64,000 bases of DNA from positions 15,224 through 79,223 of the forward strand of contig JACPIQ010000012.1 of assembly GCA_016188005.1 (NCBI GenBank). Reading direction: 5' to 3'. Made by a program: the position numbers and the translations under genes. The stretch comes from Candidatus Rokuibacteriota bacterium (lineage in GTDB: Bacteria > Methylomirabilota > Methylomirabilia > Rokubacteriales > CSP1-6). This document shows, in pieces, positions 1-64,000 of the stretch (the stretch's first letter is position 1; the number at the start of each line of letters is the position of its first letter). Below the pieces are notes generated by a model. The model ran no database searches. It saw only the letters and a list, made by a program, of their open reading frames with translations, and was not told the origin of the DNA.

Positions 1-174
1 TGGCTGCGTACGCGCGGCTCGGTCATCGGGCGGGCGTGATCCGCTGCCTCTCGCAGAACCGGCCGCTGACCTGGCCGATCCGCTCCCGCCGCGGCCCGTG
101 AGCGCGCCGGCGGCCGCGGGACGGGTGCAAGAGTTGCAGCGGTCGTCTGCGGCTCCCTCGGACGGGAGAGCCGG

Positions 175-1527
175 CTACTCGATCTGATACCGGCGCAGCT
201 TGTAGTGCAGGGCCCGCGCGCTGATCCCGAGAGTCTTGGCGGCCCGTTCGCGGTGCGAGGTGACGTCCTGGAGCGTCTTCCGGATCACCTGCTCCTCGAC
301 CGCGTGGAGGGGGAGCCCCAGCGGGATGGTGATGCTTCGCTCCGGCGCTGACCCGGTCATGACGGTGGAGGGCAGGTGAATGGGGCGGATGAGGCGAGCC
401 CCGACGGTGACGACCAGCCGCTCCACGACATTTCGGAGCTCCCGGACATTGCCGGGCCAGGCGTACCCACGGAGCATCTGGAGCGCCGTGGCCGAGAAGG
501 ACTTCTCGGAGCAGCCGTACTGGGTGCAGAACTCCCGAAGAAACACCGTGGCGAGCAGGGGGATGTCCTCGGACCGGTCGCGAAGGGGAGGCAGGGTGAT
601 GGGCACCACGGCCAGCCGGTAGTAGAGGTCCTCGCGGAAGGCGCCGGTCTTCACGGCCTCGGCGAGGTCCTTGTTCGTCGCGGCGATGAAGCGGACGTCG
701 ACCGTCTTCGGCCGGTCCCCTCCGAGCCGGCGGACCTCCCGCTCCTGAAGCGCCCGGAGGAGATCGACCTGTGTCTTGGGGCTCATCTCGCCGACCTCGT
801 CCAGGAACAGGGTCCCGCCGTTCGCCTGCTCGACACGCCCGGCCCTGGTGCCGGCGGCGCCCGTGAAGGCACCCCGCTCGTAGCCGAACAGTTCCGACTC
901 GACCAGCGTCTCCGGCAGGGCCCCGCAGTTCAGCGTCACGAAGGGGCCCCCGCGCCGCGGGCTCCGGCTGTGGATGGCCCGTGCCACGAGCTCCTTGCCC
1001 GTCCCCGACTCGCCCATGATGAGGACCGTGGCCAGCGTGGGCGCCACCTGCCGCACCGTCTCGTGGGCTTTCCGCATCTGCACACTGCGGCCCACGATCA
1101 GGCCGAAGGCGGTCTTGATCGCGACGCGCTCTCGGAGCTCCCGTACCTCTTGCTTCAGGGCCCTGTGCTCCAGGGCCTTCGCCACGAGGTGCAGCAGCCG
1201 TTCCGGATCGACGGGCTTCACGAGATAGTCGTAGGCGCCCAGCTTCATCGCCTCGACGGCGCTCTCGACGCTCCCGTAGGCGGTGAGGAGGACGACTTCC
1301 GCTTCCGGGAAGTGTTGCTTGGCCGCTTTGAGGACCTCGAGGCCCCCGGTCCCGACCATGCGCAGGTCGGTGATCACCAGCTCGACCCCCCCGTCCTGGA
1401 GCGCCGCGAGCGCCTCCTCGCCGCTGGCGGCCGCCCCCACCTCGTGGCCCGCCTTCTCGAGGAGCCTGGCGAGCGCCTCGCGGATGTTGCGCTCGTCGTC
1501 GACGACGAGGACGCGACCGGCCATCAC
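175..1527 (-). CDS. sigma-54-dependent Fis-family response regulator (NtrC-like)
   Basis: N-terminal receiver domain (VLVVDDE...LRMV..GG...KP). Central AAA+ sigma54-interaction domain with Walker A GESGTGKE and GAFTGA motif. C-terminal HTH. 4-nt overlap with the kinase gene. Confidence 0.9.
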
Positions 1528-2903
1528 CCCTCCTCGCGAGGTCTCCCGACCTCACTGAGCGGGAGCCGGATGATCATCGTGGTCCCGCTCCCGAGCTGGC
1601 TCTCGACATCGATGCTGCCCTCGTGCCCCTGCACGATCCGGTGAGCGATGGCCAGGCCGAGGCCGACCCCGCTGGGCCGCGTCGTGAAGTACGGATCGAA
1701 CACGTGGGGAAGAACGTCCTCGGCAATCCCGGGCCCCGTGTCCCTGACGCTCACCTCGGCCCAGCCGCCATCCCGTCGCGTCGTCACCGCGAGGGCCCCC
1801 CCGTTCGGCATGGCCTGTAGCGCGTTGATCATCACGTTGAGGAACACCTGGGAGAGCTGTCCCTCGTCACCGAGGATCCTCGTGAGCGCGGGATCGAGAC
1901 GGCTCTCGATGGCGACGCCGTGGCTGGCAGCCTCGAATGCGACCAGGCCGAGCACACGCTCGACGAGGCCAGCGATCTCCACCGGCTTGAACTCGGGCAC
2001 CAGGGGCTTCGAGAAGCGGAGAAAGTTCTCCACGATTCGATCGAGGTGCTGCAGCTCGGATCGGAGGACGTCGAAATACCCGCGGATCGCGGCCCCGGGA
2101 GGCGGCCCGGGCGCGAGCTCGGCCTGGAGCAGATGGAGGTTCAGGCCCAGGGCGTGGAGCGGGTTCTTCACTTCGTGGGCGACGCCGGCAGCGAGCGTCC
2201 CCAGCGCGGCCAGCTTGTCGGATCTCCGGAGCTGCAGCTCGAGCCGGCTCACCTCCGTGATGTCGCGGAGCAGCACCACCAGGCCGTCCGTCTCGCCGGA
2301 CTCGTCCCGCAGGTCCGACGCCGAGGCGCGCACGGTCGCCCGCCGGCTTCCCTCCGCCGTCAACGCGAAGTCGCGCTCCTGATGAAGGCGATCTCCTGCG
2401 AGGGCGCCGAGGACCCACGCCGTGAGCTCCGGGACGGCCTGCAAGGCCTCGCCCACGGGCCGGCCCCGGATCGCGGAGGCCCGGAGACCCAGCAGGCGCT
2501 CGCCCGGGCCGTTCAGCGAGGTGACGGCGCCGCCCGCGTCGAGGGTCAGGACGCCCGTCGGGATGCTCTCCAGGATGTTCCGCATCAGGCTCTTGACGCG
2601 CTCGAACGTCTCGGCGACAGCCCGGTAGTTCTGGTAGGCGCCGAACAGGACGATGCCGATGGCGGCGAGCACGAGGAGCGCCGCGAAGGTCGCGACCAGT
2701 TCCGGCCAGCTCAGCCCCCGGACGAGGCTGGAGGGATCCGGTGGGGGAACGGGAAGTCCCGAGGCCAGGAGCCGGTGCCGCTCGTACTGGATCCCGACCG
2801 CGACCCCGGCGGCGAGGAGGAGGGCGACGAGGGCGAAGGCCGAGAGCGGCAACCAGACGGGGACCGATCCGAACGAGACACGCGGGGGGCCGGGGCGAAA
2901 CAT
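1524..2903 (-). CDS. sensor histidine kinase (HAMP/PAS, HisKA, HATPase_c)
   Basis: Two N-terminal hydrophobic segments. H-box HEVKNPLHAL. C-terminal ATPase boxes (DTGPGI, GLGLAIAHRIV). Start overlaps the regulator gene start by 4 nt, a classic two-component operon. Confidence 0.85.
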   Translation of the reverse strand: MFRPGPPRVSFGSVPVWLPLSAFALVALLLAAGVAVGIQYERHRLLASGLPVPPPDPSSLVRGLSWPELVATFAALLVLAAIGIVLFGAYQNYRAVAETFERVKSLMRNILESIPTGVLTLDAGGAVTSLNGPGERLLGLRASAIRGRPVGEALQAVPELTAWVLGALAGDRLHQERDFALTAEGSRRATVRASASDLRDESGETDGLVVLLRDITEVSRLELQLRRSDKLAALGTLAAGVAHEVKNPLHALGLNLHLLQAELAPGPPPGAAIRGYFDVLRSELQHLDRIVENFLRFSKPLVPEFKPVEIAGLVERVLGLVAFEAASHGVAIESRLDPALTRILGDEGQLSQVFLNVMINALQAMPNGGALAVTTRRDGGWAEVSVRDTGPGIAEDVLPHVFDPYFTTRPSGVGLGLAIAHRIVQGHEGSIDVESQLGSGTTMIIRLPLSEVGRPREEG

Positions 2904-3074
2904 TCAGCTCGCGCCGGCGGACCGGTCGCTCGCGGCCCGGTCACGGCAGGTCATCGTCCCGATCGGCGCGAGAGTCCAGCGACTGGCTCGTCTCCATCTC
3001 GTCGGCCCATCTTGAGGGGTACTCGCGGCCACTGTAGCACTCGCCTCGGCGTCGGGAAAGGGTGCGGAGGCCGG

Positions 3075-3104
3075 TTGACCGTCTTCCCGCCGGCGTGCTA
3101 GATA
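3075..3104 (+). promoter_or_regulatory. candidate sigma70-type promoter (TTGACC-N18-TAGATA) for the acyl-CoA dehydrogenase operon
   Basis: Hexamers read directly in the 240-bp divergent intergenic region between the kinase and ACAD genes. Spacing is acceptable. Coordinates approximate. Confidence 0.3.
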
Positions 3105-3142
3105 ACGGGTGACCGCGTCCCTCGACACCCAGGAGGCTCCCC

Positions 3143-4360
3143 ATGGATCTCAACTACACCGCCGAGGACACCGCCTTCCGCAAGAAGGTGCGCGCCTGGC
3201 TCGAGCAGAACCTGCCGCGGACGCCGATCCGCACGCTCGACGAGCGGCGCGCCTGGCACCGCAAGCTCTGCGAGGCCGGCTACCTGGGCATGGGCTGGCC
3301 GAAGGCGTACGGGGGAGGCGACGCGCGGCCCATGGAGCAGGCCATCGTGGCCGACGAGCTGGCGCGGGCCTGCGCCCCGGCTCCCACGAACGCCCTCGGG
3401 CTCGGCATCGTGGGCCCCACCATCGTGGTCCATGGCACCGAGGCGCAGAAGAAGCGGTACCTCAGGAAGATCCTCATGGCGGAGGAGCTGTGGTGCCAGC
3501 TCTACTCGGAGCCCAACGCGGGCAGCGACCTGGCCGCGCTCAGGGCCAGCGCCGAGGACAGGGGCGACCACTTCATCGTCAACGGGCAGAAGACCTGGAC
3601 CAGCGCCGGCTCCATCGCCGACTGGGGCCTGCTCCTGGCCCGCACCGACCCGGCCGTGGCCAAGCACAAGGGCATCACGTGCCTGCTCATGAACATGCGC
3701 CAGCCGGGCGTCGAGGTGCGGCCGCTCAAGCAGATCACCGGGTCGTCGGAGTTCTCCGAGGTGTTCATGACCAACGCCCGCGTCGAGAAGTCGGATCAGG
3801 TCGGCCGGCTCGGCGAGGGCTGGGCCATCGCCCAGACGACGCTCGGCTACGAGCGCGGGGGCCGCGCGCTGGCCCGCATCACGAGCTACGCCTCGCAGTA
3901 CGGCCGGCTCGTGGAGGCGGCCCGGCGGATCCGGCGGCACGGCCGTCCGCTCGTCGACGATCCCATCATCCGCCAGAAGCTCGGGCGCATCTGGGCCGAG
4001 CTCGAGGTGGAGCGCTACGGCGCGCTCCGGATGCTCACGCTGCTCGAGCGGGGCGAGCACCCCGGCGCCGGCGGCTCCCTGAGCAAGCTCTCCTACTCGG
4101 AGTTCGAGAAGCGCTTCATGGAGCTCGCGATGGAGATCCTGGGGCCCTACGGCCAGCTCACCGAAGGCGCGCCCGAGGAGCTCCGGCTCGAAATCGACAC
4201 CGCCGTGGGCGAGCAGGGGACCTGGGCCTACGCCTTCCTCTGGTCGCGCGCCGGCACGATCTACGCTGGCTCCTCGGAGATCCAGAAGAACGTCATCGGG
4301 GAGCGCATCCTGGGGCTCCCCAAGGAAACGCGCGCCGACCGCGTCGGAGGCGCCCGATGA
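3143..4360 (+). CDS. acyl-CoA dehydrogenase family protein
   Basis: 405 aa. ACAD N-terminal/middle/C-terminal pattern (WPKAYGG...YSEPNAGSDLA...GQKTWTSAG). Stop overlaps the next start (ATGA). Confidence 0.85.
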   Translation: MDLNYTAEDTAFRKKVRAWLEQNLPRTPIRTLDERRAWHRKLCEAGYLGMGWPKAYGGGDARPMEQAIVADELARACAPAPTNALGLGIVGPTIVVHGTEAQKKRYLRKILMAEELWCQLYSEPNAGSDLAALRASAEDRGDHFIVNGQKTWTSAGSIADWGLLLARTDPAVAKHKGITCLLMNMRQPGVEVRPLKQITGSSEFSEVFMTNARVEKSDQVGRLGEGWAIAQTTLGYERGGRALARITSYASQYGRLVEAARRIRRHGRPLVDDPIIRQKLGRIWAELEVERYGALRMLTLLERGEHPGAGGSLSKLSYSEFEKRFMELAMEILGPYGQLTEGAPEELRLEIDTAVGEQGTWAYAFLWSRAGTIYAGSSEIQKNVIGERILGLPKETRADRVGGAR

Positions 4361-5484
4361 ACTTCTCCTTCAGCGAAGACCAGGTCCTCCTCCGCAACTC
4401 GGTGCGCGCCTTCCTCGACGAGCAGTGCAAGCCCGCGCACGTCCGGGCCATGATGCACGATCCGCGCGGGTACGATCCGGGGCTCTGGAGCGAGATGGCG
4501 AAGCTCGGCTGGCTCGGCCTGCCCTTCCCCGAGAAGCATGGCGGCGCCGGCCTCGGCATGGTCGAGCTGGCGATCGCCATCGAGGAGCTGGGACGCGCCG
4601 CCTATCCCGGCCCCTATCTCCCCAGCGTGGTCCTGGGGGGCGTCGGGCTCCTGCTGGGCGGCTCGGGCGGGCAGAAGGACACGTGGCTCCCGGCCATCGC
4701 GTCCGGCGAGAAGCGCGCCACCGCCGCCCTGATCGAGGAGACGCTCGACTGGGATCCCGCCTCCACGACGGCCACCGCGGTCAGGTCCGGCGACGGCTGG
4801 AAGGTCTCGGGGCTGAAGCGGTTCGTGCCGTGGGCGCATGTGGCCGACGTCGTGCTGGTGCCGGCCCGCGGCCCCGAGGGGCTGTCGCTCTTCCTCGTGG
4901 ACCCGAGGCAGGCGGGCGTCACGCTCAGCCGCATGGTCGGCATCGACCTCGGCAGCCGCTGGTCCGAGCTGCGGCTCGAGAACGTCGGGGTGGGGGCCAA
5001 CGCCGTCGTCGGCCAGCCGGGCGGCGCCGGCCCGCTGCTCGAGGCCCTGCTCCGGCGGGCCGCCGTCTGCGCCTCCGCCGAGATGCTGGGCGCCGCGCGC
5101 CGGTGCGTCGACATGAGCGTGGAGTACGCGAAGGTGCGCGAGCAGTTCGGCCAGCCCATCGGCTCCTTTCAGGCCATCCGGCATCGCTGCGCCGAGATGC
5201 TGCTGGAGACGGAGAACTCCCACTCGGCGGTGTACTACGCCGCCTGGGCGCTGGAAGCGGGGGCCGAGGACGCCGCCGTCGCGGCCTCCATCTGCAAGTC
5301 CTACGTGAGCGAGTCCGCGCGGCGGGCCTGCGGGGACGCCATCCAGGTGCACGGGGGCATCGGGTTCACCTGGGAGTATGATCTCCACCTCTACATGAAG
5401 CGCGCCAAGGCGCTGGAGCCCCTCTTCGGCGACGCCGAGTTCCACCGGGAGCTGGTCGCCCGCCACGTCGCCGGAGCCCGATGA
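4357..5484 (+). CDS. acyl-CoA dehydrogenase family protein (second subunit/paralogue)
   Basis: 375 aa in frame inside a longer artefactual ORF. Starts MNFSFSEDQVLLRNSVRAFLDEQ. ACAD C-terminal region (IQVHGGIGFTWEYDLHLYMKRAK). Translationally coupled to both neighbours. Confidence 0.8.
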   Translation: MNFSFSEDQVLLRNSVRAFLDEQCKPAHVRAMMHDPRGYDPGLWSEMAKLGWLGLPFPEKHGGAGLGMVELAIAIEELGRAAYPGPYLPSVVLGGVGLLLGGSGGQKDTWLPAIASGEKRATAALIEETLDWDPASTTATAVRSGDGWKVSGLKRFVPWAHVADVVLVPARGPEGLSLFLVDPRQAGVTLSRMVGIDLGSRWSELRLENVGVGANAVVGQPGGAGPLLEALLRRAAVCASAEMLGAARRCVDMSVEYAKVREQFGQPIGSFQAIRHRCAEMLLETENSHSAVYYAAWALEAGAEDAAVAASICKSYVSESARRACGDAIQVHGGIGFTWEYDLHLYMKRAKALEPLFGDAEFHRELVARHVAGAR

Positions 5485-6722
5485 AGCGAGCGCCGCGCGA
5501 GACGACATCTCCAGGCCGTCGGCACCCCCTCGCCCGCCGGGGGGGAGCCAAGGGGACAGGGGCCCGGGGCGAGGGGGGCCCGCTCAGGGGCGTGCGGGTG
5601 ATCGACCTCACCTCCTACATCGCCGGCTCCTACGCGGCCATGATGCTGGCCGACCTCGGGGCCGACGTCATCAAGGTCGAGTCGCTCGAGGGCGACTCCT
5701 TCCGCGAGCTGCCGGGCTTCTTCGGCTGGAACCGCGGCAAGCGCTCCATCGCCGTCAACCTGAAGACACCGGACGGCCGCGCCATCGCCCACCGCCTCGC
5801 GCGCACCGCGGACGTGGCGATGGAGAACATGCGCCCGGGCGTGGCCGACCGGCTCGGCGTGGGCTACAGGGACCTGCGCCGGCGGAACCCGCGGATCATC
5901 TACTCCTCCGCCACCGCCTTCGGCTCCGAGGGGCCGTACCGCGACCGCCCCGGCTTCGATCCCCTCGCCCAGGCCATGGGCGGGGTCATGGCGATCCAGG
6001 GCTTCGGGGGGCCGCCGCAGTACATGCGCATCGCGGTCACCGACTACTACACGGCCGCGCTCTCCTGCCAGGCGATCCTGGCCGCGCTCTTCGCCCGCGA
6101 GCGCACCGGCCGCGGCCAGCGCGTCGAGACCTCGCTGCTCCAGGGCGTGCTGGCGCTGCAGTCCGGCAACGTGGTCGACTATGCGGGCAAGCAGCACGTC
6201 TTCCGCGACAACCCGACCTATCGCCTCTATCGCGCGGGCGACGGCGAGTGGTTCTTCCTCGCCTGCGGCAACCAGGCCTTCTGGGGCAAGCTCTGCCAGG
6301 TCATCGGCCGCCCCGACCTCATCGACGACCCGCGCTTCGGCTCCTGGCTCCTGAGACTGGACAACCGCGAGGCGCTCATGCCGCTGCTGGAGGCGACCTT
6401 CGCCTCCCGGCCGCGCGCCGAGTGGCTGAAGGTCCTCGCGGACCACGACATCCCGGCAGCGGGCACCCGGACGCTGCTGGAGTGCATGGACGATCCCGCC
6501 GTGCAGCAGCTCGGGATGATCGTCACCTATGACCACCCGGAGGTCGGCCGGCTGCGCATGATGGGCCCGCCGCTCCGCTTCTCCGACACCCAGGCCCCCG
6601 ATGCCGGCCCGCCGCCCGTGCTGGGCCAGCACACCGACGAGGTGCTGCGCGAGGTCGGCTTCGGCCCACGCGCCGTCGCGGGTCTTCGCCGCCGCGGCAT
6701 CGTCGCAGGGCAGCGGCCCTGA
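5481..6722 (+). CDS. CoA-transferase family III (CaiB/BaiF-like)
   Basis: GVRVIDLTSYIAGSYAAMMLADLGADVIKVE signature and conserved Asp region (AVTDYYTAA). Start overlaps the ACAD stop. Confidence 0.8.
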   Translation: MKRAPRETTSPGRRHPLARRGGAKGTGARGEGGPLRGVRVIDLTSYIAGSYAAMMLADLGADVIKVESLEGDSFRELPGFFGWNRGKRSIAVNLKTPDGRAIAHRLARTADVAMENMRPGVADRLGVGYRDLRRRNPRIIYSSATAFGSEGPYRDRPGFDPLAQAMGGVMAIQGFGGPPQYMRIAVTDYYTAALSCQAILAALFARERTGRGQRVETSLLQGVLALQSGNVVDYAGKQHVFRDNPTYRLYRAGDGEWFFLACGNQAFWGKLCQVIGRPDLIDDPRFGSWLLRLDNREALMPLLEATFASRPRAEWLKVLADHDIPAAGTRTLLECMDDPAVQQLGMIVTYDHPEVGRLRMMGPPLRFSDTQAPDAGPPPVLGQHTDEVLREVGFGPRAVAGLRRRGIVAGQRP

Positions 6723-6871
6723 CGAGCGGAGCCACCGGCCCCGCGCGCTCGCCCCGCACGAGGCGCTTCGCCTACTTCACGAAGCTCACCCGGCGGCAGC
6801 AGGCGATCTACCTCCGGAGCGACGGGATCACGGCCGTCCCGCTGCCGCGGGCCGCCGCGCTCCGGCCGCTC

Positions 6872-7735
6872 GTGACCGAGCTGGCCGAGGCGCTCCGCAG
6901 CGAGGACCGCCCGCCGACCGAGCGGGCGGCTCAGCGGCTCGTGGCGGCCGTGGCCTCGGCCCTCGGTATGCCCACCGTGAGGGTGCAGGTGCTGGCGGCC
7001 CGCCCCCACGCGAAGTGGGGAGAGCTGCACGGGCTCTACGAGACGGGGCGGCGGCCCGGCCAGCCGCCGCTCATCACGCTCTGGATGCGGACGGCCCGGC
7101 AGAAGCGGGTCGTCGCGTTCCGGACCTTTCTCCGCACGCTGCTCCACGAGATGGGGCATCATCTGGACTACACGCTCTTGCGGCTCGGCGACTCGCTCCA
7201 CACGCAGGGCTTCTACCAGCGCGAGTCGCATCTCTTCCACCAGCTCGTCACCGACGAAGGTCAGGCCATGGCGACGATCGAGGAGCAGATGGCGCGGATG
7301 GGGCGGACAGCGGACGACTTCTCGGCGGCCATCAACGGGGTGCCGGAGGCGACCCTCGCCCGGCGGCCCGACCCGAAGAACTGGGCGCCGAAGGAGATCG
7401 TCTGCCACATCCGGGACACCGAGGAGGGGTTCATGGGGCGCTTCCAGGCCATCCTCGCCATGGAAGAGCCGAGGTTCCTCCCCGTGGAGCCCGACCGCTG
7501 GGCCACCGAGCGCCAGTACCTCCGCAACGATGCCGCCGAGGCCCTGGCCGCCTTCCGGGGGCGGCGCGCCGAGACGCTGGCCTTCCTGCGCCATCTCGCC
7601 CCGGATCAGCTGGAGCGGGCCGGAGTCCACGCCACGCGCGGGCGCATGACGATCAAGGACTTCATCGGCATGATGGCGTGGCACGACGACAACCACCTCG
7701 ACCAGCTCAAGCGGGCCCTCGACGGCAAGCCGTAG
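6872..7735 (+). CDS. two-domain protein: N-terminal HExxH-motif metallo-hydrolase-like domain fused to C-terminal DinB_2 (DinB/YfiT-like) domain
   Basis: N-terminal half carries LLHEMGHHLDY (an HExxH zinc-binding-type motif). C-terminal ~155 aa (from internal Met near 7268) has a DinB-like His pattern (HIRDTEE...WHDDNHLDQL). There is no stop between the two halves. The start is uncertain because the reading frame is open upstream to ~6725 with no ATG. Confidence 0.5.
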   Translation: MTELAEALRSEDRPPTERAAQRLVAAVASALGMPTVRVQVLAARPHAKWGELHGLYETGRRPGQPPLITLWMRTARQKRVVAFRTFLRTLLHEMGHHLDYTLLRLGDSLHTQGFYQRESHLFHQLVTDEGQAMATIEEQMARMGRTADDFSAAINGVPEATLARRPDPKNWAPKEIVCHIRDTEEGFMGRFQAILAMEEPRFLPVEPDRWATERQYLRNDAAEALAAFRGRRAETLAFLRHLAPDQLERAGVHATRGRMTIKDFIGMMAWHDDNHLDQLKRALDGKP

Positions 7736-7740
7736 CGGCC

Positions 7741-7887
7741 CTTGGGGTCAGATCTTGCAAACCGACACGGAGCCCCGGCCCCAGTGCCATTACCCTCCGA
7801 GCGGCACACGATGACCAGTCCCTGAGCCGTAGGCCAACGCAAGACCGCACTCCTGCCAATGTCGGAATGCAAGACCTGACCCCAAGG
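7741..7887. repeat. ~145-bp palindromic MITE-like repeat, copy 1 (25-bp terminal inverted repeats GGGGTCAGRTCTTGCAWWCCGACA)
   Basis: The two ends are reverse complements of each other (GGGGTCAGATCTTGCAAACCGACAC ... GTCGGAATGCAAGACCTGACCCC). A second copy lies at 8420-8580, and the ends are conserved between copies while the middles diverge. Confidence 0.55.
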
Positions 7888-8292
7888 TCAGCAGTACAGC
7901 CTCCCGGTCTGGATGGCCCGGTGGTGGTGGAAGAGCGTCCACTCGAGCGCGCGGGGCGTCACCCGCCGCTCGCGGGCGTGGCGGCGCAGCTCACGCAGGT
8001 AGAGGAGCCACTGCTCCACCGTGAAGCCGCGGCCGCGGGGGTTGACGCCCACGGACCGGAGCGCGAAGAGCAGCTGCCAGACGCGGATGTCGAGCACGCC
8101 GTAGCGGATGGGATCGAGCAGCGTCAGGATCGCCGAGGCCATGGCCACGCTGACGCCGCGGAGTCCCACCAGCAACTGCATGCGGCGGCGCTCGCTGCGC
8201 GTCGCCAGGACGTCGCGGGAGACCGCCCGGATCGTGGCCGCCCGATTGCGCCGGCACTGCGGGAGCGCCCGCGGGCTCTTCCAGCGGCACAT
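7888..8292 (-). CDS. small helix-hairpin-helix (HhH) motif protein, EndoIII-like fragment, function unknown
   Basis: HhH-like LVGLRGVSVAMASAILTLLDPIRYGVLDIRVWQLL. Start taken at the internal ATG (MCRWKSP) preceded by GGAG. Alternative TTG start near 8412. The stop codon lies inside repeat copy 1, and the gene is exactly bracketed by the two repeat copies. Confidence 0.4.
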   Translation of the reverse strand: MCRWKSPRALPQCRRNRAATIRAVSRDVLATRSERRRMQLLVGLRGVSVAMASAILTLLDPIRYGVLDIRVWQLLFALRSVGVNPRGRGFTVEQWLLYLRELRRHARERRVTPRALEWTLFHHHRAIQTGRLYC

Positions 8293-8419
8293 GGCGAGGA
8301 ACTCCGCGCGGCTGAAGCCGCTGGCGCTCCTCACGTGGCGGAGGCGGCGGATGAGCGCCGCGGTGTCGGGGTCCTCCTCGACGATCGGCAGGTGCCCGAG
8401 GAGGCCACGCAAGCCCCGG

Positions 8420-8580
8420 CCCCGCCCGGGGTCAGGTCTTGAAAAGCGACACGTGGCCCTGGCCCCGACGCTGCTGCGCCCCCGCTCCAGCTTGATGAAC
8501 AGCGCCGTCACCGATACCACGATGCAAGATCGGGCCCCTGCCGATGTTGGAATGCAAGACCTGACCCCGACGGTCAGGTG
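8420..8580. repeat. ~160-bp palindromic MITE-like repeat, copy 2
   Basis: GGGGTCAGGTCTTGAAAAGCGACACG ... GTTGGAATGCAAGACCTGACCCCGACGGTCAG. Same terminal inverted repeats as copy 1. The stop of the downstream LLM gene falls in its right arm. Confidence 0.55.
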
Positions 8581-9536
8581 GCCGCGCCGGCTTCGAGGGT
8601 CGGAAGATAGTGCCGCGCGTCGGGGAAGCCGATGGGGCGGATGGCCGGCAGGGTGACGCCGGCCTCGCGGTGGGCGGCGACGAAGTCCTGGAGCGCCCGG
8701 TAGTCGCCGACGGCGCCCAGCGCCGCCGCGAGGCGATCGGGCACGGCCTCGGGGCCGGGGGCGCGGTCGTAGGCGGCGAGCTCGGCCGCGAAGCCGCTCC
8801 CGACCAGCATGGCGCGGTAGAAGGGCAGCGCGAGATAGCGCGTGAGCTCCGCCTTGAAGAGCGCCGTCGCCGCCGTCCGCTCCACCGTGAGCGCGGCGGG
8901 CACCGCCGCCACCACCTCGAAGCCGTCCGGCGGCTTCCCCGCGCGCGCGCGCCCGCCCCTGATCGCGGGCAGCGCCACGCGGCGGATGTACTCCGGCGCG
9001 CAGAGCCAGAGCACGACCCCATCGGCGATCTCCCCGGCCAGCTCGAGCATGCGCGGCCCGAGCCCGGCCAGGAGCAGGGACGGCGCGGCCGGCAGCCGTG
9101 GAAGCCCGCTCTGCCACGCCACGCGGTAGCGAGCGCCTGCGTGCTCGACGCGCCCCGTGAGGGCGCTGCGCAGCACGGCGACGTATTCCCGCATCACCTC
9201 GAGGGGCTCGCCCATGGGGAGCCCCAGCGCCTGCTCCATGGACGCGCGGTGGCTCACGCCGATGCCGAGACGGAGACGTCCGCCCGTCACGTCCTGGAGG
9301 GTGAGCGCCTCCTGGGCCAGCAGCACCGGGTGCCGCGGGTAGATCGGGACGACACCCGTCCCGAGCCCCACGTGCGGCGCGACCTGCCCGTAGGCGGCGA
9401 GGACCAGGAACGCATCGCGCCCCAGGCCATGCGTGGTCCAGAGGCTCTCGTAGCCCAGCCCCTCCGCGCGAGCGGCCAGCGTCACCGCGGCGCCGAGATC
9501 GGCGCCGGAGTTGAGGAAGGCCGCGATGCGCGCCAT
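8574..9536 (-). CDS. LLM-class (luciferase-like) flavin/F420-dependent oxidoreductase
   Basis: Real start MARIAAFLNS, internal to a longer ORF. TIM-barrel LLM pattern (GLGYESLWTTHG...LGIGVSH...). Confidence 0.8.
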   Translation of the reverse strand: MARIAAFLNSGADLGAAVTLAARAEGLGYESLWTTHGLGRDAFLVLAAYGQVAPHVGLGTGVVPIYPRHPVLLAQEALTLQDVTGGRLRLGIGVSHRASMEQALGLPMGEPLEVMREYVAVLRSALTGRVEHAGARYRVAWQSGLPRLPAAPSLLLAGLGPRMLELAGEIADGVVLWLCAPEYIRRVALPAIRGGRARAGKPPDGFEVVAAVPAALTVERTAATALFKAELTRYLALPFYRAMLVGSGFAAELAAYDRAPGPEAVPDRLAAALGAVGDYRALQDFVAAHREAGVTLPAIRPIGFPDARHYLPTLEAGAAT

Positions 9537-9546
9537 GGGGGCGCTC

Positions 9547-10176
9547 TCAGGCGGCCGGCGCGACGCCGAGCGCGCCCAGCCGGGCGCGGAGATCGTCGCC
9601 GCGATCCACGCGGAAGAGGACCGCCTGCATCCCCACGCGCTCCGCGGCAGCGACGTTCTCGTCCCAGTCGTCCACGAAGACACAGCGCGCGGGCGCGACC
9701 CCGAGGCGGTCGGCCGCGAGGTGGAAGATGGCGGGCTCCGGCTTGGCCATCCCCACCTCGGCCGAGCAGACGATGTCGTCGAAGAGATCGTGGATGCGGA
9801 TCTCGCGCTCGAGACGGTGACGCAGCGTCGCATCCGCGTTGCTCAGGATGGAGACCTTGTACGGCGGCCGCAGCGCCCGCACCAGCGCCAGCGTGGGCGC
9901 GATGGCGTGCTGCGCCTCCCGCCACCGGTCGTGCAGGGGCGGCAGCGGACGGCGTGCGCGCGCCTCCAGCGCCCGGTGCGCGCTCTCACGCCACGCGGCG
10001 GGATCGCCGACGCCCCGCTCGATCTCCCGCCAGGCGTCCGTCCGGTACAGCGTCTCGAACACGGAGGAGCGCGGCAGCCCGTGGTCGGCGTCCAGCGCCG
10101 AGGCCACGTCCCAGCGCATGTCCCAGAGGACGCCGCCGAAATCCAGGATCACGGCCTCGATGCGGGACGAGGTCAC
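9547..10176 (-). CDS. HAD-superfamily hydrolase, subfamily IA
   Basis: Motif I ILDFGGVL, motif III K...SN, motif IV FVDDWDENV. Confidence 0.8.
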   Translation of the reverse strand: MTSSRIEAVILDFGGVLWDMRWDVASALDADHGLPRSSVFETLYRTDAWREIERGVGDPAAWRESAHRALEARARRPLPPLHDRWREAQHAIAPTLALVRALRPPYKVSILSNADATLRHRLEREIRIHDLFDDIVCSAEVGMAKPEPAIFHLAADRLGVAPARCVFVDDWDENVAAAERVGMQAVLFRVDRGDDLRARLGALGVAPAA

Positions 10177-10207
10177 GGGGCGAGCGGGAAGGTCGGTGGG
10201 CGAAGCA

Positions 10208-10477
10208 CTAGTAGCGTCCCATGGGGCGGGTCCGGGTCGGCGTGGGCTCGGCCTTGGTGGGGGCGATGTCCCCGGACAGCGGCACCCAGCCGCGCGCCTT
10301 CAGACACGCCTCGTCGAGCTTGCGATCGCGCGTGCAGGCCTTCTCGTCGTTGCGGAAATCCGCCAGCGTGTAAGCCCCACCGGGCTTGTACCACTGCTTC
10401 TCTGGGACCGACTCGCAGCCCACTGCGGCGAGGGAGAAGAGGACGAGGAGCGTCAACCGTCGCTTCACGGCGGCCAT
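10208..10477 (-). CDS. small lipoprotein (hypothetical)
   Basis: 89 aa. Signal peptide followed by lipobox LAAVGC. C-terminal portion of a long artefactual ORF. Confidence 0.5.
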   Translation of the reverse strand: MAAVKRRLTLLVLFSLAAVGCESVPEKQWYKPGGAYTLADFRNDEKACTRDRKLDEACLKARGWVPLSGDIAPTKAEPTPTRTRPMGRY

Positions 10478-10495
10478 GATACCATGGCGGTCGCC

Positions 10496-11533
10496 ATGCT
10501 CAAGACCACCATCGCGGGCAGCCTGCCCAAGCCGGCGTGGCTCGCCACGCCGCGGCGGCTCTGGTCGCCGTGGCTCCTCGAAGGGCAAGCGCTCGAGGAG
10601 GGCAAGCAAGACGCGGTGGTGCTGGCGCTCCGCGAGCAGGAAGAGGCCGGCATCGACATCGTCACCGACGGCGAGCAGACGCGCCGGCACTTCGTCTGGG
10701 GCTTCGTGGAGGAGGTGGAGGGCATCGACTTCTCGAAGATGGTGACGATCGGCATCCGCGCCGACCGCTACCGGGCGGAGGTGCCGACCGTGGTGGCCCC
10801 CGTGCGCCGCCGCGGGCCCGTCCACTCCCGCGAGGTTCGCTTCGCGCGCGCCCGCACGCAGCGCCCCCTCAAGTTCACGATGCCCGGCCCCATGACCATC
10901 GTGGACACGATCCACGACGCGCACTACCGGAGCCGGGCCGAGCTGGGCATGGCCCTCGCGCGGCTCCTGAACGAGGAGGCCCGGGAGCTCGAGGCGCTCG
11001 GCGTGGACATGATCCAGCTCGACGAACCCGCCTTCAACGTCTACATGGACGAGGTGCGGGACTGGGGCATCGAGGCGCTGGACCGCGCCGTGGAGGGGCT
11101 CGCCTGCCGGACGTCGGTCCACATCTGCTACGGCTACGGGATCAAGGCCAACACGGACTGGAAGCAGACGCTGGGCGGCGAGTGGCGGGAGTACGAGCGG
11201 ACCTTCCCGCTCCTGGCCCGGAGCCGGATCGGCGGCGTCTCGCTCGAGTGCGCGGCCTCGCACGTGCCCATCTCGCTCCTCGGCCTCCTCGGCGACAAGG
11301 ACATCCTCCTGGGCGCGGTGGACGTGGCCAGCGACCGGGTCGAGACGCCGGAGGAGGTGGCGGCGGTGATCCGGGCGGCGATGAAGCACGTGCGCCCCGA
11401 GCGGATCCACCCCTGCACCAACTGCGGGATGGTGCCGCTCTCGCGCGAGGTGGCCCGCGGCAAGCTGCGGGCGCTGGCCGGGGGTGCCGCGCTGGTCCGC
11501 CGGGAGCTCACGCGGCAGGCTACGCGATCCTGA
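10496..11533 (+). CDS. cobalamin-independent methionine synthase (MetE) C-terminal-domain-like protein
   Basis: MLKTTIAGSLPKP N-terminus typical of the MetE-C/UROD-like family. Zn-ligand region (HICYGY...CGM). Alternative ATG at 10484. Confidence 0.75.
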   Translation: MLKTTIAGSLPKPAWLATPRRLWSPWLLEGQALEEGKQDAVVLALREQEEAGIDIVTDGEQTRRHFVWGFVEEVEGIDFSKMVTIGIRADRYRAEVPTVVAPVRRRGPVHSREVRFARARTQRPLKFTMPGPMTIVDTIHDAHYRSRAELGMALARLLNEEARELEALGVDMIQLDEPAFNVYMDEVRDWGIEALDRAVEGLACRTSVHICYGYGIKANTDWKQTLGGEWREYERTFPLLARSRIGGVSLECAASHVPISLLGLLGDKDILLGAVDVASDRVETPEEVAAVIRAAMKHVRPERIHPCTNCGMVPLSREVARGKLRALAGGAALVRRELTRQATRS

Positions 11534-11556
11534 CAATCCCGGGCTCCACCTCGTCG

Positions 11557-13173
11557 CTAGCAGCCCAGCGCCGCGCCGTCGCTGCGCGGGTCGGCGGCCC
11601 CCAGGCGCGTGCGGCGGTCCGGGTCGACGGTGATGCCGTGGGCGTGCCCCGCCAGCTCGCTCCACGCCCCCCACCGGTTGATGCGGTGGCCCCGCCGTTC
11701 GAGCTCGGCGAAGGTGTGCTCGGGGAAGCGCCCCTCCATGTTGAGGAGGTCCCGCGGGTCGCCGAGGACGAAGCGTCCCGACAGCCAGCGCGGCGAGGCC
11801 AGCGCCTCGGGGAGGCTCCGGCCGAAGTCGATCATGGCGGTATAGGCCTGCAGGTGGATCTGCGGCTGGCCGTCGGCGCCCATGCAGCCGAAGGCCTGCC
11901 AGAGGCCGTCCCCGCGGAAGGCCAGCGAGGCGATGAGGGTATGGAAGGGGATCTTCCCCGGCTCGAGGCGGTTCGGGTGGTCGGGGTCCAGCGAGAAGTA
12001 GGCGCTGCGGTTCTGGAGCACGACGCCGGTGCTCCCGGCCACCACCCCGGAGCCGTAGATCCCGTAGAGGCTCTGGATCAGCGAGGCGGCATTGCCCTCG
12101 GCGTCCACCGCGCAGACGTAGACGGTGTCGCCGGCCAGGCTCCCCGCGGCCGGCACGCCGTCCCACGGCAGGGCCCGCGCGGGATCGATGAGCCGCCGGC
12201 GCTCGTCGGCATAGGCGCGCGAGAGCAAGCGCTCCACCGGCACCCGGGCGAAGTCCGGGTCGGCCAGCAGCCTGTCGCGGTCATGGTAGGCGAGCATCTT
12301 GGCCTGGACGAGGAGATGGACGTGATCGGGGCCCAGGTACTCCATGGCCCCCAGGTCGTAGGGCTCCAGCAGGCGCAGCATCTCGAGCACGGCCAGCCCC
12401 TGGGTGGGGGGCGGCGTCTCGTAGATGGTGACGCCGCGGTAGCCGCCGGACAGCGGCTCGCCCCAGCGGGCTCGCTGGGCGAGGAAGTCCCGCTCGGTGA
12501 AGAAGCCGCCGTGCGCGCGGGCGTGTCGAGCCATCTCCCGCGCGACCTCGCCCTCGTAGAAGGCGGCGCGCCCGCCGGCCCCGATGGCCGTGAGCGTCCG
12601 CGCCAGGTCGGGATTGGCGAGCCGCTGCCCCGCCACCGGCGGCCGCCCCTCCGGCAAGAAGATGGCCGCCGCGCCGGGGTCGCGGGCGAGATCCCCGGAA
12701 GCCTCGCCGGTCCAGCGCGCGAGTCGCTCGGACACCTCGAAGCCGTCGCGCGCCAGCGTGACGGCCGGCGCCAGATCGCGCGCGAGGGGCAGCCGCCCGT
12801 GAGCCGCGTGCGCCTGGCACCAGCTGTCCACGGCCCCGGGCACGGTGAGCGTCGCGGGCACGATGCCGTGAAGCGGGATCTCGTCGAGGCCGCGGGAGGC
12901 GAACCAGTCGAGCGCGGCGGCGGCGGCGGCCCGGCCGCCGCCGTTGAGGAAGCGCACGCCGCCCCGGTGGGCGTCGTGGACGAGCCAGAAGGCATCCCCG
13001 CCCACGCTCGTCATGTGCGGGTAGACGACGCAGAGCACGGCGCTCGTGGCGATGGCGGCATCCACCGCCGAGCCGCCCGCTCCGAGCACCTCGACGCCGG
13101 CCTGCGAGGCCAGCCTGTGAGGCGAGGCGACCATGCCGCGGGGGGCCTCGGCGAGCGGCCGGACCGGGTCCAC
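11557..13173 (-). CDS. ggt: gamma-glutamyltranspeptidase
   Basis: 538 aa. GGT family pattern: N-terminal ...AVDAAIA..., autocatalytic-site region TVYVCAVDAEGNAASLIQSLYGIYGSG, and TGHE/TLIAS-type motifs. Confidence 0.9.
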   Translation of the reverse strand: MDPVRPLAEAPRGMVASPHRLASQAGVEVLGAGGSAVDAAIATSAVLCVVYPHMTSVGGDAFWLVHDAHRGGVRFLNGGGRAAAAAALDWFASRGLDEIPLHGIVPATLTVPGAVDSWCQAHAAHGRLPLARDLAPAVTLARDGFEVSERLARWTGEASGDLARDPGAAAIFLPEGRPPVAGQRLANPDLARTLTAIGAGGRAAFYEGEVAREMARHARAHGGFFTERDFLAQRARWGEPLSGGYRGVTIYETPPPTQGLAVLEMLRLLEPYDLGAMEYLGPDHVHLLVQAKMLAYHDRDRLLADPDFARVPVERLLSRAYADERRRLIDPARALPWDGVPAAGSLAGDTVYVCAVDAEGNAASLIQSLYGIYGSGVVAGSTGVVLQNRSAYFSLDPDHPNRLEPGKIPFHTLIASLAFRGDGLWQAFGCMGADGQPQIHLQAYTAMIDFGRSLPEALASPRWLSGRFVLGDPRDLLNMEGRFPEHTFAELERRGHRINRWGAWSELAGHAHGITVDPDRRTRLGAADPRSDGAALGC

Positions 13174-13353
13174 GAGCCCTCCTTGTCAGGGACTTGCGTC
13201 GTGCGAGGCGCGCGTGCTAAAGCCGAGGCAGTGTAGCACACGACTTCCTCATCTCCGGAGGCCACATGCCCATCGCGCGCGTGAACGGGGTCGAGTTTCT
13301 CGCCGCCGTGGAGCAGGGCCGCTGGGGGACCTGGAAGGGCGGACCGCGCCCCG

Positions 13354-13880
13354 TCAGAGGCGCACTTCCATCCACAGCTCCGCACGCGGGTTGCCGTTGT
13401 AGTCGGCGATCTCGGAGAAGCCGTAGGCGCGGTAGAGATGCACCGCCGCCTCGAGCCTGCGCTCGCTGTCCAGGCGCAGGCGTCGGCAGCCGAGCGCGCG
13501 GGCCACGGCGAGGCAGGCGTCCAGGAGCGGACGGCCGAGGCCGCGCCCCTGATGCGCCGGCCGGATCCACATGCGCTTCAGCTCGCCCACCTCCGGCTCC
13601 AGGCGCCGCACGGCCGCCGTCCCGACCAGCGCTCCTCGAGGGTCCACCACGAGGAGCATCACGCCGCGGGCGCCGTCATAGGCCTCCTGCCAGCGGGCGA
13701 TGTCGCGGTCGAGTCCCTCGCCGTCGAGCGGCTCGCCGAGGAAGTCCAGGTAAGCGGCGAGCTCCCGCGCCACCGCGTCGTGATCCGCAGGGGTCGCCCG
13801 CCGGATCGCGTACCCGCCCGCCCGCCAGGACAGTGCCGCCGCGGCCTGGCCAATGAGTGTCGGGGAACTGGTTGACGCCG
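13354..13880 (-). CDS. GNAT family N-acetyltransferase
   Basis: C-terminal ~170 aa of the ORF. Acetyl-CoA-binding motif RRMWIRPAHQGRGLGRPLL. Start uncertain (no nearby ATG, probably TTG/GTG). Confidence 0.6.
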
Positions 13881-13940
13881 GGGCCCGGGGGGCGCGCCCG
13901 CCGGGCCCCGGCGCCTCACGGCCAACGCCTTCCGCGGGAC

Positions 13941-14555
13941 TCATCGACGCTGGCGTCGCGCATGAGAGGCGAGCCCCCGCTCCCAGAGGAACTCCGTCTC
14001 CCCGAGGCGCAGCCCCACCCAGCGGGAGAGGACGAAGAGCAGGTCGCTCAGCCGGTTGACATACTTGAGCGGCCACTCGCTCATGGGCTCCACCCGCGAG
14101 AGCGCCAGGATGTGCCGCTCGGCGCGCCGGCACACTGTGCGGGCCTGGTGGAGGAAGCCGCCGACGCGACCGCCGCCGGGGAGCACGAACGACTTGAGCG
14201 GGGGCAGGTCCTTCTGGCACTGGTCCATGAGCCGCTCGAGCCCCGTCACCTCGGCCTCGCCCACGCGGTGCATGCCCTCGTAGGCCGCGTCCTCGGGCGT
14301 GGCCAGCTCGCTCCCCAGGTCGAACAGCTCGTTCTGCAGGCGCCGGAGCACCTCGTCGAGCCAGCGATGGTCCTTCCCTCTCTTGAGCCGCTCGGCGTTG
14401 AAGACGCGCGCCAGCCCCACGACGGCGTTCAGCTCGTCCACGGTGCCGTAGGCCTCGATGCGCGGGGAGTCCTTCGCCACGCGCTGGCCGCCCACGAGGG
14501 CCGTGTCTCCCCTGTCGCCGGTGCGCGTGTAGACGCGGGTGATCCGGATCGGCAT
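13941..14555 (-). CDS. ATP:cob(I)alamin adenosyltransferase, PduO-type
   Basis: MPIRITRVYTRTGDRGDT N-terminus and helical-bundle length (204 aa) typical of the PduO/MMAB family. Confidence 0.85.
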   Translation of the reverse strand: MPIRITRVYTRTGDRGDTALVGGQRVAKDSPRIEAYGTVDELNAVVGLARVFNAERLKRGKDHRWLDEVLRRLQNELFDLGSELATPEDAAYEGMHRVGEAEVTGLERLMDQCQKDLPPLKSFVLPGGGRVGGFLHQARTVCRRAERHILALSRVEPMSEWPLKYVNRLSDLLFVLSRWVGLRLGETEFLWERGLASHARRQRR

Positions 14556-14614
14556 GGACGGGCTCCTCCCGCCCTCACGCTATCACAGTCGCGCGGTGAT
14601 GCTAGACTCGTGGC

Positions 14615-15055
14615 GTGGGCGACTGGCGGGAGAACCTGGTGACGGACGCGGACGGCATCGCGCGGATCGTGCGCGGGTGCCGGCGGATCGCCGTGCTCGG
14701 CATCAAGCCCGAGGCGCGGGCGGACCGACCCGCCTTCTACGTGCCGGCCTACATGGCCGCCCAGGGGTACGACATCGTCCCGGTGCCGGTGTACTACCCC
14801 GAGGTGACGGAGATCCTCGGCCGTCCCGTCTTCCACCGGCTCGCGGACGTCCCGGGTCCCGTGGACATGGTCAACGTCTTCCGGCGCCCGCGCGACATCC
14901 CGCCGCATCTGCCGGACATCCTCACCACCAGGCCGCGGGTGGTGTGGTTCCAGCTCGGCATCACCCACGATGCGGCGGCCGAGACGCTGGCCCGGGCGGG
15001 AATAGAGGTCGTGCAGGACCGCTGTCTCCTCGTGGAGCATCAGCGCCTCCGCTAG
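14615..15055 (+). CDS. CoA-binding domain protein (YccU-like)
   Basis: 146 aa. IAVLGIKPEARADRPAFYVPAYMAAQGYDIVPV Rossmann-like CoA_binding_2 pattern. Confidence 0.75.
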   Translation: MGDWRENLVTDADGIARIVRGCRRIAVLGIKPEARADRPAFYVPAYMAAQGYDIVPVPVYYPEVTEILGRPVFHRLADVPGPVDMVNVFRRPRDIPPHLPDILTTRPRVVWFQLGITHDAAAETLARAGIEVVQDRCLLVEHQRLR

Positions 15056-15083
15056 GATGCTCCCCCCCGTGGGGGGGGCGGTC

Positions 15084-17132
15084 TCAGCCCGCCCGCCGGC
15101 GAGCCAGGGCGGCGAGCGAGCCCTCGAGGGCCGCCTCCTCAGCGGCCGTGAGGGTCAGCGCGCCGAAGCGGGCGCGCTCGTAGGCCACGGTGATGGCGGC
15201 GACGGGCTCGGCCCAGCCCGGGACCGCGGCGGCGGCTCGGGCGCAGAACTCGCGCGCGGTCTCCCCCGGCGAGGGTCTCAGCCCCCGCCGGGCCAGGGCG
15301 CGCAGGGCGCGAGCGTAGAAGCGCGGCATCCGGCGCGCGGCGCGGGCGGCCGGCGCCGAGCGGCCCCTGTACAGCACGAGGGCCACTGCCGCGGCCGCCG
15401 CGAGCGCGATGACCGGCCAGACCGCGCGCGGGGCCGGGGTCTCCCGCAACGCGGCCACCCATGTTCCCCAGTTCCCGGCTTGGCGCCTGAGGCCGACGGC
15501 CACCTCGACCTGGTCACGGAGGCTCCAGTTGATCACGTAGCGGTACCAGCGCATGCGCAGGGCGTCGAGATAGAGCGCCAGCGTGCTCCGCCCGGCCTCG
15601 GCCGCAGCGCGCGGCGAGGGGTCGAAGCTCAGCCAGCCGGCGCTCGGGAAATATGCCTCGACCCAGGAGTGGGCATCCCGCATCCGCACCGCGAAGTAGC
15701 GGCCGTAGGGATTCCACTCCCCACGCTGGAATCCCCCTACCACGCGGGCGGGCACGCCCAGCGAGCGGAGCATCACGGCCAGCGAGGCGGCGAAGTACTC
15801 GCAGTTGCCCGCGCGCCGCACGAAGAGGAACTCCTCGAGGGGCGGCAGGGTCGTGCGCCGCTCGAGCGCCAGGGTGTAGGCGAACTCCCGGGCCAGGTGC
15901 TCGTTGAGCCGGCGCGCGGCCTCGTAGGGGCTGCGGCTCCCCGCCGTCACCTCGCGGGCCAGCGCGGGGATGCGCGCGGGAAGCGGCGGCAGCTGGAGGT
16001 AGCGCGCGACGGCCGGGTCGTCGGCGCTGGCGAACCCCCACGCATCCGGCACCCCCGCGCGCGGCGCCTCCAGCTCCGACTCGACGATGTAGTGAAGCCG
16101 CGCCGAGGGCTGGGCGATGGAGACGCTGCCCATGTCGTCCACCGTGATCTCCCGCGCCCGCGCCTCGAGCCGCAGGATGCGGGGCGCCGCGAAGATGACC
16201 TCGGTGCCGATGGGCTCGAGGTAGAACTCCTGCCTGAGGATCCGGCCTTGCCCCCGATAGCCGCCGAGCCGGAAGTCGGCGGTCATCGAGCGGCGGACCG
16301 CCATCCGGTCCGGCTGGCCCACGGTCCACGCCCGCCCGTCGAACTCGTCGAAGACGATACCCCGCCAGCGCAGACCGGGGATCTCCTCCGCCGCCCCCAT
16401 GCCCTCGGGGATGTGCACGCGCATGGCCATGCTCGCGTCGGTCTCGATCTGGCCATAGGCGCCCAGCTCCACGCGATCGGTGAAGCCGGTGACGAGCGGC
16501 CCGAGCTTGGCCCGGAAGGGCAAGGCCGCCAGCCCGACGCGCGGGATGACGAAGAACAGCGCAGCCGTGATCAGGAGCGTGGCGGCGGCGGCGCCGGCGG
16601 CCAGCCCGAGGAGCCCGCGCCCCCAGGCCAGCTGCGGCGGGATGCCGACGATGACGCGGCCCGCGTGCGGCGCCGACTCGGCGAGCACGTGCTGGAGGAG
16701 GAGCATCCACGTGGATAGGAGGAGGCAGGCGACGAAGACGAAGAGGAAGCCCACGCCGAAGGCGCCCGAGGAGGCGGCCACCAGCATGAAGAAGGACAGG
16801 AAGGCCACGACCCGGCTGTCGCCGGGAGCGCGCAGCGTGAAGATCCGGGCCAGGACGAGAAAGAGCAGGAGGTGCACGAGACCGTCCAGGAGCGTGTCGG
16901 CGAGGAAGAGGAGATCCGCCGCGGAGCCGATGGCGGCGGCCGCGGCCAGCGCGGCGCCGAGCCCCCGCGTGTGCACGCGCGCCCGCAGCGGCTCCTGCCA
17001 CCAGGAGAGCGCGAGCGCCGCGCCGACCACCGCGAGCCCCAGCGGGCCGATCAACCCCGCCAGGAAGAGGGCGGCCAGCCCGTCGGCCACGAGGAGATAG
17101 GTGGCGATCCGCACGGCGAGCGTCGGCGACAT
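15084..17132 (-). CDS. transglutaminase-like membrane protein (TgpA-like: DUF3488 + transglutaminase core + DUF4129)
   Basis: Start MSPTLAVRIATYL, multiple N-terminal TM helices. Catalytic Cys region RRAGNCEYFAASLAVMLRSLGVPARVVGGF. Lies 1 nt downstream of the DUF58 gene stop. Confidence 0.85.
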   Translation of the reverse strand: MSPTLAVRIATYLLVADGLAALFLAGLIGPLGLAVVGAALALSWWQEPLRARVHTRGLGAALAAAAAIGSAADLLFLADTLLDGLVHLLLFLVLARIFTLRAPGDSRVVAFLSFFMLVAASSGAFGVGFLFVFVACLLLSTWMLLLQHVLAESAPHAGRVIVGIPPQLAWGRGLLGLAAGAAAATLLITAALFFVIPRVGLAALPFRAKLGPLVTGFTDRVELGAYGQIETDASMAMRVHIPEGMGAAEEIPGLRWRGIVFDEFDGRAWTVGQPDRMAVRRSMTADFRLGGYRGQGRILRQEFYLEPIGTEVIFAAPRILRLEARAREITVDDMGSVSIAQPSARLHYIVESELEAPRAGVPDAWGFASADDPAVARYLQLPPLPARIPALAREVTAGSRSPYEAARRLNEHLAREFAYTLALERRTTLPPLEEFLFVRRAGNCEYFAASLAVMLRSLGVPARVVGGFQRGEWNPYGRYFAVRMRDAHSWVEAYFPSAGWLSFDPSPRAAAEAGRSTLALYLDALRMRWYRYVINWSLRDQVEVAVGLRRQAGNWGTWVAALRETPAPRAVWPVIALAAAAAVALVLYRGRSAPAARAARRMPRFYARALRALARRGLRPSPGETAREFCARAAAAVPGWAEPVAAITVAYERARFGALTLTAAEEAALEGSLAALARRRAG

Positions 17133-17133
17133 C

Positions 17134-18138
17134 TCAGCCGATCCCGACGCGGATCTCGCGCAGCGCCGCGCCCTCCCGGCCTGCCGCGCGGGCGAGGCCG
17201 GTCCCGGCGCGGGCGGGCCGCGGCTCGTACAATGCGAGCGCCGTGAGGATCCGGCGCTCCTGCCCGCGCCCGCGCGCCAGCGGGACGAGCAGGCCGGGAC
17301 CGGCCAGCTCGACCGTGGCGCCGGCGCGGAGGAGATGGCAGGCCAGCGAGGCGGCCTCGGACAGCCCCGTCTCGAGCCGCGCCGGATCCCGCGCGCCGGT
17401 CCCGTCGAGCACGATGCGCGTGTCCGTGCTGGTCTCGGCCTCGAGCTCGCGCACCGTGAGGGCCTGGGTCTTGGCGCTGCTCCGCCAGTGGATGAGCCGG
17501 GGATCGTCACCCGGCCGGTAGTCGCGGAGGTTGTGAAGATCGCTGCCGCGCCCGCGACGGCGCGTCTGCGCCGGACCGCTGCCGCCGATGCGCCGCAGCA
17601 GATGCGCGGGCACGGGAACGAGCGCGGGGTAGACCAGGACCTCCGCCCGGAGGATCACCTGCCCCGCCTTGAGGAAGACGCCGAAGGGGAACCGCGTGGT
17701 GACCCGGACTCCGGGGAGGCGGTGCCGCCCGCGCGCGGCGAGGGTCAGCTCCCAGGTCACCACGCGCTCGTCGCCGGCGGACAGCCGCGGCAGATAGATG
17801 ACGCGGCCGGGCCCGCCCTGCCCCAGGGCCTCGAGGCTGATCGAGTAGGAAGGGATCCGCCGCTTGCGGTTCGCCACGGTGGCGCCGACGAGCGCGGGGC
17901 GGCCCGCGTGGACCTCCTCCGGCAGGATGGCCGTCAGACGCAGCCCGCGCATCACGGCCTCGGACAGGATGCCGGAGACCACCACCAGCCCCAGCAGCAT
18001 CGAGGAGAGGAGGTAGAGGAGGTTGTTGCCGGTGTTGATGGCCGCCACGCCGAGGCCCATCGCGGCGAAGAGGCACCACCACCCGTCCCGGGTCGGCCAG
18101 ATGGTGCGTGCCGGTCTGAGGCGTCGCCAGAGATTCAC
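17134..18138 (-). CDS. DUF58-domain protein (MoxR-associated, VWA-like)
   Basis: 334 aa, GTG start (VNLWRRLRP...). DUF58 motif HWRSSAKTQALTVRELE. Its first ~45 codons are duplicated at 37637-37762 next to MoxR. Confidence 0.8.
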   Translation of the reverse strand: MNLWRRLRPARTIWPTRDGWWCLFAAMGLGVAAINTGNNLLYLLSSMLLGLVVVSGILSEAVMRGLRLTAILPEEVHAGRPALVGATVANRKRRIPSYSISLEALGQGGPGRVIYLPRLSAGDERVVTWELTLAARGRHRLPGVRVTTRFPFGVFLKAGQVILRAEVLVYPALVPVPAHLLRRIGGSGPAQTRRRGRGSDLHNLRDYRPGDDPRLIHWRSSAKTQALTVRELEAETSTDTRIVLDGTGARDPARLETGLSEAASLACHLLRAGATVELAGPGLLVPLARGRGQERRILTALALYEPRPARAGTGLARAAGREGAALREIRVGIG

Positions 18139-18156
18139 GAAAGGCTCTGTTCAGGT
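18027..18156. repeat. ~126-bp direct repeat, copy A (5' end of DUF58 gene), left junction of inserted segment
   Basis: About 96% identical to 37637-37762 (GAGGTTGTTGCC...CAGAGAYTCACGAAAG). Confidence 0.65.
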
Positions 18157-18189
18157 CGCTCGAGTGTCGGACACCTGTGGAGCTAGGAT

Positions 18190-18310
18190 ATCACCAAGCT
18201 GCTCGAACCGGCGAAGTGGGGCTAGTTCTACCTGTACGCCGTGCGCTACGTCTTCAGGCGGTACGTCGTCGGCTGGATGGTGGCCCGCGGCGAGAGTGCG
18301 CTCCTGGCCG
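18190..18310 (+). pseudogene. remnant of IS3/IS481-type transposase integrase-core (rve) domain
   Basis: Frame reads ...KWG*FYLYAVRYVFRRYVVGWMVARGESALLAERC, matching the conserved GW-YL-AVV-D-FSR-VVGW-...-L-V--AL motif of rve domains. It has an in-frame stop and lacks the N-terminal part. Confidence 0.4.
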
Positions 18311-18335
18311 AGCGATGCTCCTCTCTTCATTCGTC

Positions 18336-19301
18336 CTACGTGAGTTGCGGTCTCACCTCCACAGCAAAGCGTTCCAACGTCTCAGCCATCCCCTGAAATG
18401 AATCCATCTCAAGATCAAACAAGAAATGGCTCACTCCCGCCTCCCCATACCGTCTGATATCGTCTGCCACCTTCCCTACCGTACCGGTCAGTCGCTCCCC
18501 CCGATCGGCATCGCTGAATCTCAGCCTGATTCGCAGGCTTACTTCTATCGCCTCGGGATCCCGGCCGGCCGCCTCGACCAAGCGGCGAAGCTCAGCGACC
18601 TTGTCCTTCAGCTCCCCCGGATCCAGCCTGACTGGTTTCCGCATAGCCAAGGGATGCCATCCGTCTCCAAGTCGGGCGACCCTCTTCAGCGTCGACGTCG
18701 TCTGCCCCCCAATCCAGATCGGGGGGTGCGGCTTCTGGACCGGCTTTGGATAACACCCGACGCTCGAGAAGCTGTGATACTTCCCCTCGAAACTCGACAG
18801 TTCGCTCGTCCACAACTCCTTGAAGATCCGCACACACTCGTCTGAGTACGCGCCCCGGTCTCGAAAGAACGGCACTCCGAGCGCGGAAAACTCCTGCGCC
18901 CACCATCCAATCCCTACGCCCACAATCAAGCGGCCAGCCGACAGTACATCCATCGTCGCCAGCATCTTTGCAGTGATGACGGGATTCCGGTACGGAAGAA
19001 TGACCACGCTTGTCCCCAACCGGATCCTGCGAGTGCAGCCGGCCAGATATGCCAGCGACACGAGAGGCTCAAGAAAAGGCCGTTGCGGATGGAGGGGGTA
19101 CGTCCCATCCTCGGTATACGGGTAGCCCTCCGAGGTGGCGGGTATCACGACGTGGTCACTCACCCACACCGAATCAAACCCCAATGCTTCGCCCTTTTGC
19201 GCCAATGCGGTGATGGTGTGCGGGTTCACGATTTCATTGACGTGACGTTCTGACGCATCGAGCCTGGCCATTCGCGTAGGAAGGTCGAAGCCGAATTTCA
19301 T
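18336..19301 (-). CDS. LLM-class F420/flavin-dependent oxidoreductase
   Basis: Start MKFGFDLP. PHPPIWIGG and GDGWHP motifs typical of LLM F420-dependent enzymes. Confidence 0.8.
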   Translation of the reverse strand: MKFGFDLPTRMARLDASERHVNEIVNPHTITALAQKGEALGFDSVWVSDHVVIPATSEGYPYTEDGTYPLHPQRPFLEPLVSLAYLAGCTRRIRLGTSVVILPYRNPVITAKMLATMDVLSAGRLIVGVGIGWWAQEFSALGVPFFRDRGAYSDECVRIFKELWTSELSSFEGKYHSFSSVGCYPKPVQKPHPPIWIGGQTTSTLKRVARLGDGWHPLAMRKPVRLDPGELKDKVAELRRLVEAAGRDPEAIEVSLRIRLRFSDADRGERLTGTVGKVADDIRRYGEAGVSHFLFDLEMDSFQGMAETLERFAVEVRPQLT

Positions 19302-19606
19302 GGCGTTTCTCCTTCGGAAGGCAGCCACTTGGAGCGTGGCGCCGGAGCCACGTGTCGAGTAGGATCGCGTGCGATCCGCACCTTGCGCCATCGGTCCGCC
19401 AGAGTCTTGCGTCTTACCGCAACCCCTCACTCAGCCATGCGCACGGCAACCACTTCCCCTCGCGCGGCAAGCGCTGCGTACGGCTCTCCGCCTATCCCCC
19501 TGGTGGCCCACACTCCACCGCACCTTCAAGCAGTCAGCCACCACCGGCCCACGAACTCGGTCACGACCCTCCCACCCAACCGCGCGCTCCGTGGGTAACG
19601 CTCCGC

Positions 19607-20929
19607 CTATGGCCAGAACAGCTTTCTTGCAGCTGAGCGCAGTTCCGGTCGGAAGTCAGGATGGGCGATGTCTATCAACGCCTCGGCCCGCTCCCGTTGG
19701 GTCTTACCCTGAAGGCTCGCGGTGCCGAACTCCGTGACGACAAAATCCACGTAGTATCGAGGCGTCGTCACCACCGTACCCTCCGGCAGTTGGGGCACGA
19801 CCCGAGACACCTTGCCTCCCTGCGCCGTCGCCGGTAGCGCGATCACCGACCGTCCCCCCGGGGAGTTCACCGCGCCAATATTGAATGTCGTCTGTCCGCC
19901 AATGCCGCTGTATATGGACGGTCCAAGAGTGTGCGCTGCTACCTGGCCCGTGAGATCGATCGCCAGCGCCGTATTGACCGCGACCTGCCGGTGTTGCGCG
20001 GCAATCCTGCACAAATTGTTCGTGTACGTCACGCTGTACAGCTCGAACATCGGGTTCTCGTTGACAAACTGCAAATCGCTGGCCTCGACGAGCATGGCGC
20101 CCACCACCTTCCCCTGGTGCATGGACTTCCGTACTCCGTTAATCACACCTCGCTTTACCAGCTCGACCATGCTGCTCGTAATGACTTCCGAGTGCACGCC
20201 GAGATCATTCTTCTCACCGAGGAACGCGCAGACCGCTTCGGACACCGTTCCCACCCCGGTCTGAATGGTATCGCCATCTCGCACAAGCTCAGCGACCCCT
20301 TTCCCGATCACCTCCACCATCTGCTTCTCCTCTTCGCCAGGTGGCGGCGCCGTCGCCGTCACGTGCCCCTCAGTTTCGATCACGAGGTAGTCGATCTCAT
20401 CGACGTCAAGGAGGTTGTCGCCGCCTGTCCGGATGGTTCCCGGATCGACCTCTGCAATCGTGAGGCGCGCATTGAGAGCAAGCTCCTTCGAATACCAGCG
20501 GTGTACACCGAAGCTCACCTGTCCCTGCCCGTCGGGCGGGCCGACGACACACAAGAACACGTCAGGCACCCACCAACGGTCGCTACGCAACGGATCTTGC
20601 GTCCATGCCGGATACAGCGGGTAATCCACGGGCAGGAAGTCGACCAGACGCGCCTTCATCCCAGGTCGGTTGTACCCGCTGATATACTCGGACACCGGCT
20701 GAAACACTTCGGCCCAGCCCCCGTCGTTCCAGAAGGGCGCCTCATGGGCAGGGTACCCCTGCACGAGCTTCACGTGCTCGAGCCCATGCCCACGCCGAGC
20801 GAGAAGCGCCTTCATGATCGTGAGCGGAACCCGAGCGAGCGGCAACCGCACCACCTGTCCATTCCCGACCAACGATGCCGCCTGTTCGGCCGAGATGATC
20901 TTCTTTGCGTAACGCTCCTGCCAATCCAT
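19607..20929 (-). CDS. acetyl-CoA hydrolase/transferase family protein (succinyl-CoA:acetate/4-hydroxybutyrate CoA-transferase-like)
   Basis: Start MDWQERYAKKIISAEQAASLV. N- and C-terminal AcetylCoA_hydro domains (GVGTVSEAV..., SGIGGQTTF). Confidence 0.8.
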   Translation of the reverse strand: MDWQERYAKKIISAEQAASLVGNGQVVRLPLARVPLTIMKALLARRGHGLEHVKLVQGYPAHEAPFWNDGGWAEVFQPVSEYISGYNRPGMKARLVDFLPVDYPLYPAWTQDPLRSDRWWVPDVFLCVVGPPDGQGQVSFGVHRWYSKELALNARLTIAEVDPGTIRTGGDNLLDVDEIDYLVIETEGHVTATAPPPGEEEKQMVEVIGKGVAELVRDGDTIQTGVGTVSEAVCAFLGEKNDLGVHSEVITSSMVELVKRGVINGVRKSMHQGKVVGAMLVEASDLQFVNENPMFELYSVTYTNNLCRIAAQHRQVAVNTALAIDLTGQVAAHTLGPSIYSGIGGQTTFNIGAVNSPGGRSVIALPATAQGGKVSRVVPQLPEGTVVTTPRYYVDFVVTEFGTASLQGKTQRERAEALIDIAHPDFRPELRSAARKLFWP

Positions 20930-20958
20930 GACACTCCCTCCTGGCCAGCGCGCTCGCG

Positions 20959-22242
20959 CTAACGAACTCCCAGCGCCGCCGGTACCACGGTCGTAATCGT
21001 TGGGACAAAGATCAGGATGCCCAACCCCAGAAGCAACACAAGAAGAAAGGGGACCATCCCCCTGCTCACCTTGTCGATACTCACCTGCCCCACGGCGCAT
21101 CCAACAATGAGACCAACGCCGGCCGGAGGCACGAAGAGACCGATCCCGACCGCGGCGATCACTACAATCCCGTAATGGAGCGGGTTGATGCCCAGCTCTT
21201 CAACCACCGGAAGGAAGATCGGAACAAAAATCATCATGGCCGGAATCCCTTCGAGCAACGACCCGATGAACACGAAGACCAGGGACGTTACCAGCAGGAA
21301 GAACCACGGCCCCGACGACACCCCGGCGATGGCCCGGACGATGATCTGTGGGAGGTGTTGCACCGCCAAGAGGTACGACAGCACCGAGGCGGCTCCGATC
21401 AGCAGCATGATCACTCCCGTGTTCACCCCCGTATCAAGGAGGGCGTGCCACAGATCCCGAACCGTGATTGTCCGGTACACCGCCACTCCGAACACCAGGA
21501 CGTACAGTACCGCCACCGCTCCAGCCTCCGTCGGCGTGAAGACCCCACCCAGGATGCCGCCAAACATGATGACCGGGAGCCCCAGGGGCACCGCGGCTCC
21601 GGAAGCGGCCCTCAAGAACTCCCGCCACGTCGCCCGATCCTCTCGCGCAACGTCCAGTCTCCGCGCCTGCACGTAGACGAGGCCCATGATCAACACGGCG
21701 AGCACGGCCGCCGGAAGGAATCCCGCGAAGAACAACGCCGCCACAGACAACGACATCAGCTCGCCGAGGATGATCATGTTGATGCAGGGCGGGATCAGGA
21801 TCCCCATGGCAGACGCCGCCGAGATGATCGCGACCGAGTGCGGCCGCGCGTATCCTGCCCTCTGCATGGATGGGAGCAACATCGAAGATATGGCTGAGAC
21901 GTCCGCAACCGTCGATCCCGATATTCCCGAAAAGAACATCTCCGCCACGACCACGGCCATCCCGAGCCCACCGCGCAAGTGAGCCACGAGCGCCCGCGCC
22001 AGTGTCAACAGACGATGCGCGATTCCGCTCATCTCCATCAGCGTCCCCGCCAGGATGAAGAACGGAATGGCCAAGAGCACGAAGGAGTCACTTGCCGCTA
22101 CCATCCGACCGGGAATGAGCAGGAGCGGCACCGTCCCCGTCAGGAAGATCGCGATGACGGCGGCCACCCCCATCGTGAAGGCTATGGGGACTCCTAAGAC
22201 GAGCAGCATGACGAACACCACTCCCAGGAGCAGAAGGGTCAC
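20959..22242 (-). CDS. dctM: TRAP transporter large permease (DctM)
   Basis: 427 aa, ~12 TM, typical DctM N-terminus MTLLLLGVVFVMLLVLGVPIAFTMG. Confidence 0.85.
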   Translation of the reverse strand: MTLLLLGVVFVMLLVLGVPIAFTMGVAAVIAIFLTGTVPLLLIPGRMVAASDSFVLLAIPFFILAGTLMEMSGIAHRLLTLARALVAHLRGGLGMAVVVAEMFFSGISGSTVADVSAISSMLLPSMQRAGYARPHSVAIISAASAMGILIPPCINMIILGELMSLSVAALFFAGFLPAAVLAVLIMGLVYVQARRLDVAREDRATWREFLRAASGAAVPLGLPVIMFGGILGGVFTPTEAGAVAVLYVLVFGVAVYRTITVRDLWHALLDTGVNTGVIMLLIGAASVLSYLLAVQHLPQIIVRAIAGVSSGPWFFLLVTSLVFVFIGSLLEGIPAMMIFVPIFLPVVEELGINPLHYGIVVIAAVGIGLFVPPAGVGLIVGCAVGQVSIDKVSRGMVPFLLVLLLGLGILIFVPTITTVVPAALGVR

Positions 22243-22245
22243 TCG

Positions 22246-22707
22246 TTACGCCTCTCTCGCCGCCCGCATCCTCGCCACCACCCCGTAGGCTCTATAGCAT
22301 ACGTACCCAACCATGAGCCCGCCCGACACTGGAACAGCCAGATACTGCCAGCCGATCGAGATTCCCAATCCAGTGAATACCTGCCTGAAAGCGATCTTCG
22401 TCGCCGGAATTCCCTGCATCACCAGCACGGTGGCGAACACCAGCACAAACAGCTCAGTTGTGCCGGCAATCGCTTCCCGGACCCGAACAGGCAGCCGCGC
22501 CATGACCAGGTGGACGCCGAAGTGAGCACCGCGCTTGACCCCGACGGCGCCGCCGGTGAACGCGAGCCACACGAGCAGCATCTTCTGGAGCTCGTCGATC
22601 CCCGAGACCTGCAAGAGAAAGACGTACCTGAACAGTACGCCCGCGTTGGCCAGCACCACGAGCAGGGCGACCAACACGACGACGAGAGCTTCCGGCAGCT
22701 GTTCCAT
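22246..22707 (-). CDS. dctQ: TRAP transporter small permease (DctQ)
   Basis: 4-TM small protein immediately upstream of dctM. Start probably the internal MEQLPEAL (alternative 22794). Confidence 0.65.
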   Translation of the reverse strand: MEQLPEALVVVLVALLVVLANAGVLFRYVFLLQVSGIDELQKMLLVWLAFTGGAVGVKRGAHFGVHLVMARLPVRVREAIAGTTELFVLVFATVLVMQGIPATKIAFRQVFTGLGISIGWQYLAVPVSGGLMVGYVCYRAYGVVARMRAAREA

Positions 22708-22849
22708 CAGAATCCGCGCGCGTCCCCGCCTCACATCGTGACCCGAAGCGCCACTCTCACCCACCCCCATCCTCCGCGCCGTACGCGCCCCCAACCGCTC
22801 TAGAGCCGGCCCGCGCCCCGCCGGAGCCTTCCCCGCATTCCCGCACGCC

Positions 22850-23881
22850 TCACTTGCCAGCCTTCCCGATCTCCTTCACGAGACCCATGTCAACCGTCTT
22901 CACCACTTCCGGTACCTCCCACACACCGACCCCTAGGCTCCTCCACCTGCTCCGCTCCGCTGGCGTCGGCGTGTATACCTTCACACCCTTGTCCACCAAG
23001 TACTTTCGAGAAGTCCGGACGTCGTCCTCGTCCAGCTTCGCCGCGTACTTCGCGGCCTGGTCGGCCTCCTCGGAAATCATCTTCTGCATATCCGCCGGCA
23101 ACGAGCTGAAGAAGGTTGGCTCAACCAGCACCACCCATGCGATCGCGTACAGGTCCAGGTCGAGAGCGTACCGGATCACCTCGTGGTGTTTGAACGGCAC
23201 CAGCCAATTCCACAGCAGCAACTCGCCATCCACGACACCCTGCTGTAATCCGCTGTACGTTTCTCCCCAGTCCACGAACGTCGGAAGCCCACCGAATGCC
23301 CTCACGATCGCCTGTTCGACCGGGGAGGTCGTGGTCCTGATCTTCAACCCCCGCACGTCCTCCGGCACCCGCACCGCCTTCTTCGACGTATAGAGCTGGC
23401 GAAATCCACCGATATCCTGATACCACAGCACCTTCAGCTTGGTGTCCCGCTCGATCTCCCTGTTCATCTTCGTCCCGATCGGGCCCCACAGCACCTCGTG
23501 AAGGTGCCCTCTATCCGTGAACAAGAAGGGCAGATCGAGCACGTTCAGCGTCTTCTGGAACGCGGCAAAGTTCCCGTTCGACACTGCCGCCATCTCCAGT
23601 ACCTTGCTCTGCATGGCCTCGACCGCCGCCCTGGGTCCGTACAATGAATTGCTCGGATACACCTCGACGACTATTCTCCCGCCCGACCGCTCCTTGACCC
23701 TGTCCGCAAACCGCTGCAACACGACACCGGACGCCTGTTTCGCTGCGGCCGGCGAAGCCAGCTTGATCGTTATCGGCTTCTGGGCGAAAACGTCTCGCGG
23801 ACCCAGAAGCGCGCCCATCGTCACGAACACCGCAAACAGCACGCAGAATCCCCGCCTAAGCCCCAAGCGTTCAGTCGTCAT
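22850..23881 (-). CDS. dctP: TRAP transporter solute-binding protein (DctP family)
   Basis: Signal peptide, DctP-family length and motifs (e.g. DLPFLF). Confidence 0.85.
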   Translation of the reverse strand: MTTERLGLRRGFCVLFAVFVTMGALLGPRDVFAQKPITIKLASPAAAKQASGVVLQRFADRVKERSGGRIVVEVYPSNSLYGPRAAVEAMQSKVLEMAAVSNGNFAAFQKTLNVLDLPFLFTDRGHLHEVLWGPIGTKMNREIERDTKLKVLWYQDIGGFRQLYTSKKAVRVPEDVRGLKIRTTTSPVEQAIVRAFGGLPTFVDWGETYSGLQQGVVDGELLLWNWLVPFKHHEVIRYALDLDLYAIAWVVLVEPTFFSSLPADMQKMISEEADQAAKYAAKLDEDDVRTSRKYLVDKGVKVYTPTPAERSRWRSLGVGVWEVPEVVKTVDMGLVKEIGKAGK

Positions 23882-23937
23882 CTTCGCTCCTCCTTAGATA
23901 GCGCTCCGTCCAGCCGCCTGTCACCATTGCCCCGGGG

Positions 23938-25218
23938 TCATCTGAGAAGAACTTCGGGCAACACCGTCGTGAACCACGGAACCAGCGTCAGAACCACCAT
24001 TCCGACCGACAGCACTACGAGAAACGTCACCATCGGCTTGAACACCTCCTGCATGCTGACCTTGCCGATCGTGCACCCTGTCACCAGACCGGCGCCGATG
24101 GGAGGAAGGAACAACCCGATGCCGACCGAGGCCACCACGAGGGTCAGGAAATGCAGCACGTTGATTCCCAGCTTGTCCACTACGGGCAGCAGTATCGGGA
24201 CGAAAATCAGTGCTGCCGGAAGGCCCTCGAGCACGGCTCCGCCGAGCACGAAGATCAGATTCGCCAGTATCAGGAAGACCCACGGGGCAAACGACACCGA
24301 CACCATCACCTTCGCGGCGCTCTCCGGCACGTGTTCCACCGCGAGGAGGTACGAGAAAATCGTGGCGAGCGCCACCAACAGGAGCACGCTCCCGGAGATG
24401 ACAGCGCTGTCGGCCAGAATCCTCGGCAGATCGGCGATCCGCACCTCGCGATAGACGAACACACCGACCGCGAATGCGTACAAGACCGCGACCCCCGCGG
24501 CCTCGGTGGGCGTCGTCGCTCCACTTAGGATCCCGCCGAAGATGATCACGGGCATGCCCAGCGGGATGAGCGCGTCGATGAGGGCGTTCCCCAGCTCGCG
24601 CAGCGACGCCCGCCCCTCCGAAGGCAGCTGGTACCGGCGCGCTTGATAGAACAGCATGGCCATGATGACCAGCGCGAGCACCATCGCCGGAACGACCCCC
24701 GCGATGAACAGCGCGGCAACAGAGACGTTCGCGATGCCCGCCAGCACCACCATCAGGATGCATGGCGGGATCAGGATCCCCATCGCCGAGGCTGCAGCGA
24801 TGATGGCGACCGAATACGGGGCCGGGTATCCACTTCGCCGCATCGCAGGGAGCATCATCGCCGACATCGCCGAGACATCGGCGAGGGTGGACCCGGAAAT
24901 CCCGGAAAAGAACATCTCCGACACCACCACTCCCATCCCCAGCCCGCCCCGAACGTGACCGACCAGGGCCCGCGCGAGACGGACGAGTCGATGGGAGATA
25001 CCCCCGGTATCCATCAGGGCACCAGCCACGATGAACAACGGCACTGCTAGGAGCGTGAAAGAGTCCACACCGGACAGCGCTCTCTCGACGATCAACGAAA
25101 GCCTCAACGCCGGGTGGATGACGAGCACCACGAAGGACGTCACCCCCAGCGCAAAGGCCACCGGTATTCCCACAACGACACTCCCCGCAAACACCACGGT
25201 CAACACGAGCAGAATCAT
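23938..25218 (-). CDS. dctM: TRAP transporter large permease (DctM), second system
   Basis: Start MILLVLTVVFAGSVVVGIPVAFALG. Paralogue of 20959-22242. Confidence 0.85.
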   Translation of the reverse strand: MILLVLTVVFAGSVVVGIPVAFALGVTSFVVLVIHPALRLSLIVERALSGVDSFTLLAVPLFIVAGALMDTGGISHRLVRLARALVGHVRGGLGMGVVVSEMFFSGISGSTLADVSAMSAMMLPAMRRSGYPAPYSVAIIAAASAMGILIPPCILMVVLAGIANVSVAALFIAGVVPAMVLALVIMAMLFYQARRYQLPSEGRASLRELGNALIDALIPLGMPVIIFGGILSGATTPTEAAGVAVLYAFAVGVFVYREVRIADLPRILADSAVISGSVLLLVALATIFSYLLAVEHVPESAAKVMVSVSFAPWVFLILANLIFVLGGAVLEGLPAALIFVPILLPVVDKLGINVLHFLTLVVASVGIGLFLPPIGAGLVTGCTIGKVSMQEVFKPMVTFLVVLSVGMVVLTLVPWFTTVLPEVLLR

Positions 25219-25444
25219 TCCGTGCTCACCTCTTGCGTTCTCCATCTCACCGACAGGCTGCGGACGAAGACATGAACCAGACCGCTTCCAGGGATACGGC
25301 CGACGGGCTTCACCATGCCGCGCCGCGGTCCGCCGATCCGATGTCAGGGCCTGGGCTAGCTGGGCGCGCTAGGGTCACGCGGGCTGCGCCGCCGGGACCA
25401 GCCGTTCATCCGGGCGACGTGCCGAGTGACTCGATCCAGACGAG

Positions 25445-25909
25445 CTACCCTGTGCGCGCGTCATGCCCGCCTGACACAACTCGCACTGCGGCGTAGGTGA
25501 CCATCAGCCCACCGGACACGGGAATGGCCAGATACGCCCACGCCATCGAGATGCCGATCGTGACGTACTGCACAACCACCATCTGTCGGAGAACTACAAC
25601 TCCCACGATCAGGAATACCGCCCCAAACGCCATCATCGCCAGGTTACTGAGCGTGAACAGAGAGCGCCGCAGCGAGTCGGGCAAGGCCGAGACCACCAAC
25701 GCGACCGCGAAGTGACTCCCCCGTCTCACCCCAATCGCCGCCCCCATGAACGTGACCCATATCAGCAGCAGGCGGCTCGCCTCGTCTGACCACATGAGAG
25801 GATCGTTCAGGAGATACCTGAAGACCACCGCGAGATTCGTCACCACAATGAGGACTGCGAACAGCGCCGCCATCACCATCTCCGGAACATTCGCCAGAGC
25901 CCGGGCCAT
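25445..25909 (-). CDS. dctQ: TRAP transporter small permease (DctQ), second system
   Basis: 154 aa, 4 TM. Confidence 0.7.
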   Translation of the reverse strand: MARALANVPEMVMAALFAVLIVVTNLAVVFRYLLNDPLMWSDEASRLLLIWVTFMGAAIGVRRGSHFAVALVVSALPDSLRRSLFTLSNLAMMAFGAVFLIVGVVVLRQMVVVQYVTIGISMAWAYLAIPVSGGLMVTYAAVRVVSGGHDARTG

Positions 25910-25924
25910 GTGCGCGCCGAGGGA

Positions 25925-26935
25925 CTAGCGCTTGAAGGCCTGCACTCGCTTGATCATGTCCGGGCCGACCTGAGCCTTGAATTCGTCCCAGACGGTCATT
26001 GCCTTCTTCTTCCACTGTTCGAGATCCGCCCCCGTGGGCGCATACAGCTTGACGCCGGCTTCAGCCAGCTTCGCCCGGGCATTCTCGTTCTGCTCCTGAT
26101 CGAGCTTGTAGGCCAGCTCGACGGCTTCGATGGCGCTCTTGCGGACGACTTCCTGATCTGCAGGGGATATCTTGTTCCAGGCCTCTCGCCGCATCGACAC
26201 CACCTGGACGTCTGCGGACGCGTTGGGCTCCGCAATGTACTTGATCACCTCGTGATGCTTCGGGAAGTACACCCACTGATGTTGCAGGTATTCGCCGTCG
26301 ACGGTGCCCTGCTGCAACGCCGTGTAGACCTCCGCGAAGCTCACGGGTGTCGGCCTCGCTCCCCACGCCTTCAAGAGCGCGATCTCCACCTTCGAGGAGG
26401 TGGCTCTCATCTTGAGTCCCTTGAGATCGTCCGGCACCCGGACAGCCTTGCGCGCGGTAGCCACGGTCCGAAAGCCCTGTCCCGGGAAGAACATCAGCAC
26501 CTGGACGTTCAGCTCCTTTCCCACGCGTGCCTTGATCTCCTCACCGATAGGGCTGTAGTTGAAGACGTCGACGACATGGCGCAGGTCCTTGAACACATAC
26601 GGGAGCCCGGCAAGGTACAGCGCTTCAGTGAGTGCCCCGATGTTGCTGCTCGAGATCGAGGCGATCTCGATGTTGCCCTGCATCACTCCGCGGTAGGCGT
26701 CCACCTCCAGTGCTAACCGTCCCGCCCCGTATACCTCAATCACCACTCGCCCATTCGTTCGCTCCTTGACCCACGCGGCGAACTGATCGTAGCCCCGGGA
26801 GTACGACATGGCGGGACTTCCTGCGTGCGCGAACTTGAGGATGGCCTGAGCACGCGCCACGCCCGCGCTTCCGATGAGCAGAACCACTGCCGCAAGGATG
26901 ATCGTCCCCAAGGATCTCGCCTTCGCCATGGCCAT
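25925..26935 (-). CDS. dctP: TRAP transporter solute-binding protein (DctP family), second system
   Basis: Signal peptide MAMAKARSLGTIILAAVVLLIGSAGVARA, DctP family. Confidence 0.85.
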   Translation of the reverse strand: MAMAKARSLGTIILAAVVLLIGSAGVARAQAILKFAHAGSPAMSYSRGYDQFAAWVKERTNGRVVIEVYGAGRLALEVDAYRGVMQGNIEIASISSSNIGALTEALYLAGLPYVFKDLRHVVDVFNYSPIGEEIKARVGKELNVQVLMFFPGQGFRTVATARKAVRVPDDLKGLKMRATSSKVEIALLKAWGARPTPVSFAEVYTALQQGTVDGEYLQHQWVYFPKHHEVIKYIAEPNASADVQVVSMRREAWNKISPADQEVVRKSAIEAVELAYKLDQEQNENARAKLAEAGVKLYAPTGADLEQWKKKAMTVWDEFKAQVGPDMIKRVQAFKR

Positions 26936-27368
26936 CGCCCTCCTTTGCGTCTCAGCGCCGACGCATGTCTTCCCTCTCCACCGCGCCCATCCCTGGTGAA
27001 ACCACTATGCCCATCTTCCAATCGCACCCATCACCGAGCGTTACCGCGCACTCCGGTCGGCCTTGCCTGTGGCCTTGAAGGTTCGCCCTACCTTCCTGGC
27101 TTGCCCCCGTGTGGCAGGAGTTGAGGAACAGGCCCCCCGCGCCCGCGTCGCACTCCCCCTCCCGCCTGTCGCGCGCGCGCCCGAATGGCCCGCATCTCGC
27201 TCGTGGCCACCCGAGGAAGCTGTGTGCGGCGATGGAAAGATGGAAAGGAGGAACGGACATGGCGGACCGAGCAGGATTCACGCCCAGCACACCGCAGCGG
27301 ACGCGATCCAGCGCGGCCAGCTGCAAGGCTTCAGCGACCGCAACCGCCCTCCCTGCGACGGTTCACGC

Positions 27369-28442
27369 TCACGCCTGCAGTTTCGACCAGACCTCGGCCG
27401 CAAACAGTCGGATCGAGTCCAACGTCCGCTGGTGCGCGAGCCCTGGGAAACTCATTCGACACACGATGTGACGCACATCCGCCTCGCTCTGATACACCTT
27501 GATCTTGTCCAGAACCTCGTCAGGATCCCCGACGATGAACCGGTCCTCGTTCAGCTCCGAGAAATCTACCGGCCGACCGACATATCGGCTATACAGTTGC
27601 GCCAGCGGCTCCATGACGTCCCGACGAGCCGCCTCCCTGCTCTCAGCCACGTACACTTCCCGGATGGTCGTCATCTCCACATCGGCGATATCCCTGCCGG
27701 CTTCCTGCAGCGCCGCGGCGTAGATCAGGGATGCCTGCTTCACCTCGGCGAACGTCTCTATCGGCGAGACCAGCAACGAGTACCCCCTCTTCGCGGCGAA
27801 CTTGATGCTCTCCTCCGACGAGGCCCCGACCCAGATTGGCGGATGCGGCATCTGGACTGGCTTCGGCGTCACCGGGAGATACTTCGGTCGGACACCACCT
27901 CTCTGCCACTGAACGACGTACGGTCGCACATACGGTTCCACCGAGAACGCTGCCCCTCCCGATCCCAACGCCGCCAGCACAGGAACCTTGTAGTACCGTC
28001 CCGCGTACGCGAACGAATCGTTCGTCCATGCCTTCACAACGATGTCGAGGGCCTCGGAGAATCGCTCCCATCTGTTGCCAAATTCGACGCGGTAGCCGCG
28101 AAACTCCTCCTCCCGATGTCCAGCCCCCACCCCAAACAGCAGCCGTCCATTCGAAACGATGTCGACCACCGCGAAATCCTCGGCAACACGCACCGGATTA
28201 TCGAGAGGTAGCACCTTCACACCGGTACCAATCCGCACACCCTTCGTCGTCGTGGCGATCGCCGCCAGCATGGTCTGCAGCGAGGGCAGAACTTGGTCGT
28301 CGCCAAAATGATGTTCCGCAACCCACACAGAATCGTAGCCGATGTCGTCGGCCACCCTCACCTGCTCCAGCACTTCGTCGTACAGGTCAACAGGCTCTTG
28401 GCGCCCGTCCGTATCGAGGCTGAAGAACAGTCCCGTTCTCAT
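27369..28442 (-). CDS. LLM-class flavin-dependent oxidoreductase
   Basis: MRTGLFFSL...VWVAEHHF...PHPPIWVGA pattern. Confidence 0.8.
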   Translation of the reverse strand: MRTGLFFSLDTDGRQEPVDLYDEVLEQVRVADDIGYDSVWVAEHHFGDDQVLPSLQTMLAAIATTTKGVRIGTGVKVLPLDNPVRVAEDFAVVDIVSNGRLLFGVGAGHREEEFRGYRVEFGNRWERFSEALDIVVKAWTNDSFAYAGRYYKVPVLAALGSGGAAFSVEPYVRPYVVQWQRGGVRPKYLPVTPKPVQMPHPPIWVGASSEESIKFAAKRGYSLLVSPIETFAEVKQASLIYAAALQEAGRDIADVEMTTIREVYVAESREAARRDVMEPLAQLYSRYVGRPVDFSELNEDRFIVGDPDEVLDKIKVYQSEADVRHIVCRMSFPGLAHQRTLDSIRLFAAEVWSKLQA

Positions 28443-28458
28443 CGCCCGCCCCTACTCC

Positions 28459-29418
28459 TCACGCGCCCTGCCCACGGCTCCCCTGCAGCACGGACACGAA
28501 CGGGGACCCTGAGTAGTACACCTGCCCCTCCGAGCGCCCTTCCGCCCGCGGCTCCATGCGCGCACGACCAGCAGGAGCCGCCACACTCACCTCCACCTTC
28601 AGAATGCGGGCGGCATTCCTGAACATCACCTTCTCCCTCACGTCCTCATTGAACGGGAGCTTCTCGTACCGCTTCAAGCTCTCCTTGAAATCAACAAACG
28701 GATGCGCGCTGGCATACAGCACCTTGTCGGCAATGATGGTGTTTGCCGCCTGCACGTATAACTCGGCTCCCGGCATGAGCTCGTACGCGGACCAGTCGAA
28801 GAACACGTTGACATGCCGCATCGCGACACCGACCATCTCCGTGACCCACGGGAATCCCCCATGGCTAACAACAATCGTCAGCTCCGGGAAGTCCGCCGCG
28901 ACTTCATCGATGACTCTCGGCGCCGTGTGCTCCATGACAGACCCGGGCACGAACGCACCCGGTCCACTCGTGAGAATCACCGGAACACCCAGCTCCGCAC
29001 ATTTCGCGTACACCGGATACAGCTTCTTGTCATTTGCGTATCGCCTGTGCATGTACGGATCCATCGAGATCCCCTTGAACTTCAGCTTCTCGATGCACCG
29101 CTGCACTTCCCGGACGGCCTCCATCCCCTTGTTGGGATCAACTCCTCCAAACGCGACAAAATTCCGAGGAAAGCGCTGCACGATGCTGGCGACGTGGTCA
29201 TTGGAGACCTTCCACCCGAACGTCGTCTCGAGATCTCTTCCCTGCACGACGGCCAGCGAAATGCCGGCGGTCTCCATCTCCCTGACCAAGTGCTCCACGG
29301 GCGAGGTCTTCTTTTCGTAGCCGATCCATTTCATCATGTCCTTGAATACCGGATTGTCCGCGATCGACACGAACTCCGCCGTGGAGGGTCGAACGCGAAA
29401 GTCGATAATGTTCGTCAT
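28459..29418 (-). CDS. amidohydrolase_2 (ACMSD/LigW/LigJ-like metal-dependent decarboxylase/hydratase family) with ~45-aa C-terminal extension
   Basis: Start MTNIIDFRVRP preceded by GAGGTGG. TIM-barrel amidohydrolase-2 motifs (VVSHGGFPW, FDWSAY). Tail VSVAAPAGRARMEPRAEGRSEGQVYYSGSPFVSVLQGSRGQGA follows the normal family C-terminus. Confidence 0.8.
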   Translation of the reverse strand: MTNIIDFRVRPSTAEFVSIADNPVFKDMMKWIGYEKKTSPVEHLVREMETAGISLAVVQGRDLETTFGWKVSNDHVASIVQRFPRNFVAFGGVDPNKGMEAVREVQRCIEKLKFKGISMDPYMHRRYANDKKLYPVYAKCAELGVPVILTSGPGAFVPGSVMEHTAPRVIDEVAADFPELTIVVSHGGFPWVTEMVGVAMRHVNVFFDWSAYELMPGAELYVQAANTIIADKVLYASAHPFVDFKESLKRYEKLPFNEDVREKVMFRNAARILKVEVSVAAPAGRARMEPRAEGRSEGQVYYSGSPFVSVLQGSRGQGA

Positions 29419-29428
29419 CTCGCCACCT

Positions 29429-30295
29429 CTAGAACAGCTGTCGGCCGGAGCGCGTTCCAGCCGCCGGCTCGAGCTTGAATAGGTCCGCCGCGTTCTTGTA
29501 CATGACCTTCTCCAGCACATCTGGCTTGAACGGCAGCTTTCGAAAGCGCTGTACCGTCTCCTTCATCGGCGCGAAAGGAAACGCCGTCGCAAACAAGTAC
29601 CGATCTGGAATACACGTGTTTGCCGCCTCCACGCACAGCTCCGCCCCTGGCATGAAGTGATACACGGACGTCTCGAAATAGACGTAGTCGTGCCGAAACG
29701 TGATCGCAACCATCTCCCGGCTGAATGGCCAGCCCCCATGGGAGCACACGATCTTGAGGCGCGAGAAATCGGTCGCGACCTCGTCGATCGGCATGGGCGA
29801 CCCAAAGCTCAGGTACGGGCCGGCGACCGGTAGAGGTCCGATCGTAATGAACACAGGAACATCGAGCTCAGCACAGAGCTCATAGACCGGGTACAGCCTG
29901 CGATCGTTCGCGTACATTCCAACAGCGAACGGGTCGATCGAGATGCCCTTGAGACCAAGCTCCCGGACAGCGCGGAACGTCTCCTTCACAGCGCCAGAGC
30001 CCTTCAGCGGGTCGATGCCAGCCACTCCGATGATGTGAGCCGGGTATTGGGACATCAGACTGGCCACGTAGTCGTTGGTCACCTTCCATCCCCCGGTCGT
30101 CTCGATGTCTCTCCCGGTGCACACGATCCTGGAGATCCCCGCTTCCCTCATGTCACGGATGAACTCATCGATCGGCGCGCTGGCCGGCATCGACGCCCCC
30201 ATCTTCCTGAAGACCATCTGAATCCCCGGGCTCGCCTCAAACAGCGACATGTACTCCTTGGTGTTCGGCCTCGCACGCACATCAATGATTTCCAT
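29429..30295 (-). CDS. amidohydrolase_2 family protein (paralogue)
   Basis: MEIIDVRARP... CSHGGWPF motif. 10-nt gap to the next gene. Confidence 0.8.
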   Translation of the reverse strand: MEIIDVRARPNTKEYMSLFEASPGIQMVFRKMGASMPASAPIDEFIRDMREAGISRIVCTGRDIETTGGWKVTNDYVASLMSQYPAHIIGVAGIDPLKGSGAVKETFRAVRELGLKGISIDPFAVGMYANDRRLYPVYELCAELDVPVFITIGPLPVAGPYLSFGSPMPIDEVATDFSRLKIVCSHGGWPFSREMVAITFRHDYVYFETSVYHFMPGAELCVEAANTCIPDRYLFATAFPFAPMKETVQRFRKLPFKPDVLEKVMYKNAADLFKLEPAAGTRSGRQLF

Positions 30296-30400
30296 TCACT
30301 GGCTCCTATCGGATCCGCCATTGCCGACCCCGACCGACGACTTCCCGGAACCCCTGGCCCGACAGCCTCACAAAGCCCACGGCCTTTCCGGTCGCAGCTT

Positions 30401-31429
30401 CTAGAAATGCGGCATCACTTCCGTGGCAAAGAGTTCCATTTCCGCCAGGATCCGCTCGTTGCGAAAGAACGCAGGGAAGATTCGCGGCATCACCACATCG
30501 ATCCCCAATGCTTGGTACTTCTTGAGTTCCCTTGTCACCTTCTCCGGGGTGCCGACAACAAAGCTGTCAAGCAATCGTCGGTAGAACGGATGCTCCCTGG
30601 GCAGCTTCCGCAACGGATTCCCCGCTTCGTCAAGAATGAACCCAAACCCGACCAGCTGCTCCTCGTACTGCGGAATCAGATCCTCCCGCATGTAACGCTC
30701 GGCCTCTTCTTGGGTTCGGGCAACGCAGACATCTCTCATGACCGCCATCTTCAAGCTCTCTCTCGCAACCCCGCCTGCCTTTGCACCCTTGAAGTACGCC
30801 TCACGGCATGCCGAAACCATCTCAAGGGTCGTAGCCGGACCGTGCCAATACGCCAGCCCATGACGACCCGCTCGCTCGGCGGAAACAATGGCGGTGCCCC
30901 CGGCAAACCAAATCGGCGGGTGCGGCTGCTGGAGCGGCTTCGGTACGACGTGCACATTCTCGTACTGGTAGTGCTTCCCGTGGTGGCTGAAGCTATCCTC
31001 GCTGAGTGCCTTCTGCACGACCGTGATGCCTTCGACAACTCGCTCCCCTCGCGTCCGCTTCTCAGTCCCTAAGCCATCGAACTCCTCGGGGCGGTACCCG
31101 ATGCCTATGCCCAGCATGAGCCTCCCGTGCGACAAGTTGTCGACCACGGCCGCATCCTCGGCCACACGCAGCGGATCATGTAACGGAAGGAGGAACGCTC
31201 CTGTGCCCAATTTGATCCTCGAGGTTCGCCGAGCGAGACCAGCCAGCACAGGGAGCAGTGACGGGCAATACCCGTCATACCAAAAATGGTGCTCCGTGAC
31301 CCAGAAACTGCCAAAGCCAAGCTCCTCGGCCCGACAGGCGTGATCAATGAGTTCTTCGTACATCTTCACGAATGATCTCGGGCATCCACGGGGCCGCTGC
31401 ATGCCATACAATCCGTACCAGAACTCCAT
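30401..31429 (-). CDS. LLM-class flavin/F420-dependent oxidoreductase
   Basis: MEFWYGLYG...FWVTEHHF...PHPPIWFAGG. Confidence 0.8.
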   Translation of the reverse strand: MEFWYGLYGMQRPRGCPRSFVKMYEELIDHACRAEELGFGSFWVTEHHFWYDGYCPSLLPVLAGLARRTSRIKLGTGAFLLPLHDPLRVAEDAAVVDNLSHGRLMLGIGIGYRPEEFDGLGTEKRTRGERVVEGITVVQKALSEDSFSHHGKHYQYENVHVVPKPLQQPHPPIWFAGGTAIVSAERAGRHGLAYWHGPATTLEMVSACREAYFKGAKAGGVARESLKMAVMRDVCVARTQEEAERYMREDLIPQYEEQLVGFGFILDEAGNPLRKLPREHPFYRRLLDSFVVGTPEKVTRELKKYQALGIDVVMPRIFPAFFRNERILAEMELFATEVMPHF

Positions 31430-31432
31430 TCC

Positions 31433-31774
31433 CTAGCTCCCTAACCTCGTGAGGTGATCAGGATCCGGCGGTCCTTCCTCGGCGCCTTCGGCTCGATCAC
31501 CCTGTCCGTAATCAACCCGGTCAACCAGCGCCACGACTGCAGCATCGATCGGGATCCCCGCGTCGCCCACCACCTTCTGCGCGGTCATGCCCTGCACCAC
31601 CAGGACCATCTCCCCTCTTCCGCAGCCCAGAGCATCCATCGCCACAATGACCTCCCCGCGCTCTGCAGCCCCTCGACCAGAACCTACCAGCTCAACAACA
31701 AGGAACCTCAACCCCGTCAGCTTCTCCTGCTTGTGGGTCGCCCATACGGTCCCGATTACCCTTCCGAGGATCAT
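31433..31774 (-). CDS. BMC vertex protein (BMC-P, EutN/CcmL/PduN family)
   Basis: MILGRVIGTVWATHKQEKLTGLRFLVVE...VAMDALGCGRGEMVLVVQG...PIDAAVVALVD matches the PF03319 consensus. ~25-aa C-terminal tail. 4-nt overlap with the LLM gene start. Confidence 0.8.
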   Translation of the reverse strand: MILGRVIGTVWATHKQEKLTGLRFLVVELVGSGRGAAERGEVIVAMDALGCGRGEMVLVVQGMTAQKVVGDAGIPIDAAVVALVDRVDYGQGDRAEGAEEGPPDPDHLTRLGS

Positions 31775-31858
31775 GCGTGCTCTCTCCGGCGCCCTCTTTC
31801 TCTCGCCTCAGCCAGGAGTCCTGAAAGATTCCTCACTCGGACAGCGACACAAGAGATT

Positions 31859-32143
31859 TCATTCCCCTCCGCCCGTGAGACTCAGGAACTTGCTCAGGTC
31901 CGGTGTCGGATTCGCAATCACCGTCGCCCAGACGTCTCCTGATCGCTTGCCGGCCTCGACCCCGGCCTCAACTGCCACCCGCACAGCACCGACATCTCCG
32001 GCCACAGCGATGGCAAGTCGTCCGCCGCCAACCTTTTCGTACTTGATGACCTTCACGTTGGCGGCCTTCACCATCGCATCCGAGGCCTCGATGAGACCCA
32101 CATACCCCCTCGTTTCAACGATCCCCAGTGACATCTCTGCCAT
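31859..32143 (-). CDS. BMC hexamer shell protein (BMC-H, PF00936)
   Basis: MAEMSLGIVETRGYVGLIEASDAMVKAANVKVIKYEKVGGGRLAIAVAGDVGAVRVAVEAG is a near-textbook PduA/EutM-like BMC domain. Confidence 0.85.
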   Translation of the reverse strand: MAEMSLGIVETRGYVGLIEASDAMVKAANVKVIKYEKVGGGRLAIAVAGDVGAVRVAVEAGVEAGKRSGDVWATVIANPTPDLSKFLSLTGGGE

Positions 32144-32213
32144 CACTAAGCCTCCTGTTGGCACGAATGTGAATGCATGGCTCCCAGCAAGAGCAACACA
32201 GCACTATCATCGA

Positions 32214-33212
32214 CTACGCCGTCTGTTCCGGAATGGTCAACCTCCTTGCGCTCGAGGTGAGCGCAGGCCTGCGACCCTCGGCACGCAGGAGAAACGGTCC
32301 CTCAAGGTCTCTCTGAAGTTTGGTCAGCACATAGGTGCCGATCACCTCGCCAACCCGCTGAGCCCCTGCCGCCGCGGTGTCCACTGCGTGTCTCACCGCA
32401 GCGAGCTCTCCGCGTACGATCCCGGTCACCGCGCCTGACCCTGGGTTCTCATAGCCCACGAATGCCACTTTGGCGCTCTTCATCATGATGTCCAGCGCAC
32501 ACACGGCGGTCACCATGCCCTTGGTCTCGATGAACCCCAACGCATTCGGCACTGATGGCTCCGCAGCGTCAGCGGCTCGGGGCTGCTCACCCAGAAAGAA
32601 GGCCATGAGCTCGCGAGCAGGATTCGCGAGGACGGCGGACGCGACCACCTCTCCCACCTGACTGGCGGCCGCGACTCCCGCATCCACGGCGACTCGTGCG
32701 GCGCCGATATCCCCTACGACACACACAGCCACCATGCCTCCGAGAACCTTGTCATATCGCACCAGCGACACATTGGCCGCCTTGAGACACGCGTCCGTCG
32801 CAACGACCAGCGGCAGGAACCCGCAGGTCTCGATGAGACCCAGCGCATTCTTTCCACTCTGCCTTGATGCCTCCAGCGCCTCCGGCTCCAGAAATGCCCA
32901 CGACGACACTTCCAGAGCGGGCACCAGCGCTGACGCGCCCGCGACATCGGGCCCGCTCCTGCCCCCCGGCCCCGCGGTACTCACGCCTTCCTGTCTCTTC
33001 GGCTGCTGAAGCGTTGCCAGATCACTCGTGGCGCTCACCGACTCCCTGGCCCCTTCGGACGGAGGAGATTGTGAGGTGCGCGACTGCTTCCTCATCCCTT
33101 CTGCCATCGCCTCTCTTCCTCCCCTTTGCACCATCCCCACCGCCCCGCGTGTCCGCCCTCCTCGGTCCCGGCCAACCCTCACGCGTGCTACTCGGATCCC
33201 ACCCGCTGTCAC
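32214..33212 (-). CDS. tandem-BMC-domain shell protein (BMC-T) with ~100-aa low-complexity N-terminal extension
   Basis: Two consecutive BMC domains (ALGLIETCGFLPLVVATDACLKAANVSLVRYDKV...VVGDIGAARVAVDAG and ALGFIETKGMVTAVCALDIMMKSAKVAFVGYE...VRGELAAVRHAVD). True start uncertain. Confidence 0.7.
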   Translation of the reverse strand: MTAGGIRVARVRVGRDRGGRTRGAVGMVQRGGREAMAEGMRKQSRTSQSPPSEGARESVSATSDLATLQQPKRQEGVSTAGPGGRSGPDVAGASALVPALEVSSWAFLEPEALEASRQSGKNALGLIETCGFLPLVVATDACLKAANVSLVRYDKVLGGMVAVCVVGDIGAARVAVDAGVAAASQVGEVVASAVLANPARELMAFFLGEQPRAADAAEPSVPNALGFIETKGMVTAVCALDIMMKSAKVAFVGYENPGSGAVTGIVRGELAAVRHAVDTAAAGAQRVGEVIGTYVLTKLQRDLEGPFLLRAEGRRPALTSSARRLTIPEQTA

Positions 33213-33481
33213 TCCGTATTCAACAGCGCCGCCAGACCAGGGCTCGGGTTCGCGATCACCGCGGCCTTCGCCTCTCCGAGTGCCTCCGCGGCTCGGAGTC
33301 CAGCATCCACCGCAACCCGCACGGCACCGATGTCACCCACCACGCACACCGAGACAATCGCATCCCCCACCTTCTCGTATCTGAGAACCCTGACCCTTGC
33401 CGTCTTCACCATGGTGTCAACGGCTTGCGCCAGCGAAACAAATCCCACCGTCTCGATGATCCCGACAGATCCATGCGCCAT
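33209..33481 (-). CDS. BMC hexamer shell protein (BMC-H, PF00936), second
   Basis: MAHGSVGIIETVGFVSLAQAVDTMVKTARVRVLRYEKVGDAIVSVCVVGDIGAVRVAVDAG. Confidence 0.85.
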   Translation of the reverse strand: MAHGSVGIIETVGFVSLAQAVDTMVKTARVRVLRYEKVGDAIVSVCVVGDIGAVRVAVDAGLRAAEALGEAKAAVIANPSPGLAALLNTE

Positions 33482-33593
33482 GGCCGCACTCCACGAGCGT
33501 GATGCGCTCACTCTGGCGTTCTGTACCGCTGACTCGAGTCCTCTGGGACGCTCCCTCACTCCATCGAAGAGCCCGCTGTGACCGAATTGCCCC

Positions 33594-34247
33594 CTATGAC
33601 CCCCACTGGCCCTGTTGGTCCGAAAACAGTGATCGCTCTGTGAGTTCGCCCTCGGACGGTTTCACACGTGTGATCTCGCTGAAAGCCTGCGCGAAATCCA
33701 TCTGCGGGTTCGTGACCAAGTGTGCTCCTACCATCTCGCCGACCCGACTCGCCTCGTGGGCTCCAACATCTATCGCATGCTGCACTGAAGCGATGTCGCC
33801 CACCACACACGCCGTGACAAGGCCGTCCCCGACAAGTTCATGCCCGACGAAGACCACGGCGACCGACTTCATCATCGCGTCCAACGCGAGGGCCAGGGGC
33901 AGAAGGCCTCTCGTTTCCAAGAAGCCCATCGACGCGGACGGACCAATTCGCGCCAAGCCTTCACCGATCTCGGGCCTCGAATGAAGTCCCAATAGGGCAA
34001 GCACCGCGCGACTCGGCGCAGGCAACACCGCCACCGCAATGTGTTTTTCGGGAGCGACTTGGAAGGCAGCGTCCGCTGCGTATTTCACCGCGGAGAGTGG
34101 CCCCTCAACGCACACCATCACGAAGCCGCCCCCGATCTTGTGGTATCTTCCCACCTTGACCGGCGCGGTCTTCACCATCGTATCTACCACTCGTGCCAGC
34201 CCGACAAACCCTCGCGTCTCCACCAAGCCAAGAGAACCGTTCATCAT
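33594..34247 (-). CDS. tandem-BMC-domain shell protein (BMC-T), second
   Basis: Start ATGATGAAC (MMNGSLGLVETRGFVGL...) preceded by AAGGGAAGGG. Second BMC domain MGFLETRGLLPLALALDAMMKSVAVVFVGHE...VVGDIASVQHAIDVG. Confidence 0.8.
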   Translation of the reverse strand: MMNGSLGLVETRGFVGLARVVDTMVKTAPVKVGRYHKIGGGFVMVCVEGPLSAVKYAADAAFQVAPEKHIAVAVLPAPSRAVLALLGLHSRPEIGEGLARIGPSASMGFLETRGLLPLALALDAMMKSVAVVFVGHELVGDGLVTACVVGDIASVQHAIDVGAHEASRVGEMVGAHLVTNPQMDFAQAFSEITRVKPSEGELTERSLFSDQQGQWGS

Positions 34248-34276
34248 TCTTGACACCCTTCCTTACTGCATGAAAT

Positions 34277-34293
34277 CGCCCAACACGTGCCCG
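34277..34293 (-). promoter_or_regulatory. candidate sigma-54 (-24/-12) promoter of the BMC operon: GGGCACG-N4-GGGCG
   Basis: On the minus strand GGCACG (-24) is perfect and the GC of -12 is correctly spaced, but the -12 box is GGGC rather than TTGC. The predicted TSS is ~20 nt upstream of the BMC-T start and its Shine-Dalgarno sequence. Confidence 0.3.
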
Positions 34294-34387
34294 AATCTCC
34301 CGTCTCGATGTATCCGATCTAGCTCACCAACCGTGCCTCTTGTGAGAGATTTCGGAGTATTGATGCTCTATACTGACGAAGTAGCCC

Positions 34388-34419
34388 TTGACTTAGCATC
34401 CCCCGTGGGACTAAGTCAA
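34388..34419. promoter_or_regulatory. perfect 9-bp inverted repeat TTGACTTAG-N14-CTAAGTCAA (candidate operator/UAS) between BMC operon and Lrp gene
   Basis: Read directly in the sequence. Lies ~100 bp upstream of the sigma54-like element in a 670-bp divergent intergenic region of lower GC. Confidence 0.3.
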
Positions 34420-34929
34420 TAGGGAAATGCAACACATCGTCCGAGGTCTCGGAGCGTGAGATCGCCGGGACCTGTCAAACCCATGTGAGACTGTTGCCGG
34501 GCGGGGGGAATCGACGGTGCCGGGTCTCCGGGGCGGGTTTGACGGTCTCAGCACGGGGGGCGGGGATGATCCCAGGCTTTGGGGCGAGGGGAAGCGAGGG
34601 CGTAGATGTGCTCGCGTTTTCGGTCAATGGTGTACTGGCGCTCCCGGGCCAACTGGATCGCCAGACGAAGCTGACGAGGTCCACGCCAGTCAAGCCCAGG
34701 GGTGGTCACACCCCAGTGATGCCGCTTGAGACAGACGTGGCGAATTGATTCGCGTCGGTGAACCCGCACCGCTTTGGCGGCCGCTCACCTCGAGCGTCGC
34801 GACCAGGCCACACTTGTTCAGCGGCTGGTCCGCCGTCTCCGCGACCTCGCCTTCGCCGGGGCAATTCAGCCCGCAGCTTAGGCCCTCCCTGACCACACCC
34901 GCGCGGCCGGGTATGTCTTCTTAGCTCTC

Positions 34930-35997
34930 ATGTCACGCAGCCCGTCGCGCAACAACGAGCCTCAGCAGCTGGACCTGGAAATCATTGCCAGGCTCCAGGA
35001 CGACGCGAGGATGCCGTTCACGGCAATCGCCGAAGAACTTGGGCTGTCTGAATCCACCGTCCGAAAGCGCGTCGCCAGGCTCCAGAAGCTCGGAATCCTG
35101 CACTTCACTGCGTTCGCAGATCCCTTGCGCCTTGGTTTCCAGTACTGGGCCCAGATCCAGGTCATGCTCGATCTCGCGACCCTGGAAACCACGGCTGCCG
35201 AACTCGCGAAGTACCCTGAGATTTTCTTCGTCGGCATCACAGCTACTGAGTACAACCTTTTCCTCGCCGGTATCTTCCGCTCGAACGCAGACCTCTTGAA
35301 CTTTCTCACGAGCCGTTTATCCAAGATGCCGGGCTTTCGAACGTCCATCACCTCAAACGTCTTGAAGATCTTCAAACGTCGTGGACTATTCTTCGCGGAT
35401 CAGCCCCGCCGCGCGCGTCGGCGGAGCCGGATCCTGGCCGGCCCATCAGGTGCCGATAGCGACGATCCGGTGCGTGTTGGGTCGCAAGACAAGATGATCA
35501 TCGCGTTGCTGCAGGCTGACGGCCGAAAGTCCCTTTCGCGAGTCGCAGCTGAACTCGGTATCGCGGAGGCGACGGCACACCGGCGAGTCGCCCGCCTCCA
35601 ACAGCTTGGCATCCTGCATTTTGAGGCTTTCGCGGACCCGCTACGCCTCGGTTTTCAGTACTGTGCGCTGCTCTCTCTTTCGGTGACGCCGAATCGCGTG
35701 AGTGAGGTCGCCGCAAGACTCGCGACGTTTCCTCAGCTGTTCTTCGTCAGTGTGACCACGGGCCAATGCGACATCTTCGTCGCTGGAGCCTTCCGCTCTA
35801 ACGAGGATTTCCTTCGCTTTCTGACCCGCGACATTGCAAACATTCATTGGATCACAGGCGTGTCCGCCACGAACGTACTGAGACTCGTGAAGCGGCAGCT
35901 TCTTTACCCACTCTTGGCCGAATTCGAAGGCAGACGACCGGATTCCGAGAAGGCAGCGAGGCCACCCCGGGCTTCTTCGGCTAGACCGCGTGGCTGA
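34930..35997 (+). CDS. tandem-duplicated Lrp/AsnC-family transcriptional regulator (two HTH+RAM units in one polypeptide)
   Basis: Two repeats of ...LDLEIIARLQDDARMPFTAIAEELGLSESTVRKRVARLQKLGIL... / ...DKMIIALLQADGRKSLSRVAAELGIAEATAHRRVARLQQLGIL..., each followed by a RAM-like domain. Divergent from the BMC operon. Confidence 0.8.
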   Translation: MSRSPSRNNEPQQLDLEIIARLQDDARMPFTAIAEELGLSESTVRKRVARLQKLGILHFTAFADPLRLGFQYWAQIQVMLDLATLETTAAELAKYPEIFFVGITATEYNLFLAGIFRSNADLLNFLTSRLSKMPGFRTSITSNVLKIFKRRGLFFADQPRRARRRSRILAGPSGADSDDPVRVGSQDKMIIALLQADGRKSLSRVAAELGIAEATAHRRVARLQQLGILHFEAFADPLRLGFQYCALLSLSVTPNRVSEVAARLATFPQLFFVSVTTGQCDIFVAGAFRSNEDFLRFLTRDIANIHWITGVSATNVLRLVKRQLLYPLLAEFEGRRPDSEKAARPPRASSARPRG

Positions 35998-36256
35998 TCG
36001 GCGAAGGCATACTCCCTGGGCTGGCCATCGCGGCGCCAAAGGGAGTCTCGCGTGGTCCCAAGACCGCGCACCGTGAGAGGACCAGAACGCGACCATGTCC
36101 TCCGCAGCCACAGCTTCGGCCGCCGCACAACGCTCTTCGAGCAACCCCAGACCTCTGACGTCACCTCCTTCGGGCCGCGTTTGGCCTGACGCTCTTCCCC
36201 GCCACTTGCTCATCCATTTTACTCTCCTCATGTCTTCCTCAAACATGCGGAACTCC

Positions 36257-36440
36257 TCACCTACGTCCAGGATGCTCGTAGCTCCGCCGTCGACGACGAG
36301 ATTCGTGCCCGGCCGCGACCGTTTCAGCTGCCCTGAGATTCACATCGTTCACAGCCACCGCACAGCCTTCGCGCCCGAAGCGCAGAGCGGTCGCCCGACC
36401 TATTCCCGAGCCGCCCCCGGTGATGAGCGCCGTCAAGCAG
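36257..36440 (-). pseudogene. truncated short-chain dehydrogenase/reductase (SDR) N-terminal fragment
   Basis: ALITGGGSGIGRATALRFGREGCAVAVNDVNLRAAETVAAG (Rossmann TGxxxGIG) then divergence and a stop after ~60 codons. No start codon. Confidence 0.4.
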
Positions 36441-36605
36441 AGGTTCACTGCATCCCTCTTCGGCCTCGAGCGGGCGCGGACATCCGGCCCAACCGGGCAC
36501 GAACACTTGGACGCTCGCGCAGATCGCGGTCTATCGGACCTCGATCGACGGGCCCCCGTGCTCCCGCCCCACTTGCAACCTCTCCGTGACTGCTGGCGAC
36601 CGTCA

Positions 36606-37436
36606 TCAACGACGATCGACAAAATCAAGGATCGCCTTGGCCCAGGGTTCTGGATAGAGACGCGGCATCTCGCCGCCTCCCTCAACTCTGATCTCGACTA
36701 GCCTCGCCGCCGGCTGATCGCGCAGCCATTCATCCGAGGCGCTGCAAATATGGACGTCGTCGCTCGCGCGGATGAACAGAATTGGGACGCTGACGAGAGG
36801 TAGCTTCTTCGAGGCATCGTAGGAGAACTGCATAACGTAGGGCTCGAACCGTCGTGAACCAGTCTTGACTTGCTCGAGGAAAAACTCGCTCAGTAGATCG
36901 AGACGATCGGCCGGCAGCCGAGGCTTCCCCCAGTTCGTCTGCAGCCCCTCCCGCCACAGGTCAAGAAGGTGTGTTCCGTCTATCCGCGGCACCGGATCCG
37001 CCAATTTCGATGCCTTCGCATGAAGCTCCCGCAACATCGTCGTATCGCCGACGTATGCGAGACCTGACAAGATTACGCAGCTCACGATATCTGGGCGCTG
37101 CAGCGCAACTTCCATCGCAACATCCGCACCCGAATGGTGACCGGCAACCGCGGCACCCGAGATGCCAAGCTCCGCCAGTGCTGAGCAGATGGCAGAGCCA
37201 TGTTCCTCAAGGGTATACGGTTTCGGCGGTGCGTCGGAATCGCCGCACCCCATCCAATCAAATGCGATGACTCGATGGGATCGGCCGAGAAGGGGCATGA
37301 CGAGCCTGTAATCGAGGGAAGTGCGCAAGATTTGGTGGATCAGCACGATCGGGCTTCCCTCGCCCATCTCACGATAGAACATTTGGCCGTCCAATGTATC
37401 GACGAACCCGCGACGCATTCGAATGTCCGCCACCAC
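36606..37436 (-). CDS. alpha/beta-fold hydrolase
   Basis: 276 aa. Nucleophile elbow GHHSGA. HGW-like oxyanion region. C-terminal His. Confidence 0.8.
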   Translation of the reverse strand: MVADIRMRRGFVDTLDGQMFYREMGEGSPIVLIHQILRTSLDYRLVMPLLGRSHRVIAFDWMGCGDSDAPPKPYTLEEHGSAICSALAELGISGAAVAGHHSGADVAMEVALQRPDIVSCVILSGLAYVGDTTMLRELHAKASKLADPVPRIDGTHLLDLWREGLQTNWGKPRLPADRLDLLSEFFLEQVKTGSRRFEPYVMQFSYDASKKLPLVSVPILFIRASDDVHICSASDEWLRDQPAARLVEIRVEGGGEMPRLYPEPWAKAILDFVDRR

Positions 37437-37626
37437 ATCCCTCCGCGTGATGAAGCACCTATTGGCGCTTCCCGTCGTCAGCGGTTTTCGGACTCTGCGA
37501 GGCCGCGCGGGACTCGAAGGTCGCCGGCCAGTTCCCCCGAGTGCCCTGCATAGCCGCGGTCCGATTGTAGCGAACGCACCGGGCCAGAGTCCCGCTCTTT
37601 TGAGCCGCCCGCCGCCGGATCGCCTC

Positions 37627-37762
37627 TCACCGGCCGAGGTTGTTGCCCGTGTTGATGGCCGCCACGCCGAGGCCCATCGCGGCGAAGAGGCACCACCACC
37701 CGTCCCGGGTGGGCCAGATGGTGCGCGGCGGTCTGAGGCGTCGCCAGAGACTCACGAAAGCT
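37627..37762 (-). pseudogene. truncated 5' fragment of DUF58 gene (right junction of inserted segment), ~126-bp direct-repeat copy B
   Basis: Encodes VSLWRRLRPPRTIWPTRDGWWCLFAAMGLGVAAINTGNNLGR*, which is 96% DNA identity to the start of the intact DUF58 gene at 18027-18156 and then terminates. Confidence 0.6.
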
Positions 37763-37783
37763 GGGGCGTCCGCTCCCGCCCGG

Positions 37784-38734
37784 CTACCGGGGGACGGGAG
37801 TGTCCTGGACCAGCGCACGGATGATCGACTCGCCGTCCGCGCCGCCGCCGGCCTGGCCCAGCGCCGCCTTGACGATCACGCGGTGGGCCAGCGCCGGCAC
37901 CGCCAGCGCCTTCACGTCGTCGGGCACCAGATAGTCCCGCCCGTCGCAGAGCGCCCGGGCGCGCGCCGCGCGCAGGAGCGCGATCGAACCCCTCGGGCTG
38001 ACGCCGAGGCTCAGGAACGGCGAGGCGCGCGTGGCCGCCACCAGCGCCATCAGGTAGTCGAGCACCGACTCCTCGGCCCGCACACGCTCGGCCTCGGCCT
38101 GGAGCGCCAGCACCTCCCGTGCGCTCAGCACGGGCTCGACGCTCTCCTGCGGAGCGCCGCCCGCGCCCCGCAGAATCGCCTTCTCGTCGGGAGCGCCCGG
38201 GTAGCCGATCCGGATCCTGAGCAGGAAGCGGTCGAGCTGCGACTCGGGGAGCGGGAAGGTCCCCTCGTACTCGCGGGGGTTCTGGGTCGCCAGCACCATG
38301 AACGGGCGCGGCAGCGGGTAGGTGGCGTGGTCGAGGGAGACCTGCGCCTCGTTCATGGCCTCGAGGAGACTGGACTGGGTCTTGGGCGTGGTCCGGTTGA
38401 TCTCGTCGGCCAGCACGATGTTGGTGAAGAGCGGCCCGGGCTTGAAGACGAACTCGCCCTTCTCGGGCTGGTAGATGGAGACGCCGATGACATCCGAGGG
38501 GAGCATGTCGGAGGTGAACTGGATGCGCTGGAAGCCGCAGCCGATGGAGCGGGCCAGCGCCGCGCCGAGCGTCGTCTTGCCCACCCCGGGCACGTCCTCG
38601 ATGAGGAGGTGGCCGCGGGCCAGGAGTCCGGTCACCGCCAGGCGCACCACCTCGGGCTTGCCGACCAGGGCCCGGCCGACGCTCTCCTCGAGGCGGCGGA
38701 TCTGCTCCAGGGCACGCTGCATGGCCTCTTTCAT
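37784..38734 (-). CDS. MoxR-family AAA+ ATPase
   Basis: Start MKEAMQRALEQI. Walker A GVPGVGKTTLG. Walker B LLADEINR. MoxR-specific arrangement. Normally followed by DUF58 and transglutaminase genes. Confidence 0.9.
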   Translation of the reverse strand: MKEAMQRALEQIRRLEESVGRALVGKPEVVRLAVTGLLARGHLLIEDVPGVGKTTLGAALARSIGCGFQRIQFTSDMLPSDVIGVSIYQPEKGEFVFKPGPLFTNIVLADEINRTTPKTQSSLLEAMNEAQVSLDHATYPLPRPFMVLATQNPREYEGTFPLPESQLDRFLLRIRIGYPGAPDEKAILRGAGGAPQESVEPVLSAREVLALQAEAERVRAEESVLDYLMALVAATRASPFLSLGVSPRGSIALLRAARARALCDGRDYLVPDDVKALAVPALAHRVIVKAALGQAGGGADGESIIRALVQDTPVPR

Positions 38735-38768
38735 ACTACAACCAAGCCGGCTACTATGAGCGTCACCC

Positions 38769-39599
38769 ATGACTGCCCCACGAGGCGCCGCTGGAACGCC
38801 GCCCCGCTGGCCCCGGGATGCCCGGGCTGCCTGCGCCTTCACCTTCGACCTCGACGCCGAGACCCTCTGGATGGCGCGGGGCATCAGCGAGCCCGTGACG
38901 CTCTCCCAGGGGCGCTTCGGCCCCGTGGAGGCGTTGCCGCGCATCCTCGACATCCTGCGCCTGGCGGGCATCCGCGCCTCCTTCTTCATCCCCGCCTGGG
39001 TCGCCAGCCACTACCCCGACGCCGTCCGGTCCATCGCCGGCGCGGGGCACGAGGTGGGCTGCCACGGGGACGAGCACGAGCGGGTGAGCGAGCTCGGGCC
39101 CGACCGGGAGGAGGCGATTCTCCTCAAGAGCCTCGAGGTGCTGACACCTCTGGCGGGCAAGCGCCCCGTGGGCTACCGCGCGCCGGCCTGGCAGTTCTCC
39201 GCCAGCACCCTCGGGCTCGTCACCCGCCACGGCTTCGACTACTCCTCGAACATGATGGACAGCCTCGCGCCCTATCTCCACCCGCCCGTCGAGGGGCGCT
39301 CGCTGGTGGAGATCCCCGTCTCGTGGGTGCTCGACGACGCCCCGTTCTTCATGTTCACGGGGCAGCGGAGCATCCAGGCGCCGGGGCCGGTGCTCCAGGG
39401 CTGGCTCACCGAGTTCGACGGCATCAGCGAGGTGCATGGCGTGACCAACTTCACCTTCCACCCGCAGATCATCGGCCGCCCCTCGCGGCTGGCCTGCCTG
39501 CGGGAGCTGGTGGACCACGTCCGCCACACCCCGCGCACGTGGGTGGCCACGCTTGGCGAGATCAGCGCCCACTGGCGGCAGCGTGGCGCCAGGACGTGA
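38769..39599 (+). CDS. polysaccharide deacetylase (NodB-homology domain) family protein
   Basis: TFDLD...HGDEHE...YRAPAW NodB motifs. Confidence 0.8.
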   Translation: MTAPRGAAGTPPRWPRDARAACAFTFDLDAETLWMARGISEPVTLSQGRFGPVEALPRILDILRLAGIRASFFIPAWVASHYPDAVRSIAGAGHEVGCHGDEHERVSELGPDREEAILLKSLEVLTPLAGKRPVGYRAPAWQFSASTLGLVTRHGFDYSSNMMDSLAPYLHPPVEGRSLVEIPVSWVLDDAPFFMFTGQRSIQAPGPVLQGWLTEFDGISEVHGVTNFTFHPQIIGRPSRLACLRELVDHVRHTPRTWVATLGEISAHWRQRGART

Positions 39600-39799
39600 G
39601 CACGACCATGGTCCAAGCTCCCGCGTGAACCGCGGCCCCGCCGGCGTCCGTCGACACCACGGTGCCGCCCTGATTCTCGAGGACAGATGCCAGGCCGGCC
39701 AGCGCGGCGTACCCGCGGCGGCGACGCGAGAAAAGGTGGTCGTCGGGTGAAGCGGGGCGACATCTCGGGAGGGTCGGCCATCGGCTAGGGAGGTCGCAG

Positions 39800-40063
39800 T
39801 TGAATCCGACCGCATGGCCGGACTGGTGGGACTGGGAACTGGACCTCAGTCCCCACTTGATCAAGCGGATGGACGATCGGCGCTTCAGCGAGATCGACCT
39901 CCGGCGAATGTTGCAACGGGCGTCCGGCCGTCGTGAAGACGTCGTCGAGGGCCGCTGGGTCATCGAAACACGATACCGCGGGAGGGCATGGGAGGTTATC
40001 GTAGAGCCGGACCAGGAGCGGCAGCTGCTGGTCGTCGTCACCGCGTACCCGATCTGGGAGTGA
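39800..40063 (+). CDS. DUF4258-family protein (putative type II toxin)
   Basis: 87 aa. HLIKRMDDRRFSEIDLRRML...EVIVEPD pattern of DUF4258. 5-nt gap to the DUF2283 gene. Confidence 0.55.
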   Translation: MNPTAWPDWWDWELDLSPHLIKRMDDRRFSEIDLRRMLQRASGRREDVVEGRWVIETRYRGRAWEVIVEPDQERQLLVVVTAYPIWE

Positions 40064-40068
40064 GGGAT

Positions 40069-40338
40069 ATGAAGAACTCGTACTTGGAGGTTACCTTTCG
40101 ACACGGTCAGCCTCTGGCGGCCTACCTCTACCTTCCACGGGGGCCGCGCGACAAGAGCTATCGGACCGAGAGGGCGGCACGCGGCTTGGTGATCGACTTC
40201 AACCGAGGCGGCAAGCCCATTGGCATCGAGATCACGGCACCAGCCAAGCTGTCCGCAGCAGCCCTCAACCGGGTCTTGCGTCGCTTGGGCCTACCGGCCG
40301 TGACGCGCGCTGACCTGGCGCCCCTTCGAGCTGCGTGA
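40069..40338 (+). CDS. DUF2283-family protein (putative antitoxin partner)
   Basis: MKNSYLEVTFRHGQPLAAYLYLP...GLVIDFNRGGKPIGIEI matches DUF2283. Confidence 0.5.
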   Translation: MKNSYLEVTFRHGQPLAAYLYLPRGPRDKSYRTERAARGLVIDFNRGGKPIGIEITAPAKLSAAALNRVLRRLGLPAVTRADLAPLRAA

Positions 40339-40416
40339 CATCCCGCCAACCTGACGACGCCTTCGCCGACTCCGGGAGATTGGCGCGGAGGTTCGAGAAG
40401 CCCCGCAGTCGGCTCT

Positions 40417-41370
40417 CTAGCGGGGGGGGTCGCCCACCGCGCGGAAGGCCGGGGCCACCTCCGAGATGAAGCGGTCGAGGGCGGGGCGCCGGTCGCGGGG
40501 CAGGAACATGGTGGGGACGAAGAGCATGCCCACGCCCGCCTCGGCGAGGCGACCGAGGGTGTCGCGGATCTGGCCGGCGCTGCCCCCGAGCACCGTGTCG
40601 CGGGCCCTGGCCTCGTCGGCGCCGAGGCGGGCCATATAGAGGCGCTGCGCCTTCTCGATCTCCCCGGGATCCTCGGTCATCGCCAGCACCATGTTCGCCG
40701 AGCGCAGGAGCGTGGCGGGATCGCGGCCCACGGCGCCGCAATGCTCCTCGAGGATCTTCCCCTTCTGCGCGAGGGGCAGGGGCCCGCCCCAGACATTCCA
40801 GTGGTCGGCCCAGCGTGCCGCGATGCGGAGCGTGACCTTCTCGCCGCCGCCCCCGATCATGAGCTCGGGATGCGGGCGCTGCACGGGCTTCGGCATGAGC
40901 GGCGCGTCCGCCAGAGTGTAGTACTTGCCCGTGAAGTTCGCCCTCGGCTGTGTCCAGAGCGCCGTGAGTACCTGGCAGGCCTCCGCCAGCCGTCCGAGGC
41001 GCTCGCCGACGGTGTAGAAGGGGATGCCGTAGGCCTGGTGCTCGTTCTCCTGCCACCCCGCCCCGAGGCCGCAGATGAGCCGTCCCCCGGAGATGATGTC
41101 CACGGTCGTGGCCGTCTTCGCGAGGACCGCCGGATGGCGATAGGTGTTGCCGGAGACGATGGTGCCAACGCGCATGCGTGAGGTGAGCGCCGCCAGCCCG
41201 GACAGCGTGGACCAGCACTCGAGCGCATCGCCCTGGCGGTCGGGCGTGTTCGGCATGAAGTGGTCGGTGACGCAGGCGGCGTCCCAGCCAGTCGCCTCAG
41301 CGTGGCGCCAGAGGGCAGCGACGTCCTCCCACGTGGTGCCGGTGAGCCCGGTGAAGATCCCGAATCGCAT
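40417..41370 (-). CDS. LLM-class F420-dependent oxidoreductase
   Basis: Start MRFGIFTGL inside a long artefactual ORF. PHPELMIGGGG. Confidence 0.8.
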   Translation of the reverse strand: MRFGIFTGLTGTTWEDVAALWRHAEATGWDAACVTDHFMPNTPDRQGDALECWSTLSGLAALTSRMRVGTIVSGNTYRHPAVLAKTATTVDIISGGRLICGLGAGWQENEHQAYGIPFYTVGERLGRLAEACQVLTALWTQPRANFTGKYYTLADAPLMPKPVQRPHPELMIGGGGEKVTLRIAARWADHWNVWGGPLPLAQKGKILEEHCGAVGRDPATLLRSANMVLAMTEDPGEIEKAQRLYMARLGADEARARDTVLGGSAGQIRDTLGRLAEAGVGMLFVPTMFLPRDRRPALDRFISEVAPAFRAVGDPPR

Positions 41371-41421
41371 GGACGGCCTCCTCGGTGAGATGAGTGAGGG
41401 TAGCATAGCGGAGGCCCACCC

Positions 41422-42399
41422 ATGGAGCATGCGACCGAGCGGGAGATCCTGGTCATCCACCCCGGGGCCCTGGGCGACGTGCTGCAGGCTGTCCCGGCGC
41501 TCCGGGCGCTGAGGCGTCTCGAGGGCTGCTGCCACCTCGCGCTGGCTGCTCAGCCGCGGATCGGGCGGCTGCTGGCCGGAGCGGGCGAGGTGGACGAGGC
41601 GCTCGCCTTCGACGGGCTCGGCCTCGAGGCGCTCTTCGCGGGCGAGCCTCCGCCTCCCGCCCTGGCGGCCCGTCTCGCGCGCGCCGCCCGCCTCGTCTCC
41701 TGGTTCGCCGCGAGCGACGCGCGGTACCCCGACGGGCTCCGGGCTCTCGCCCACTCCGTGGTCATCGCCGCCCCGGTGCCCGACGACTCGTTCACCGGCG
41801 CCGTCTGGCAGCACCTGCTGGCGACGCTCGGAGCGTGGCACGTGACGGCGGCGCCCCCGCTCTCCCCCATCAGGCTCCCCGAGGCGTGGCGGACGCAGGC
41901 GCGCGAGGCGCTCGCCGGGCTCGGCGCCAGGCCGGGACGCCCCATCCTCGCCGTGCACCCGGGAGCCGGTGGTGCGTGGAAGCGGTGGCCGGCGGGAGAC
42001 CTGGCGCGGGTGCTCCAGGAGGTGGTCAGGAAGACCGGCTGCCAGATCGTCGTCCACGAGGGCCCCGCCGACGCCGAGGCGGCCGCCGCGCTCCTCGGAG
42101 CGCTGGGCGGAGCCGAGAGGGAGGCTCCGGTCCTCAGGCTGGTCGGGCCGGACCTGCCGCTCCTGGCCGGCGTCCTCCAGGCCTCCGCCGCCTTCCTCGG
42201 CGCCGACTCCGGCGTGAGCCACGTCGCGGCGGCTGTGGGGGCCGCGGCGGTGATCGGCTTCCCTGCGGCCACCCGGGAGCGCTGGGCCCCGTGGAGCCCC
42301 ACGGCGCTCCCCCTCCTCGCAGGGGCCCCCGAGGGCGTGCCGGACCGCGTGGCCGAGGCCGTCGTCGCTCGGATTGACTCCTCCCGCAGGCGTGCCTAG
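41422..42399 (+). CDS. glycosyltransferase family 9 (heptosyltransferase-like)
   Basis: ILVIHPGALGDVLQAVPALRAL N-terminus and C-terminal GADSGVSHVAAAVG motif of GT9. Confidence 0.7.
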   Translation: MEHATEREILVIHPGALGDVLQAVPALRALRRLEGCCHLALAAQPRIGRLLAGAGEVDEALAFDGLGLEALFAGEPPPPALAARLARAARLVSWFAASDARYPDGLRALAHSVVIAAPVPDDSFTGAVWQHLLATLGAWHVTAAPPLSPIRLPEAWRTQAREALAGLGARPGRPILAVHPGAGGAWKRWPAGDLARVLQEVVRKTGCQIVVHEGPADAEAAAALLGALGGAEREAPVLRLVGPDLPLLAGVLQASAAFLGADSGVSHVAAAVGAAAVIGFPAATRERWAPWSPTALPLLAGAPEGVPDRVAEAVVARIDSSRRRA

Positions 42400-42421
42400 A
42401 CTTCAGTCACGGGAGGTCACG

Positions 42422-42958
42422 ATGGAGGGGCCGATGAGCGAGTTCATGGACGAGTACTCCGAATCGCTCGATCAGGACTTCCGGAAGATCGGCGGAGCCC
42501 TGCTCAACGACACGGTCCAGTTGCTCGCGCCCAGCGAGCCCATCCGCTTGCTCCCGGATGCCTCGGTCCAGGACGCGATCGACCGCATGGCGGAGAAACA
42601 CCGCGCGGCCGTGGTCGTCGTGGACACCGACGGGCGCCTCACCGGGATCTTCACCGAGCGGGATGTCCTGATCCGGGTGCTGGGTCAGGGGCGCGACGCG
42701 CGCCAGACGAAGCTCGGGGAGATCATGACGCCCGATCCCGAGGCGCTCTCCCCCCAGGACCGCATCTGCTACGCCGTGAACCGGATGAGCACGGCCGGCC
42801 ACCGCACGATCCCGCTGGTGGACGGAGAGCGCCGGCCCATCGGGGTCGTGACGGTCAACGACATCGTGAAGTGGCTGGCCGAGATCTTCCCCGAAGCCGT
42901 CCTCAACCTCCGCCCCGGCGACACGCTGAAGCACCCCCTGCAGATCGACTCGGGATAG
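42422..42958 (+). CDS. CBS-domain pair protein
   Basis: Two CBS repeats (VVVVDTDGRLTGIFTERDVL ; IPLVDGERRPIGVVTVNDIV). Confidence 0.75.
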   Translation: MEGPMSEFMDEYSESLDQDFRKIGGALLNDTVQLLAPSEPIRLLPDASVQDAIDRMAEKHRAAVVVVDTDGRLTGIFTERDVLIRVLGQGRDARQTKLGEIMTPDPEALSPQDRICYAVNRMSTAGHRTIPLVDGERRPIGVVTVNDIVKWLAEIFPEAVLNLRPGDTLKHPLQIDSG

Positions 42959-42982
42959 CGTCAGCGGCCGGCGGCGTCGCGG

Positions 42983-43324
42983 TCAGGACTCGGGCGCGGA
43001 CTCCTCGGCGGTCTCGGTCAGCAGGACCCAGTCGTCGGGCTCGTTCGGGGCGGGGCGGCTCCCCAACGCGGTGGTGACAGTGCGGCTGCGGCTGGGAGAG
43101 AACCACTCCCAGACTCCCTGGGGCGCGGCGGTCGTGGGCGCCTCGCCCATCTCGGGCCCCGCCACCCCTGCCTCGGTCCGCTCGGTCTTGCGCAGCCGCT
43201 TCTCTTCCTGCTTCGCCCGCCGCAGCTGATCCCGCCGCCTTCGCTCGAATCCGTAGTTCTGGCGCGCGCTCATGAGCGCGGCGTCGAGGTCATCCGACGA
43301 GGTGCAGGCACGTGCATCGTCCAC
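42983..43324 (-). CDS. hypothetical protein (charged, RK/E-rich; may be non-coding)
   Basis: ORF only. No recognisable domain. Confidence 0.2.
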   Translation of the reverse strand: MDDARACTSSDDLDAALMSARQNYGFERRRRDQLRRAKQEEKRLRKTERTEAGVAGPEMGEAPTTAAPQGVWEWFSPSRSRTVTTALGSRPAPNEPDDWVLLTETAEESAPES

Positions 43325-43436
43325 TCCTGGCGGTGATGCTGTCGCGTGAAGGCCAATGCGTCCGATCGGTTCCGACCGGACAGGACACGCCGGAGTTTAC
43401 ACGAAGGCCGCGAGGATTGCGAGGGCCTGGCCCCGA

Positions 43437-44747
43437 TCAGATGAAGCCGGGGCGCGGCTTCGGCTCCTGGGTCGGCTCCAGCTCGCGCGTCCCGGGCAAG
43501 GGGCCCGTCGCGGTCCAGTAGCGCGTCCCCGCCACGATCAGGGTCTCGGCGGGGAAGCGCGTCAGCACCTCGTGCCCCGTCTCGGTGACCAGGATCTCCT
43601 CCTCGATGCGCGCCGCCGACCAGCCGTCGGAGGCCGGCCAGAAGTTCTCCAGCGCGAAGACCATGCCGGCCTCGAGCGGCACCGGGTGGTCGAGGGAGAC
43701 GAGGCGGCTCATGACGGGTTGCTCCCAGATGGAGAGCCCCACGCCGTGCCCGTACTGCAGGCCGAAGCAGGCCTCCTCGTCCGGAAAGCCGAACTCCTGG
43801 GCGCGGGGCCACGTGGCGGCGATGTCCGCGGTGGTGATGCCCGGCTTGACCATGGCGATGGCCTGGTCCAGCATGTCGCGGCAGCGCTTGTAGGCGTCCA
43901 CCATGGCCGGCGAGGCGCTGCCCACGGCGAAGGAGCGATAGTAGCAGGTGCGGTAGCCCATGTAGGAGTGCAGGATGTCGAAGTACGCGGGGTCGCCCGG
44001 CCGCAGCACGCGGTCCGAGAAGACGTGCGGGTGCGGGTTGCAGCGCTCCCCGGCGATGGCGTTGACCGCCTCGACGTCCTCGGAGCCGAGGTCGTAGAGG
44101 GTCTTGGCCGCGACGCCCACCAGCTCATTCTCGCGGATCCCCGGCTTGAGCGCGTGGTAGAGGTCCTCGTAGGCGGCGTCCACCATCATGGCGGCGGTGT
44201 TGAGCAGGATGATCTCGTCGCGCGTCTTGATCCGCCGGGCCACCTGCATGAGCTGCTGGCCGTCCACCACCCGGAGCCCTTCCTTCTGCAAGGCCTCCAG
44301 GATCGGCAGCTCGATCACGTCCACCCCCAGCGGCTCGCGGTGGAGCCCCCGCGCCTCCAGTTCCCGCCTGATCTTCCGCGCCAGGTCCTCGGCCCGTCCC
44401 ATCTCGGGCGTCATGGCGCCTCGGAGGAGCGAGATGCCCGCGCGCGAGCGGTCGCCGAGCCACGGGCAGTAGAGCTGATGGTGGCGGGCCGCCGAGCCGA
44501 AGTCCCACATGATCGGGTCGTCGCCACGCGGCAGGAGTGTGAAGCGCGAGAGCTTGTCGCGCGCCCACTCCCCGATGGTCGTGTTCGTGATGTAGCGGAT
44601 GTTGTACATGTCGAAGCAGAGGAGGCCGGCCAGCTCCGAGCGGTCGAGCGCCCCCCGCACCCGGGCCAGGCGCTCGCGGCGCAGCCGGTCGAAGTTGACG
44701 CGCTCTTCCCAGTCCACGCCCATGGTCCCGTAGGTCGGCAGCGCCAT
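43437..44747 (-). CDS. M24-family metallopeptidase (creatinase/Xaa-Pro dipeptidase/ectoine-hydrolase-like)
   Basis: Creatinase_N-like N-terminal domain plus pita-bread C-terminal domain with metal ligands (D...D...H...E...E, e.g. GHGVGLSIWE). Confidence 0.85.
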   Translation of the reverse strand: MALPTYGTMGVDWEERVNFDRLRRERLARVRGALDRSELAGLLCFDMYNIRYITNTTIGEWARDKLSRFTLLPRGDDPIMWDFGSAARHHQLYCPWLGDRSRAGISLLRGAMTPEMGRAEDLARKIRRELEARGLHREPLGVDVIELPILEALQKEGLRVVDGQQLMQVARRIKTRDEIILLNTAAMMVDAAYEDLYHALKPGIRENELVGVAAKTLYDLGSEDVEAVNAIAGERCNPHPHVFSDRVLRPGDPAYFDILHSYMGYRTCYYRSFAVGSASPAMVDAYKRCRDMLDQAIAMVKPGITTADIAATWPRAQEFGFPDEEACFGLQYGHGVGLSIWEQPVMSRLVSLDHPVPLEAGMVFALENFWPASDGWSAARIEEEILVTETGHEVLTRFPAETLIVAGTRYWTATGPLPGTRELEPTQEPKPRPGFI

Positions 44748-44749
44748 GT

Positions 44750-45655
44750 CTAGTCTCCTGTCGTCGGCTTCGGGCTAGGGTTCGAGCCACTCAGGTAGGC
44801 CAGCACGTCGAAGAGCACCGCGAAGTCGTGGCGGCCCAGGCCGAGGCCCTGGGCGGCCGCGAGCATCTCCCCGGTGAGCGCGGTGGTGGGCAGCGGCACG
44901 CCCAGCCGTCGCCCGAGATCCAGCGCGAGGCCCAGGTCCTTCTGCATCATCCCCACGTCGAACCACGCCTCGGCGGGCATGCCGAGGACGAAGGGGCCGC
45001 GATACTTGACCATGGGGGAGGCGATGACGCTCCGGAGCAGCACCTGCACGGCCCGCTCGCGCGCGATCCCGGCCTTCTCGGCCAGCAGCACGGCCTCGCT
45101 GAAGGCCGCCATCTGCACCGCGAGCCCCAGGTTGGTGGCGATCTTCATCGTGACCGCCAGCCCGAGGGCGCCCACGTGCGTGATGGTGGGACCGATGGCC
45201 GCGAGGTACGGGCGCACCCGATCGAGCGCCGCCGGGGCGCCCCCGACCATGAAGGAGAGCTGGCCCTGCTCGAGCGTCGCGACGCTGCCGGACACGGGGG
45301 CGTCCAGCATTGCCGCCCCGCAGGCGGCGACTTGCGCCCCCAGCGCGCGGGTGGCCTCGGGGCTCACCGTGCTCATCTCCACATACACCGCGCCCGGCCG
45401 CAGCCCCGCGAGGATGCCGTCGGCGCCCCCGGTCACCGCGGCCAGCGCCTTCGTGTCGGTGACCATGCTGAAGACGACCTCGCCGGCCTCGGCGACCTCA
45501 CGGGGGGAACCGGCCACCTTCATCCCCGCCGCCGCCAGCCACAGCGCCTTCGCGGGGGTCCGGTTGTAGCCGACGACGGGGAAACCGGCGCCGAGGAGCC
45601 GCTTCACCATGCGGCCGCCCATGGCGCCGAGCCCGACGAAGCCGAGGGGAGGCAT
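44750..45655 (-). CDS. NAD(P)-binding 3-hydroxyisobutyrate/6-phosphogluconate dehydrogenase-like oxidoreductase
   Basis: MPPLGFVGLGAMGGRM Rossmann N-terminus. HIBADH family length. Confidence 0.8.
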   Translation of the reverse strand: MPPLGFVGLGAMGGRMVKRLLGAGFPVVGYNRTPAKALWLAAAGMKVAGSPREVAEAGEVVFSMVTDTKALAAVTGGADGILAGLRPGAVYVEMSTVSPEATRALGAQVAACGAAMLDAPVSGSVATLEQGQLSFMVGGAPAALDRVRPYLAAIGPTITHVGALGLAVTMKIATNLGLAVQMAAFSEAVLLAEKAGIARERAVQVLLRSVIASPMVKYRGPFVLGMPAEAWFDVGMMQKDLGLALDLGRRLGVPLPTTALTGEMLAAAQGLGLGRHDFAVLFDVLAYLSGSNPSPKPTTGD

Positions 45656-45820
45656 GCGCAGTAGACTAGCGCGACTCGAGACGCTCTGCACCCCGTCGGC
45701 GGCGATGCTGGCCGCAGGCGCCCTTGAACGGCGGCACCGGCCGGGAGTAAGCTAGCGCATCGTTTCGGGCCCCGCCCGGGCTCGCGCGGCTATACTCACG
45801 CCCCATGCGGAGGACACACC

Positions 45821-46852
45821 ATGCGGACATCCGTCGGACGCAGGGCGCTCGCCGGTATCACCGCCCTGAGCCTCGCGCTGTGGGCGAGCCCGGCCTTCGC
45901 CCAGGGCCAGGCCGTCAGCATCGGCACCAACCCGCCGGGGTCGGTCTTCTACTCGGTGGGCAGCGGTCTGGCCAAGGTCGTCAGCGATAGCGGCAAGCTC
46001 AAGATGGCCGTCCAGCCCTACGCGGGGTCGAGCACCTTCATCCCGATGCTCAACAGCGGCGAGATGGAGTTCGGCGTCGTCAACGCGGTGGACATGGCGC
46101 TGGCCTATCGGGGCCCAGGCTTCAAGATCGGCGGGCGCAATCCCTTCCCCCATGCGTCGAACGCCCGGCTCGTCATGCGGGGTTCGCCGCTCCTGGTGGG
46201 CCTCGTGGTGCGGAAGGACTCACCGATCAAGAGCGTCCACGACGTCAAGGGCAAGCGGATGACCGGTGAGTACCCCGCGCACCTGGCCGTCTGGTACAAC
46301 ATGTTCGGCCACCTGGCGAGCGCGGGGCTCACCTGGAGCGACGTGAAAGTGGTGCCGGTCCCGGCGATCAACGAGGGCATGGACGCCCTGGTCCAGGGCC
46401 GCGCCGACGTGACCGAGTACGCGCTCAACGCGGCCAAGGTCAAGGAAGCCGACGCGGCAGTCGGCGTTCGCCACGTCTCCATCGACTGCTCGCCCGAGGG
46501 AGAGCGGCGCCTCCGCGCGGCCGTGCCCGGGTACTACCCGCGCGTCGTCAAGGCCGGGACGGCGACCGCCGTCACCGAGGATACCTGCGTCATCGCCTAC
46601 GACCTCTACGTGGCGACGGGCAAGGGCGTCGCCGACGCGCCGGTGGAGAGCACGCTGCGCGCGATCTGGGACGGCGTGGACAGGCTGCCGGCGGCCCACC
46701 CCGTGTTCAGGGAATGGACGCGAGGGCGCTTCGTGGACGTGGATGCGACCCTTCCCTATCATCCCGCCGCCGTCCGCTTCTACAAGGAGCGCGGCGTCTG
46801 GACGCCACAGATGGAGCAGGCGCAGCAGAAGCTCCTGTCGCTGAACCCGTAG
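45821..46852 (+). CDS. TAXI-family TRAP transporter solute receptor
   Basis: Signal peptide, TAXI family (Imp/TRAP-associated) pattern. Immediately followed by the fused permease. Confidence 0.8.
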   Translation: MRTSVGRRALAGITALSLALWASPAFAQGQAVSIGTNPPGSVFYSVGSGLAKVVSDSGKLKMAVQPYAGSSTFIPMLNSGEMEFGVVNAVDMALAYRGPGFKIGGRNPFPHASNARLVMRGSPLLVGLVVRKDSPIKSVHDVKGKRMTGEYPAHLAVWYNMFGHLASAGLTWSDVKVVPVPAINEGMDALVQGRADVTEYALNAAKVKEADAAVGVRHVSIDCSPEGERRLRAAVPGYYPRVVKAGTATAVTEDTCVIAYDLYVATGKGVADAPVESTLRAIWDGVDRLPAAHPVFREWTRGRFVDVDATLPYHPAAVRFYKERGVWTPQMEQAQQKLLSLNP

Positions 46853-46867
46853 GGCCGGGCCGCCCCG

Positions 46868-48811
46868 GTGGCCGACGCCGTCTCCAAGTTCCGGGCGCTG
46901 CGCGGCGCGCCGCGGGGGGTGGAGCGGGCGCTGCTATCGGCGGTGACGCTCCTCGGCAGCCTCTGGGCGCTCGAGGTCCACCACCACCTCCCCTGGGCGT
47001 TCTTCAAGGAGCAGTACCTCGGCCTCTTCCTCGGGGTGAGCCTCGCCGCGGTGTTCGTCGCCGTGAAGGCCCATGCGGGAGGGCGTGAGGACCGCGTGGC
47101 CTGGCATGACTGGGGCCTCGCCGCGGGCGGGCTCGGCGTGGGGCTCTACGTCACGCTGCGCTACCCCGTCATCGCCTATCAGCTCGGTGTGCTCACCTGG
47201 GACAAGGTCGCCCTCGGCGCGCTGGCGATCGCCCTCGTGCTGGAGGCGGCGCGCCGGCTGGTCGGCTGGGTGATGGTGGCGCTGGCGGCCGTCTTCATCC
47301 TGTACGCGAAATTCGCCTGGCTCCTGCCGGGGCTCCTCGCCGGCAAGGGGGCGTCGTGGGAGCGCATCGCCGTCTACCTGTACCTGGACACCAACGGCCT
47401 CCTCGGCCTGCCGCTGGCGGTGACAGCGGGGATGGTCGTGGCCTTCATCTTCTTCGGCCAGGTGCTCTACGCCGTGGGCGGCGACCGCTTCCTCACCGAT
47501 CTCGCCATGGCGCTCATGGGGCGCTACCGGGGCGGGCCGGCGAAGGTGTCGGTGGTGGCCTCCTCCCTCTTCGGCACGGTGTCGGGCAGCGCGGTGTCCA
47601 ACGTGGTGGTGGACGGACCCATCACGATCCCGATGATGAAGCGCAGCGGGTACGCGCCGCATGTGGCGGCAGCCATCGAGGCCGTGGCCTCCACGGGCGG
47701 CCAGATCATGCCCCCGGTCATGGGCGTCGCGGCCTTCCTCATCGCCGAGTTCCTCTCGCTCCCTTACTCCGAGGTGGCGCTGGCCGCTGTGATCCCGGCG
47801 CTCCTCTACTACCTGGCGCTCTTCGTCCAGGTGGACCTGGAGGCAGCCAGTCACGGGCTCGTCGGGCTTCCCGCGCGGGATCTGCCGCGGCTCCGCGACG
47901 TGCTGCGCCGCGGCTGGAGCTTCCTCATCCCGCTGGGCGTGCTCGTCTACACGCTGATGATCGCCTCCTGGGAGGCGGGCAAGGCCGGGATGGCGGCCGT
48001 CATCGCCACGCTCGTGGTGGGCGCGCTCCAGTGGGAGGACCGGCTGACGCCGGCCCGGCTCTGGCGGGCCATCGAGGAGGCCGGGCGCGTGCTGCTGGAC
48101 ATCGTCGCCATCACGGCCGTGGCCGGCTTCGTCATCGGCGTGCTGCAGCTCTCGGGGCTCGGCTTCAAGTTCTCCCTACTCCTCGTCACCGTGGCCGGGG
48201 GAAGCGCGCTGGGCCTGCTCGCGCTCACCGCGGTGGTCTGCATCATCCTGGGCATGGGCATGCCCACGGCCATCGTCTACATCATGCTGGCCGTCCTCGT
48301 GGGCCCGGCCCTCGTCCAGCTCGGGATCGCGCCGCTGGGCGCGCATCTCTTCCTCTTCTACTTCGGGATGCTGTCCATGATCACGCCGCCCGTGTGCCTG
48401 GCGACGTACGCCGCGGCCTCCATCGCGCGCTCCGACTTCATGAAGACGGGGTGGACGGGGATGCGGCTCGGCATCGTCGCCTACGTGGTGCCCTTCGTCT
48501 TCGCCTTTCACCCCTCGCTCCTGATGCAAGGCTCGGTCGCGGAGATCGTGCTCGCCGCCGCGTCGGCGGCCGGCGGCGTGATCCTCCTCGGCACGGGCTG
48601 CGCTGGCCACCTCTTCAGGGCGCTGTCCTGGCCCCGGCGCGGGGCGGCCGCGCTGGCGGGGCTCTTGCTGATCCCCCCGCCGTCGAGCGGCCCCTGGCTC
48701 GCCGCCAATCTCGCGGGGCTGGCGCTCGGCATCGCCTTTGGCGTCTCGGAGTGGACGGCCCACGGGCGGGCGCTGCCCGTGGCCGTCCCCGCAGCGCAGC
48801 GCGAGCCATGA
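46868..48811 (+). CDS. TRAP transporter fused 4TM/12TM permease (TAXI-type DctQM fusion)
   Basis: 647 aa polytopic membrane protein directly downstream of the TAXI receptor. Confidence 0.8.
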   Translation: MADAVSKFRALRGAPRGVERALLSAVTLLGSLWALEVHHHLPWAFFKEQYLGLFLGVSLAAVFVAVKAHAGGREDRVAWHDWGLAAGGLGVGLYVTLRYPVIAYQLGVLTWDKVALGALAIALVLEAARRLVGWVMVALAAVFILYAKFAWLLPGLLAGKGASWERIAVYLYLDTNGLLGLPLAVTAGMVVAFIFFGQVLYAVGGDRFLTDLAMALMGRYRGGPAKVSVVASSLFGTVSGSAVSNVVVDGPITIPMMKRSGYAPHVAAAIEAVASTGGQIMPPVMGVAAFLIAEFLSLPYSEVALAAVIPALLYYLALFVQVDLEAASHGLVGLPARDLPRLRDVLRRGWSFLIPLGVLVYTLMIASWEAGKAGMAAVIATLVVGALQWEDRLTPARLWRAIEEAGRVLLDIVAITAVAGFVIGVLQLSGLGFKFSLLLVTVAGGSALGLLALTAVVCIILGMGMPTAIVYIMLAVLVGPALVQLGIAPLGAHLFLFYFGMLSMITPPVCLATYAAASIARSDFMKTGWTGMRLGIVAYVVPFVFAFHPSLLMQGSVAEIVLAAASAAGGVILLGTGCAGHLFRALSWPRRGAAALAGLLLIPPPSSGPWLAANLAGLALGIAFGVSEWTAHGRALPVAVPAAQREP

Positions 48812-49212
48812 CGCGCGCCAGCATCGACAGCACGGCCGAGGCCTATCTGGAGCTGCTTGCCGCGCGCGGCGTGGAGTACCTCCTCGCCAATGCGGGGACG
48901 GACTTCGCCCCGCTCATCGAGGCCCATGGCCTGCCCGTCCTCTTCGTCGTCTTCAACAACCGCGCGTGGGGCGCCGTGAAGCGCGCCGTCACCTCCCATG
49001 CCCGCGAGGGCTGGGCCGTGAGGGCGGGCGCCATGCCCTTCGTCGATCTCGACCCGGCCCCCGACTACGAGCTGATCTGTCAGGCCTCGGGCGGCCACGG
49101 CGAGCGGGTGGAGGACCCGGCGGCGCTGCCCGCCGCCCTCGCCCGCGCGCTCGGCGTCGTCCGTGACGAGAAGCGCCAGGCGCTCGTCAACGTCATCTGC
49201 AAGAAGCCGTGA
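48808..49212 (+). pseudogene. internally deleted thiamine-diphosphate enzyme remnant (N-terminal ~35 aa fused to C-terminal ~100 aa)
   Basis: MTRASIDSTAEAYLELLAARGVEYLLANAGTDFAPLIEA (ThDP-enzyme N-terminus) joins directly to LPVLFVVFNNRAWGAVK... (ThDP-binding C-terminal domain). Only 134 aa versus ~550 expected. Confidence 0.5.
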
Positions 49213-49234
49213 GAGCCCCGGAGGGACTCGCCCC

Positions 49235-50590
49235 ATGGCACAGGACCTGAGAAGCTACCTCGACCTGATCAAGCGCCGGCGCCCGGAGGACTTCCGGATC
49301 GTCTCGAAGGAGGTGGACCCGGCCCACGAGATCACGGCCATCGTGGCGAAGGCGGAGCGCGAGGCCCGGCAGCGCCCGGTGATGCTCTTCGAGAACGTCA
49401 AGGGCTCGCGCTTCCCGGTGCTCACCAACCTGCACGCCAGCCGCTCGCGCCTGGCCACCGCCATGGGCTGTGCCCCGGAGGAGATGCTCGAGACCTATCT
49501 CCGCGCCATGGAGAAGCCGATCCCGCCGCGCGTGGTGCCGACGGGTCCGGTGAAGGAGGTCGTCCTCACCGGAGCCCAGGTGAACCTGTACGACCTGCCG
49601 CAGATCGTCCACCATCAGGGCGACGCGGGGCCATACCTCACGGCGGCCATCTCCTTCGCCCGGGACCCCTCCGCGGAGACGTGGAACTGCGCCTACAACC
49701 GCCTGATGGTGAAGGGGCGCGACACCACCTCCATCCACCTCACCGCGGGCAAGCACCTCTGGGAGTTCTACCGGATCGCCGAGTCGCTCGGGAAGCCCCT
49801 GCCCGTGGCCTTTGCCGTCGGCGTGCATCCGGCCGTCGCCCTGGGGGCACTGGCGATCGGCTCCATCGACGAGGACGAGCGGGCCATCATGGGGGCGCTG
49901 CTCGGGGAGCCGCTGGAGCTGGTCCGCTGCGAGACCTCGGACGTGCTCGTGCCGGCGCATGCCGAGCTGGTGATCGAGGCCGAGATCCTCCCGGCCGAGC
50001 GCATCCCGGAGGGACCCTTCGGCGAGTTCACCGGCTACAGCCTGGGAGAGCGGCAGCGCGAGGTCGTCCGCGTTCGGGCCATCACCCACCGGCAGGGCGC
50101 CCTCTTCCAGGACATCACCGTGGCGCATCTCGACCACATGCTGCTCTCGACCATCCCCATGGAGGCCAACCTCTACCGCGCGGTGCGCGCCATGGTCCCC
50201 TCGGTCCGGGCCGTGCGGGTGCCGGGGCCCTTCACCTGCTACGTCTCCCTCGAGCAGCGGCTGCCCGGCCAGGCCAAGAACGCCATCCTCTCGGTCCTCG
50301 GCGCCGACCTCTACATGAAGCGGGTCGTCGTGGTGGATCAGGACGTGGACGTGTTCGACGACCGGCAGGTGACCTGGGCCATCGCCACGCGCTGCCAGCC
50401 TGACCGCGACATCGCCATCATCACCGGCGCGCGGGGCTCGGATCTCGACCCCTCGACGCGGGAGGACGGCTACACCGCGAAGTGGGGCGTGGACGCCACG
50501 GCGAAGCCATCGCTGGCGTCGTACACGCCGCGCCACCGCGTGCCGCCCGAGGTGTGGAAGCGGCTCAACCTGAAGGACTACCTGCCCTGA
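49235..50590 (+). CDS. UbiD-family (prFMN-dependent) decarboxylase
   Basis: 451 aa. UbiD family motifs (EGPFGEFTGY, conserved E/R triad region). Confidence 0.85.
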   Translation: MAQDLRSYLDLIKRRRPEDFRIVSKEVDPAHEITAIVAKAEREARQRPVMLFENVKGSRFPVLTNLHASRSRLATAMGCAPEEMLETYLRAMEKPIPPRVVPTGPVKEVVLTGAQVNLYDLPQIVHHQGDAGPYLTAAISFARDPSAETWNCAYNRLMVKGRDTTSIHLTAGKHLWEFYRIAESLGKPLPVAFAVGVHPAVALGALAIGSIDEDERAIMGALLGEPLELVRCETSDVLVPAHAELVIEAEILPAERIPEGPFGEFTGYSLGERQREVVRVRAITHRQGALFQDITVAHLDHMLLSTIPMEANLYRAVRAMVPSVRAVRVPGPFTCYVSLEQRLPGQAKNAILSVLGADLYMKRVVVVDQDVDVFDDRQVTWAIATRCQPDRDIAIITGARGSDLDPSTREDGYTAKWGVDATAKPSLASYTPRHRVPPEVWKRLNLKDYLP

Positions 50591-52014
50591 TGGTCCTCGC
50601 GGAATCCCGCGAGGCCCGGGCCGTGAGCGAGAACTTCGCGGAGCTGCTGGACAGGAGCTCCTGCGCGGCGCCCGGCGCGCCCGCTCTCGTGTGGGAGGGC
50701 GGCGCGCTCACGCGGGCCGAGCTCGCGCTGCGGGCGGGCGGCGTGGCGCGGGTGCTGCGCGAGCGCGGCGTCCGCGCCGGCGACCGCGTGGCGCTGTCGC
50801 TTCCCAACGGCTGGCCCTTCGCCGCGACGCTCTGGGGGGCGCTGAAGCTCGGCGCGACGGTCACCCCGCTGAATCCGCGACTCACCGGCGAGGAGCGGGG
50901 GAGGATCCTCGGCGATCTCCGGCCGGTGACCGTGATCGAGAACGTCGTGGACGCGCGGGCGCCGTGGCCGAGCGCCGAGGCGAGCGCTCCGGCGCTCATC
51001 CTCTACACCTCCGGCAGCACGGGCGAACCCAAGGGGGTCGTCCTCTCGCACGCGGCGCTGACCTTCGCCAACCGCTCCTGGGTGGGTCCTGTCATGGGCC
51101 TCACCGCCGCGGACGTGGTCCTCGCGGCGCTGCCGCTGTCGCACTCCTTCGGCCTCAACGGCGCGCTCCTCGCCCCGCTCCTGGCCGGAGCCTCGGTGGT
51201 GCTCCTCGGCCGCTTCTCGCCGGAAGGAGCGCTCGCCGCCATCGCGCGCCATCGCGTGAGCGTGGTCCCCGCGGTGGCAGGCATGTTCAGGCGGATGCTC
51301 GACGCGAGGACCTTCGACGCCGCCGACCTCGGAAGCCTCCGCGCCGCCGTGTCAGGAGCGGCCCCGTGCCCCTGGGAGCTGGCGCGGGAGTGGCGCGCGC
51401 GCACCGGCGTCAGGATCATCCGCGGCTACGGGTCGACGGAGCTGTTCCGTCCCCTCTCCCACCTCGTCGGCGATCCCCGCGAGGAGCCAGAGGCCGTGGG
51501 GCGCCCCGTGCCCGGCGTCGAGATCGCCGTGATGGACGAGGCGGGAGCCCCCGTGGCGGCGGGGGAGGTGGGAGAGCTCTGGATCCGGACGCCAGCCGCC
51601 ATGGAAGGCTATCTCCACCGGCCGGACGAGACGCGTGAGGTCCTCGTGGAGGGCTGGTTCAGGACCGGCGACCTCGTCATCCGGTCGCCGGAGGGCTACG
51701 TCAGCGTCGTGGGGCGCAAGCGGGAGCTGATCCTGCGGGGCGGCTACTCCGTCGTGCCGGGCGAGATCGAGGCGGTGCTCCTCGCCCACCCGGCCGTGGC
51801 CGAGGCCGCCGCCGTCGGCAGGCCGCATCCCGAGCTGGGCGAGGAGGTGGCGGCCTTCGTCACGCTGCGCCCGGGGGCGGCGAGCAGTCCCGAGGAGCTG
51901 ATCGCCCACTGCCAGGCACGGCTGGCAGGCTTCAAGTGCCCGCGCCAGGTGCGGATCGTCGCGGAGCTCCCGAAGGGCGCCACGGGCAAGGTCCTCAAGA
52001 GCCGGCTCAGCTGA
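50590..52014 (+). CDS. AMP-dependent acyl-CoA synthetase/ligase
   Basis: AMP-binding motif LILYTSGSTGEPKGV, YGSTE, GEL/GWFRTGD, and C-terminal K (PKGATGKVLK). ATG overlaps the UbiD stop. Confidence 0.85.
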   Translation: MVLAESREARAVSENFAELLDRSSCAAPGAPALVWEGGALTRAELALRAGGVARVLRERGVRAGDRVALSLPNGWPFAATLWGALKLGATVTPLNPRLTGEERGRILGDLRPVTVIENVVDARAPWPSAEASAPALILYTSGSTGEPKGVVLSHAALTFANRSWVGPVMGLTAADVVLAALPLSHSFGLNGALLAPLLAGASVVLLGRFSPEGALAAIARHRVSVVPAVAGMFRRMLDARTFDAADLGSLRAAVSGAAPCPWELAREWRARTGVRIIRGYGSTELFRPLSHLVGDPREEPEAVGRPVPGVEIAVMDEAGAPVAAGEVGELWIRTPAAMEGYLHRPDETREVLVEGWFRTGDLVIRSPEGYVSVVGRKRELILRGGYSVVPGEIEAVLLAHPAVAEAAAVGRPHPELGEEVAAFVTLRPGAASSPEELIAHCQARLAGFKCPRQVRIVAELPKGATGKVLKSRLS

Positions 52015-52945
52015 AGATGCTCTCGGGCAGGAAGGCCGAGACGATCCAGTGGGGTGCGTCCACGATCTCGCTGATCCTGAGATCCACGGCCACGCTCGAG
52101 AGGACGTAGGCCTCCTCGCGCGAGAGCCCGCGCTCCTCCACCAGGTGGTCGATCATGTAGCGCGTCGCCTGCTGGGCTGCGGCGAAGAGGTCGGGGCCCT
52201 GCGCCGTCGTCGCGAACCAGGGGCCGCGATGCGTCCCCGGGCCGAGCGCGCCCCGGATGCGCAGCCTCGGCTCCGGCAGCCGCCGGCCCTCGTCGAGGCC
52301 GAAGCGGAGCGTGACCTGTGCCGTCATCTCCACCGCCGTCACGCACACCTCGCCGTCGCCCTGGGCGGCATGGGCATCCCCCACGCTGAAGAGCGCGCCC
52401 TCCACCCAGACCGGGAGGTACAGCGTCGAGCTGGCGGTGAGCTGCTTCACGTCCATGTTGCCGCCGTTCTTCCGGGGCGGCAGGGTGCTGTGGCTTCCCG
52501 GCTCGTCGAGGGCCACGCCCATGACGCCGGGGAAGGCCTCGATGGGCACGGCGATCCCGCGCCCCATGCGCGCGTGGCGGCCGTCGGAGAGATCCCAGAT
52601 CTGCAGGTATGGCGTCGGGAACTCCGCCTCGGGGAGGAGGCCGCGGCCGGGACGGACCGCCGTCCAGCCGAAGGCGGCCGCGGGCTTGACCTCCAGCACC
52701 TCCACGGCGAGGACGTCTCCCGGCTCGGCCCCGCGAACCCTGACGGGGCCCGTGAGCGGGTGGCCGCGGAAGGGCCCACGGGCCAGCACGTCGGCATGGG
52801 AGGACGAGGGCGCGTAGTAGCCGCCGGAGGCATCGCGGGTGTCGAAGACCACCGTGTCCCCGGGATCGATGACGAGCCGGGGGGCCAGCGCGTTGTTCCA
52901 CTCGTAGTGGACGAGGCCGGCGTCGAGCCGATGCGTGCGCGTCAC
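52007..52945 (-). CDS. acetamidase/formamidase family protein (FmdA/AmdA)
   Basis: HRLDAGLVHYEWNN N-terminal motif and NGGNMD metal-site motif. GTG start overlapping the PPOX stop (GTGA). Confidence 0.75.
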   Translation of the reverse strand: MTRTHRLDAGLVHYEWNNALAPRLVIDPGDTVVFDTRDASGGYYAPSSSHADVLARGPFRGHPLTGPVRVRGAEPGDVLAVEVLEVKPAAAFGWTAVRPGRGLLPEAEFPTPYLQIWDLSDGRHARMGRGIAVPIEAFPGVMGVALDEPGSHSTLPPRKNGGNMDVKQLTASSTLYLPVWVEGALFSVGDAHAAQGDGEVCVTAVEMTAQVTLRFGLDEGRRLPEPRLRIRGALGPGTHRGPWFATTAQGPDLFAAAQQATRYMIDHLVEERGLSREEAYVLSSVAVDLRISEIVDAPHWIVSAFLPESIFS

Positions 52946-53361
52946 GGCTCGAGCCCCCACGTGAACACCCGCGCCGGAGTCACCTCGACGATGACCGAGT
53001 CGGACTCCTCGAGCGCGGCCTCGCCGGGGTACTGCGGGTACTTCGCGTAGAGGAGACGCCGGATCCGCCTGAAGGCGGGACCCCGCTCGATGAGCCGCGG
53101 CCGGCCCTGGACCATCACACCCTTGAGCCCGGACCATTGTTCCGTGTACAGATCCACGGTGAGGGCGATCCGGGGATTGGCTCTCAGGTTGAGCACCTTC
53201 CGGCCGCCGGGGCCCGAGGCGAAGTAGATCTTCCCGTCGGTGACCACGTGACAGACCGGCACCACGTGCGGCATGCCGCCGGGACCCGCCGTCGCCACCC
53301 GGCAGACCCGCTCCCAGCGGAGCAACGCTTCCACGCGCTTCGTGAGCCTCACAGGGACCAC
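52942..53361 (-). CDS. pyridoxamine 5'-phosphate oxidase-like (PPOX class, probable F420/FMN-binding) protein
   Basis: 139 aa split-barrel pattern (VATAGPGGMPHVVPVCHV...GKIYF...). Confidence 0.7.
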   Translation of the reverse strand: MVPVRLTKRVEALLRWERVCRVATAGPGGMPHVVPVCHVVTDGKIYFASGPGGRKVLNLRANPRIALTVDLYTEQWSGLKGVMVQGRPRLIERGPAFRRIRRLLYAKYPQYPGEAALEESDSVIVEVTPARVFTWGLEP

Positions 53362-53484
53362 TTATGCCGCAGCGCGGGGGCCTGCGCAAGACACCCTTCC
53401 CGCGGGGCGATGCAGCGGCCGAAGCGGCACCCGATGCCTCACGCCGCGCATCCTGGGGGTAGAATACGGCGCGGGCACCGGGAC

Positions 53485-54147
53485 ATGGCCTTCTCCAACG
53501 ACTGCTGGCGCGCCATCGAGGACGTCTACGGAGCGATCCTCCGCCACCCTTTCCTCGCCGGGCTCACCGACGGCTCGCTGCCGCGCGAGAGCTTCCGCTT
53601 CTACGTCGTCCAGGACGCCCTCTATCTGCGGGACTTCGCCCGGGCGCTCTCGCTGGCCGCCGCGCGCGCACCGCGCGAGGACTGGATCATCATGCTCGAC
53701 GAGCACGCGGCCGGCGCGCTCAGGGTGGAGCGCGCGCTGCACGAGGGCTTCTTCCGCGACTTCGGCCTGAGCCCGGAGGCCGTGGCCGCCACCCCCCTGG
53801 CCCCGACCAACCTCGCCTACACGAGCTACCTGCTGGCCGTGGCCCACGGCGGCCCCTTCCACGAGGCGCTGGCGGCGCTGCTGCCCTGCTACTGGATCTA
53901 CTGGGAGGTGGGGCGGACGCTCGAGCGGCGCGGCTCCCCGGACCCGCTCTACACCCGGTGGATCGCGACCTATGCCTCCGAGGAGTTCGGCGCTGTCGTC
54001 CGCGCGGTGCTGGAGGCGGCCGACATCACCGCCGCGCAGCGCGCCCCGGCCGAGCGAGAGACCATGCGCCGCCACTTCGTCGCCACCAGCCGCTACGAGT
54101 GGATGTTCTGGGACATGGGCTACCGGCGCGAGTCGTGGCCGGTCTGA
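53485..54147 (+). CDS. TenA/PqqC-like heme-oxygenase-fold protein (thiaminase II family)
   Basis: MAFSNDCWRAIEDVYGAILRHPFLAGLTDGSLPRESFRFYVVQDALYL TenA signature. Confidence 0.75.
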   Translation: MAFSNDCWRAIEDVYGAILRHPFLAGLTDGSLPRESFRFYVVQDALYLRDFARALSLAAARAPREDWIIMLDEHAAGALRVERALHEGFFRDFGLSPEAVAATPLAPTNLAYTSYLLAVAHGGPFHEALAALLPCYWIYWEVGRTLERRGSPDPLYTRWIATYASEEFGAVVRAVLEAADITAAQRAPAERETMRRHFVATSRYEWMFWDMGYRRESWPV

Positions 54148-54157
54148 GGAATCCCGA

Positions 54158-54406
54158 ATGATCCTTCGCGAGGACACCAACGACATCGCCGGGCTCACGT
54201 TCGCTCACGGCAAGGTCCATGCCCTCGGCGCTCTCCCTCCGGCCACCTTCCGCCTCACCAAGGCGCAGATCCGCCAGCCCGCGCGCGAGCGCTGGGAGTC
54301 GAGCCGCGCCCGGATCGACGCCCAGGTGGCCGAGATCTGGGCGGAGGCGCCGGCCCGCGAGGCGATCCGGGGCTACGTGGAGCGCACGCTCGGCAAGAGG
54401 AACTGA
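54158..54406 (+). CDS. short ORF, possible enoyl-CoA hydratase (crotonase) C-terminal remnant
   Basis: 82 aa. The C-terminal ...EAIRGYVERTLGKR resembles the crotonase C-terminal helix. Too short for a functional enzyme. Confidence 0.3.
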   Translation: MILREDTNDIAGLTFAHGKVHALGALPPATFRLTKAQIRQPARERWESSRARIDAQVAEIWAEAPAREAIRGYVERTLGKRN

Positions 54407-54409
54407 CCC

Positions 54410-54865
54410 GTGCGAGAGCCTGTCCGCTACTTCGAGGACTTCCAGCCGGGCGAGGTGATCGAGCTCGGCAGCCGCACCATCACGAAAGAGAGCATCGTCG
54501 CCTTCGCCCGCGAGTTCGACCCGCAGGTCTTCCACGTGGACGAGGAGGCGGCGAGGCACACCATCTACGGCGGGCTCCTGGCCAGCGGCTGGCACACGGG
54601 CTCCATCCTGATGCGGCTCCTCTACGACGGGCTCCTCTCACACACCGCGGGCCTCGGCTCTCCCGGCTTCGACGAGCTGCGGTGGGTCAAGCCCGTGCGC
54701 CCCGGCGACACGCTCTCGGGACGCATGACGGTGCTCGAGCGCAGTCCTTCCCGGAGCAAGCCGGACCGGGGCTTGGTCCGCTCGCTGATGGAGCTGCGGA
54801 ACCAGCACGGCGAGGTGGTGCTCACCATCAAGGGGCTGAGCCTGCTCGGCCGCCGGCCCGCCTGA
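54410..54865 (+). CDS. MaoC-like (R)-specific enoyl-CoA hydratase / hot-dog fold dehydratase
   Basis: 151 aa. [23 protein letters not shown] hot-dog motif. Confidence 0.8.
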
Positions 54866-54927
54866 GCGCGGGGCCGGACGCAGGTGCGCGTTGACCGGCC
54901 GCCGACTCCTGTTGTAGATTCTGTCGC

Positions 54928-55170
54928 ATGACAAAGAGGAAGAAGACGGCGAAGGCGGCGAAGAAGACCACCAAGAAGGCGGCGGCCAAGACGCCTGCGG
55001 CGAAGAAGGCACCGGCCGCGAAGAAGGCGCCGACGGCCAGCGCGAAGCCTGCGGCAGGGCCGGCCCGGTCGGCGGGATCCTCGGACGGCGGCCCGGCCCA
55101 GGGGGCAACCTATGCGCCCCAGCCGATCCAGGGCACGGGCTGGGCGCCTTTCAGGTACCCGCCCCAGTAG
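54928..55170 (+). CDS. lysine/alanine-rich histone H1-like small basic protein
   Basis: 80 aa. KKTAKAAKKTTKKAAAKTPAAKKAPAAKKAP repeats. Confidence 0.4.
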   Translation: MTKRKKTAKAAKKTTKKAAAKTPAAKKAPAAKKAPTASAKPAAGPARSAGSSDGGPAQGATYAPQPIQGTGWAPFRYPPQ

Positions 55171-56152
55171 GCGGCCGCCGCGCTCCCCCGCCGCCGCGGC
55201 GGCGGGGGAGCGCGCGAGCCAGCAGCCCCCCAATGGCCTGACGCAGGTGTCCCCGCCCCTCGGGGCCCTGGCAGACCACCACCCCCGACACGGCCAGCAC
55301 TCCTCCCAGGAGCTGAAGCGGCGCCAGCCGCTCGCCCAGGATCAGCCAGGACAGGAGCACCCCTGAGAGCGGGACGAGATTGGTGAACACCGCCGTCCGC
55401 CCCGCCCCGACCCGCCTGAGCCCGACATTCCACCACAGGAAGGCGAGCACCGTGGCGCCCACCGCGAGGTAGCCGAGGCCGCCCCAGGCCTGGGCGCCCG
55501 CGGCGGCCAGCCCGGGCCAGGGTTGCTCCAGCAGGGCCACCGGGATCAGGAGCGCCGTGCCGATCAGGATGCCGTAGGTGAGGGTGGCGGCATTGGAGAG
55601 CCGCTCCATCGTCACCTTCGAGACGTACGAGTAGATCCCCCAGCACGACCCGCCAAGGAAGAACAGGATGTCGCCCAGCAGGGTGGCCCTCCCCACGCCG
55701 ACGGCCAGGCGTCCCGGCTGCACCAGGAGCGCGACGCCCGCCACGCAGAGCAGCATCCCGACCACGAAGCCAGAAGGAAGGCGGTCGCCGCCCACCCGTG
55801 CCGCCACGAGGTTCGTCGACAGCGCGCTGGCGGTGGACGGGATCAGCGCGCCATGCGCCGCGGGGGCGAACCGCAGGGCCGAGAAGAAGAAGGCGTGGTT
55901 GAGAAAGGTCCCGAGGAGGCCCACCCAGAGGAGCAGAACGAGATCGCGCCGGGCGAGGGAGCGTGGGTCGGGGAGCTGCCGCCGGAAGATCGCGACGAGC
56001 AGCACCCCGGCGAGCCCATAGCGCAGAACGCCCGCGGTGAACGGCGCGATGTCGCGGACGACGAGCTTGCCCGCCACCGCCGTGGCGCCCCAGAGAAGTG
56101 CCGTGAGCAGGATCAGGGCGTAGACGCGCGCGAGGGGCTCTCTGGATCTCAT
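55151..56152 (-). CDS. EamA-family (DMT superfamily) transporter
   Basis: 10-TM duplicated EamA architecture. Start at MRSREPLARVYALILL. Confidence 0.8.
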   Translation of the reverse strand: MRSREPLARVYALILLTALLWGATAVAGKLVVRDIAPFTAGVLRYGLAGVLLVAIFRRQLPDPRSLARRDLVLLLWVGLLGTFLNHAFFFSALRFAPAAHGALIPSTASALSTNLVAARVGGDRLPSGFVVGMLLCVAGVALLVQPGRLAVGVGRATLLGDILFFLGGSCWGIYSYVSKVTMERLSNAATLTYGILIGTALLIPVALLEQPWPGLAAAGAQAWGGLGYLAVGATVLAFLWWNVGLRRVGAGRTAVFTNLVPLSGVLLSWLILGERLAPLQLLGGVLAVSGVVVCQGPEGRGHLRQAIGGLLARALPRRRGGGGARRPPTGAGT

Positions 56153-56411
56153 GGGGCGGGCGCCCGGAGGCACCCCATCGAGTGTGCCACGGCTCTGCGC
56201 CGATCTGATAGGCCCGCGCGCGCGACAAGGCTGCGCTCGGGCGGGGCGCGGTCCGCTTGTGGGCTGACGCGGGACCTTCCGCACCCTCGGCATCGCCGTC
56301 GCCGTGTGGGTGATCCCCGCGGCGCGCGTCCTGGTCCGCGACGCCCCCGCGCCCCCGCGGCCAGCCCCAGCCGCTCAGCCCCAGGGCGCGGGGACCGGAC
56401 GAGGCGGACGC

Positions 56412-58544
56412 TCAGCCCTCGTCGGGAGCCTCCTTCCGCCCCACCACCCGCACGTCGATCGCGACTGCACCCTGGCCGTCCTCGAGGGCGATCAGCGGAT
56501 TGATGTCGAGCTCCTCGATCAGGTCACCGGCGGCGAGGGCGAGGTCGGAGAGGCGCAGCGCGGTCTCGACGACGGCCTCCCGATCGCGGCGACACTGACC
56601 GCGGACGCCGTCGAGGACGCGCGCAGCCGCAATCTCGCCGATCATCGTCTCCGCCTCGCGGCGCGACAGCGGCGGCAGACGGTGCGCGACGTCGCGCACC
56701 ACCTCCACCAGCGTCCCGCCCAGCCCGAAGGTCAGCACGCCACCGAACTGAGGATCCCTCGCGATCCCGAGGAGGAGCTCGGTTCCGCCGGTGATCATCT
56801 GCTGGACGAGGAGGCCCTCGACCATGCCGGGGTGGAGCCGCCGCTTGGCGACGTCGAGCAGGTCCGTGGCAGCCTCGCGCACGGCCGCCGCGCCCGCGAG
56901 CCCGATCCGCACCGCGCCGGCATCGCTCTTGTGGCTGAGGGCCGGCGAGAGCAGTTTGACCGCGACCGGGAACCCGATCTCCTCCGCCGTCGCGACCGCC
57001 CCGTCCGGGTCGTCTGTGATCGCCTCGCGAGGTCCAGGTATGCCGGCGTGGAGCAGCACCGCGCGGGCCTCCCGGTACGTCAGGAGATCGCCGCGTGCGA
57101 GCGCGCTCCGGACCAGAGGCGAGAGCGGCGGCACCGGGCGAGTATCCTCGACCGGCGGCGCGGGACGCCCGGCCTGGACGAGGATCTTCAGACCGGCAGC
57201 CATCGCCGGCAGCGTGGTGTAAAGCGGTAACCCCGCCGCGCGGATCACCTCGCGCCCGCCGTCGACCATCGAGCCCCCGAGCCAGCCGATCGCCAGCGGC
57301 TTCCGCGACCCGGGCGCAAAGGCGACGACATCCTCGGCCAGACGCCGCGCGACCGCCGGAGGCAACATCGAGAGCACGAGGGCGATCGCGTCGATGGAAG
57401 CGTCGTTCGCGACCGTCGCGAGCGCCGCGCGAAGCAAGTCTGGCGAGGCGAAGAGCTGCCCGGTCACGTCGACCGGGTTCTGGCAGGCCGCGAACGGCGG
57501 CAAGATCCCGGCGAGCACCGCCACGGTCTCGTCCGAGAGCAATGGGATGTCGAGACCCGCGCGCGCGAAGTGATCGGACGCCAGCACGGAGACGCCACCC
57601 GACCCGGTGATCACGGCCAGCCTGGCTCCGGGTAGCGACATCCCGCGGGAGAGGAGCCGGCAGGCGTCCACCATCTCTTCGATGTCGCCGACGGCGATGA
57701 TGCCTGCCTGCCTGAACGCCGCGCGGTACACCGCGTGGGAGCCGGTGATCGCACCGGTGTGCGAGAGCGCCGCGCGCCGACCCGAACCCGTCTGCCCTGC
57801 CTTCAGGACGACGACCGGCTTGCCGAGGTCACGGGAGAGCCGCCCGATCTTGAAGACCTTGCGCCCGTCTCGAACCCCCTCGATGTATGCGGCCACCACG
57901 CGGGTCCGCTCGTCGAGGAGGAAGGCCTCGATGAAATCGAGGGCCTCGAGGCTCGCCTCGTTGCCGCTCGAGACGAAGAAGCTGAACCCAAGCCCCTCAT
58001 CCTGCATGCGGTTGAACGTAGTGGTGCCCATCGCACCGCTCTGGCTGACGAAGGCGATCGAGCCGGCGAGCAGGTCACCCTCGAGATGAGCCGAGAAGCT
58101 CGCGGTGAGACGCTGCCAGACGTTGATGACGCCGACGGAGTTCGGCCCGCAGAGCAGGATGCCGCGGCACCGGGCGATCGAGGCGATCTCCGCCTGGAGG
58201 CGCGCGCCCTCCGCTCCGGTCTCCGCGAAGCCCGACGACAGGACCACGGCGGCGGGAATGCCGGCGTCCGCGCAACGATCGAGCTCGCGCGGCACCTGCG
58301 CCGCCGGCACGCAGACGACGGCGAGGTCCGGGACCTCCGGCAGACACCCTATGTCGCCGTACGCCGGGAGACCCTGCACCTCGGCCGCGGCGGCGTTGAT
58401 CGGGTAGATCCGGCCGCCGAAGCCGTGGCGCAGCAGATATCGAAGCGGCCGCCCGCTGACCTTCTCGGGATTCGTCGATGCGCCGACGATCGCGACCGAC
58501 CGAGCGTCGAGGAGTGGGCGCAGCCGCGTGGATCGTCCCGTCAC
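56412..58544 (-). CDS. acetate/acyl-CoA synthetase (ADP-forming, NDP-forming; fused alpha-beta)
   Basis: CoA-binding domain (ARSVAIVGAS), CoA-ligase/flavodoxin-like domain and C-terminal ATP-grasp domain. GTG start overlapping the SBP stop (GTGA). Confidence 0.85.
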   Translation of the reverse strand: MTGRSTRLRPLLDARSVAIVGASTNPEKVSGRPLRYLLRHGFGGRIYPINAAAAEVQGLPAYGDIGCLPEVPDLAVVCVPAAQVPRELDRCADAGIPAAVVLSSGFAETGAEGARLQAEIASIARCRGILLCGPNSVGVINVWQRLTASFSAHLEGDLLAGSIAFVSQSGAMGTTTFNRMQDEGLGFSFFVSSGNEASLEALDFIEAFLLDERTRVVAAYIEGVRDGRKVFKIGRLSRDLGKPVVVLKAGQTGSGRRAALSHTGAITGSHAVYRAAFRQAGIIAVGDIEEMVDACRLLSRGMSLPGARLAVITGSGGVSVLASDHFARAGLDIPLLSDETVAVLAGILPPFAACQNPVDVTGQLFASPDLLRAALATVANDASIDAIALVLSMLPPAVARRLAEDVVAFAPGSRKPLAIGWLGGSMVDGGREVIRAAGLPLYTTLPAMAAGLKILVQAGRPAPPVEDTRPVPPLSPLVRSALARGDLLTYREARAVLLHAGIPGPREAITDDPDGAVATAEEIGFPVAVKLLSPALSHKSDAGAVRIGLAGAAAVREAATDLLDVAKRRLHPGMVEGLLVQQMITGGTELLLGIARDPQFGGVLTFGLGGTLVEVVRDVAHRLPPLSRREAETMIGEIAAARVLDGVRGQCRRDREAVVETALRLSDLALAAGDLIEELDINPLIALEDGQGAVAIDVRVVGRKEAPDEG

Positions 58545-60136
58545 TGAGCGATCCACACCTTCGTGTACGTCGTATCGTCGTAGAAGCTCGCCGGGTACTT
58601 GTGGTTCCGCACGCGGCGGTCCTTGTAGAACCAGCCCTGCGGCCAGCCGACGACAACCAGCGGCGGGGCCTCGAGCGTGAGGAGGTGGCGCTGCAGGTTC
58701 CAGTACGCCTTCTTTCGTTTCTCGGCGTCGACCTCGCGGAGGGCTTGGTCGATTAGCTCGGTGGCCTTCGGCTCGGACCACTTGCTGTAGTTGCGACCGC
58801 CCTGAGGCGAGAACAGCAGCGAGAAGACGTCGGCGGGGTTCGACGTCTCCGGCCCGTGGTCCTGCGTCGCGATGAGCTCGAACTCGCCCTTCGCGTAGTT
58901 GGCCCAGCCCACCGCGCTCTCGAGCGACTGGAGCTTCCCGCGCAGCCCGATCCGCCGGAGCTGCGCCAGCACGAGCTGAGCGCGATCGACGTAATCCCCG
59001 CTGACGCGCACCGAGGCGTTGAAGTCGACGCCGCTCGGATAGTGCTTGGCCACGAGCTTCGTGGCCTCCGCGATGTCGGCGTCCTTCGGCTGCCGGCACC
59101 CTGGAAGCCTCCTGACCTCGTCGAGCGGCAGCGCGTAGTCACCGACGAGGTCAGGGTTCAGGACCGCGCACGGCACGGCCGCGCCGTCGAGACCCTTCGC
59201 GACCAGCTCCTGGCGGTCAATCACCAGGTTCACTGCGCGGCGGATGTCGGGGTTGTCGAACGGCGCCTTGCTCAGGTTCATCTGCACGACCGCGATGATG
59301 TTGATCGACACCTGATTCAGCTCGGCTTCCTCGCCGCGCGCCTTCTTCACCTCGTCGGCCTGACTCTTTGTCATGAGCGGCCAGACGGGCGCCATCATCA
59401 CGCGGCCGGTCTTCACCGCCGTGTTCTGCGCCGAAGCATCCTTGAGGATGAAGACCTTGACGCCGTCGAGGTACGGCAGCCCCGGGAGGAAGTAGTGCGG
59501 GTTGCGCTCGAGCTCGAAGAGGTTGCCGCGCACGTACTGCTTGAGCTTGAACGGGCCGGTCCCCACCAGCGCCTCCGGCCGCATCAGGTCGCCGTACTTG
59601 GCGAGGATGTGCCTGGCGGGAACGCGGCACCACGTCGAGGCCATCGACGACACGAACGTGGCCGCGGGGAACTTGAGCTGGAACTTCACGGTGGTCGGGC
59701 TGACGATCTCGACGGCATCGACGATCGGCTTTAGCGCGGCGCCGCAGCGGGGACTGCGAAACGTCGGCTTCAGGATCCGGTCGAACGCCACTTTCACGTC
59801 CTCGCCGCTGAAGGGCGTGCCGTCGTGCCACTTGACGTTCGGGCGGAGCCGGAACGTATACGTCTTAGCGTCGGGCGACACGGTCCAGCTCTCGGCGAGG
59901 TCGCCGACGATCTTCGCCGGGTCGTCCGGGTCATGCTGCAAGAGCCCGCTGAAGACGCCGGCCGTCGCCCACACGAGCTGGCCACCCGACTCCGTCTGGA
60001 AGTCAAGTCGTCCCGGATCGGCGTTGATGAACGTGGTCAGTATGCCGCCCTGTCTCGGCTTCTCCTGCGCCGAGACCTCAACAGCGAGGACGAGCGCGAG
60101 CAATACGACAACAACGATGAGCGACGACCTTTTCAT
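58541..60136 (-). CDS. ABC transporter substrate-binding protein, family 5 (peptide/nickel type)
   Basis: Start MKRSSLIVVVVLLALVLAVEVSA (signal peptide). SBP_bac_5 length and pattern. Confidence 0.85.
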   Translation of the reverse strand: MKRSSLIVVVVLLALVLAVEVSAQEKPRQGGILTTFINADPGRLDFQTESGGQLVWATAGVFSGLLQHDPDDPAKIVGDLAESWTVSPDAKTYTFRLRPNVKWHDGTPFSGEDVKVAFDRILKPTFRSPRCGAALKPIVDAVEIVSPTTVKFQLKFPAATFVSSMASTWCRVPARHILAKYGDLMRPEALVGTGPFKLKQYVRGNLFELERNPHYFLPGLPYLDGVKVFILKDASAQNTAVKTGRVMMAPVWPLMTKSQADEVKKARGEEAELNQVSINIIAVVQMNLSKAPFDNPDIRRAVNLVIDRQELVAKGLDGAAVPCAVLNPDLVGDYALPLDEVRRLPGCRQPKDADIAEATKLVAKHYPSGVDFNASVRVSGDYVDRAQLVLAQLRRIGLRGKLQSLESAVGWANYAKGEFELIATQDHGPETSNPADVFSLLFSPQGGRNYSKWSEPKATELIDQALREVDAEKRKKAYWNLQRHLLTLEAPPLVVVGWPQGWFYKDRRVRNHKYPASFYDDTTYTKVWIAQ

Positions 60137-60193
60137 AGCAGCCTCCCGTTCTCTGACCTCACACGATGCGTCCGCCCTCACGGCAGACGCTTC

Positions 60194-61174
60194 TCACGGT
60201 CCGTGTCGACGCTCACGCCGGGTGCGCGGGTCCGAGAGATCCCGGACGGTGTCCCCGAGCAGGTTCAGGCCCAGCACGGCCACGAAGATGGCGATGGCGG
60301 GGAAGATCAAGAGCCACGGCGCGCGGGCGGCATCGGCCATGCTCGCCGCCAGCATACCGCCCCACGACGGTTCGTCGAGAGGGATCCCGACGCCGAGGAA
60401 GCTCAACGACGCCTCGACCACCACCGCGTACCCCATGTTGATGGTGAAGAGCACGATGTAGATGCTGAGGCAGTTCGGAACGATGTGCCGGCAGACGATT
60501 CGCGCGCGGGAGCAGCCGATCCCTCGGGCTGCCTCTACGAAAGCCGTTTCCCTCATGGAGAGGACAATCGGGCGCACCGTGCGGATCGCGGTAGGAGCGA
60601 GCAGGGTTCCGAGCGCCAGGATCACGTTGTTCGTGGACTGCCCGACGGCCGCCATGATCGAGAGCGCCAGCACGATCGGCGGCAGGGCCATGAGCGTGTC
60701 GACGCAGCGTTGGGTGAGCGTGTCGACGAACCCGCCGATGTAGGCCGTAACGATGCCCCACAGCGTCCCGAGCGTGATCGACACGCCGACCGAGATCACG
60801 CCCACGTAGAGGGTGATCCGCGCGCCCCAGATAAGGCGGCTCAGGATGTCGCGCCCGAGCTTGTCTGTCCCCAGCAGCGCGCCGGAGCCCGGCGCGCGGT
60901 AGGACGCGAGCGCCGTGTCGTTCGGCGGGTACGGCGCGAGCTGAGGCGCGAAGATCGCGGTCGCGACCAGCCCAAGGACAATCACGCCGCTCGCGACCGC
61001 CATCGGCTCGCGGAGGACCGCCGGCGCCGCCGCCATCGTGCGGCGGACCGTCGTGTGCCCGCTCAGGAGCAGCGCCCGCACGCCTCCTGCCGAGGAACCG
61101 ACGAGCACCGATGGCGACCGGGCGCTCACGTCAGGTGTAGCGGACTCGTGGGTCGAGCCGCGCGTAGAGCACAT
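60194..61174 (-). CDS. ABC transporter permease (DppC/OppC-like)
   Basis: BPD_transp_1 EAA-like region and 6 TM. The true start is probably internal (~61036-61100). Confidence 0.75.
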   Translation of the reverse strand: MCSTRGSTHESATPDVSARSPSVLVGSSAGGVRALLLSGHTTVRRTMAAAPAVLREPMAVASGVIVLGLVATAIFAPQLAPYPPNDTALASYRAPGSGALLGTDKLGRDILSRLIWGARITLYVGVISVGVSITLGTLWGIVTAYIGGFVDTLTQRCVDTLMALPPIVLALSIMAAVGQSTNNVILALGTLLAPTAIRTVRPIVLSMRETAFVEAARGIGCSRARIVCRHIVPNCLSIYIVLFTINMGYAVVVEASLSFLGVGIPLDEPSWGGMLAASMADAARAPWLLIFPAIAIFVAVLGLNLLGDTVRDLSDPRTRRERRHGP

Positions 61175-62129
61175 CCACGGTGAGCGTGATGGCCAGGAAC
61201 GCCAGCGCCATGAAGGCGACCACGCCCTGAAGCAGCGGGTAGTCGCGGTACTGGACCGCCTGCATCAGGGTGGAGCCGAGGCCCGGCACCGAGAAGATCG
61301 TCTCGACGATGACGAGGCCGCCGAGCAGCCGGCCTCCCCACCAGCCGATGAACGTGATCACTGGCAGGATCGCGTTGGCGAACGCGTGGCGGTAGACGAC
61401 GATGAGCTCGCCCAGGCCTTTGGCGCGCGCGGTGCGCACGAAGTCCTCGCCCAGCACCCCGAGAACCTGCGACCGCGTGAGGCGCGAGATCGGCGCGCCG
61501 ATGTAGAACGCCTGCGCCAGCACCGGCCACACGAACTGCTTCAGGTTCTCGGTGGGGCTCGTCGAAAAGCTCACAAACTCGATGGGCGGCGACCAGCCGA
61601 ACAGCCCCACCAGGAGGAAGAGCATCAGGACGCCGCTCAGGAAGATCGGCAGCGCGAGGCCGCACACGCTCACCAGCCGCGCGACGACGTCCGCCCAGCG
61701 GTTCTGGTGGGTCGCCGCCACGACGCCCGACGGGACCGCCCATACCACGGCCACCAGCAAGGTCAGCACCGCCAGCTCGAGCGAGCGCGGCACCCGCTCG
61801 GCGAGGATGTCGAACACCGGGCGGCGCTGCGTGTACGAGTACCCGAGGTCGCCGCGGACGGCGCCGCCGAGCCAGTCGACGTACTGCATCAGGATCGGCC
61901 GGTGGAGACCGAGCTCAGCCCGGAGCTGCTGGACTTGCTTCCGCTGGACCTCGCTTGCTTCCGTTCCTGCCTGGAAGACGAGGATCTCCGCGATGTCGCC
62001 CGGCACCACGCGCATCAGCACGAAGATCAGCAGCGAGGCGCCGAGCAGCGACGGCACGAAGAGCGACAGGCGCCGGAGGACGTACGTCAGCACGCCGCCT
62101 GCTTCGCCACGAGGTGGACGACCTCGCAC
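61131..62129 (-). CDS. ABC transporter permease (DppB/OppB-like)
   Basis: VLTYVLRRLSLF typical N-terminus (start probably ~62090). 6 TM. Confidence 0.8.
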   Translation of the reverse strand: MRGRPPRGEAGGVLTYVLRRLSLFVPSLLGASLLIFVLMRVVPGDIAEILVFQAGTEASEVQRKQVQQLRAELGLHRPILMQYVDWLGGAVRGDLGYSYTQRRPVFDILAERVPRSLELAVLTLLVAVVWAVPSGVVAATHQNRWADVVARLVSVCGLALPIFLSGVLMLFLLVGLFGWSPPIEFVSFSTSPTENLKQFVWPVLAQAFYIGAPISRLTRSQVLGVLGEDFVRTARAKGLGELIVVYRHAFANAILPVITFIGWWGGRLLGGLVIVETIFSVPGLGSTLMQAVQYRDYPLLQGVVAFMALAFLAITLTVDVLYARLDPRVRYT

Positions 62130-62530
62130 TCGACGACCGCTTCGCCGCCCTGGTTCAGGCAGGTGCTCCGGTGGACGACGATGCCGCGGCCGCCGGTGCG
62201 GCTCTCACGCTTCTCCACGATCTCCATCATGACGTGAATGGTGTCCCCCGCCATCACCGGCCTCAGGAACTTCACGGCCCTGAACCCGACGAGGCGGGTG
62301 GCGGGCTCCCACTCGAACGCCTGCTCTTCGAGTCCGCCCATCATCATGAGGACCGTGCGCGCGGGGGCGATGAAGCCCGCGGCGCCGGTGGCCCGCGCGC
62401 TCTCCACATCGTTGAAGATCGGGACCGTCATCCCGGCGAGGCCGACGCAGAGCGTGATCGCCGTCTCGGTGATGGTCTTCCGCCGCGTCTCGAACCCATG
62501 GCCGACCTCCAGGTCGTCGTAGAACCTCAC
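62087..62530 (-). CDS. MaoC-like hot-dog dehydratase
   Basis: 147 aa hot-dog fold. Confidence 0.75.
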   Translation of the reverse strand: MRFYDDLEVGHGFETRRKTITETAITLCVGLAGMTVPIFNDVESARATGAAGFIAPARTVLMMMGGLEEQAFEWEPATRLVGFRAVKFLRPVMAGDTIHVMMEIVEKRESRTGGRGIVVHRSTCLNQGGEAVVECEVVHLVAKQAAC

Positions 62531-62533
62531 GGC

Positions 62534-63085
62534 CTACGCCTCGCCCCGGCTCCGGAGCCCCTGCGCGTACGACCAGCCCTCCGCCGCGGCGCGCCGGTTC
62601 ACGGCGAGGAGCCGGCTCGGTGTTCGCGCCTCGATCGCGCGCTCGACGTGCTCGAGTGTGGCGACGCCGGTCAGCGCCGCCACAACGGCGACGCACGCCA
62701 TGTTCGCCGCCTTGGCCGCCCCCGCGCGCTCCGCCATGGCCACCGCGGGGAGCGAGACCACGCGCCGCCCGGCCGCGTCGCGCTCGGGCACCCGCGCCGG
62801 ATCGGCGAGCACGAGCGCGTCGTCCGCCGTGCGGCTCGCGAAGTGATTGAAGGACCGTTGGGTGAGCGCCACCAGCACGTGTGGCCGGACGCCCCACGGG
62901 AAGGCCAGCTCGCTGTCGCTCACGATCACGTCGGCGTACGAAGGGCCCCCGACGATGACCGGCGCGTAGAACTGCGACTGCGACACGTGATGGCCGGCGT
63001 GGACACCGGCTGCTTCCGCCAGAACGATGCCGGCAATGACGAGCCCCTGTCCTCCATCTCCGGCGAACCGCACCTCGGTGCGCAT
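62534..63085 (-). CDS. 2-oxoacid:ferredoxin oxidoreductase gamma subunit (POR family)
   Basis: Start MRTEVRFAGDGGQGLVIAGIVLAEAA (PF01558 pattern). Confidence 0.75.
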   Translation of the reverse strand: MRTEVRFAGDGGQGLVIAGIVLAEAAGVHAGHHVSQSQFYAPVIVGGPSYADVIVSDSELAFPWGVRPHVLVALTQRSFNHFASRTADDALVLADPARVPERDAAGRRVVSLPAVAMAERAGAAKAANMACVAVVAALTGVATLEHVERAIEARTPSRLLAVNRRAAAEGWSYAQGLRSRGEA

Positions 63086-63089
63086 GGCC

Positions 63090-63971
63090 TCACCCCCTGG
63101 CCGCGGCGCCCGCCCGGTCGGCGAGCTTCGCTGCGGTGGCGGAATACATCTCGACGAACTCCGGCTTGTGCTGCTCGTGCAACACGCCGATCTCCCACTT
63201 CCCGCTGTCCGGGCCAACCCGCCCGGATGTCTCCGGCGTCACGCGTACGGTGTTCTCCTTGAAGTGCCGGAGCCACTGCGTGGCCTCGGGCATGCCGTTG
63301 CGCTTGCCGTAGAGCACGTGGCAGTGCTGCAGCGCCTCCACCACCGAGAAGCCCTTATGACGGATCGCGCGCTCCAGCATGTTCGTCATATGCACGGCGT
63401 GGTACGACGTGCTGCGCGCGACGAACGTGGCTCCCGCCCCGATCGCCAGGCGACAGGCGTCGAATGGGTACTCGAAGCAGCCGGCGGGCGACGTCTCGGT
63501 CATCCCGCCGAGCGGCGTCGACGGGCCGTACTGCCCTCCGGTGTTGGCGTAGCCGAAGTTGTTGACGATCAGGACGGTGATGTCGATGTTCCGGCGGGCT
63601 GCGTGGATGAAGTGGCTCGCGCCTATGGCGAGCGCGTCGCCGTCGCCCTGGATCGTGATGACCGTCAGCTTCGGGTTCGCGAGCTTCAGGCCGATGCCGA
63701 CGGCGCACGCGCGGCCATGGGCGCCGTGGATGTGGCTGCTCTGGAAGTACTCCCCCATGATTCCGTAGCAGCCGCTCCCGCCCACCGTGACCACGGAGCC
63801 GAGATCGAGCTCGAGCCGGTACATCGCGCGGGCGAGCGCCGACTGCACGATGCCGAGCCCGCAGCCCGGACAGTACCGTAACGTCTCGCCGGCCTCGGCA
63901 TCCGGCAGCCGCGCGGTCGCGCGGGCCAGTTCGTCCATCGGGATCGCCATCGTCCTCGTCGTCGCCATCAC
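63090..63971 (-). CDS. 2-oxoacid:ferredoxin oxidoreductase beta subunit (ThDP-binding)
   Basis: CPGCG...GxGC and GDGD ThDP motif (TIQGDGDALAIGASHFIHAARRNIDITVLIVNN). Confidence 0.85.
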   Translation of the reverse strand: MMATTRTMAIPMDELARATARLPDAEAGETLRYCPGCGLGIVQSALARAMYRLELDLGSVVTVGGSGCYGIMGEYFQSSHIHGAHGRACAVGIGLKLANPKLTVITIQGDGDALAIGASHFIHAARRNIDITVLIVNNFGYANTGGQYGPSTPLGGMTETSPAGCFEYPFDACRLAIGAGATFVARSTSYHAVHMTNMLERAIRHKGFSVVEALQHCHVLYGKRNGMPEATQWLRHFKENTVRVTPETSGRVGPDSGKWEIGVLHEQHKPEFVEMYSATAAKLADRAGAAARG

Positions 63972-64000
63972 CGAGCCCTCCCAACCGGCGCGTCGAGCGC
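63969..64000 (-). CDS. partial 3' end of upstream gene, probably oxidoreductase alpha subunit (truncated by window edge)
   Basis: The open frame ends in TGA overlapping the beta-subunit GTG/ATG start. Only ~10 codons are visible. Confidence 0.2.

Follow-up and report, generated by a model that had tools for sequence, protein, structure and literature searches.

A transporter, UbiD-type decarboxylase and CoA ligase operon with a dead ThDP-enzyme remnant in a soil Rokubacteria genome

An operon in a soil Rokubacteria genome encodes a transporter, a UbiD-type decarboxylase and a CoA ligase, and carries alongside them the dead remnant of a thiamine-diphosphate (ThDP) enzyme gene. We lean towards regarding the locus as an accessory catabolic cluster of a kind common among Rokubacteria, here in partly eroded form. 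It consists of an importer, a UbiD decarboxylase and a dedicated ligase, by which a (hetero)aromatic carboxylate would be imported, decarboxylated and CoA-activated. Which way the reaction runs, in what order the steps follow and what kind of substrate is used are all inferred.

The operon and its gene junctions

The features lie in a 64-kb stretch of DNA (the window):

45821..46852, + strand, TAXI-family TRAP solute-binding protein, 343 aa (NMT1_3, TIGR02122, signal peptide)
46868..48811, + strand, fused TRAP (DctQM-type) permease, 647 aa (DctM, TIGR02123)
48808..49212, + strand, ThDP-enzyme remnant of the NF006203/PRK08327 family, 134 aa (partial TPP_enzyme_C; alignment to the intact 569-aa protein)
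49220..49226, + strand, Shine-Dalgarno-like GGAGGGA, 8 nt 5' of the UbiD ATG and within the 22-nt spacer (direct sequence reading)
49235..50590, + strand, UbiD-family prFMN-dependent (de)carboxylase, 451 aa (UbiD_N, UbiD, UbiD_C)
50590..52014, + strand, AMP-forming acyl-CoA ligase of the ANL superfamily, 474 aa (AMP-binding, AMP-binding_C)
52007..53389, - strand, acetamidase/formamidase-family gene (FmdA_AmdA at 5e-58)
53137..54147, + strand, TenA (thiaminase II) homologue (TIGR04306)

The five ORFs of the operon had been described before from the sequence alone, and their coordinates and domains were all borne out by ORF reading, Pfam and NCBIfam. The TAXI and TRAP genes are separated by 15 nt, the start ATG of the remnant overlaps the TRAP stop (ATGA), and the ligase ATG shares one nucleotide with the UbiD stop (TGATG). 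The sequence-only reading had proposed translational coupling to the preceding gene for both UbiD and the ligase. UbiD, however, starts 22 nt past the remnant stop, does not overlap the remnant and has a GGAGGGA of its own, also present in the sister genomes L003 and L001.

The four working genes (TAXI, TRAP, UbiD and ligase) have intact reading frames and are under purifying selection, with dN/dS values of 0.13-0.29 between the window and the sister genomes (0.13 for UbiD; 0.15 for TAXI and 0.21 for TRAP, both against L001). The TAXI protein exceeds the cut-off of NCBIfam TIGR02122 (131.6 vs 84.35), matches Pfam NMT1_3 at 2.8e-31 and has an N-terminal signal peptide (MRTSVGRRALAGITALSLALWASPAFA, ending in AFA directly before QG). 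The fused permease scores 610.4 with TIGR02123 TRAP_fused (cut-off 320.65) and matches Pfam DctM at 1.4e-92. The nearest solved TAXI proteins, with E-values of only about 1e-18, are too distant for ligand inference.

Conserved gene order in the Rokubacteria

The ligase gene lies immediately downstream of UbiD in all 63 Rokubacteria loci with enough flank, and the two genes form the conserved core of the cluster. The typical order in the relatives is TAXI-TRAP-ThDP-2-hydroxyacid dehydrogenase-Amidohydro_2-UbiD-ligase, and an intact 569-aa ThDP gene was found upstream of the pair in 33 of 51 loci. The transporter and the enzymes are linked only loosely, since TAXI-TRAP accompanies the UbiD-ligase pair in only 13 of 51 Rokubacteria loci and is replaced by an ABC importer in one relative. 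The context in the relatives is of an aromatic-acid type: it includes a benzoylformate-decarboxylase-like ThDP enzyme, the 2-hydroxyacid dehydrogenase and an Amidohydro_2 protein of the LigW/ACMSD/gamma-resorcylate decarboxylase branch.

The remnant of the ThDP-enzyme gene

In the 134-aa ORF we see the dead remnant of an internally deleted ThDP-enzyme gene. It consists of residues 1-40 of the intact 569-aa orthologue fused in frame to residues 475-569, so that codons 41-474 (434 codons) are deleted with the frame kept; tblastn with the intact protein of locus L002 as query matched at residues 4-41 and 474-569. An internal deletion had already been recognized from the sequence, but the boundaries then given (about 35 joined to about 100 residues) are corrected by the intact orthologues, which the comparison of gene order did find in relatives. 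The two parts meet between 48927 and 48928 (GAG GCC / CAT), at a junction with GCC-YAY microhomology. The catalytic Glu60, the middle domain and the GDG456 cofactor motif are missing, and the only Pfam match is to TPP_enzyme_C, at positions 71-151.

With the NF006203 (PRK08327) model the remnant scores 120.7 bits, against 690 bits for the intact orthologue and a cut-off of 456. This family of "thiamine pyrophosphate-requiring protein" carries no function assignment, and the window copy is reduced to its 40 N-terminal and 94 C-terminal residues. Among solved structures the intact orthologue comes closest to benzoylformate decarboxylase and 2-hydroxyacyl-CoA lyase (about 1e-31).

Further-eroded copies occur in the sister genomes. 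In L003 a C-terminal, in-frame ORF of 92 aa, found on five contigs, has its start overlapping the TRAP stop, and in L001 the gene is down to 13 codons while UbiD and the ligase stay intact. Since only such remnants are left in these two genomes, the lineage is losing the ThDP gene. The preserved reading frame, the microhomology at the junction and the eroded versions in the two independently assembled sister genomes rule out both a chance ORF and an assembly artefact.

The dN/dS of the remnant is 0.33, compared with 0.09-0.15 in intact copies at similar dS (Fisher p about 0.03), and lies below neutrality (binomial p about 0.01). Together with the in-frame nature of the deletion, the preserved ATGA coupling to the TRAP gene and the similarly placed ORF on the five L003 contigs, this residual constraint could suggest a retained small protein, or a translated spacer selected for UbiD expression. 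We consider this improbable, as the catalytic Glu, the whole middle domain and the GDG cofactor motif are gone, the second sister manages with 13 codons, dN/dS is 2-4 times that of the intact copies, and the constraint can date from before the deletions. As a dead remnant, the ORF would derive from a ThDP enzyme formerly encoded between the transporter and UbiD, inactivated when a microhomology-mediated event removed 434 codons in frame. Its survival may be explained, we propose, by the deletion being recent and by the ORF still bridging translation from TRAP toward UbiD.

The UbiD protein and its relatives

The UbiD protein is full length, as had been claimed, with the UbiD_N, UbiD and UbiD_C domains present and the catalytic Glu-Arg-Glu network intact. 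The generic TIGR00148 is the only NCBIfam model whose cut-off it passes. Its best solved relative is PtHmfF (6h6x; 331 bits, 44% identity), followed by AroY (197 bits), VdcC (188), InD (165), UbiD (145) and Pcd (80), a ranking in which decarboxylases of free acids stand well ahead of the acyl-CoA enzyme. A canonical ubiquinone-type UbiD was rejected on the PRK10922 score (158.6 vs a cut-off of 788) and on the 145 bits with E. coli UbiD against 331 with HmfF. The sequence-only reading had named clustering with these canonical enzymes, in relatives devoid of aromatic-acid context, as the outcome that would speak against it; since the protein is non-canonical and the context of the relatives is of aromatic-acid type, that outcome was not observed.

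Neighbour-joining placed the Rokubacteria proteins in a clade of their own with 100% support. This clade is joined at 93% by the putative xanthine-8-carboxylate decarboxylases and in no case lies within HmfF. The HmfF clade itself has a bootstrap of 98%, whereas Rokubacteria plus HmfF reach 0.2%. The four reference HmfFs, PtHmfF and GkHmfF being included as enzymes and two proteobacterial ones by their hmfFG-ABCDE context, share 49-55% identity among themselves and 38-44% with the window UbiD. By its sequence, the window UbiD is placed in a Rokubacteria-wide clade beside and distinct from HmfF, a separate branch of a known family.

The window protein keeps the equivalent of HmfF His296 but has Met in place of Arg304 and has lost Arg331 by deletion; these two arginines, invariant in the four HmfFs, are missing from every Rokubacteria orthologue. 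Payne et al. 2019 reportedly found that they bind the distal carboxylate of furandicarboxylate. Their absence means that a dicarboxylate substrate is not indicated, which makes the carboxylate left for the ligase after decarboxylation hard to name. The substrate is probably other than 2,5-furandicarboxylate.

The nearest characterised relatives, HmfF and the putative xanthine-8-carboxylate decarboxylases, act on free heteroaromatic acids and not on CoA esters. Xanthine-8-carboxylate decarboxylase (XCDC, LA1_0150) is encoded in a Cupriavidus sp. LA-1 cluster for lumazine/pterin degradation (PMC12391406). In the plasmid collection the closest homologues from cultured organisms (38-40% identity) are putative XCDC by context only, their clusters being made up like that of LA-1: two amidohydrolase-like subunits, UbiD, UbiX, a GTP-binding protein, a nucleobase permease and a Mo-hydroxylase. 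Like the Rokubacteria clade they neighbour HmfF, and both are presumed to be heteroaromatic-acid enzymes. However, the Amidohydro_2 neighbour in Rokubacteria is unrelated to the amidohydrolases of the XCDC clusters (no blastp match at 1e-3), and the window locus is without Mo-hydroxylase, UbiX and nucleobase permease.

The ligase and UbiX

The ligase carries the core motifs SGSTGEPKG, GYGSTE and GRKR and reached no equivalog cut-off among the NCBIfam models. The solved structures most similar to it are those of feruloyl-, malonyl- and benzoate-CoA ligases (about 1e-65). The identity to HmfD is only 27-31%, compared with 41% between a Geobacillus HmfD and the proteobacterial ones.

The earlier remark that no UbiX is nearby extends to the whole window. 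In 82 related loci, the 10 kb around UbiD likewise gave no UbiX, either by tblastn with two genuine UbiX proteins (E<=1) or with an E. coli UbiX probe that matches Pfam Flavoprotein (PF02441, 146 bits). A UbiX-type gene adjoins UbiD in seven of the eight cultured-organism relatives examined, the gene table of the eighth, GkHmfF (L085), being incomplete, and the absence of such a gene near the UbiD studied here counts against the proposed function.

Proposed function and alternatives

In the function that we favour, the TAXI receptor and the fused permease would import an anionic (hetero)aromatic carboxylate, the UbiD enzyme would remove the ring carboxyl from the free acid, using prFMN from a UbiX whose gene would lie at another site in the genome, and the ligase would convert the remaining or product carboxylate to a CoA thioester that downstream metabolism can use. 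Furan degradation has the same logic, with HmfD acting after HmfF. The lost HmfF arginines, the infrequent TAXI-TRAP and the lack of any evident CoA-dependent downstream pathway genes beside the operon are to be counted against it.

In a rival order, which takes up the phthaloyl-CoA decarboxylase analogy of the sequence-only reading, the ligase would act first, converting an aromatic dicarboxylate to a CoA ester that UbiD then decarboxylates, in the style of anaerobic o-phthalate and isophthalate degradation. The known anaerobic clusters contain TAXI-TRAP, a CoA transferase or ligase, a UbiD-like (iso)phthaloyl-CoA decarboxylase and always UbiX; TAXI-TRAP with a CoA-activating enzyme and UbiD is known for o-phthalate, and a ligase with UbiD for isophthalate (PMC13040137). 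The window locus shares this parts list except for UbiX, the UbiD-ligase adjacency is invariant, and a second carboxyl bearing CoA would make the loss of the distal-carboxylate arginines less serious. We nevertheless regard this order as unlikely: of the solved relatives, phthaloyl-CoA decarboxylase is the most remote (79.6 bits), on which ground that identity was rejected, the 451-aa protein resembles in length the free-acid PtHmfF (448 aa) and not Pcd (514-527 aa), and the UbiX that the known phthalate clusters always have is missing. The likeness to the phthalate systems is one of architecture only, and the reaction order is probably reversed relative to them.

Even less probable is a carboxylation module, in which UbiD would carboxylate an unsubstituted (hetero)arene and the ligase would pull the unfavourable equilibrium by ATP-dependent thioesterification. 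Such pulling has been proposed for the aryl-CoA ligases that partner the benzene and naphthalene carboxylases. A strict, translationally coupled gene pair suits a thermodynamic couple, the missing distal-carboxylate site fits a monocarboxylate product, and anaerobic PAH activation by UbiD-type carboxylases has been proposed (PMC12016498). The known carboxylases, however, are multi-subunit enzymes of the phenylphosphate-carboxylase branch, whereas this locus has just one UbiD gene, whose product scores 146.6 and 135.4 bits with the phenylphosphate/benzene-carboxylase models (cut-offs 564.6 and 469); a carboxylase type was thereby rejected, and the analogies first drawn with benzene/naphthalene carboxylases and phthaloyl-CoA decarboxylase fall away. 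An anion importer lies upstream, and the window has no sign of strictly anaerobic aromatic metabolism.

A genuine furan pathway of HmfF (2,5-furandicarboxylate decarboxylase) and HmfD (2-furoyl-CoA synthetase), as implied by the automated annotation of 84%-identical relatives and the JGI label "2,5-furandicarboxylate decarboxylase 1" on many orthologues, is very improbable: the HmfF/HmfG and HmfD system (Cupriavidus basilensis HMF14; PtHmfF 6h6v/6h6x) has in common with the window locus the short UbiD fold, the Arg/Glu/Glu network with the furan-specificity His (PMC7976604) and the decarboxylase followed by an AMP-forming CoA ligase (PMC8091172), but the window UbiD falls outside the HmfF clade and lacks both arginines, its ligase is no HmfD orthologue, and neither an adjacent UbiX/HmfG nor hmfABCE is found.

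Neighbouring genes

The acetamidase/formamidase-family gene is convergent with the ligase gene, and the last 8 nt of the ligase gene lie within it. Its real start is probably near 52940, as alignments with relatives begin only at about residue 152. The TenA homologue (TIGR04306 153.8 vs a cut-off of 130) probably starts near 53455. Both are recurrent neighbours that may have a putative link to the pathway: together they adjoin UbiD-ligase in 12 loci, and TenA does so in 14 of 80, often 100-160 nt 5' of UbiD on the same strand.

Organisation of the gene cluster

Five consecutive ORFs occupy positions 45821-52014 on the plus strand:

45821-46852, plus strand, TAXI solute receptor
46868-48811, plus strand, fused TRAP permease
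48808-49212, plus strand, 134-aa ORF, remnant ("stub") of a thiamine-diphosphate (ThDP) enzyme gene
49235-50590, plus strand, 451-aa UbiD-family protein
50590-52014, plus strand, 474-aa AMP-forming ligase

Each of the five assignments is backed by Pfam as well as NCBIfam, and the five-gene cluster with a ThDP stub described in the sequence-only reading is real. The TAXI receptor carries a signal peptide, the models TIGR02122 and TIGR02123 both exceed their cut-offs, and the permease, a fusion of the DctQM type, lies 15 nt from the gene of the adjoining solute-binding protein. Comparison of the TAXI protein with plasmids and the PDB yielded only relatives at 29-35% identity or E ~1e-18, in uninformative contexts. 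The ligase belongs to the ANL superfamily (Pfam AMP-binding and AMP-binding_C, core motifs present), with feruloyl-, malonyl- and benzoate-CoA ligases as its nearest structures; no NCBIfam equivalog cut-off that would specify its substrate class was reached.

The gene junctions deviate a little from the earlier description, in which UbiD and the ligase were each translationally coupled to the preceding gene. The ATG of the stub overlaps the TRAP stop (ATGA) and that of the ligase the UbiD stop (TGATG). The UbiD gene does not overlap the stub; it starts 22 nt past the stub's stop codon and is preceded by a GGAGGGA site. The operon ends with the ligase gene, whose 3' end overlaps that of a formamidase-family gene on the opposite strand. 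A promoter and terminator scan gave nothing usable, and Rfam at gathering thresholds returned no match over the whole window, and thus no TPP riboswitch near the TenA gene.

A UbiX-type gene (VdcB counted), for the synthesis of prenylated flavin (prFMN), adjoins UbiD in seven of eight relatives from cultured organisms, the gene table of the eighth being incomplete. As the sequence-only reading maintained, there is no UbiX homologue here: none was found in the 64-kb window, nor within 10 kb of UbiD in 82 related loci. If the UbiD of the window is active, its prFMN would have to be supplied in trans.

Family placement of the UbiD protein

The UbiD protein has the complete Pfam architecture PF20695, PF01977 and PF20696 (UbiD_N, UbiD, UbiD_C), all over cut-off, and passes a single NCBIfam model, the generic TIGR00148 (335.1 against a cut-off of 244.85). 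According to the alignment, the catalytic network R152, E254 and E259 (PtHmfF numbering) and the metal/phosphate-binding Asn are kept in this protein and in every Rokubacteria orthologue. All specific models failed by wide margins: canonical UbiD (PRK10922, 158.6 against 788), menaquinone MqnL (TIGR03701, 214.6 against 495.9), VdcC (306.7 against 650) and the phenylphosphate-type carboxylases (TIGR02723, 146.6 against 564.6; TIGR02724, 135.4 against 468.95). The protein is thus not a canonical ubiquinone-biosynthesis UbiD. Pairwise scores descend from the 2,5-furandicarboxylate decarboxylase HmfF of Pelotomaculum (331 bits) over AroY (197 bits), VdcC (188 bits), indole-3-carboxylate decarboxylase (165 bits), E. 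coli UbiD (145 bits) and Fdc1 (136 bits) to phthaloyl-CoA decarboxylase (Pcd; 8oz5/8pmk; 79.6 bits, E 1.7e-21), the weakest among 40 solved relatives. The outline proposed beforehand, that of a UbiD cluster of the aromatic-acid type in which the ThDP gene is deleted, stands, whereas its closest analogies, to Pcd and to the carboxylases, do not.

Four HmfFs served as references: two from plasmid-borne hmfFG-ABCDE clusters (L086, L087), defined by that context, and the experimentally defined Geobacillus (GkHmfF) and Pelotomaculum (PtHmfF) enzymes, the latter read from a structure alignment. These are 49-55% identical among themselves and 38-44% identical to the window UbiD. Three further plasmid homologues were recovered in clusters matching the lumazine-degradation cluster of Cupriavidus sp. 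LA-1, the UbiD member of which is a xanthine-8-carboxylate decarboxylase (PMC12391406). The phylogeny suggested as a check was computed by neighbour-joining (500 replicates, explicit bipartition count), on a set of taxa without LA1_0150, isophthaloyl-CoA decarboxylase, PhdA, AbcA, HudA and InD. In this tree the Rokubacteria orthologues form a clade of their own (100% support), as do the HmfFs (97.6%), and the Rokubacteria proteins group with a Rokubacteria paralogue and the xanthine-carboxylate-type proteins in 93% of the replicates and with HmfF in 0.2%; given the small taxon sampling and the simple method, only their placement outside HmfF can be called firm.

The histidine that controls furan specificity in HmfF (His296; PMC7976604) is conserved in the window UbiD, which shares it with HmfF together with the catalytic Arg/Glu/Glu. 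The difference lies in Arg304 and Arg331, which are invariant in the four HmfFs: in every Rokubacteria orthologue the former is replaced by Met or Ile and the latter falls within a deletion of 3-4 residues. Both arginines reportedly bind the distal carboxylate of the HmfF substrate. The ligase is only 27-31% identical to the furoyl-CoA synthetase HmfD, whereas Geobacillus HmfD and the proteobacterial HmfDs share 41%, and the window holds nothing comparable to the hmfG (UbiX) and hmfABCDE genes of L086 and L087. Lying outside the HmfF clade, without the two arginines and without an hmf context, the protein is not an HmfF. Many orthologues carry the JGI label "2,5-furandicarboxylate decarboxylase 1"; since clade, arginines and ligase all differ from HmfF and HmfD, this is probably over-annotation, by which automated pipelines have systematically mislabelled the clade.

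Conservation and remodelling in related genomes

Genomic context was drawn from the loci of relatives. A scan of species-representative genomes gave 80 loci, whose UbiD proteins are 74-92% identical; almost all of them carry a Rokubacteria or Methylomirabilota label. Wherever the flank sufficed, the ligase gene lies directly downstream of UbiD (63/63 loci). The gene-order comparison proposed for the ThDP enzyme found it intact upstream in 33 of 51 loci with enough flank and missing there from the other 18; TAXI-TRAP genes lie upstream in 13 of the 51, 12 of these also having the ThDP gene. The commonest full order is TAXI-TRAP-ThDP-D-2-hydroxyacid dehydrogenase-Amidohydro_2-(0-2 further genes)-UbiD-ligase, in which the Amidohydro_2 protein is closest to the non-oxidative decarboxylase branch (LigW, ACMSD, gamma-resorcylate decarboxylase). 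In a second arrangement, found in 14 loci, a formamidase-like gene and TenA directly precede UbiD-ligase.

Other relatives show further rearrangements. In one, an SBP_bac_5 ABC importer stands where TAXI-TRAP would be, and in genomes that share the flank of the window by synteny (MoxR, deacetylase, luciferase-like and 3-hydroxyisobutyrate-dehydrogenase-like genes) ThDP-UbiD-ligase occurs without any transporter. At one locus (L094, 4564-6515) UbiD is missing and all that remains of the ligase behind the ThDP gene is its last 75 aa, and in L001/L004 the TAXI gene (L001, 5204-6007) has lost its first ~75 codons, signal peptide included. The cluster is modular and often remodelled, with UbiD-ligase as its stable core; in the lineage of the window both core genes are under purifying selection (dN/dS 0.13 and 0.29). 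Additional UbiD paralogues (31-41% identical) occur ~8-9 kb upstream of UbiD in three loci (L020, L021, L036), and in two others (L050, L081) a paralogue lies directly upstream, in a tandem ligase-UbiD-UbiD-ligase duplication.

Proposed function of the cluster

UbiD enzymes are in demand as catalysts for reversible (de)carboxylation, and to our knowledge only a handful of their substrate classes have been described. The most economical reading of the present cluster, which we consider somewhat better than an even bet, is the import of a (hetero)aromatic carboxylate, which UbiD would decarboxylate as the free acid and whose product the ligase would then thioesterify. We infer these steps from the resemblance of UbiD to free-acid decarboxylases, from the presence of an anion importer and, by analogy, from the precedent of HmfF followed by HmfD. 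Its weak points are the loss of the dicarboxylate-binding arginines, the loose link with the transporter and the lack of downstream genes.

The reverse order, in which the ligase acts first and UbiD decarboxylates a CoA ester as in phthalate-type metabolism, would also accommodate the strict pairing of the two genes; with Pcd as the most distant solved relative it seems unlikely. A carboxylase-ligase couple would do so too; the phenylphosphate-carboxylase models score far under their cut-offs, and we regard such a couple as quite improbable. A true furan pathway, in line with the conserved His296 and the JGI label, is hardly credible for an enzyme without Arg304 and Arg331.

The strict UbiD-ligase pairing, the 74-92% identity across Rokubacteria and the constant lack of an adjacent UbiX might also mark a new functional branch of UbiD, with a substrate new to prFMN enzymes. 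This is a doubtful proposition; the substrate could, for example, be an N- or S-heteroaromatic carboxylate. The other option under this reading would be a couple that carboxylates with ATP as the driving force, in soil bacteria living aerobically. Very speculatively, the grouping with xanthine-8-carboxylate decarboxylase-type enzymes and the recurrent neighbourhood of the TenA/formamidase-like pair and the ThDP enzyme hint at a role in processing thiamine or pterin breakdown products. The Rokubacteria Amidohydro_2 protein was considered as the tetraoxypteridine-isomerase subunit of the lumazine pathway; no similarity was found, and this pathway assignment was rejected.

A literature search returned no paper naming both Rokubacteria and UbiD. 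The locus is an uncharacterised member of an already known type of system and does not overturn current understanding. It points to an abundant, uncharacterised UbiD clade of soil bacteria beside HmfF and xanthine-8-carboxylate decarboxylase, paired with a CoA ligase of its own (63/63 loci) and without UbiX within 10 kb (82 loci), and thereby offers enzymologists a defined target.

Erosion of the ThDP-enzyme gene

In the related locus L002, UbiD (86% identical to that of the window) is preceded by an intact ThDP enzyme of 569 aa. Against NCBIfam NF006203/PRK08327, which has no assigned function, it reaches 690 bits, and its nearest solved structures, benzoylformate decarboxylase and 2-hydroxyacyl-CoA lyase, match at only ~1e-31. 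By tblastn the 134-aa ORF corresponds to residues 4-41 and 474-569 of the L002 protein. The ORF reads GAG GCC | CAT at its junction; in the intact genes codons 39-41 are ...GAG GCC TAY and codons 474-475 are ...GCC YAC. The deletion, of which the first reading of the sequence had been correctly aware, is thus an in-frame loss of 434 codons spanning a short GCC-YAY microhomology. A repeat scan around the stub gave nothing usable.

The catalytic Glu (PHE60) and GDG456, where the ThDP/Mg motif begins, were both lost with the deleted segment, which rules the remnant out as a ThDP enzyme. From the set of PYR, middle and PP domains, catalytic Glu and GDG...NN motif, only TPP_enzyme_C (71-151) is left, and the score against NF006203 is 120.7 for a cut-off of 456. 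Two sister genomes, with UbiD 92% identical to that of the window, are more eroded still: L003 retains 92 aa of the C-terminal part, as an ORF whose new ATG overlaps the TRAP stop, and in L001/L004 just 13 codons remain, the ribosome-binding site of UbiD coming immediately after them. Between the window and L003 the shared C-terminal part has a dN/dS of 0.33 (16.5 non-synonymous and 15.5 synonymous changes), against 0.13 for UbiD and 0.09-0.15 for the matching segment of intact ThDP genes at similar divergence, a weakly significant rise (Fisher p about 0.03). We take the stub to be a remnant of recent origin that is decaying; a leftover role as a translated spacer is possible. The series found in close genomes, from 569 aa over 134 aa and 92 aa to 13 codons, is a tidy case of stepwise gene loss and indicates what the cluster can do without.

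Databases also contain many proteins, each exactly 183 aa long, that comprise nothing but the C-terminal ThDP-binding domain of the same enzyme family. At first sight they pointed to a naturally split ThDP enzyme, and some of them may be genuine split genes; the example inspected (L093) lies among several fragmented gene calls, ThDP and UbiD genes both being split on one ENA metagenome contig.

Other features of the window

The window, part of a Candidatus Rokubacteria (Methylomirabilota) metagenome-assembled genome, has 70-75% G+C except for a 20-kb block (18000-38000) at 60-64% G+C. The composition changes twice within the one contig, and the syntenic relative L096 has no such block at the MoxR boundary; both observations suggest an island acquired horizontally and not a chimeric assembly. 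The block also has a lower third-position GC, and 16 of its 18 assigned genes are on the minus strand. The genes of the block, on either strand, include two DctPQM TRAP systems, an acetyl-CoA hydrolase/transferase, several luciferase-like monooxygenases, two Amidohydro_2 genes, an alpha/beta hydrolase and a double Lrp/AsnC regulator. Individual features of the window are:

31587-32438, plus strand, unassigned ORF in the low-GC block
32214-33212, minus strand, ORF with two BMC (bacterial microcompartment shell) domains, in the low-GC block
34930-35997, plus strand, Lrp/AsnC regulator, in the low-GC block
52007-54147, divergent pair, formamidase/acetamidase-family gene and TenA thiaminase II (TIGR04306 over cut-off)
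62534-63971, minus strand, 2-oxoacid:ferredoxin oxidoreductase-type genes (POR gamma domain, TPP_enzyme_C subunit)

Around the BMC ORF no other microcompartment genes were identified. The formamidase/TenA pair, which recurs directly before UbiD-ligase in about a dozen other Rokubacteria loci, might serve thiamine-pyrimidine salvage, as formylaminopyrimidine deformylase and TenA. At the right end of the window, the oxidoreductase genes have a MaoC-like dehydratase and an ABC peptide-type importer as neighbours.
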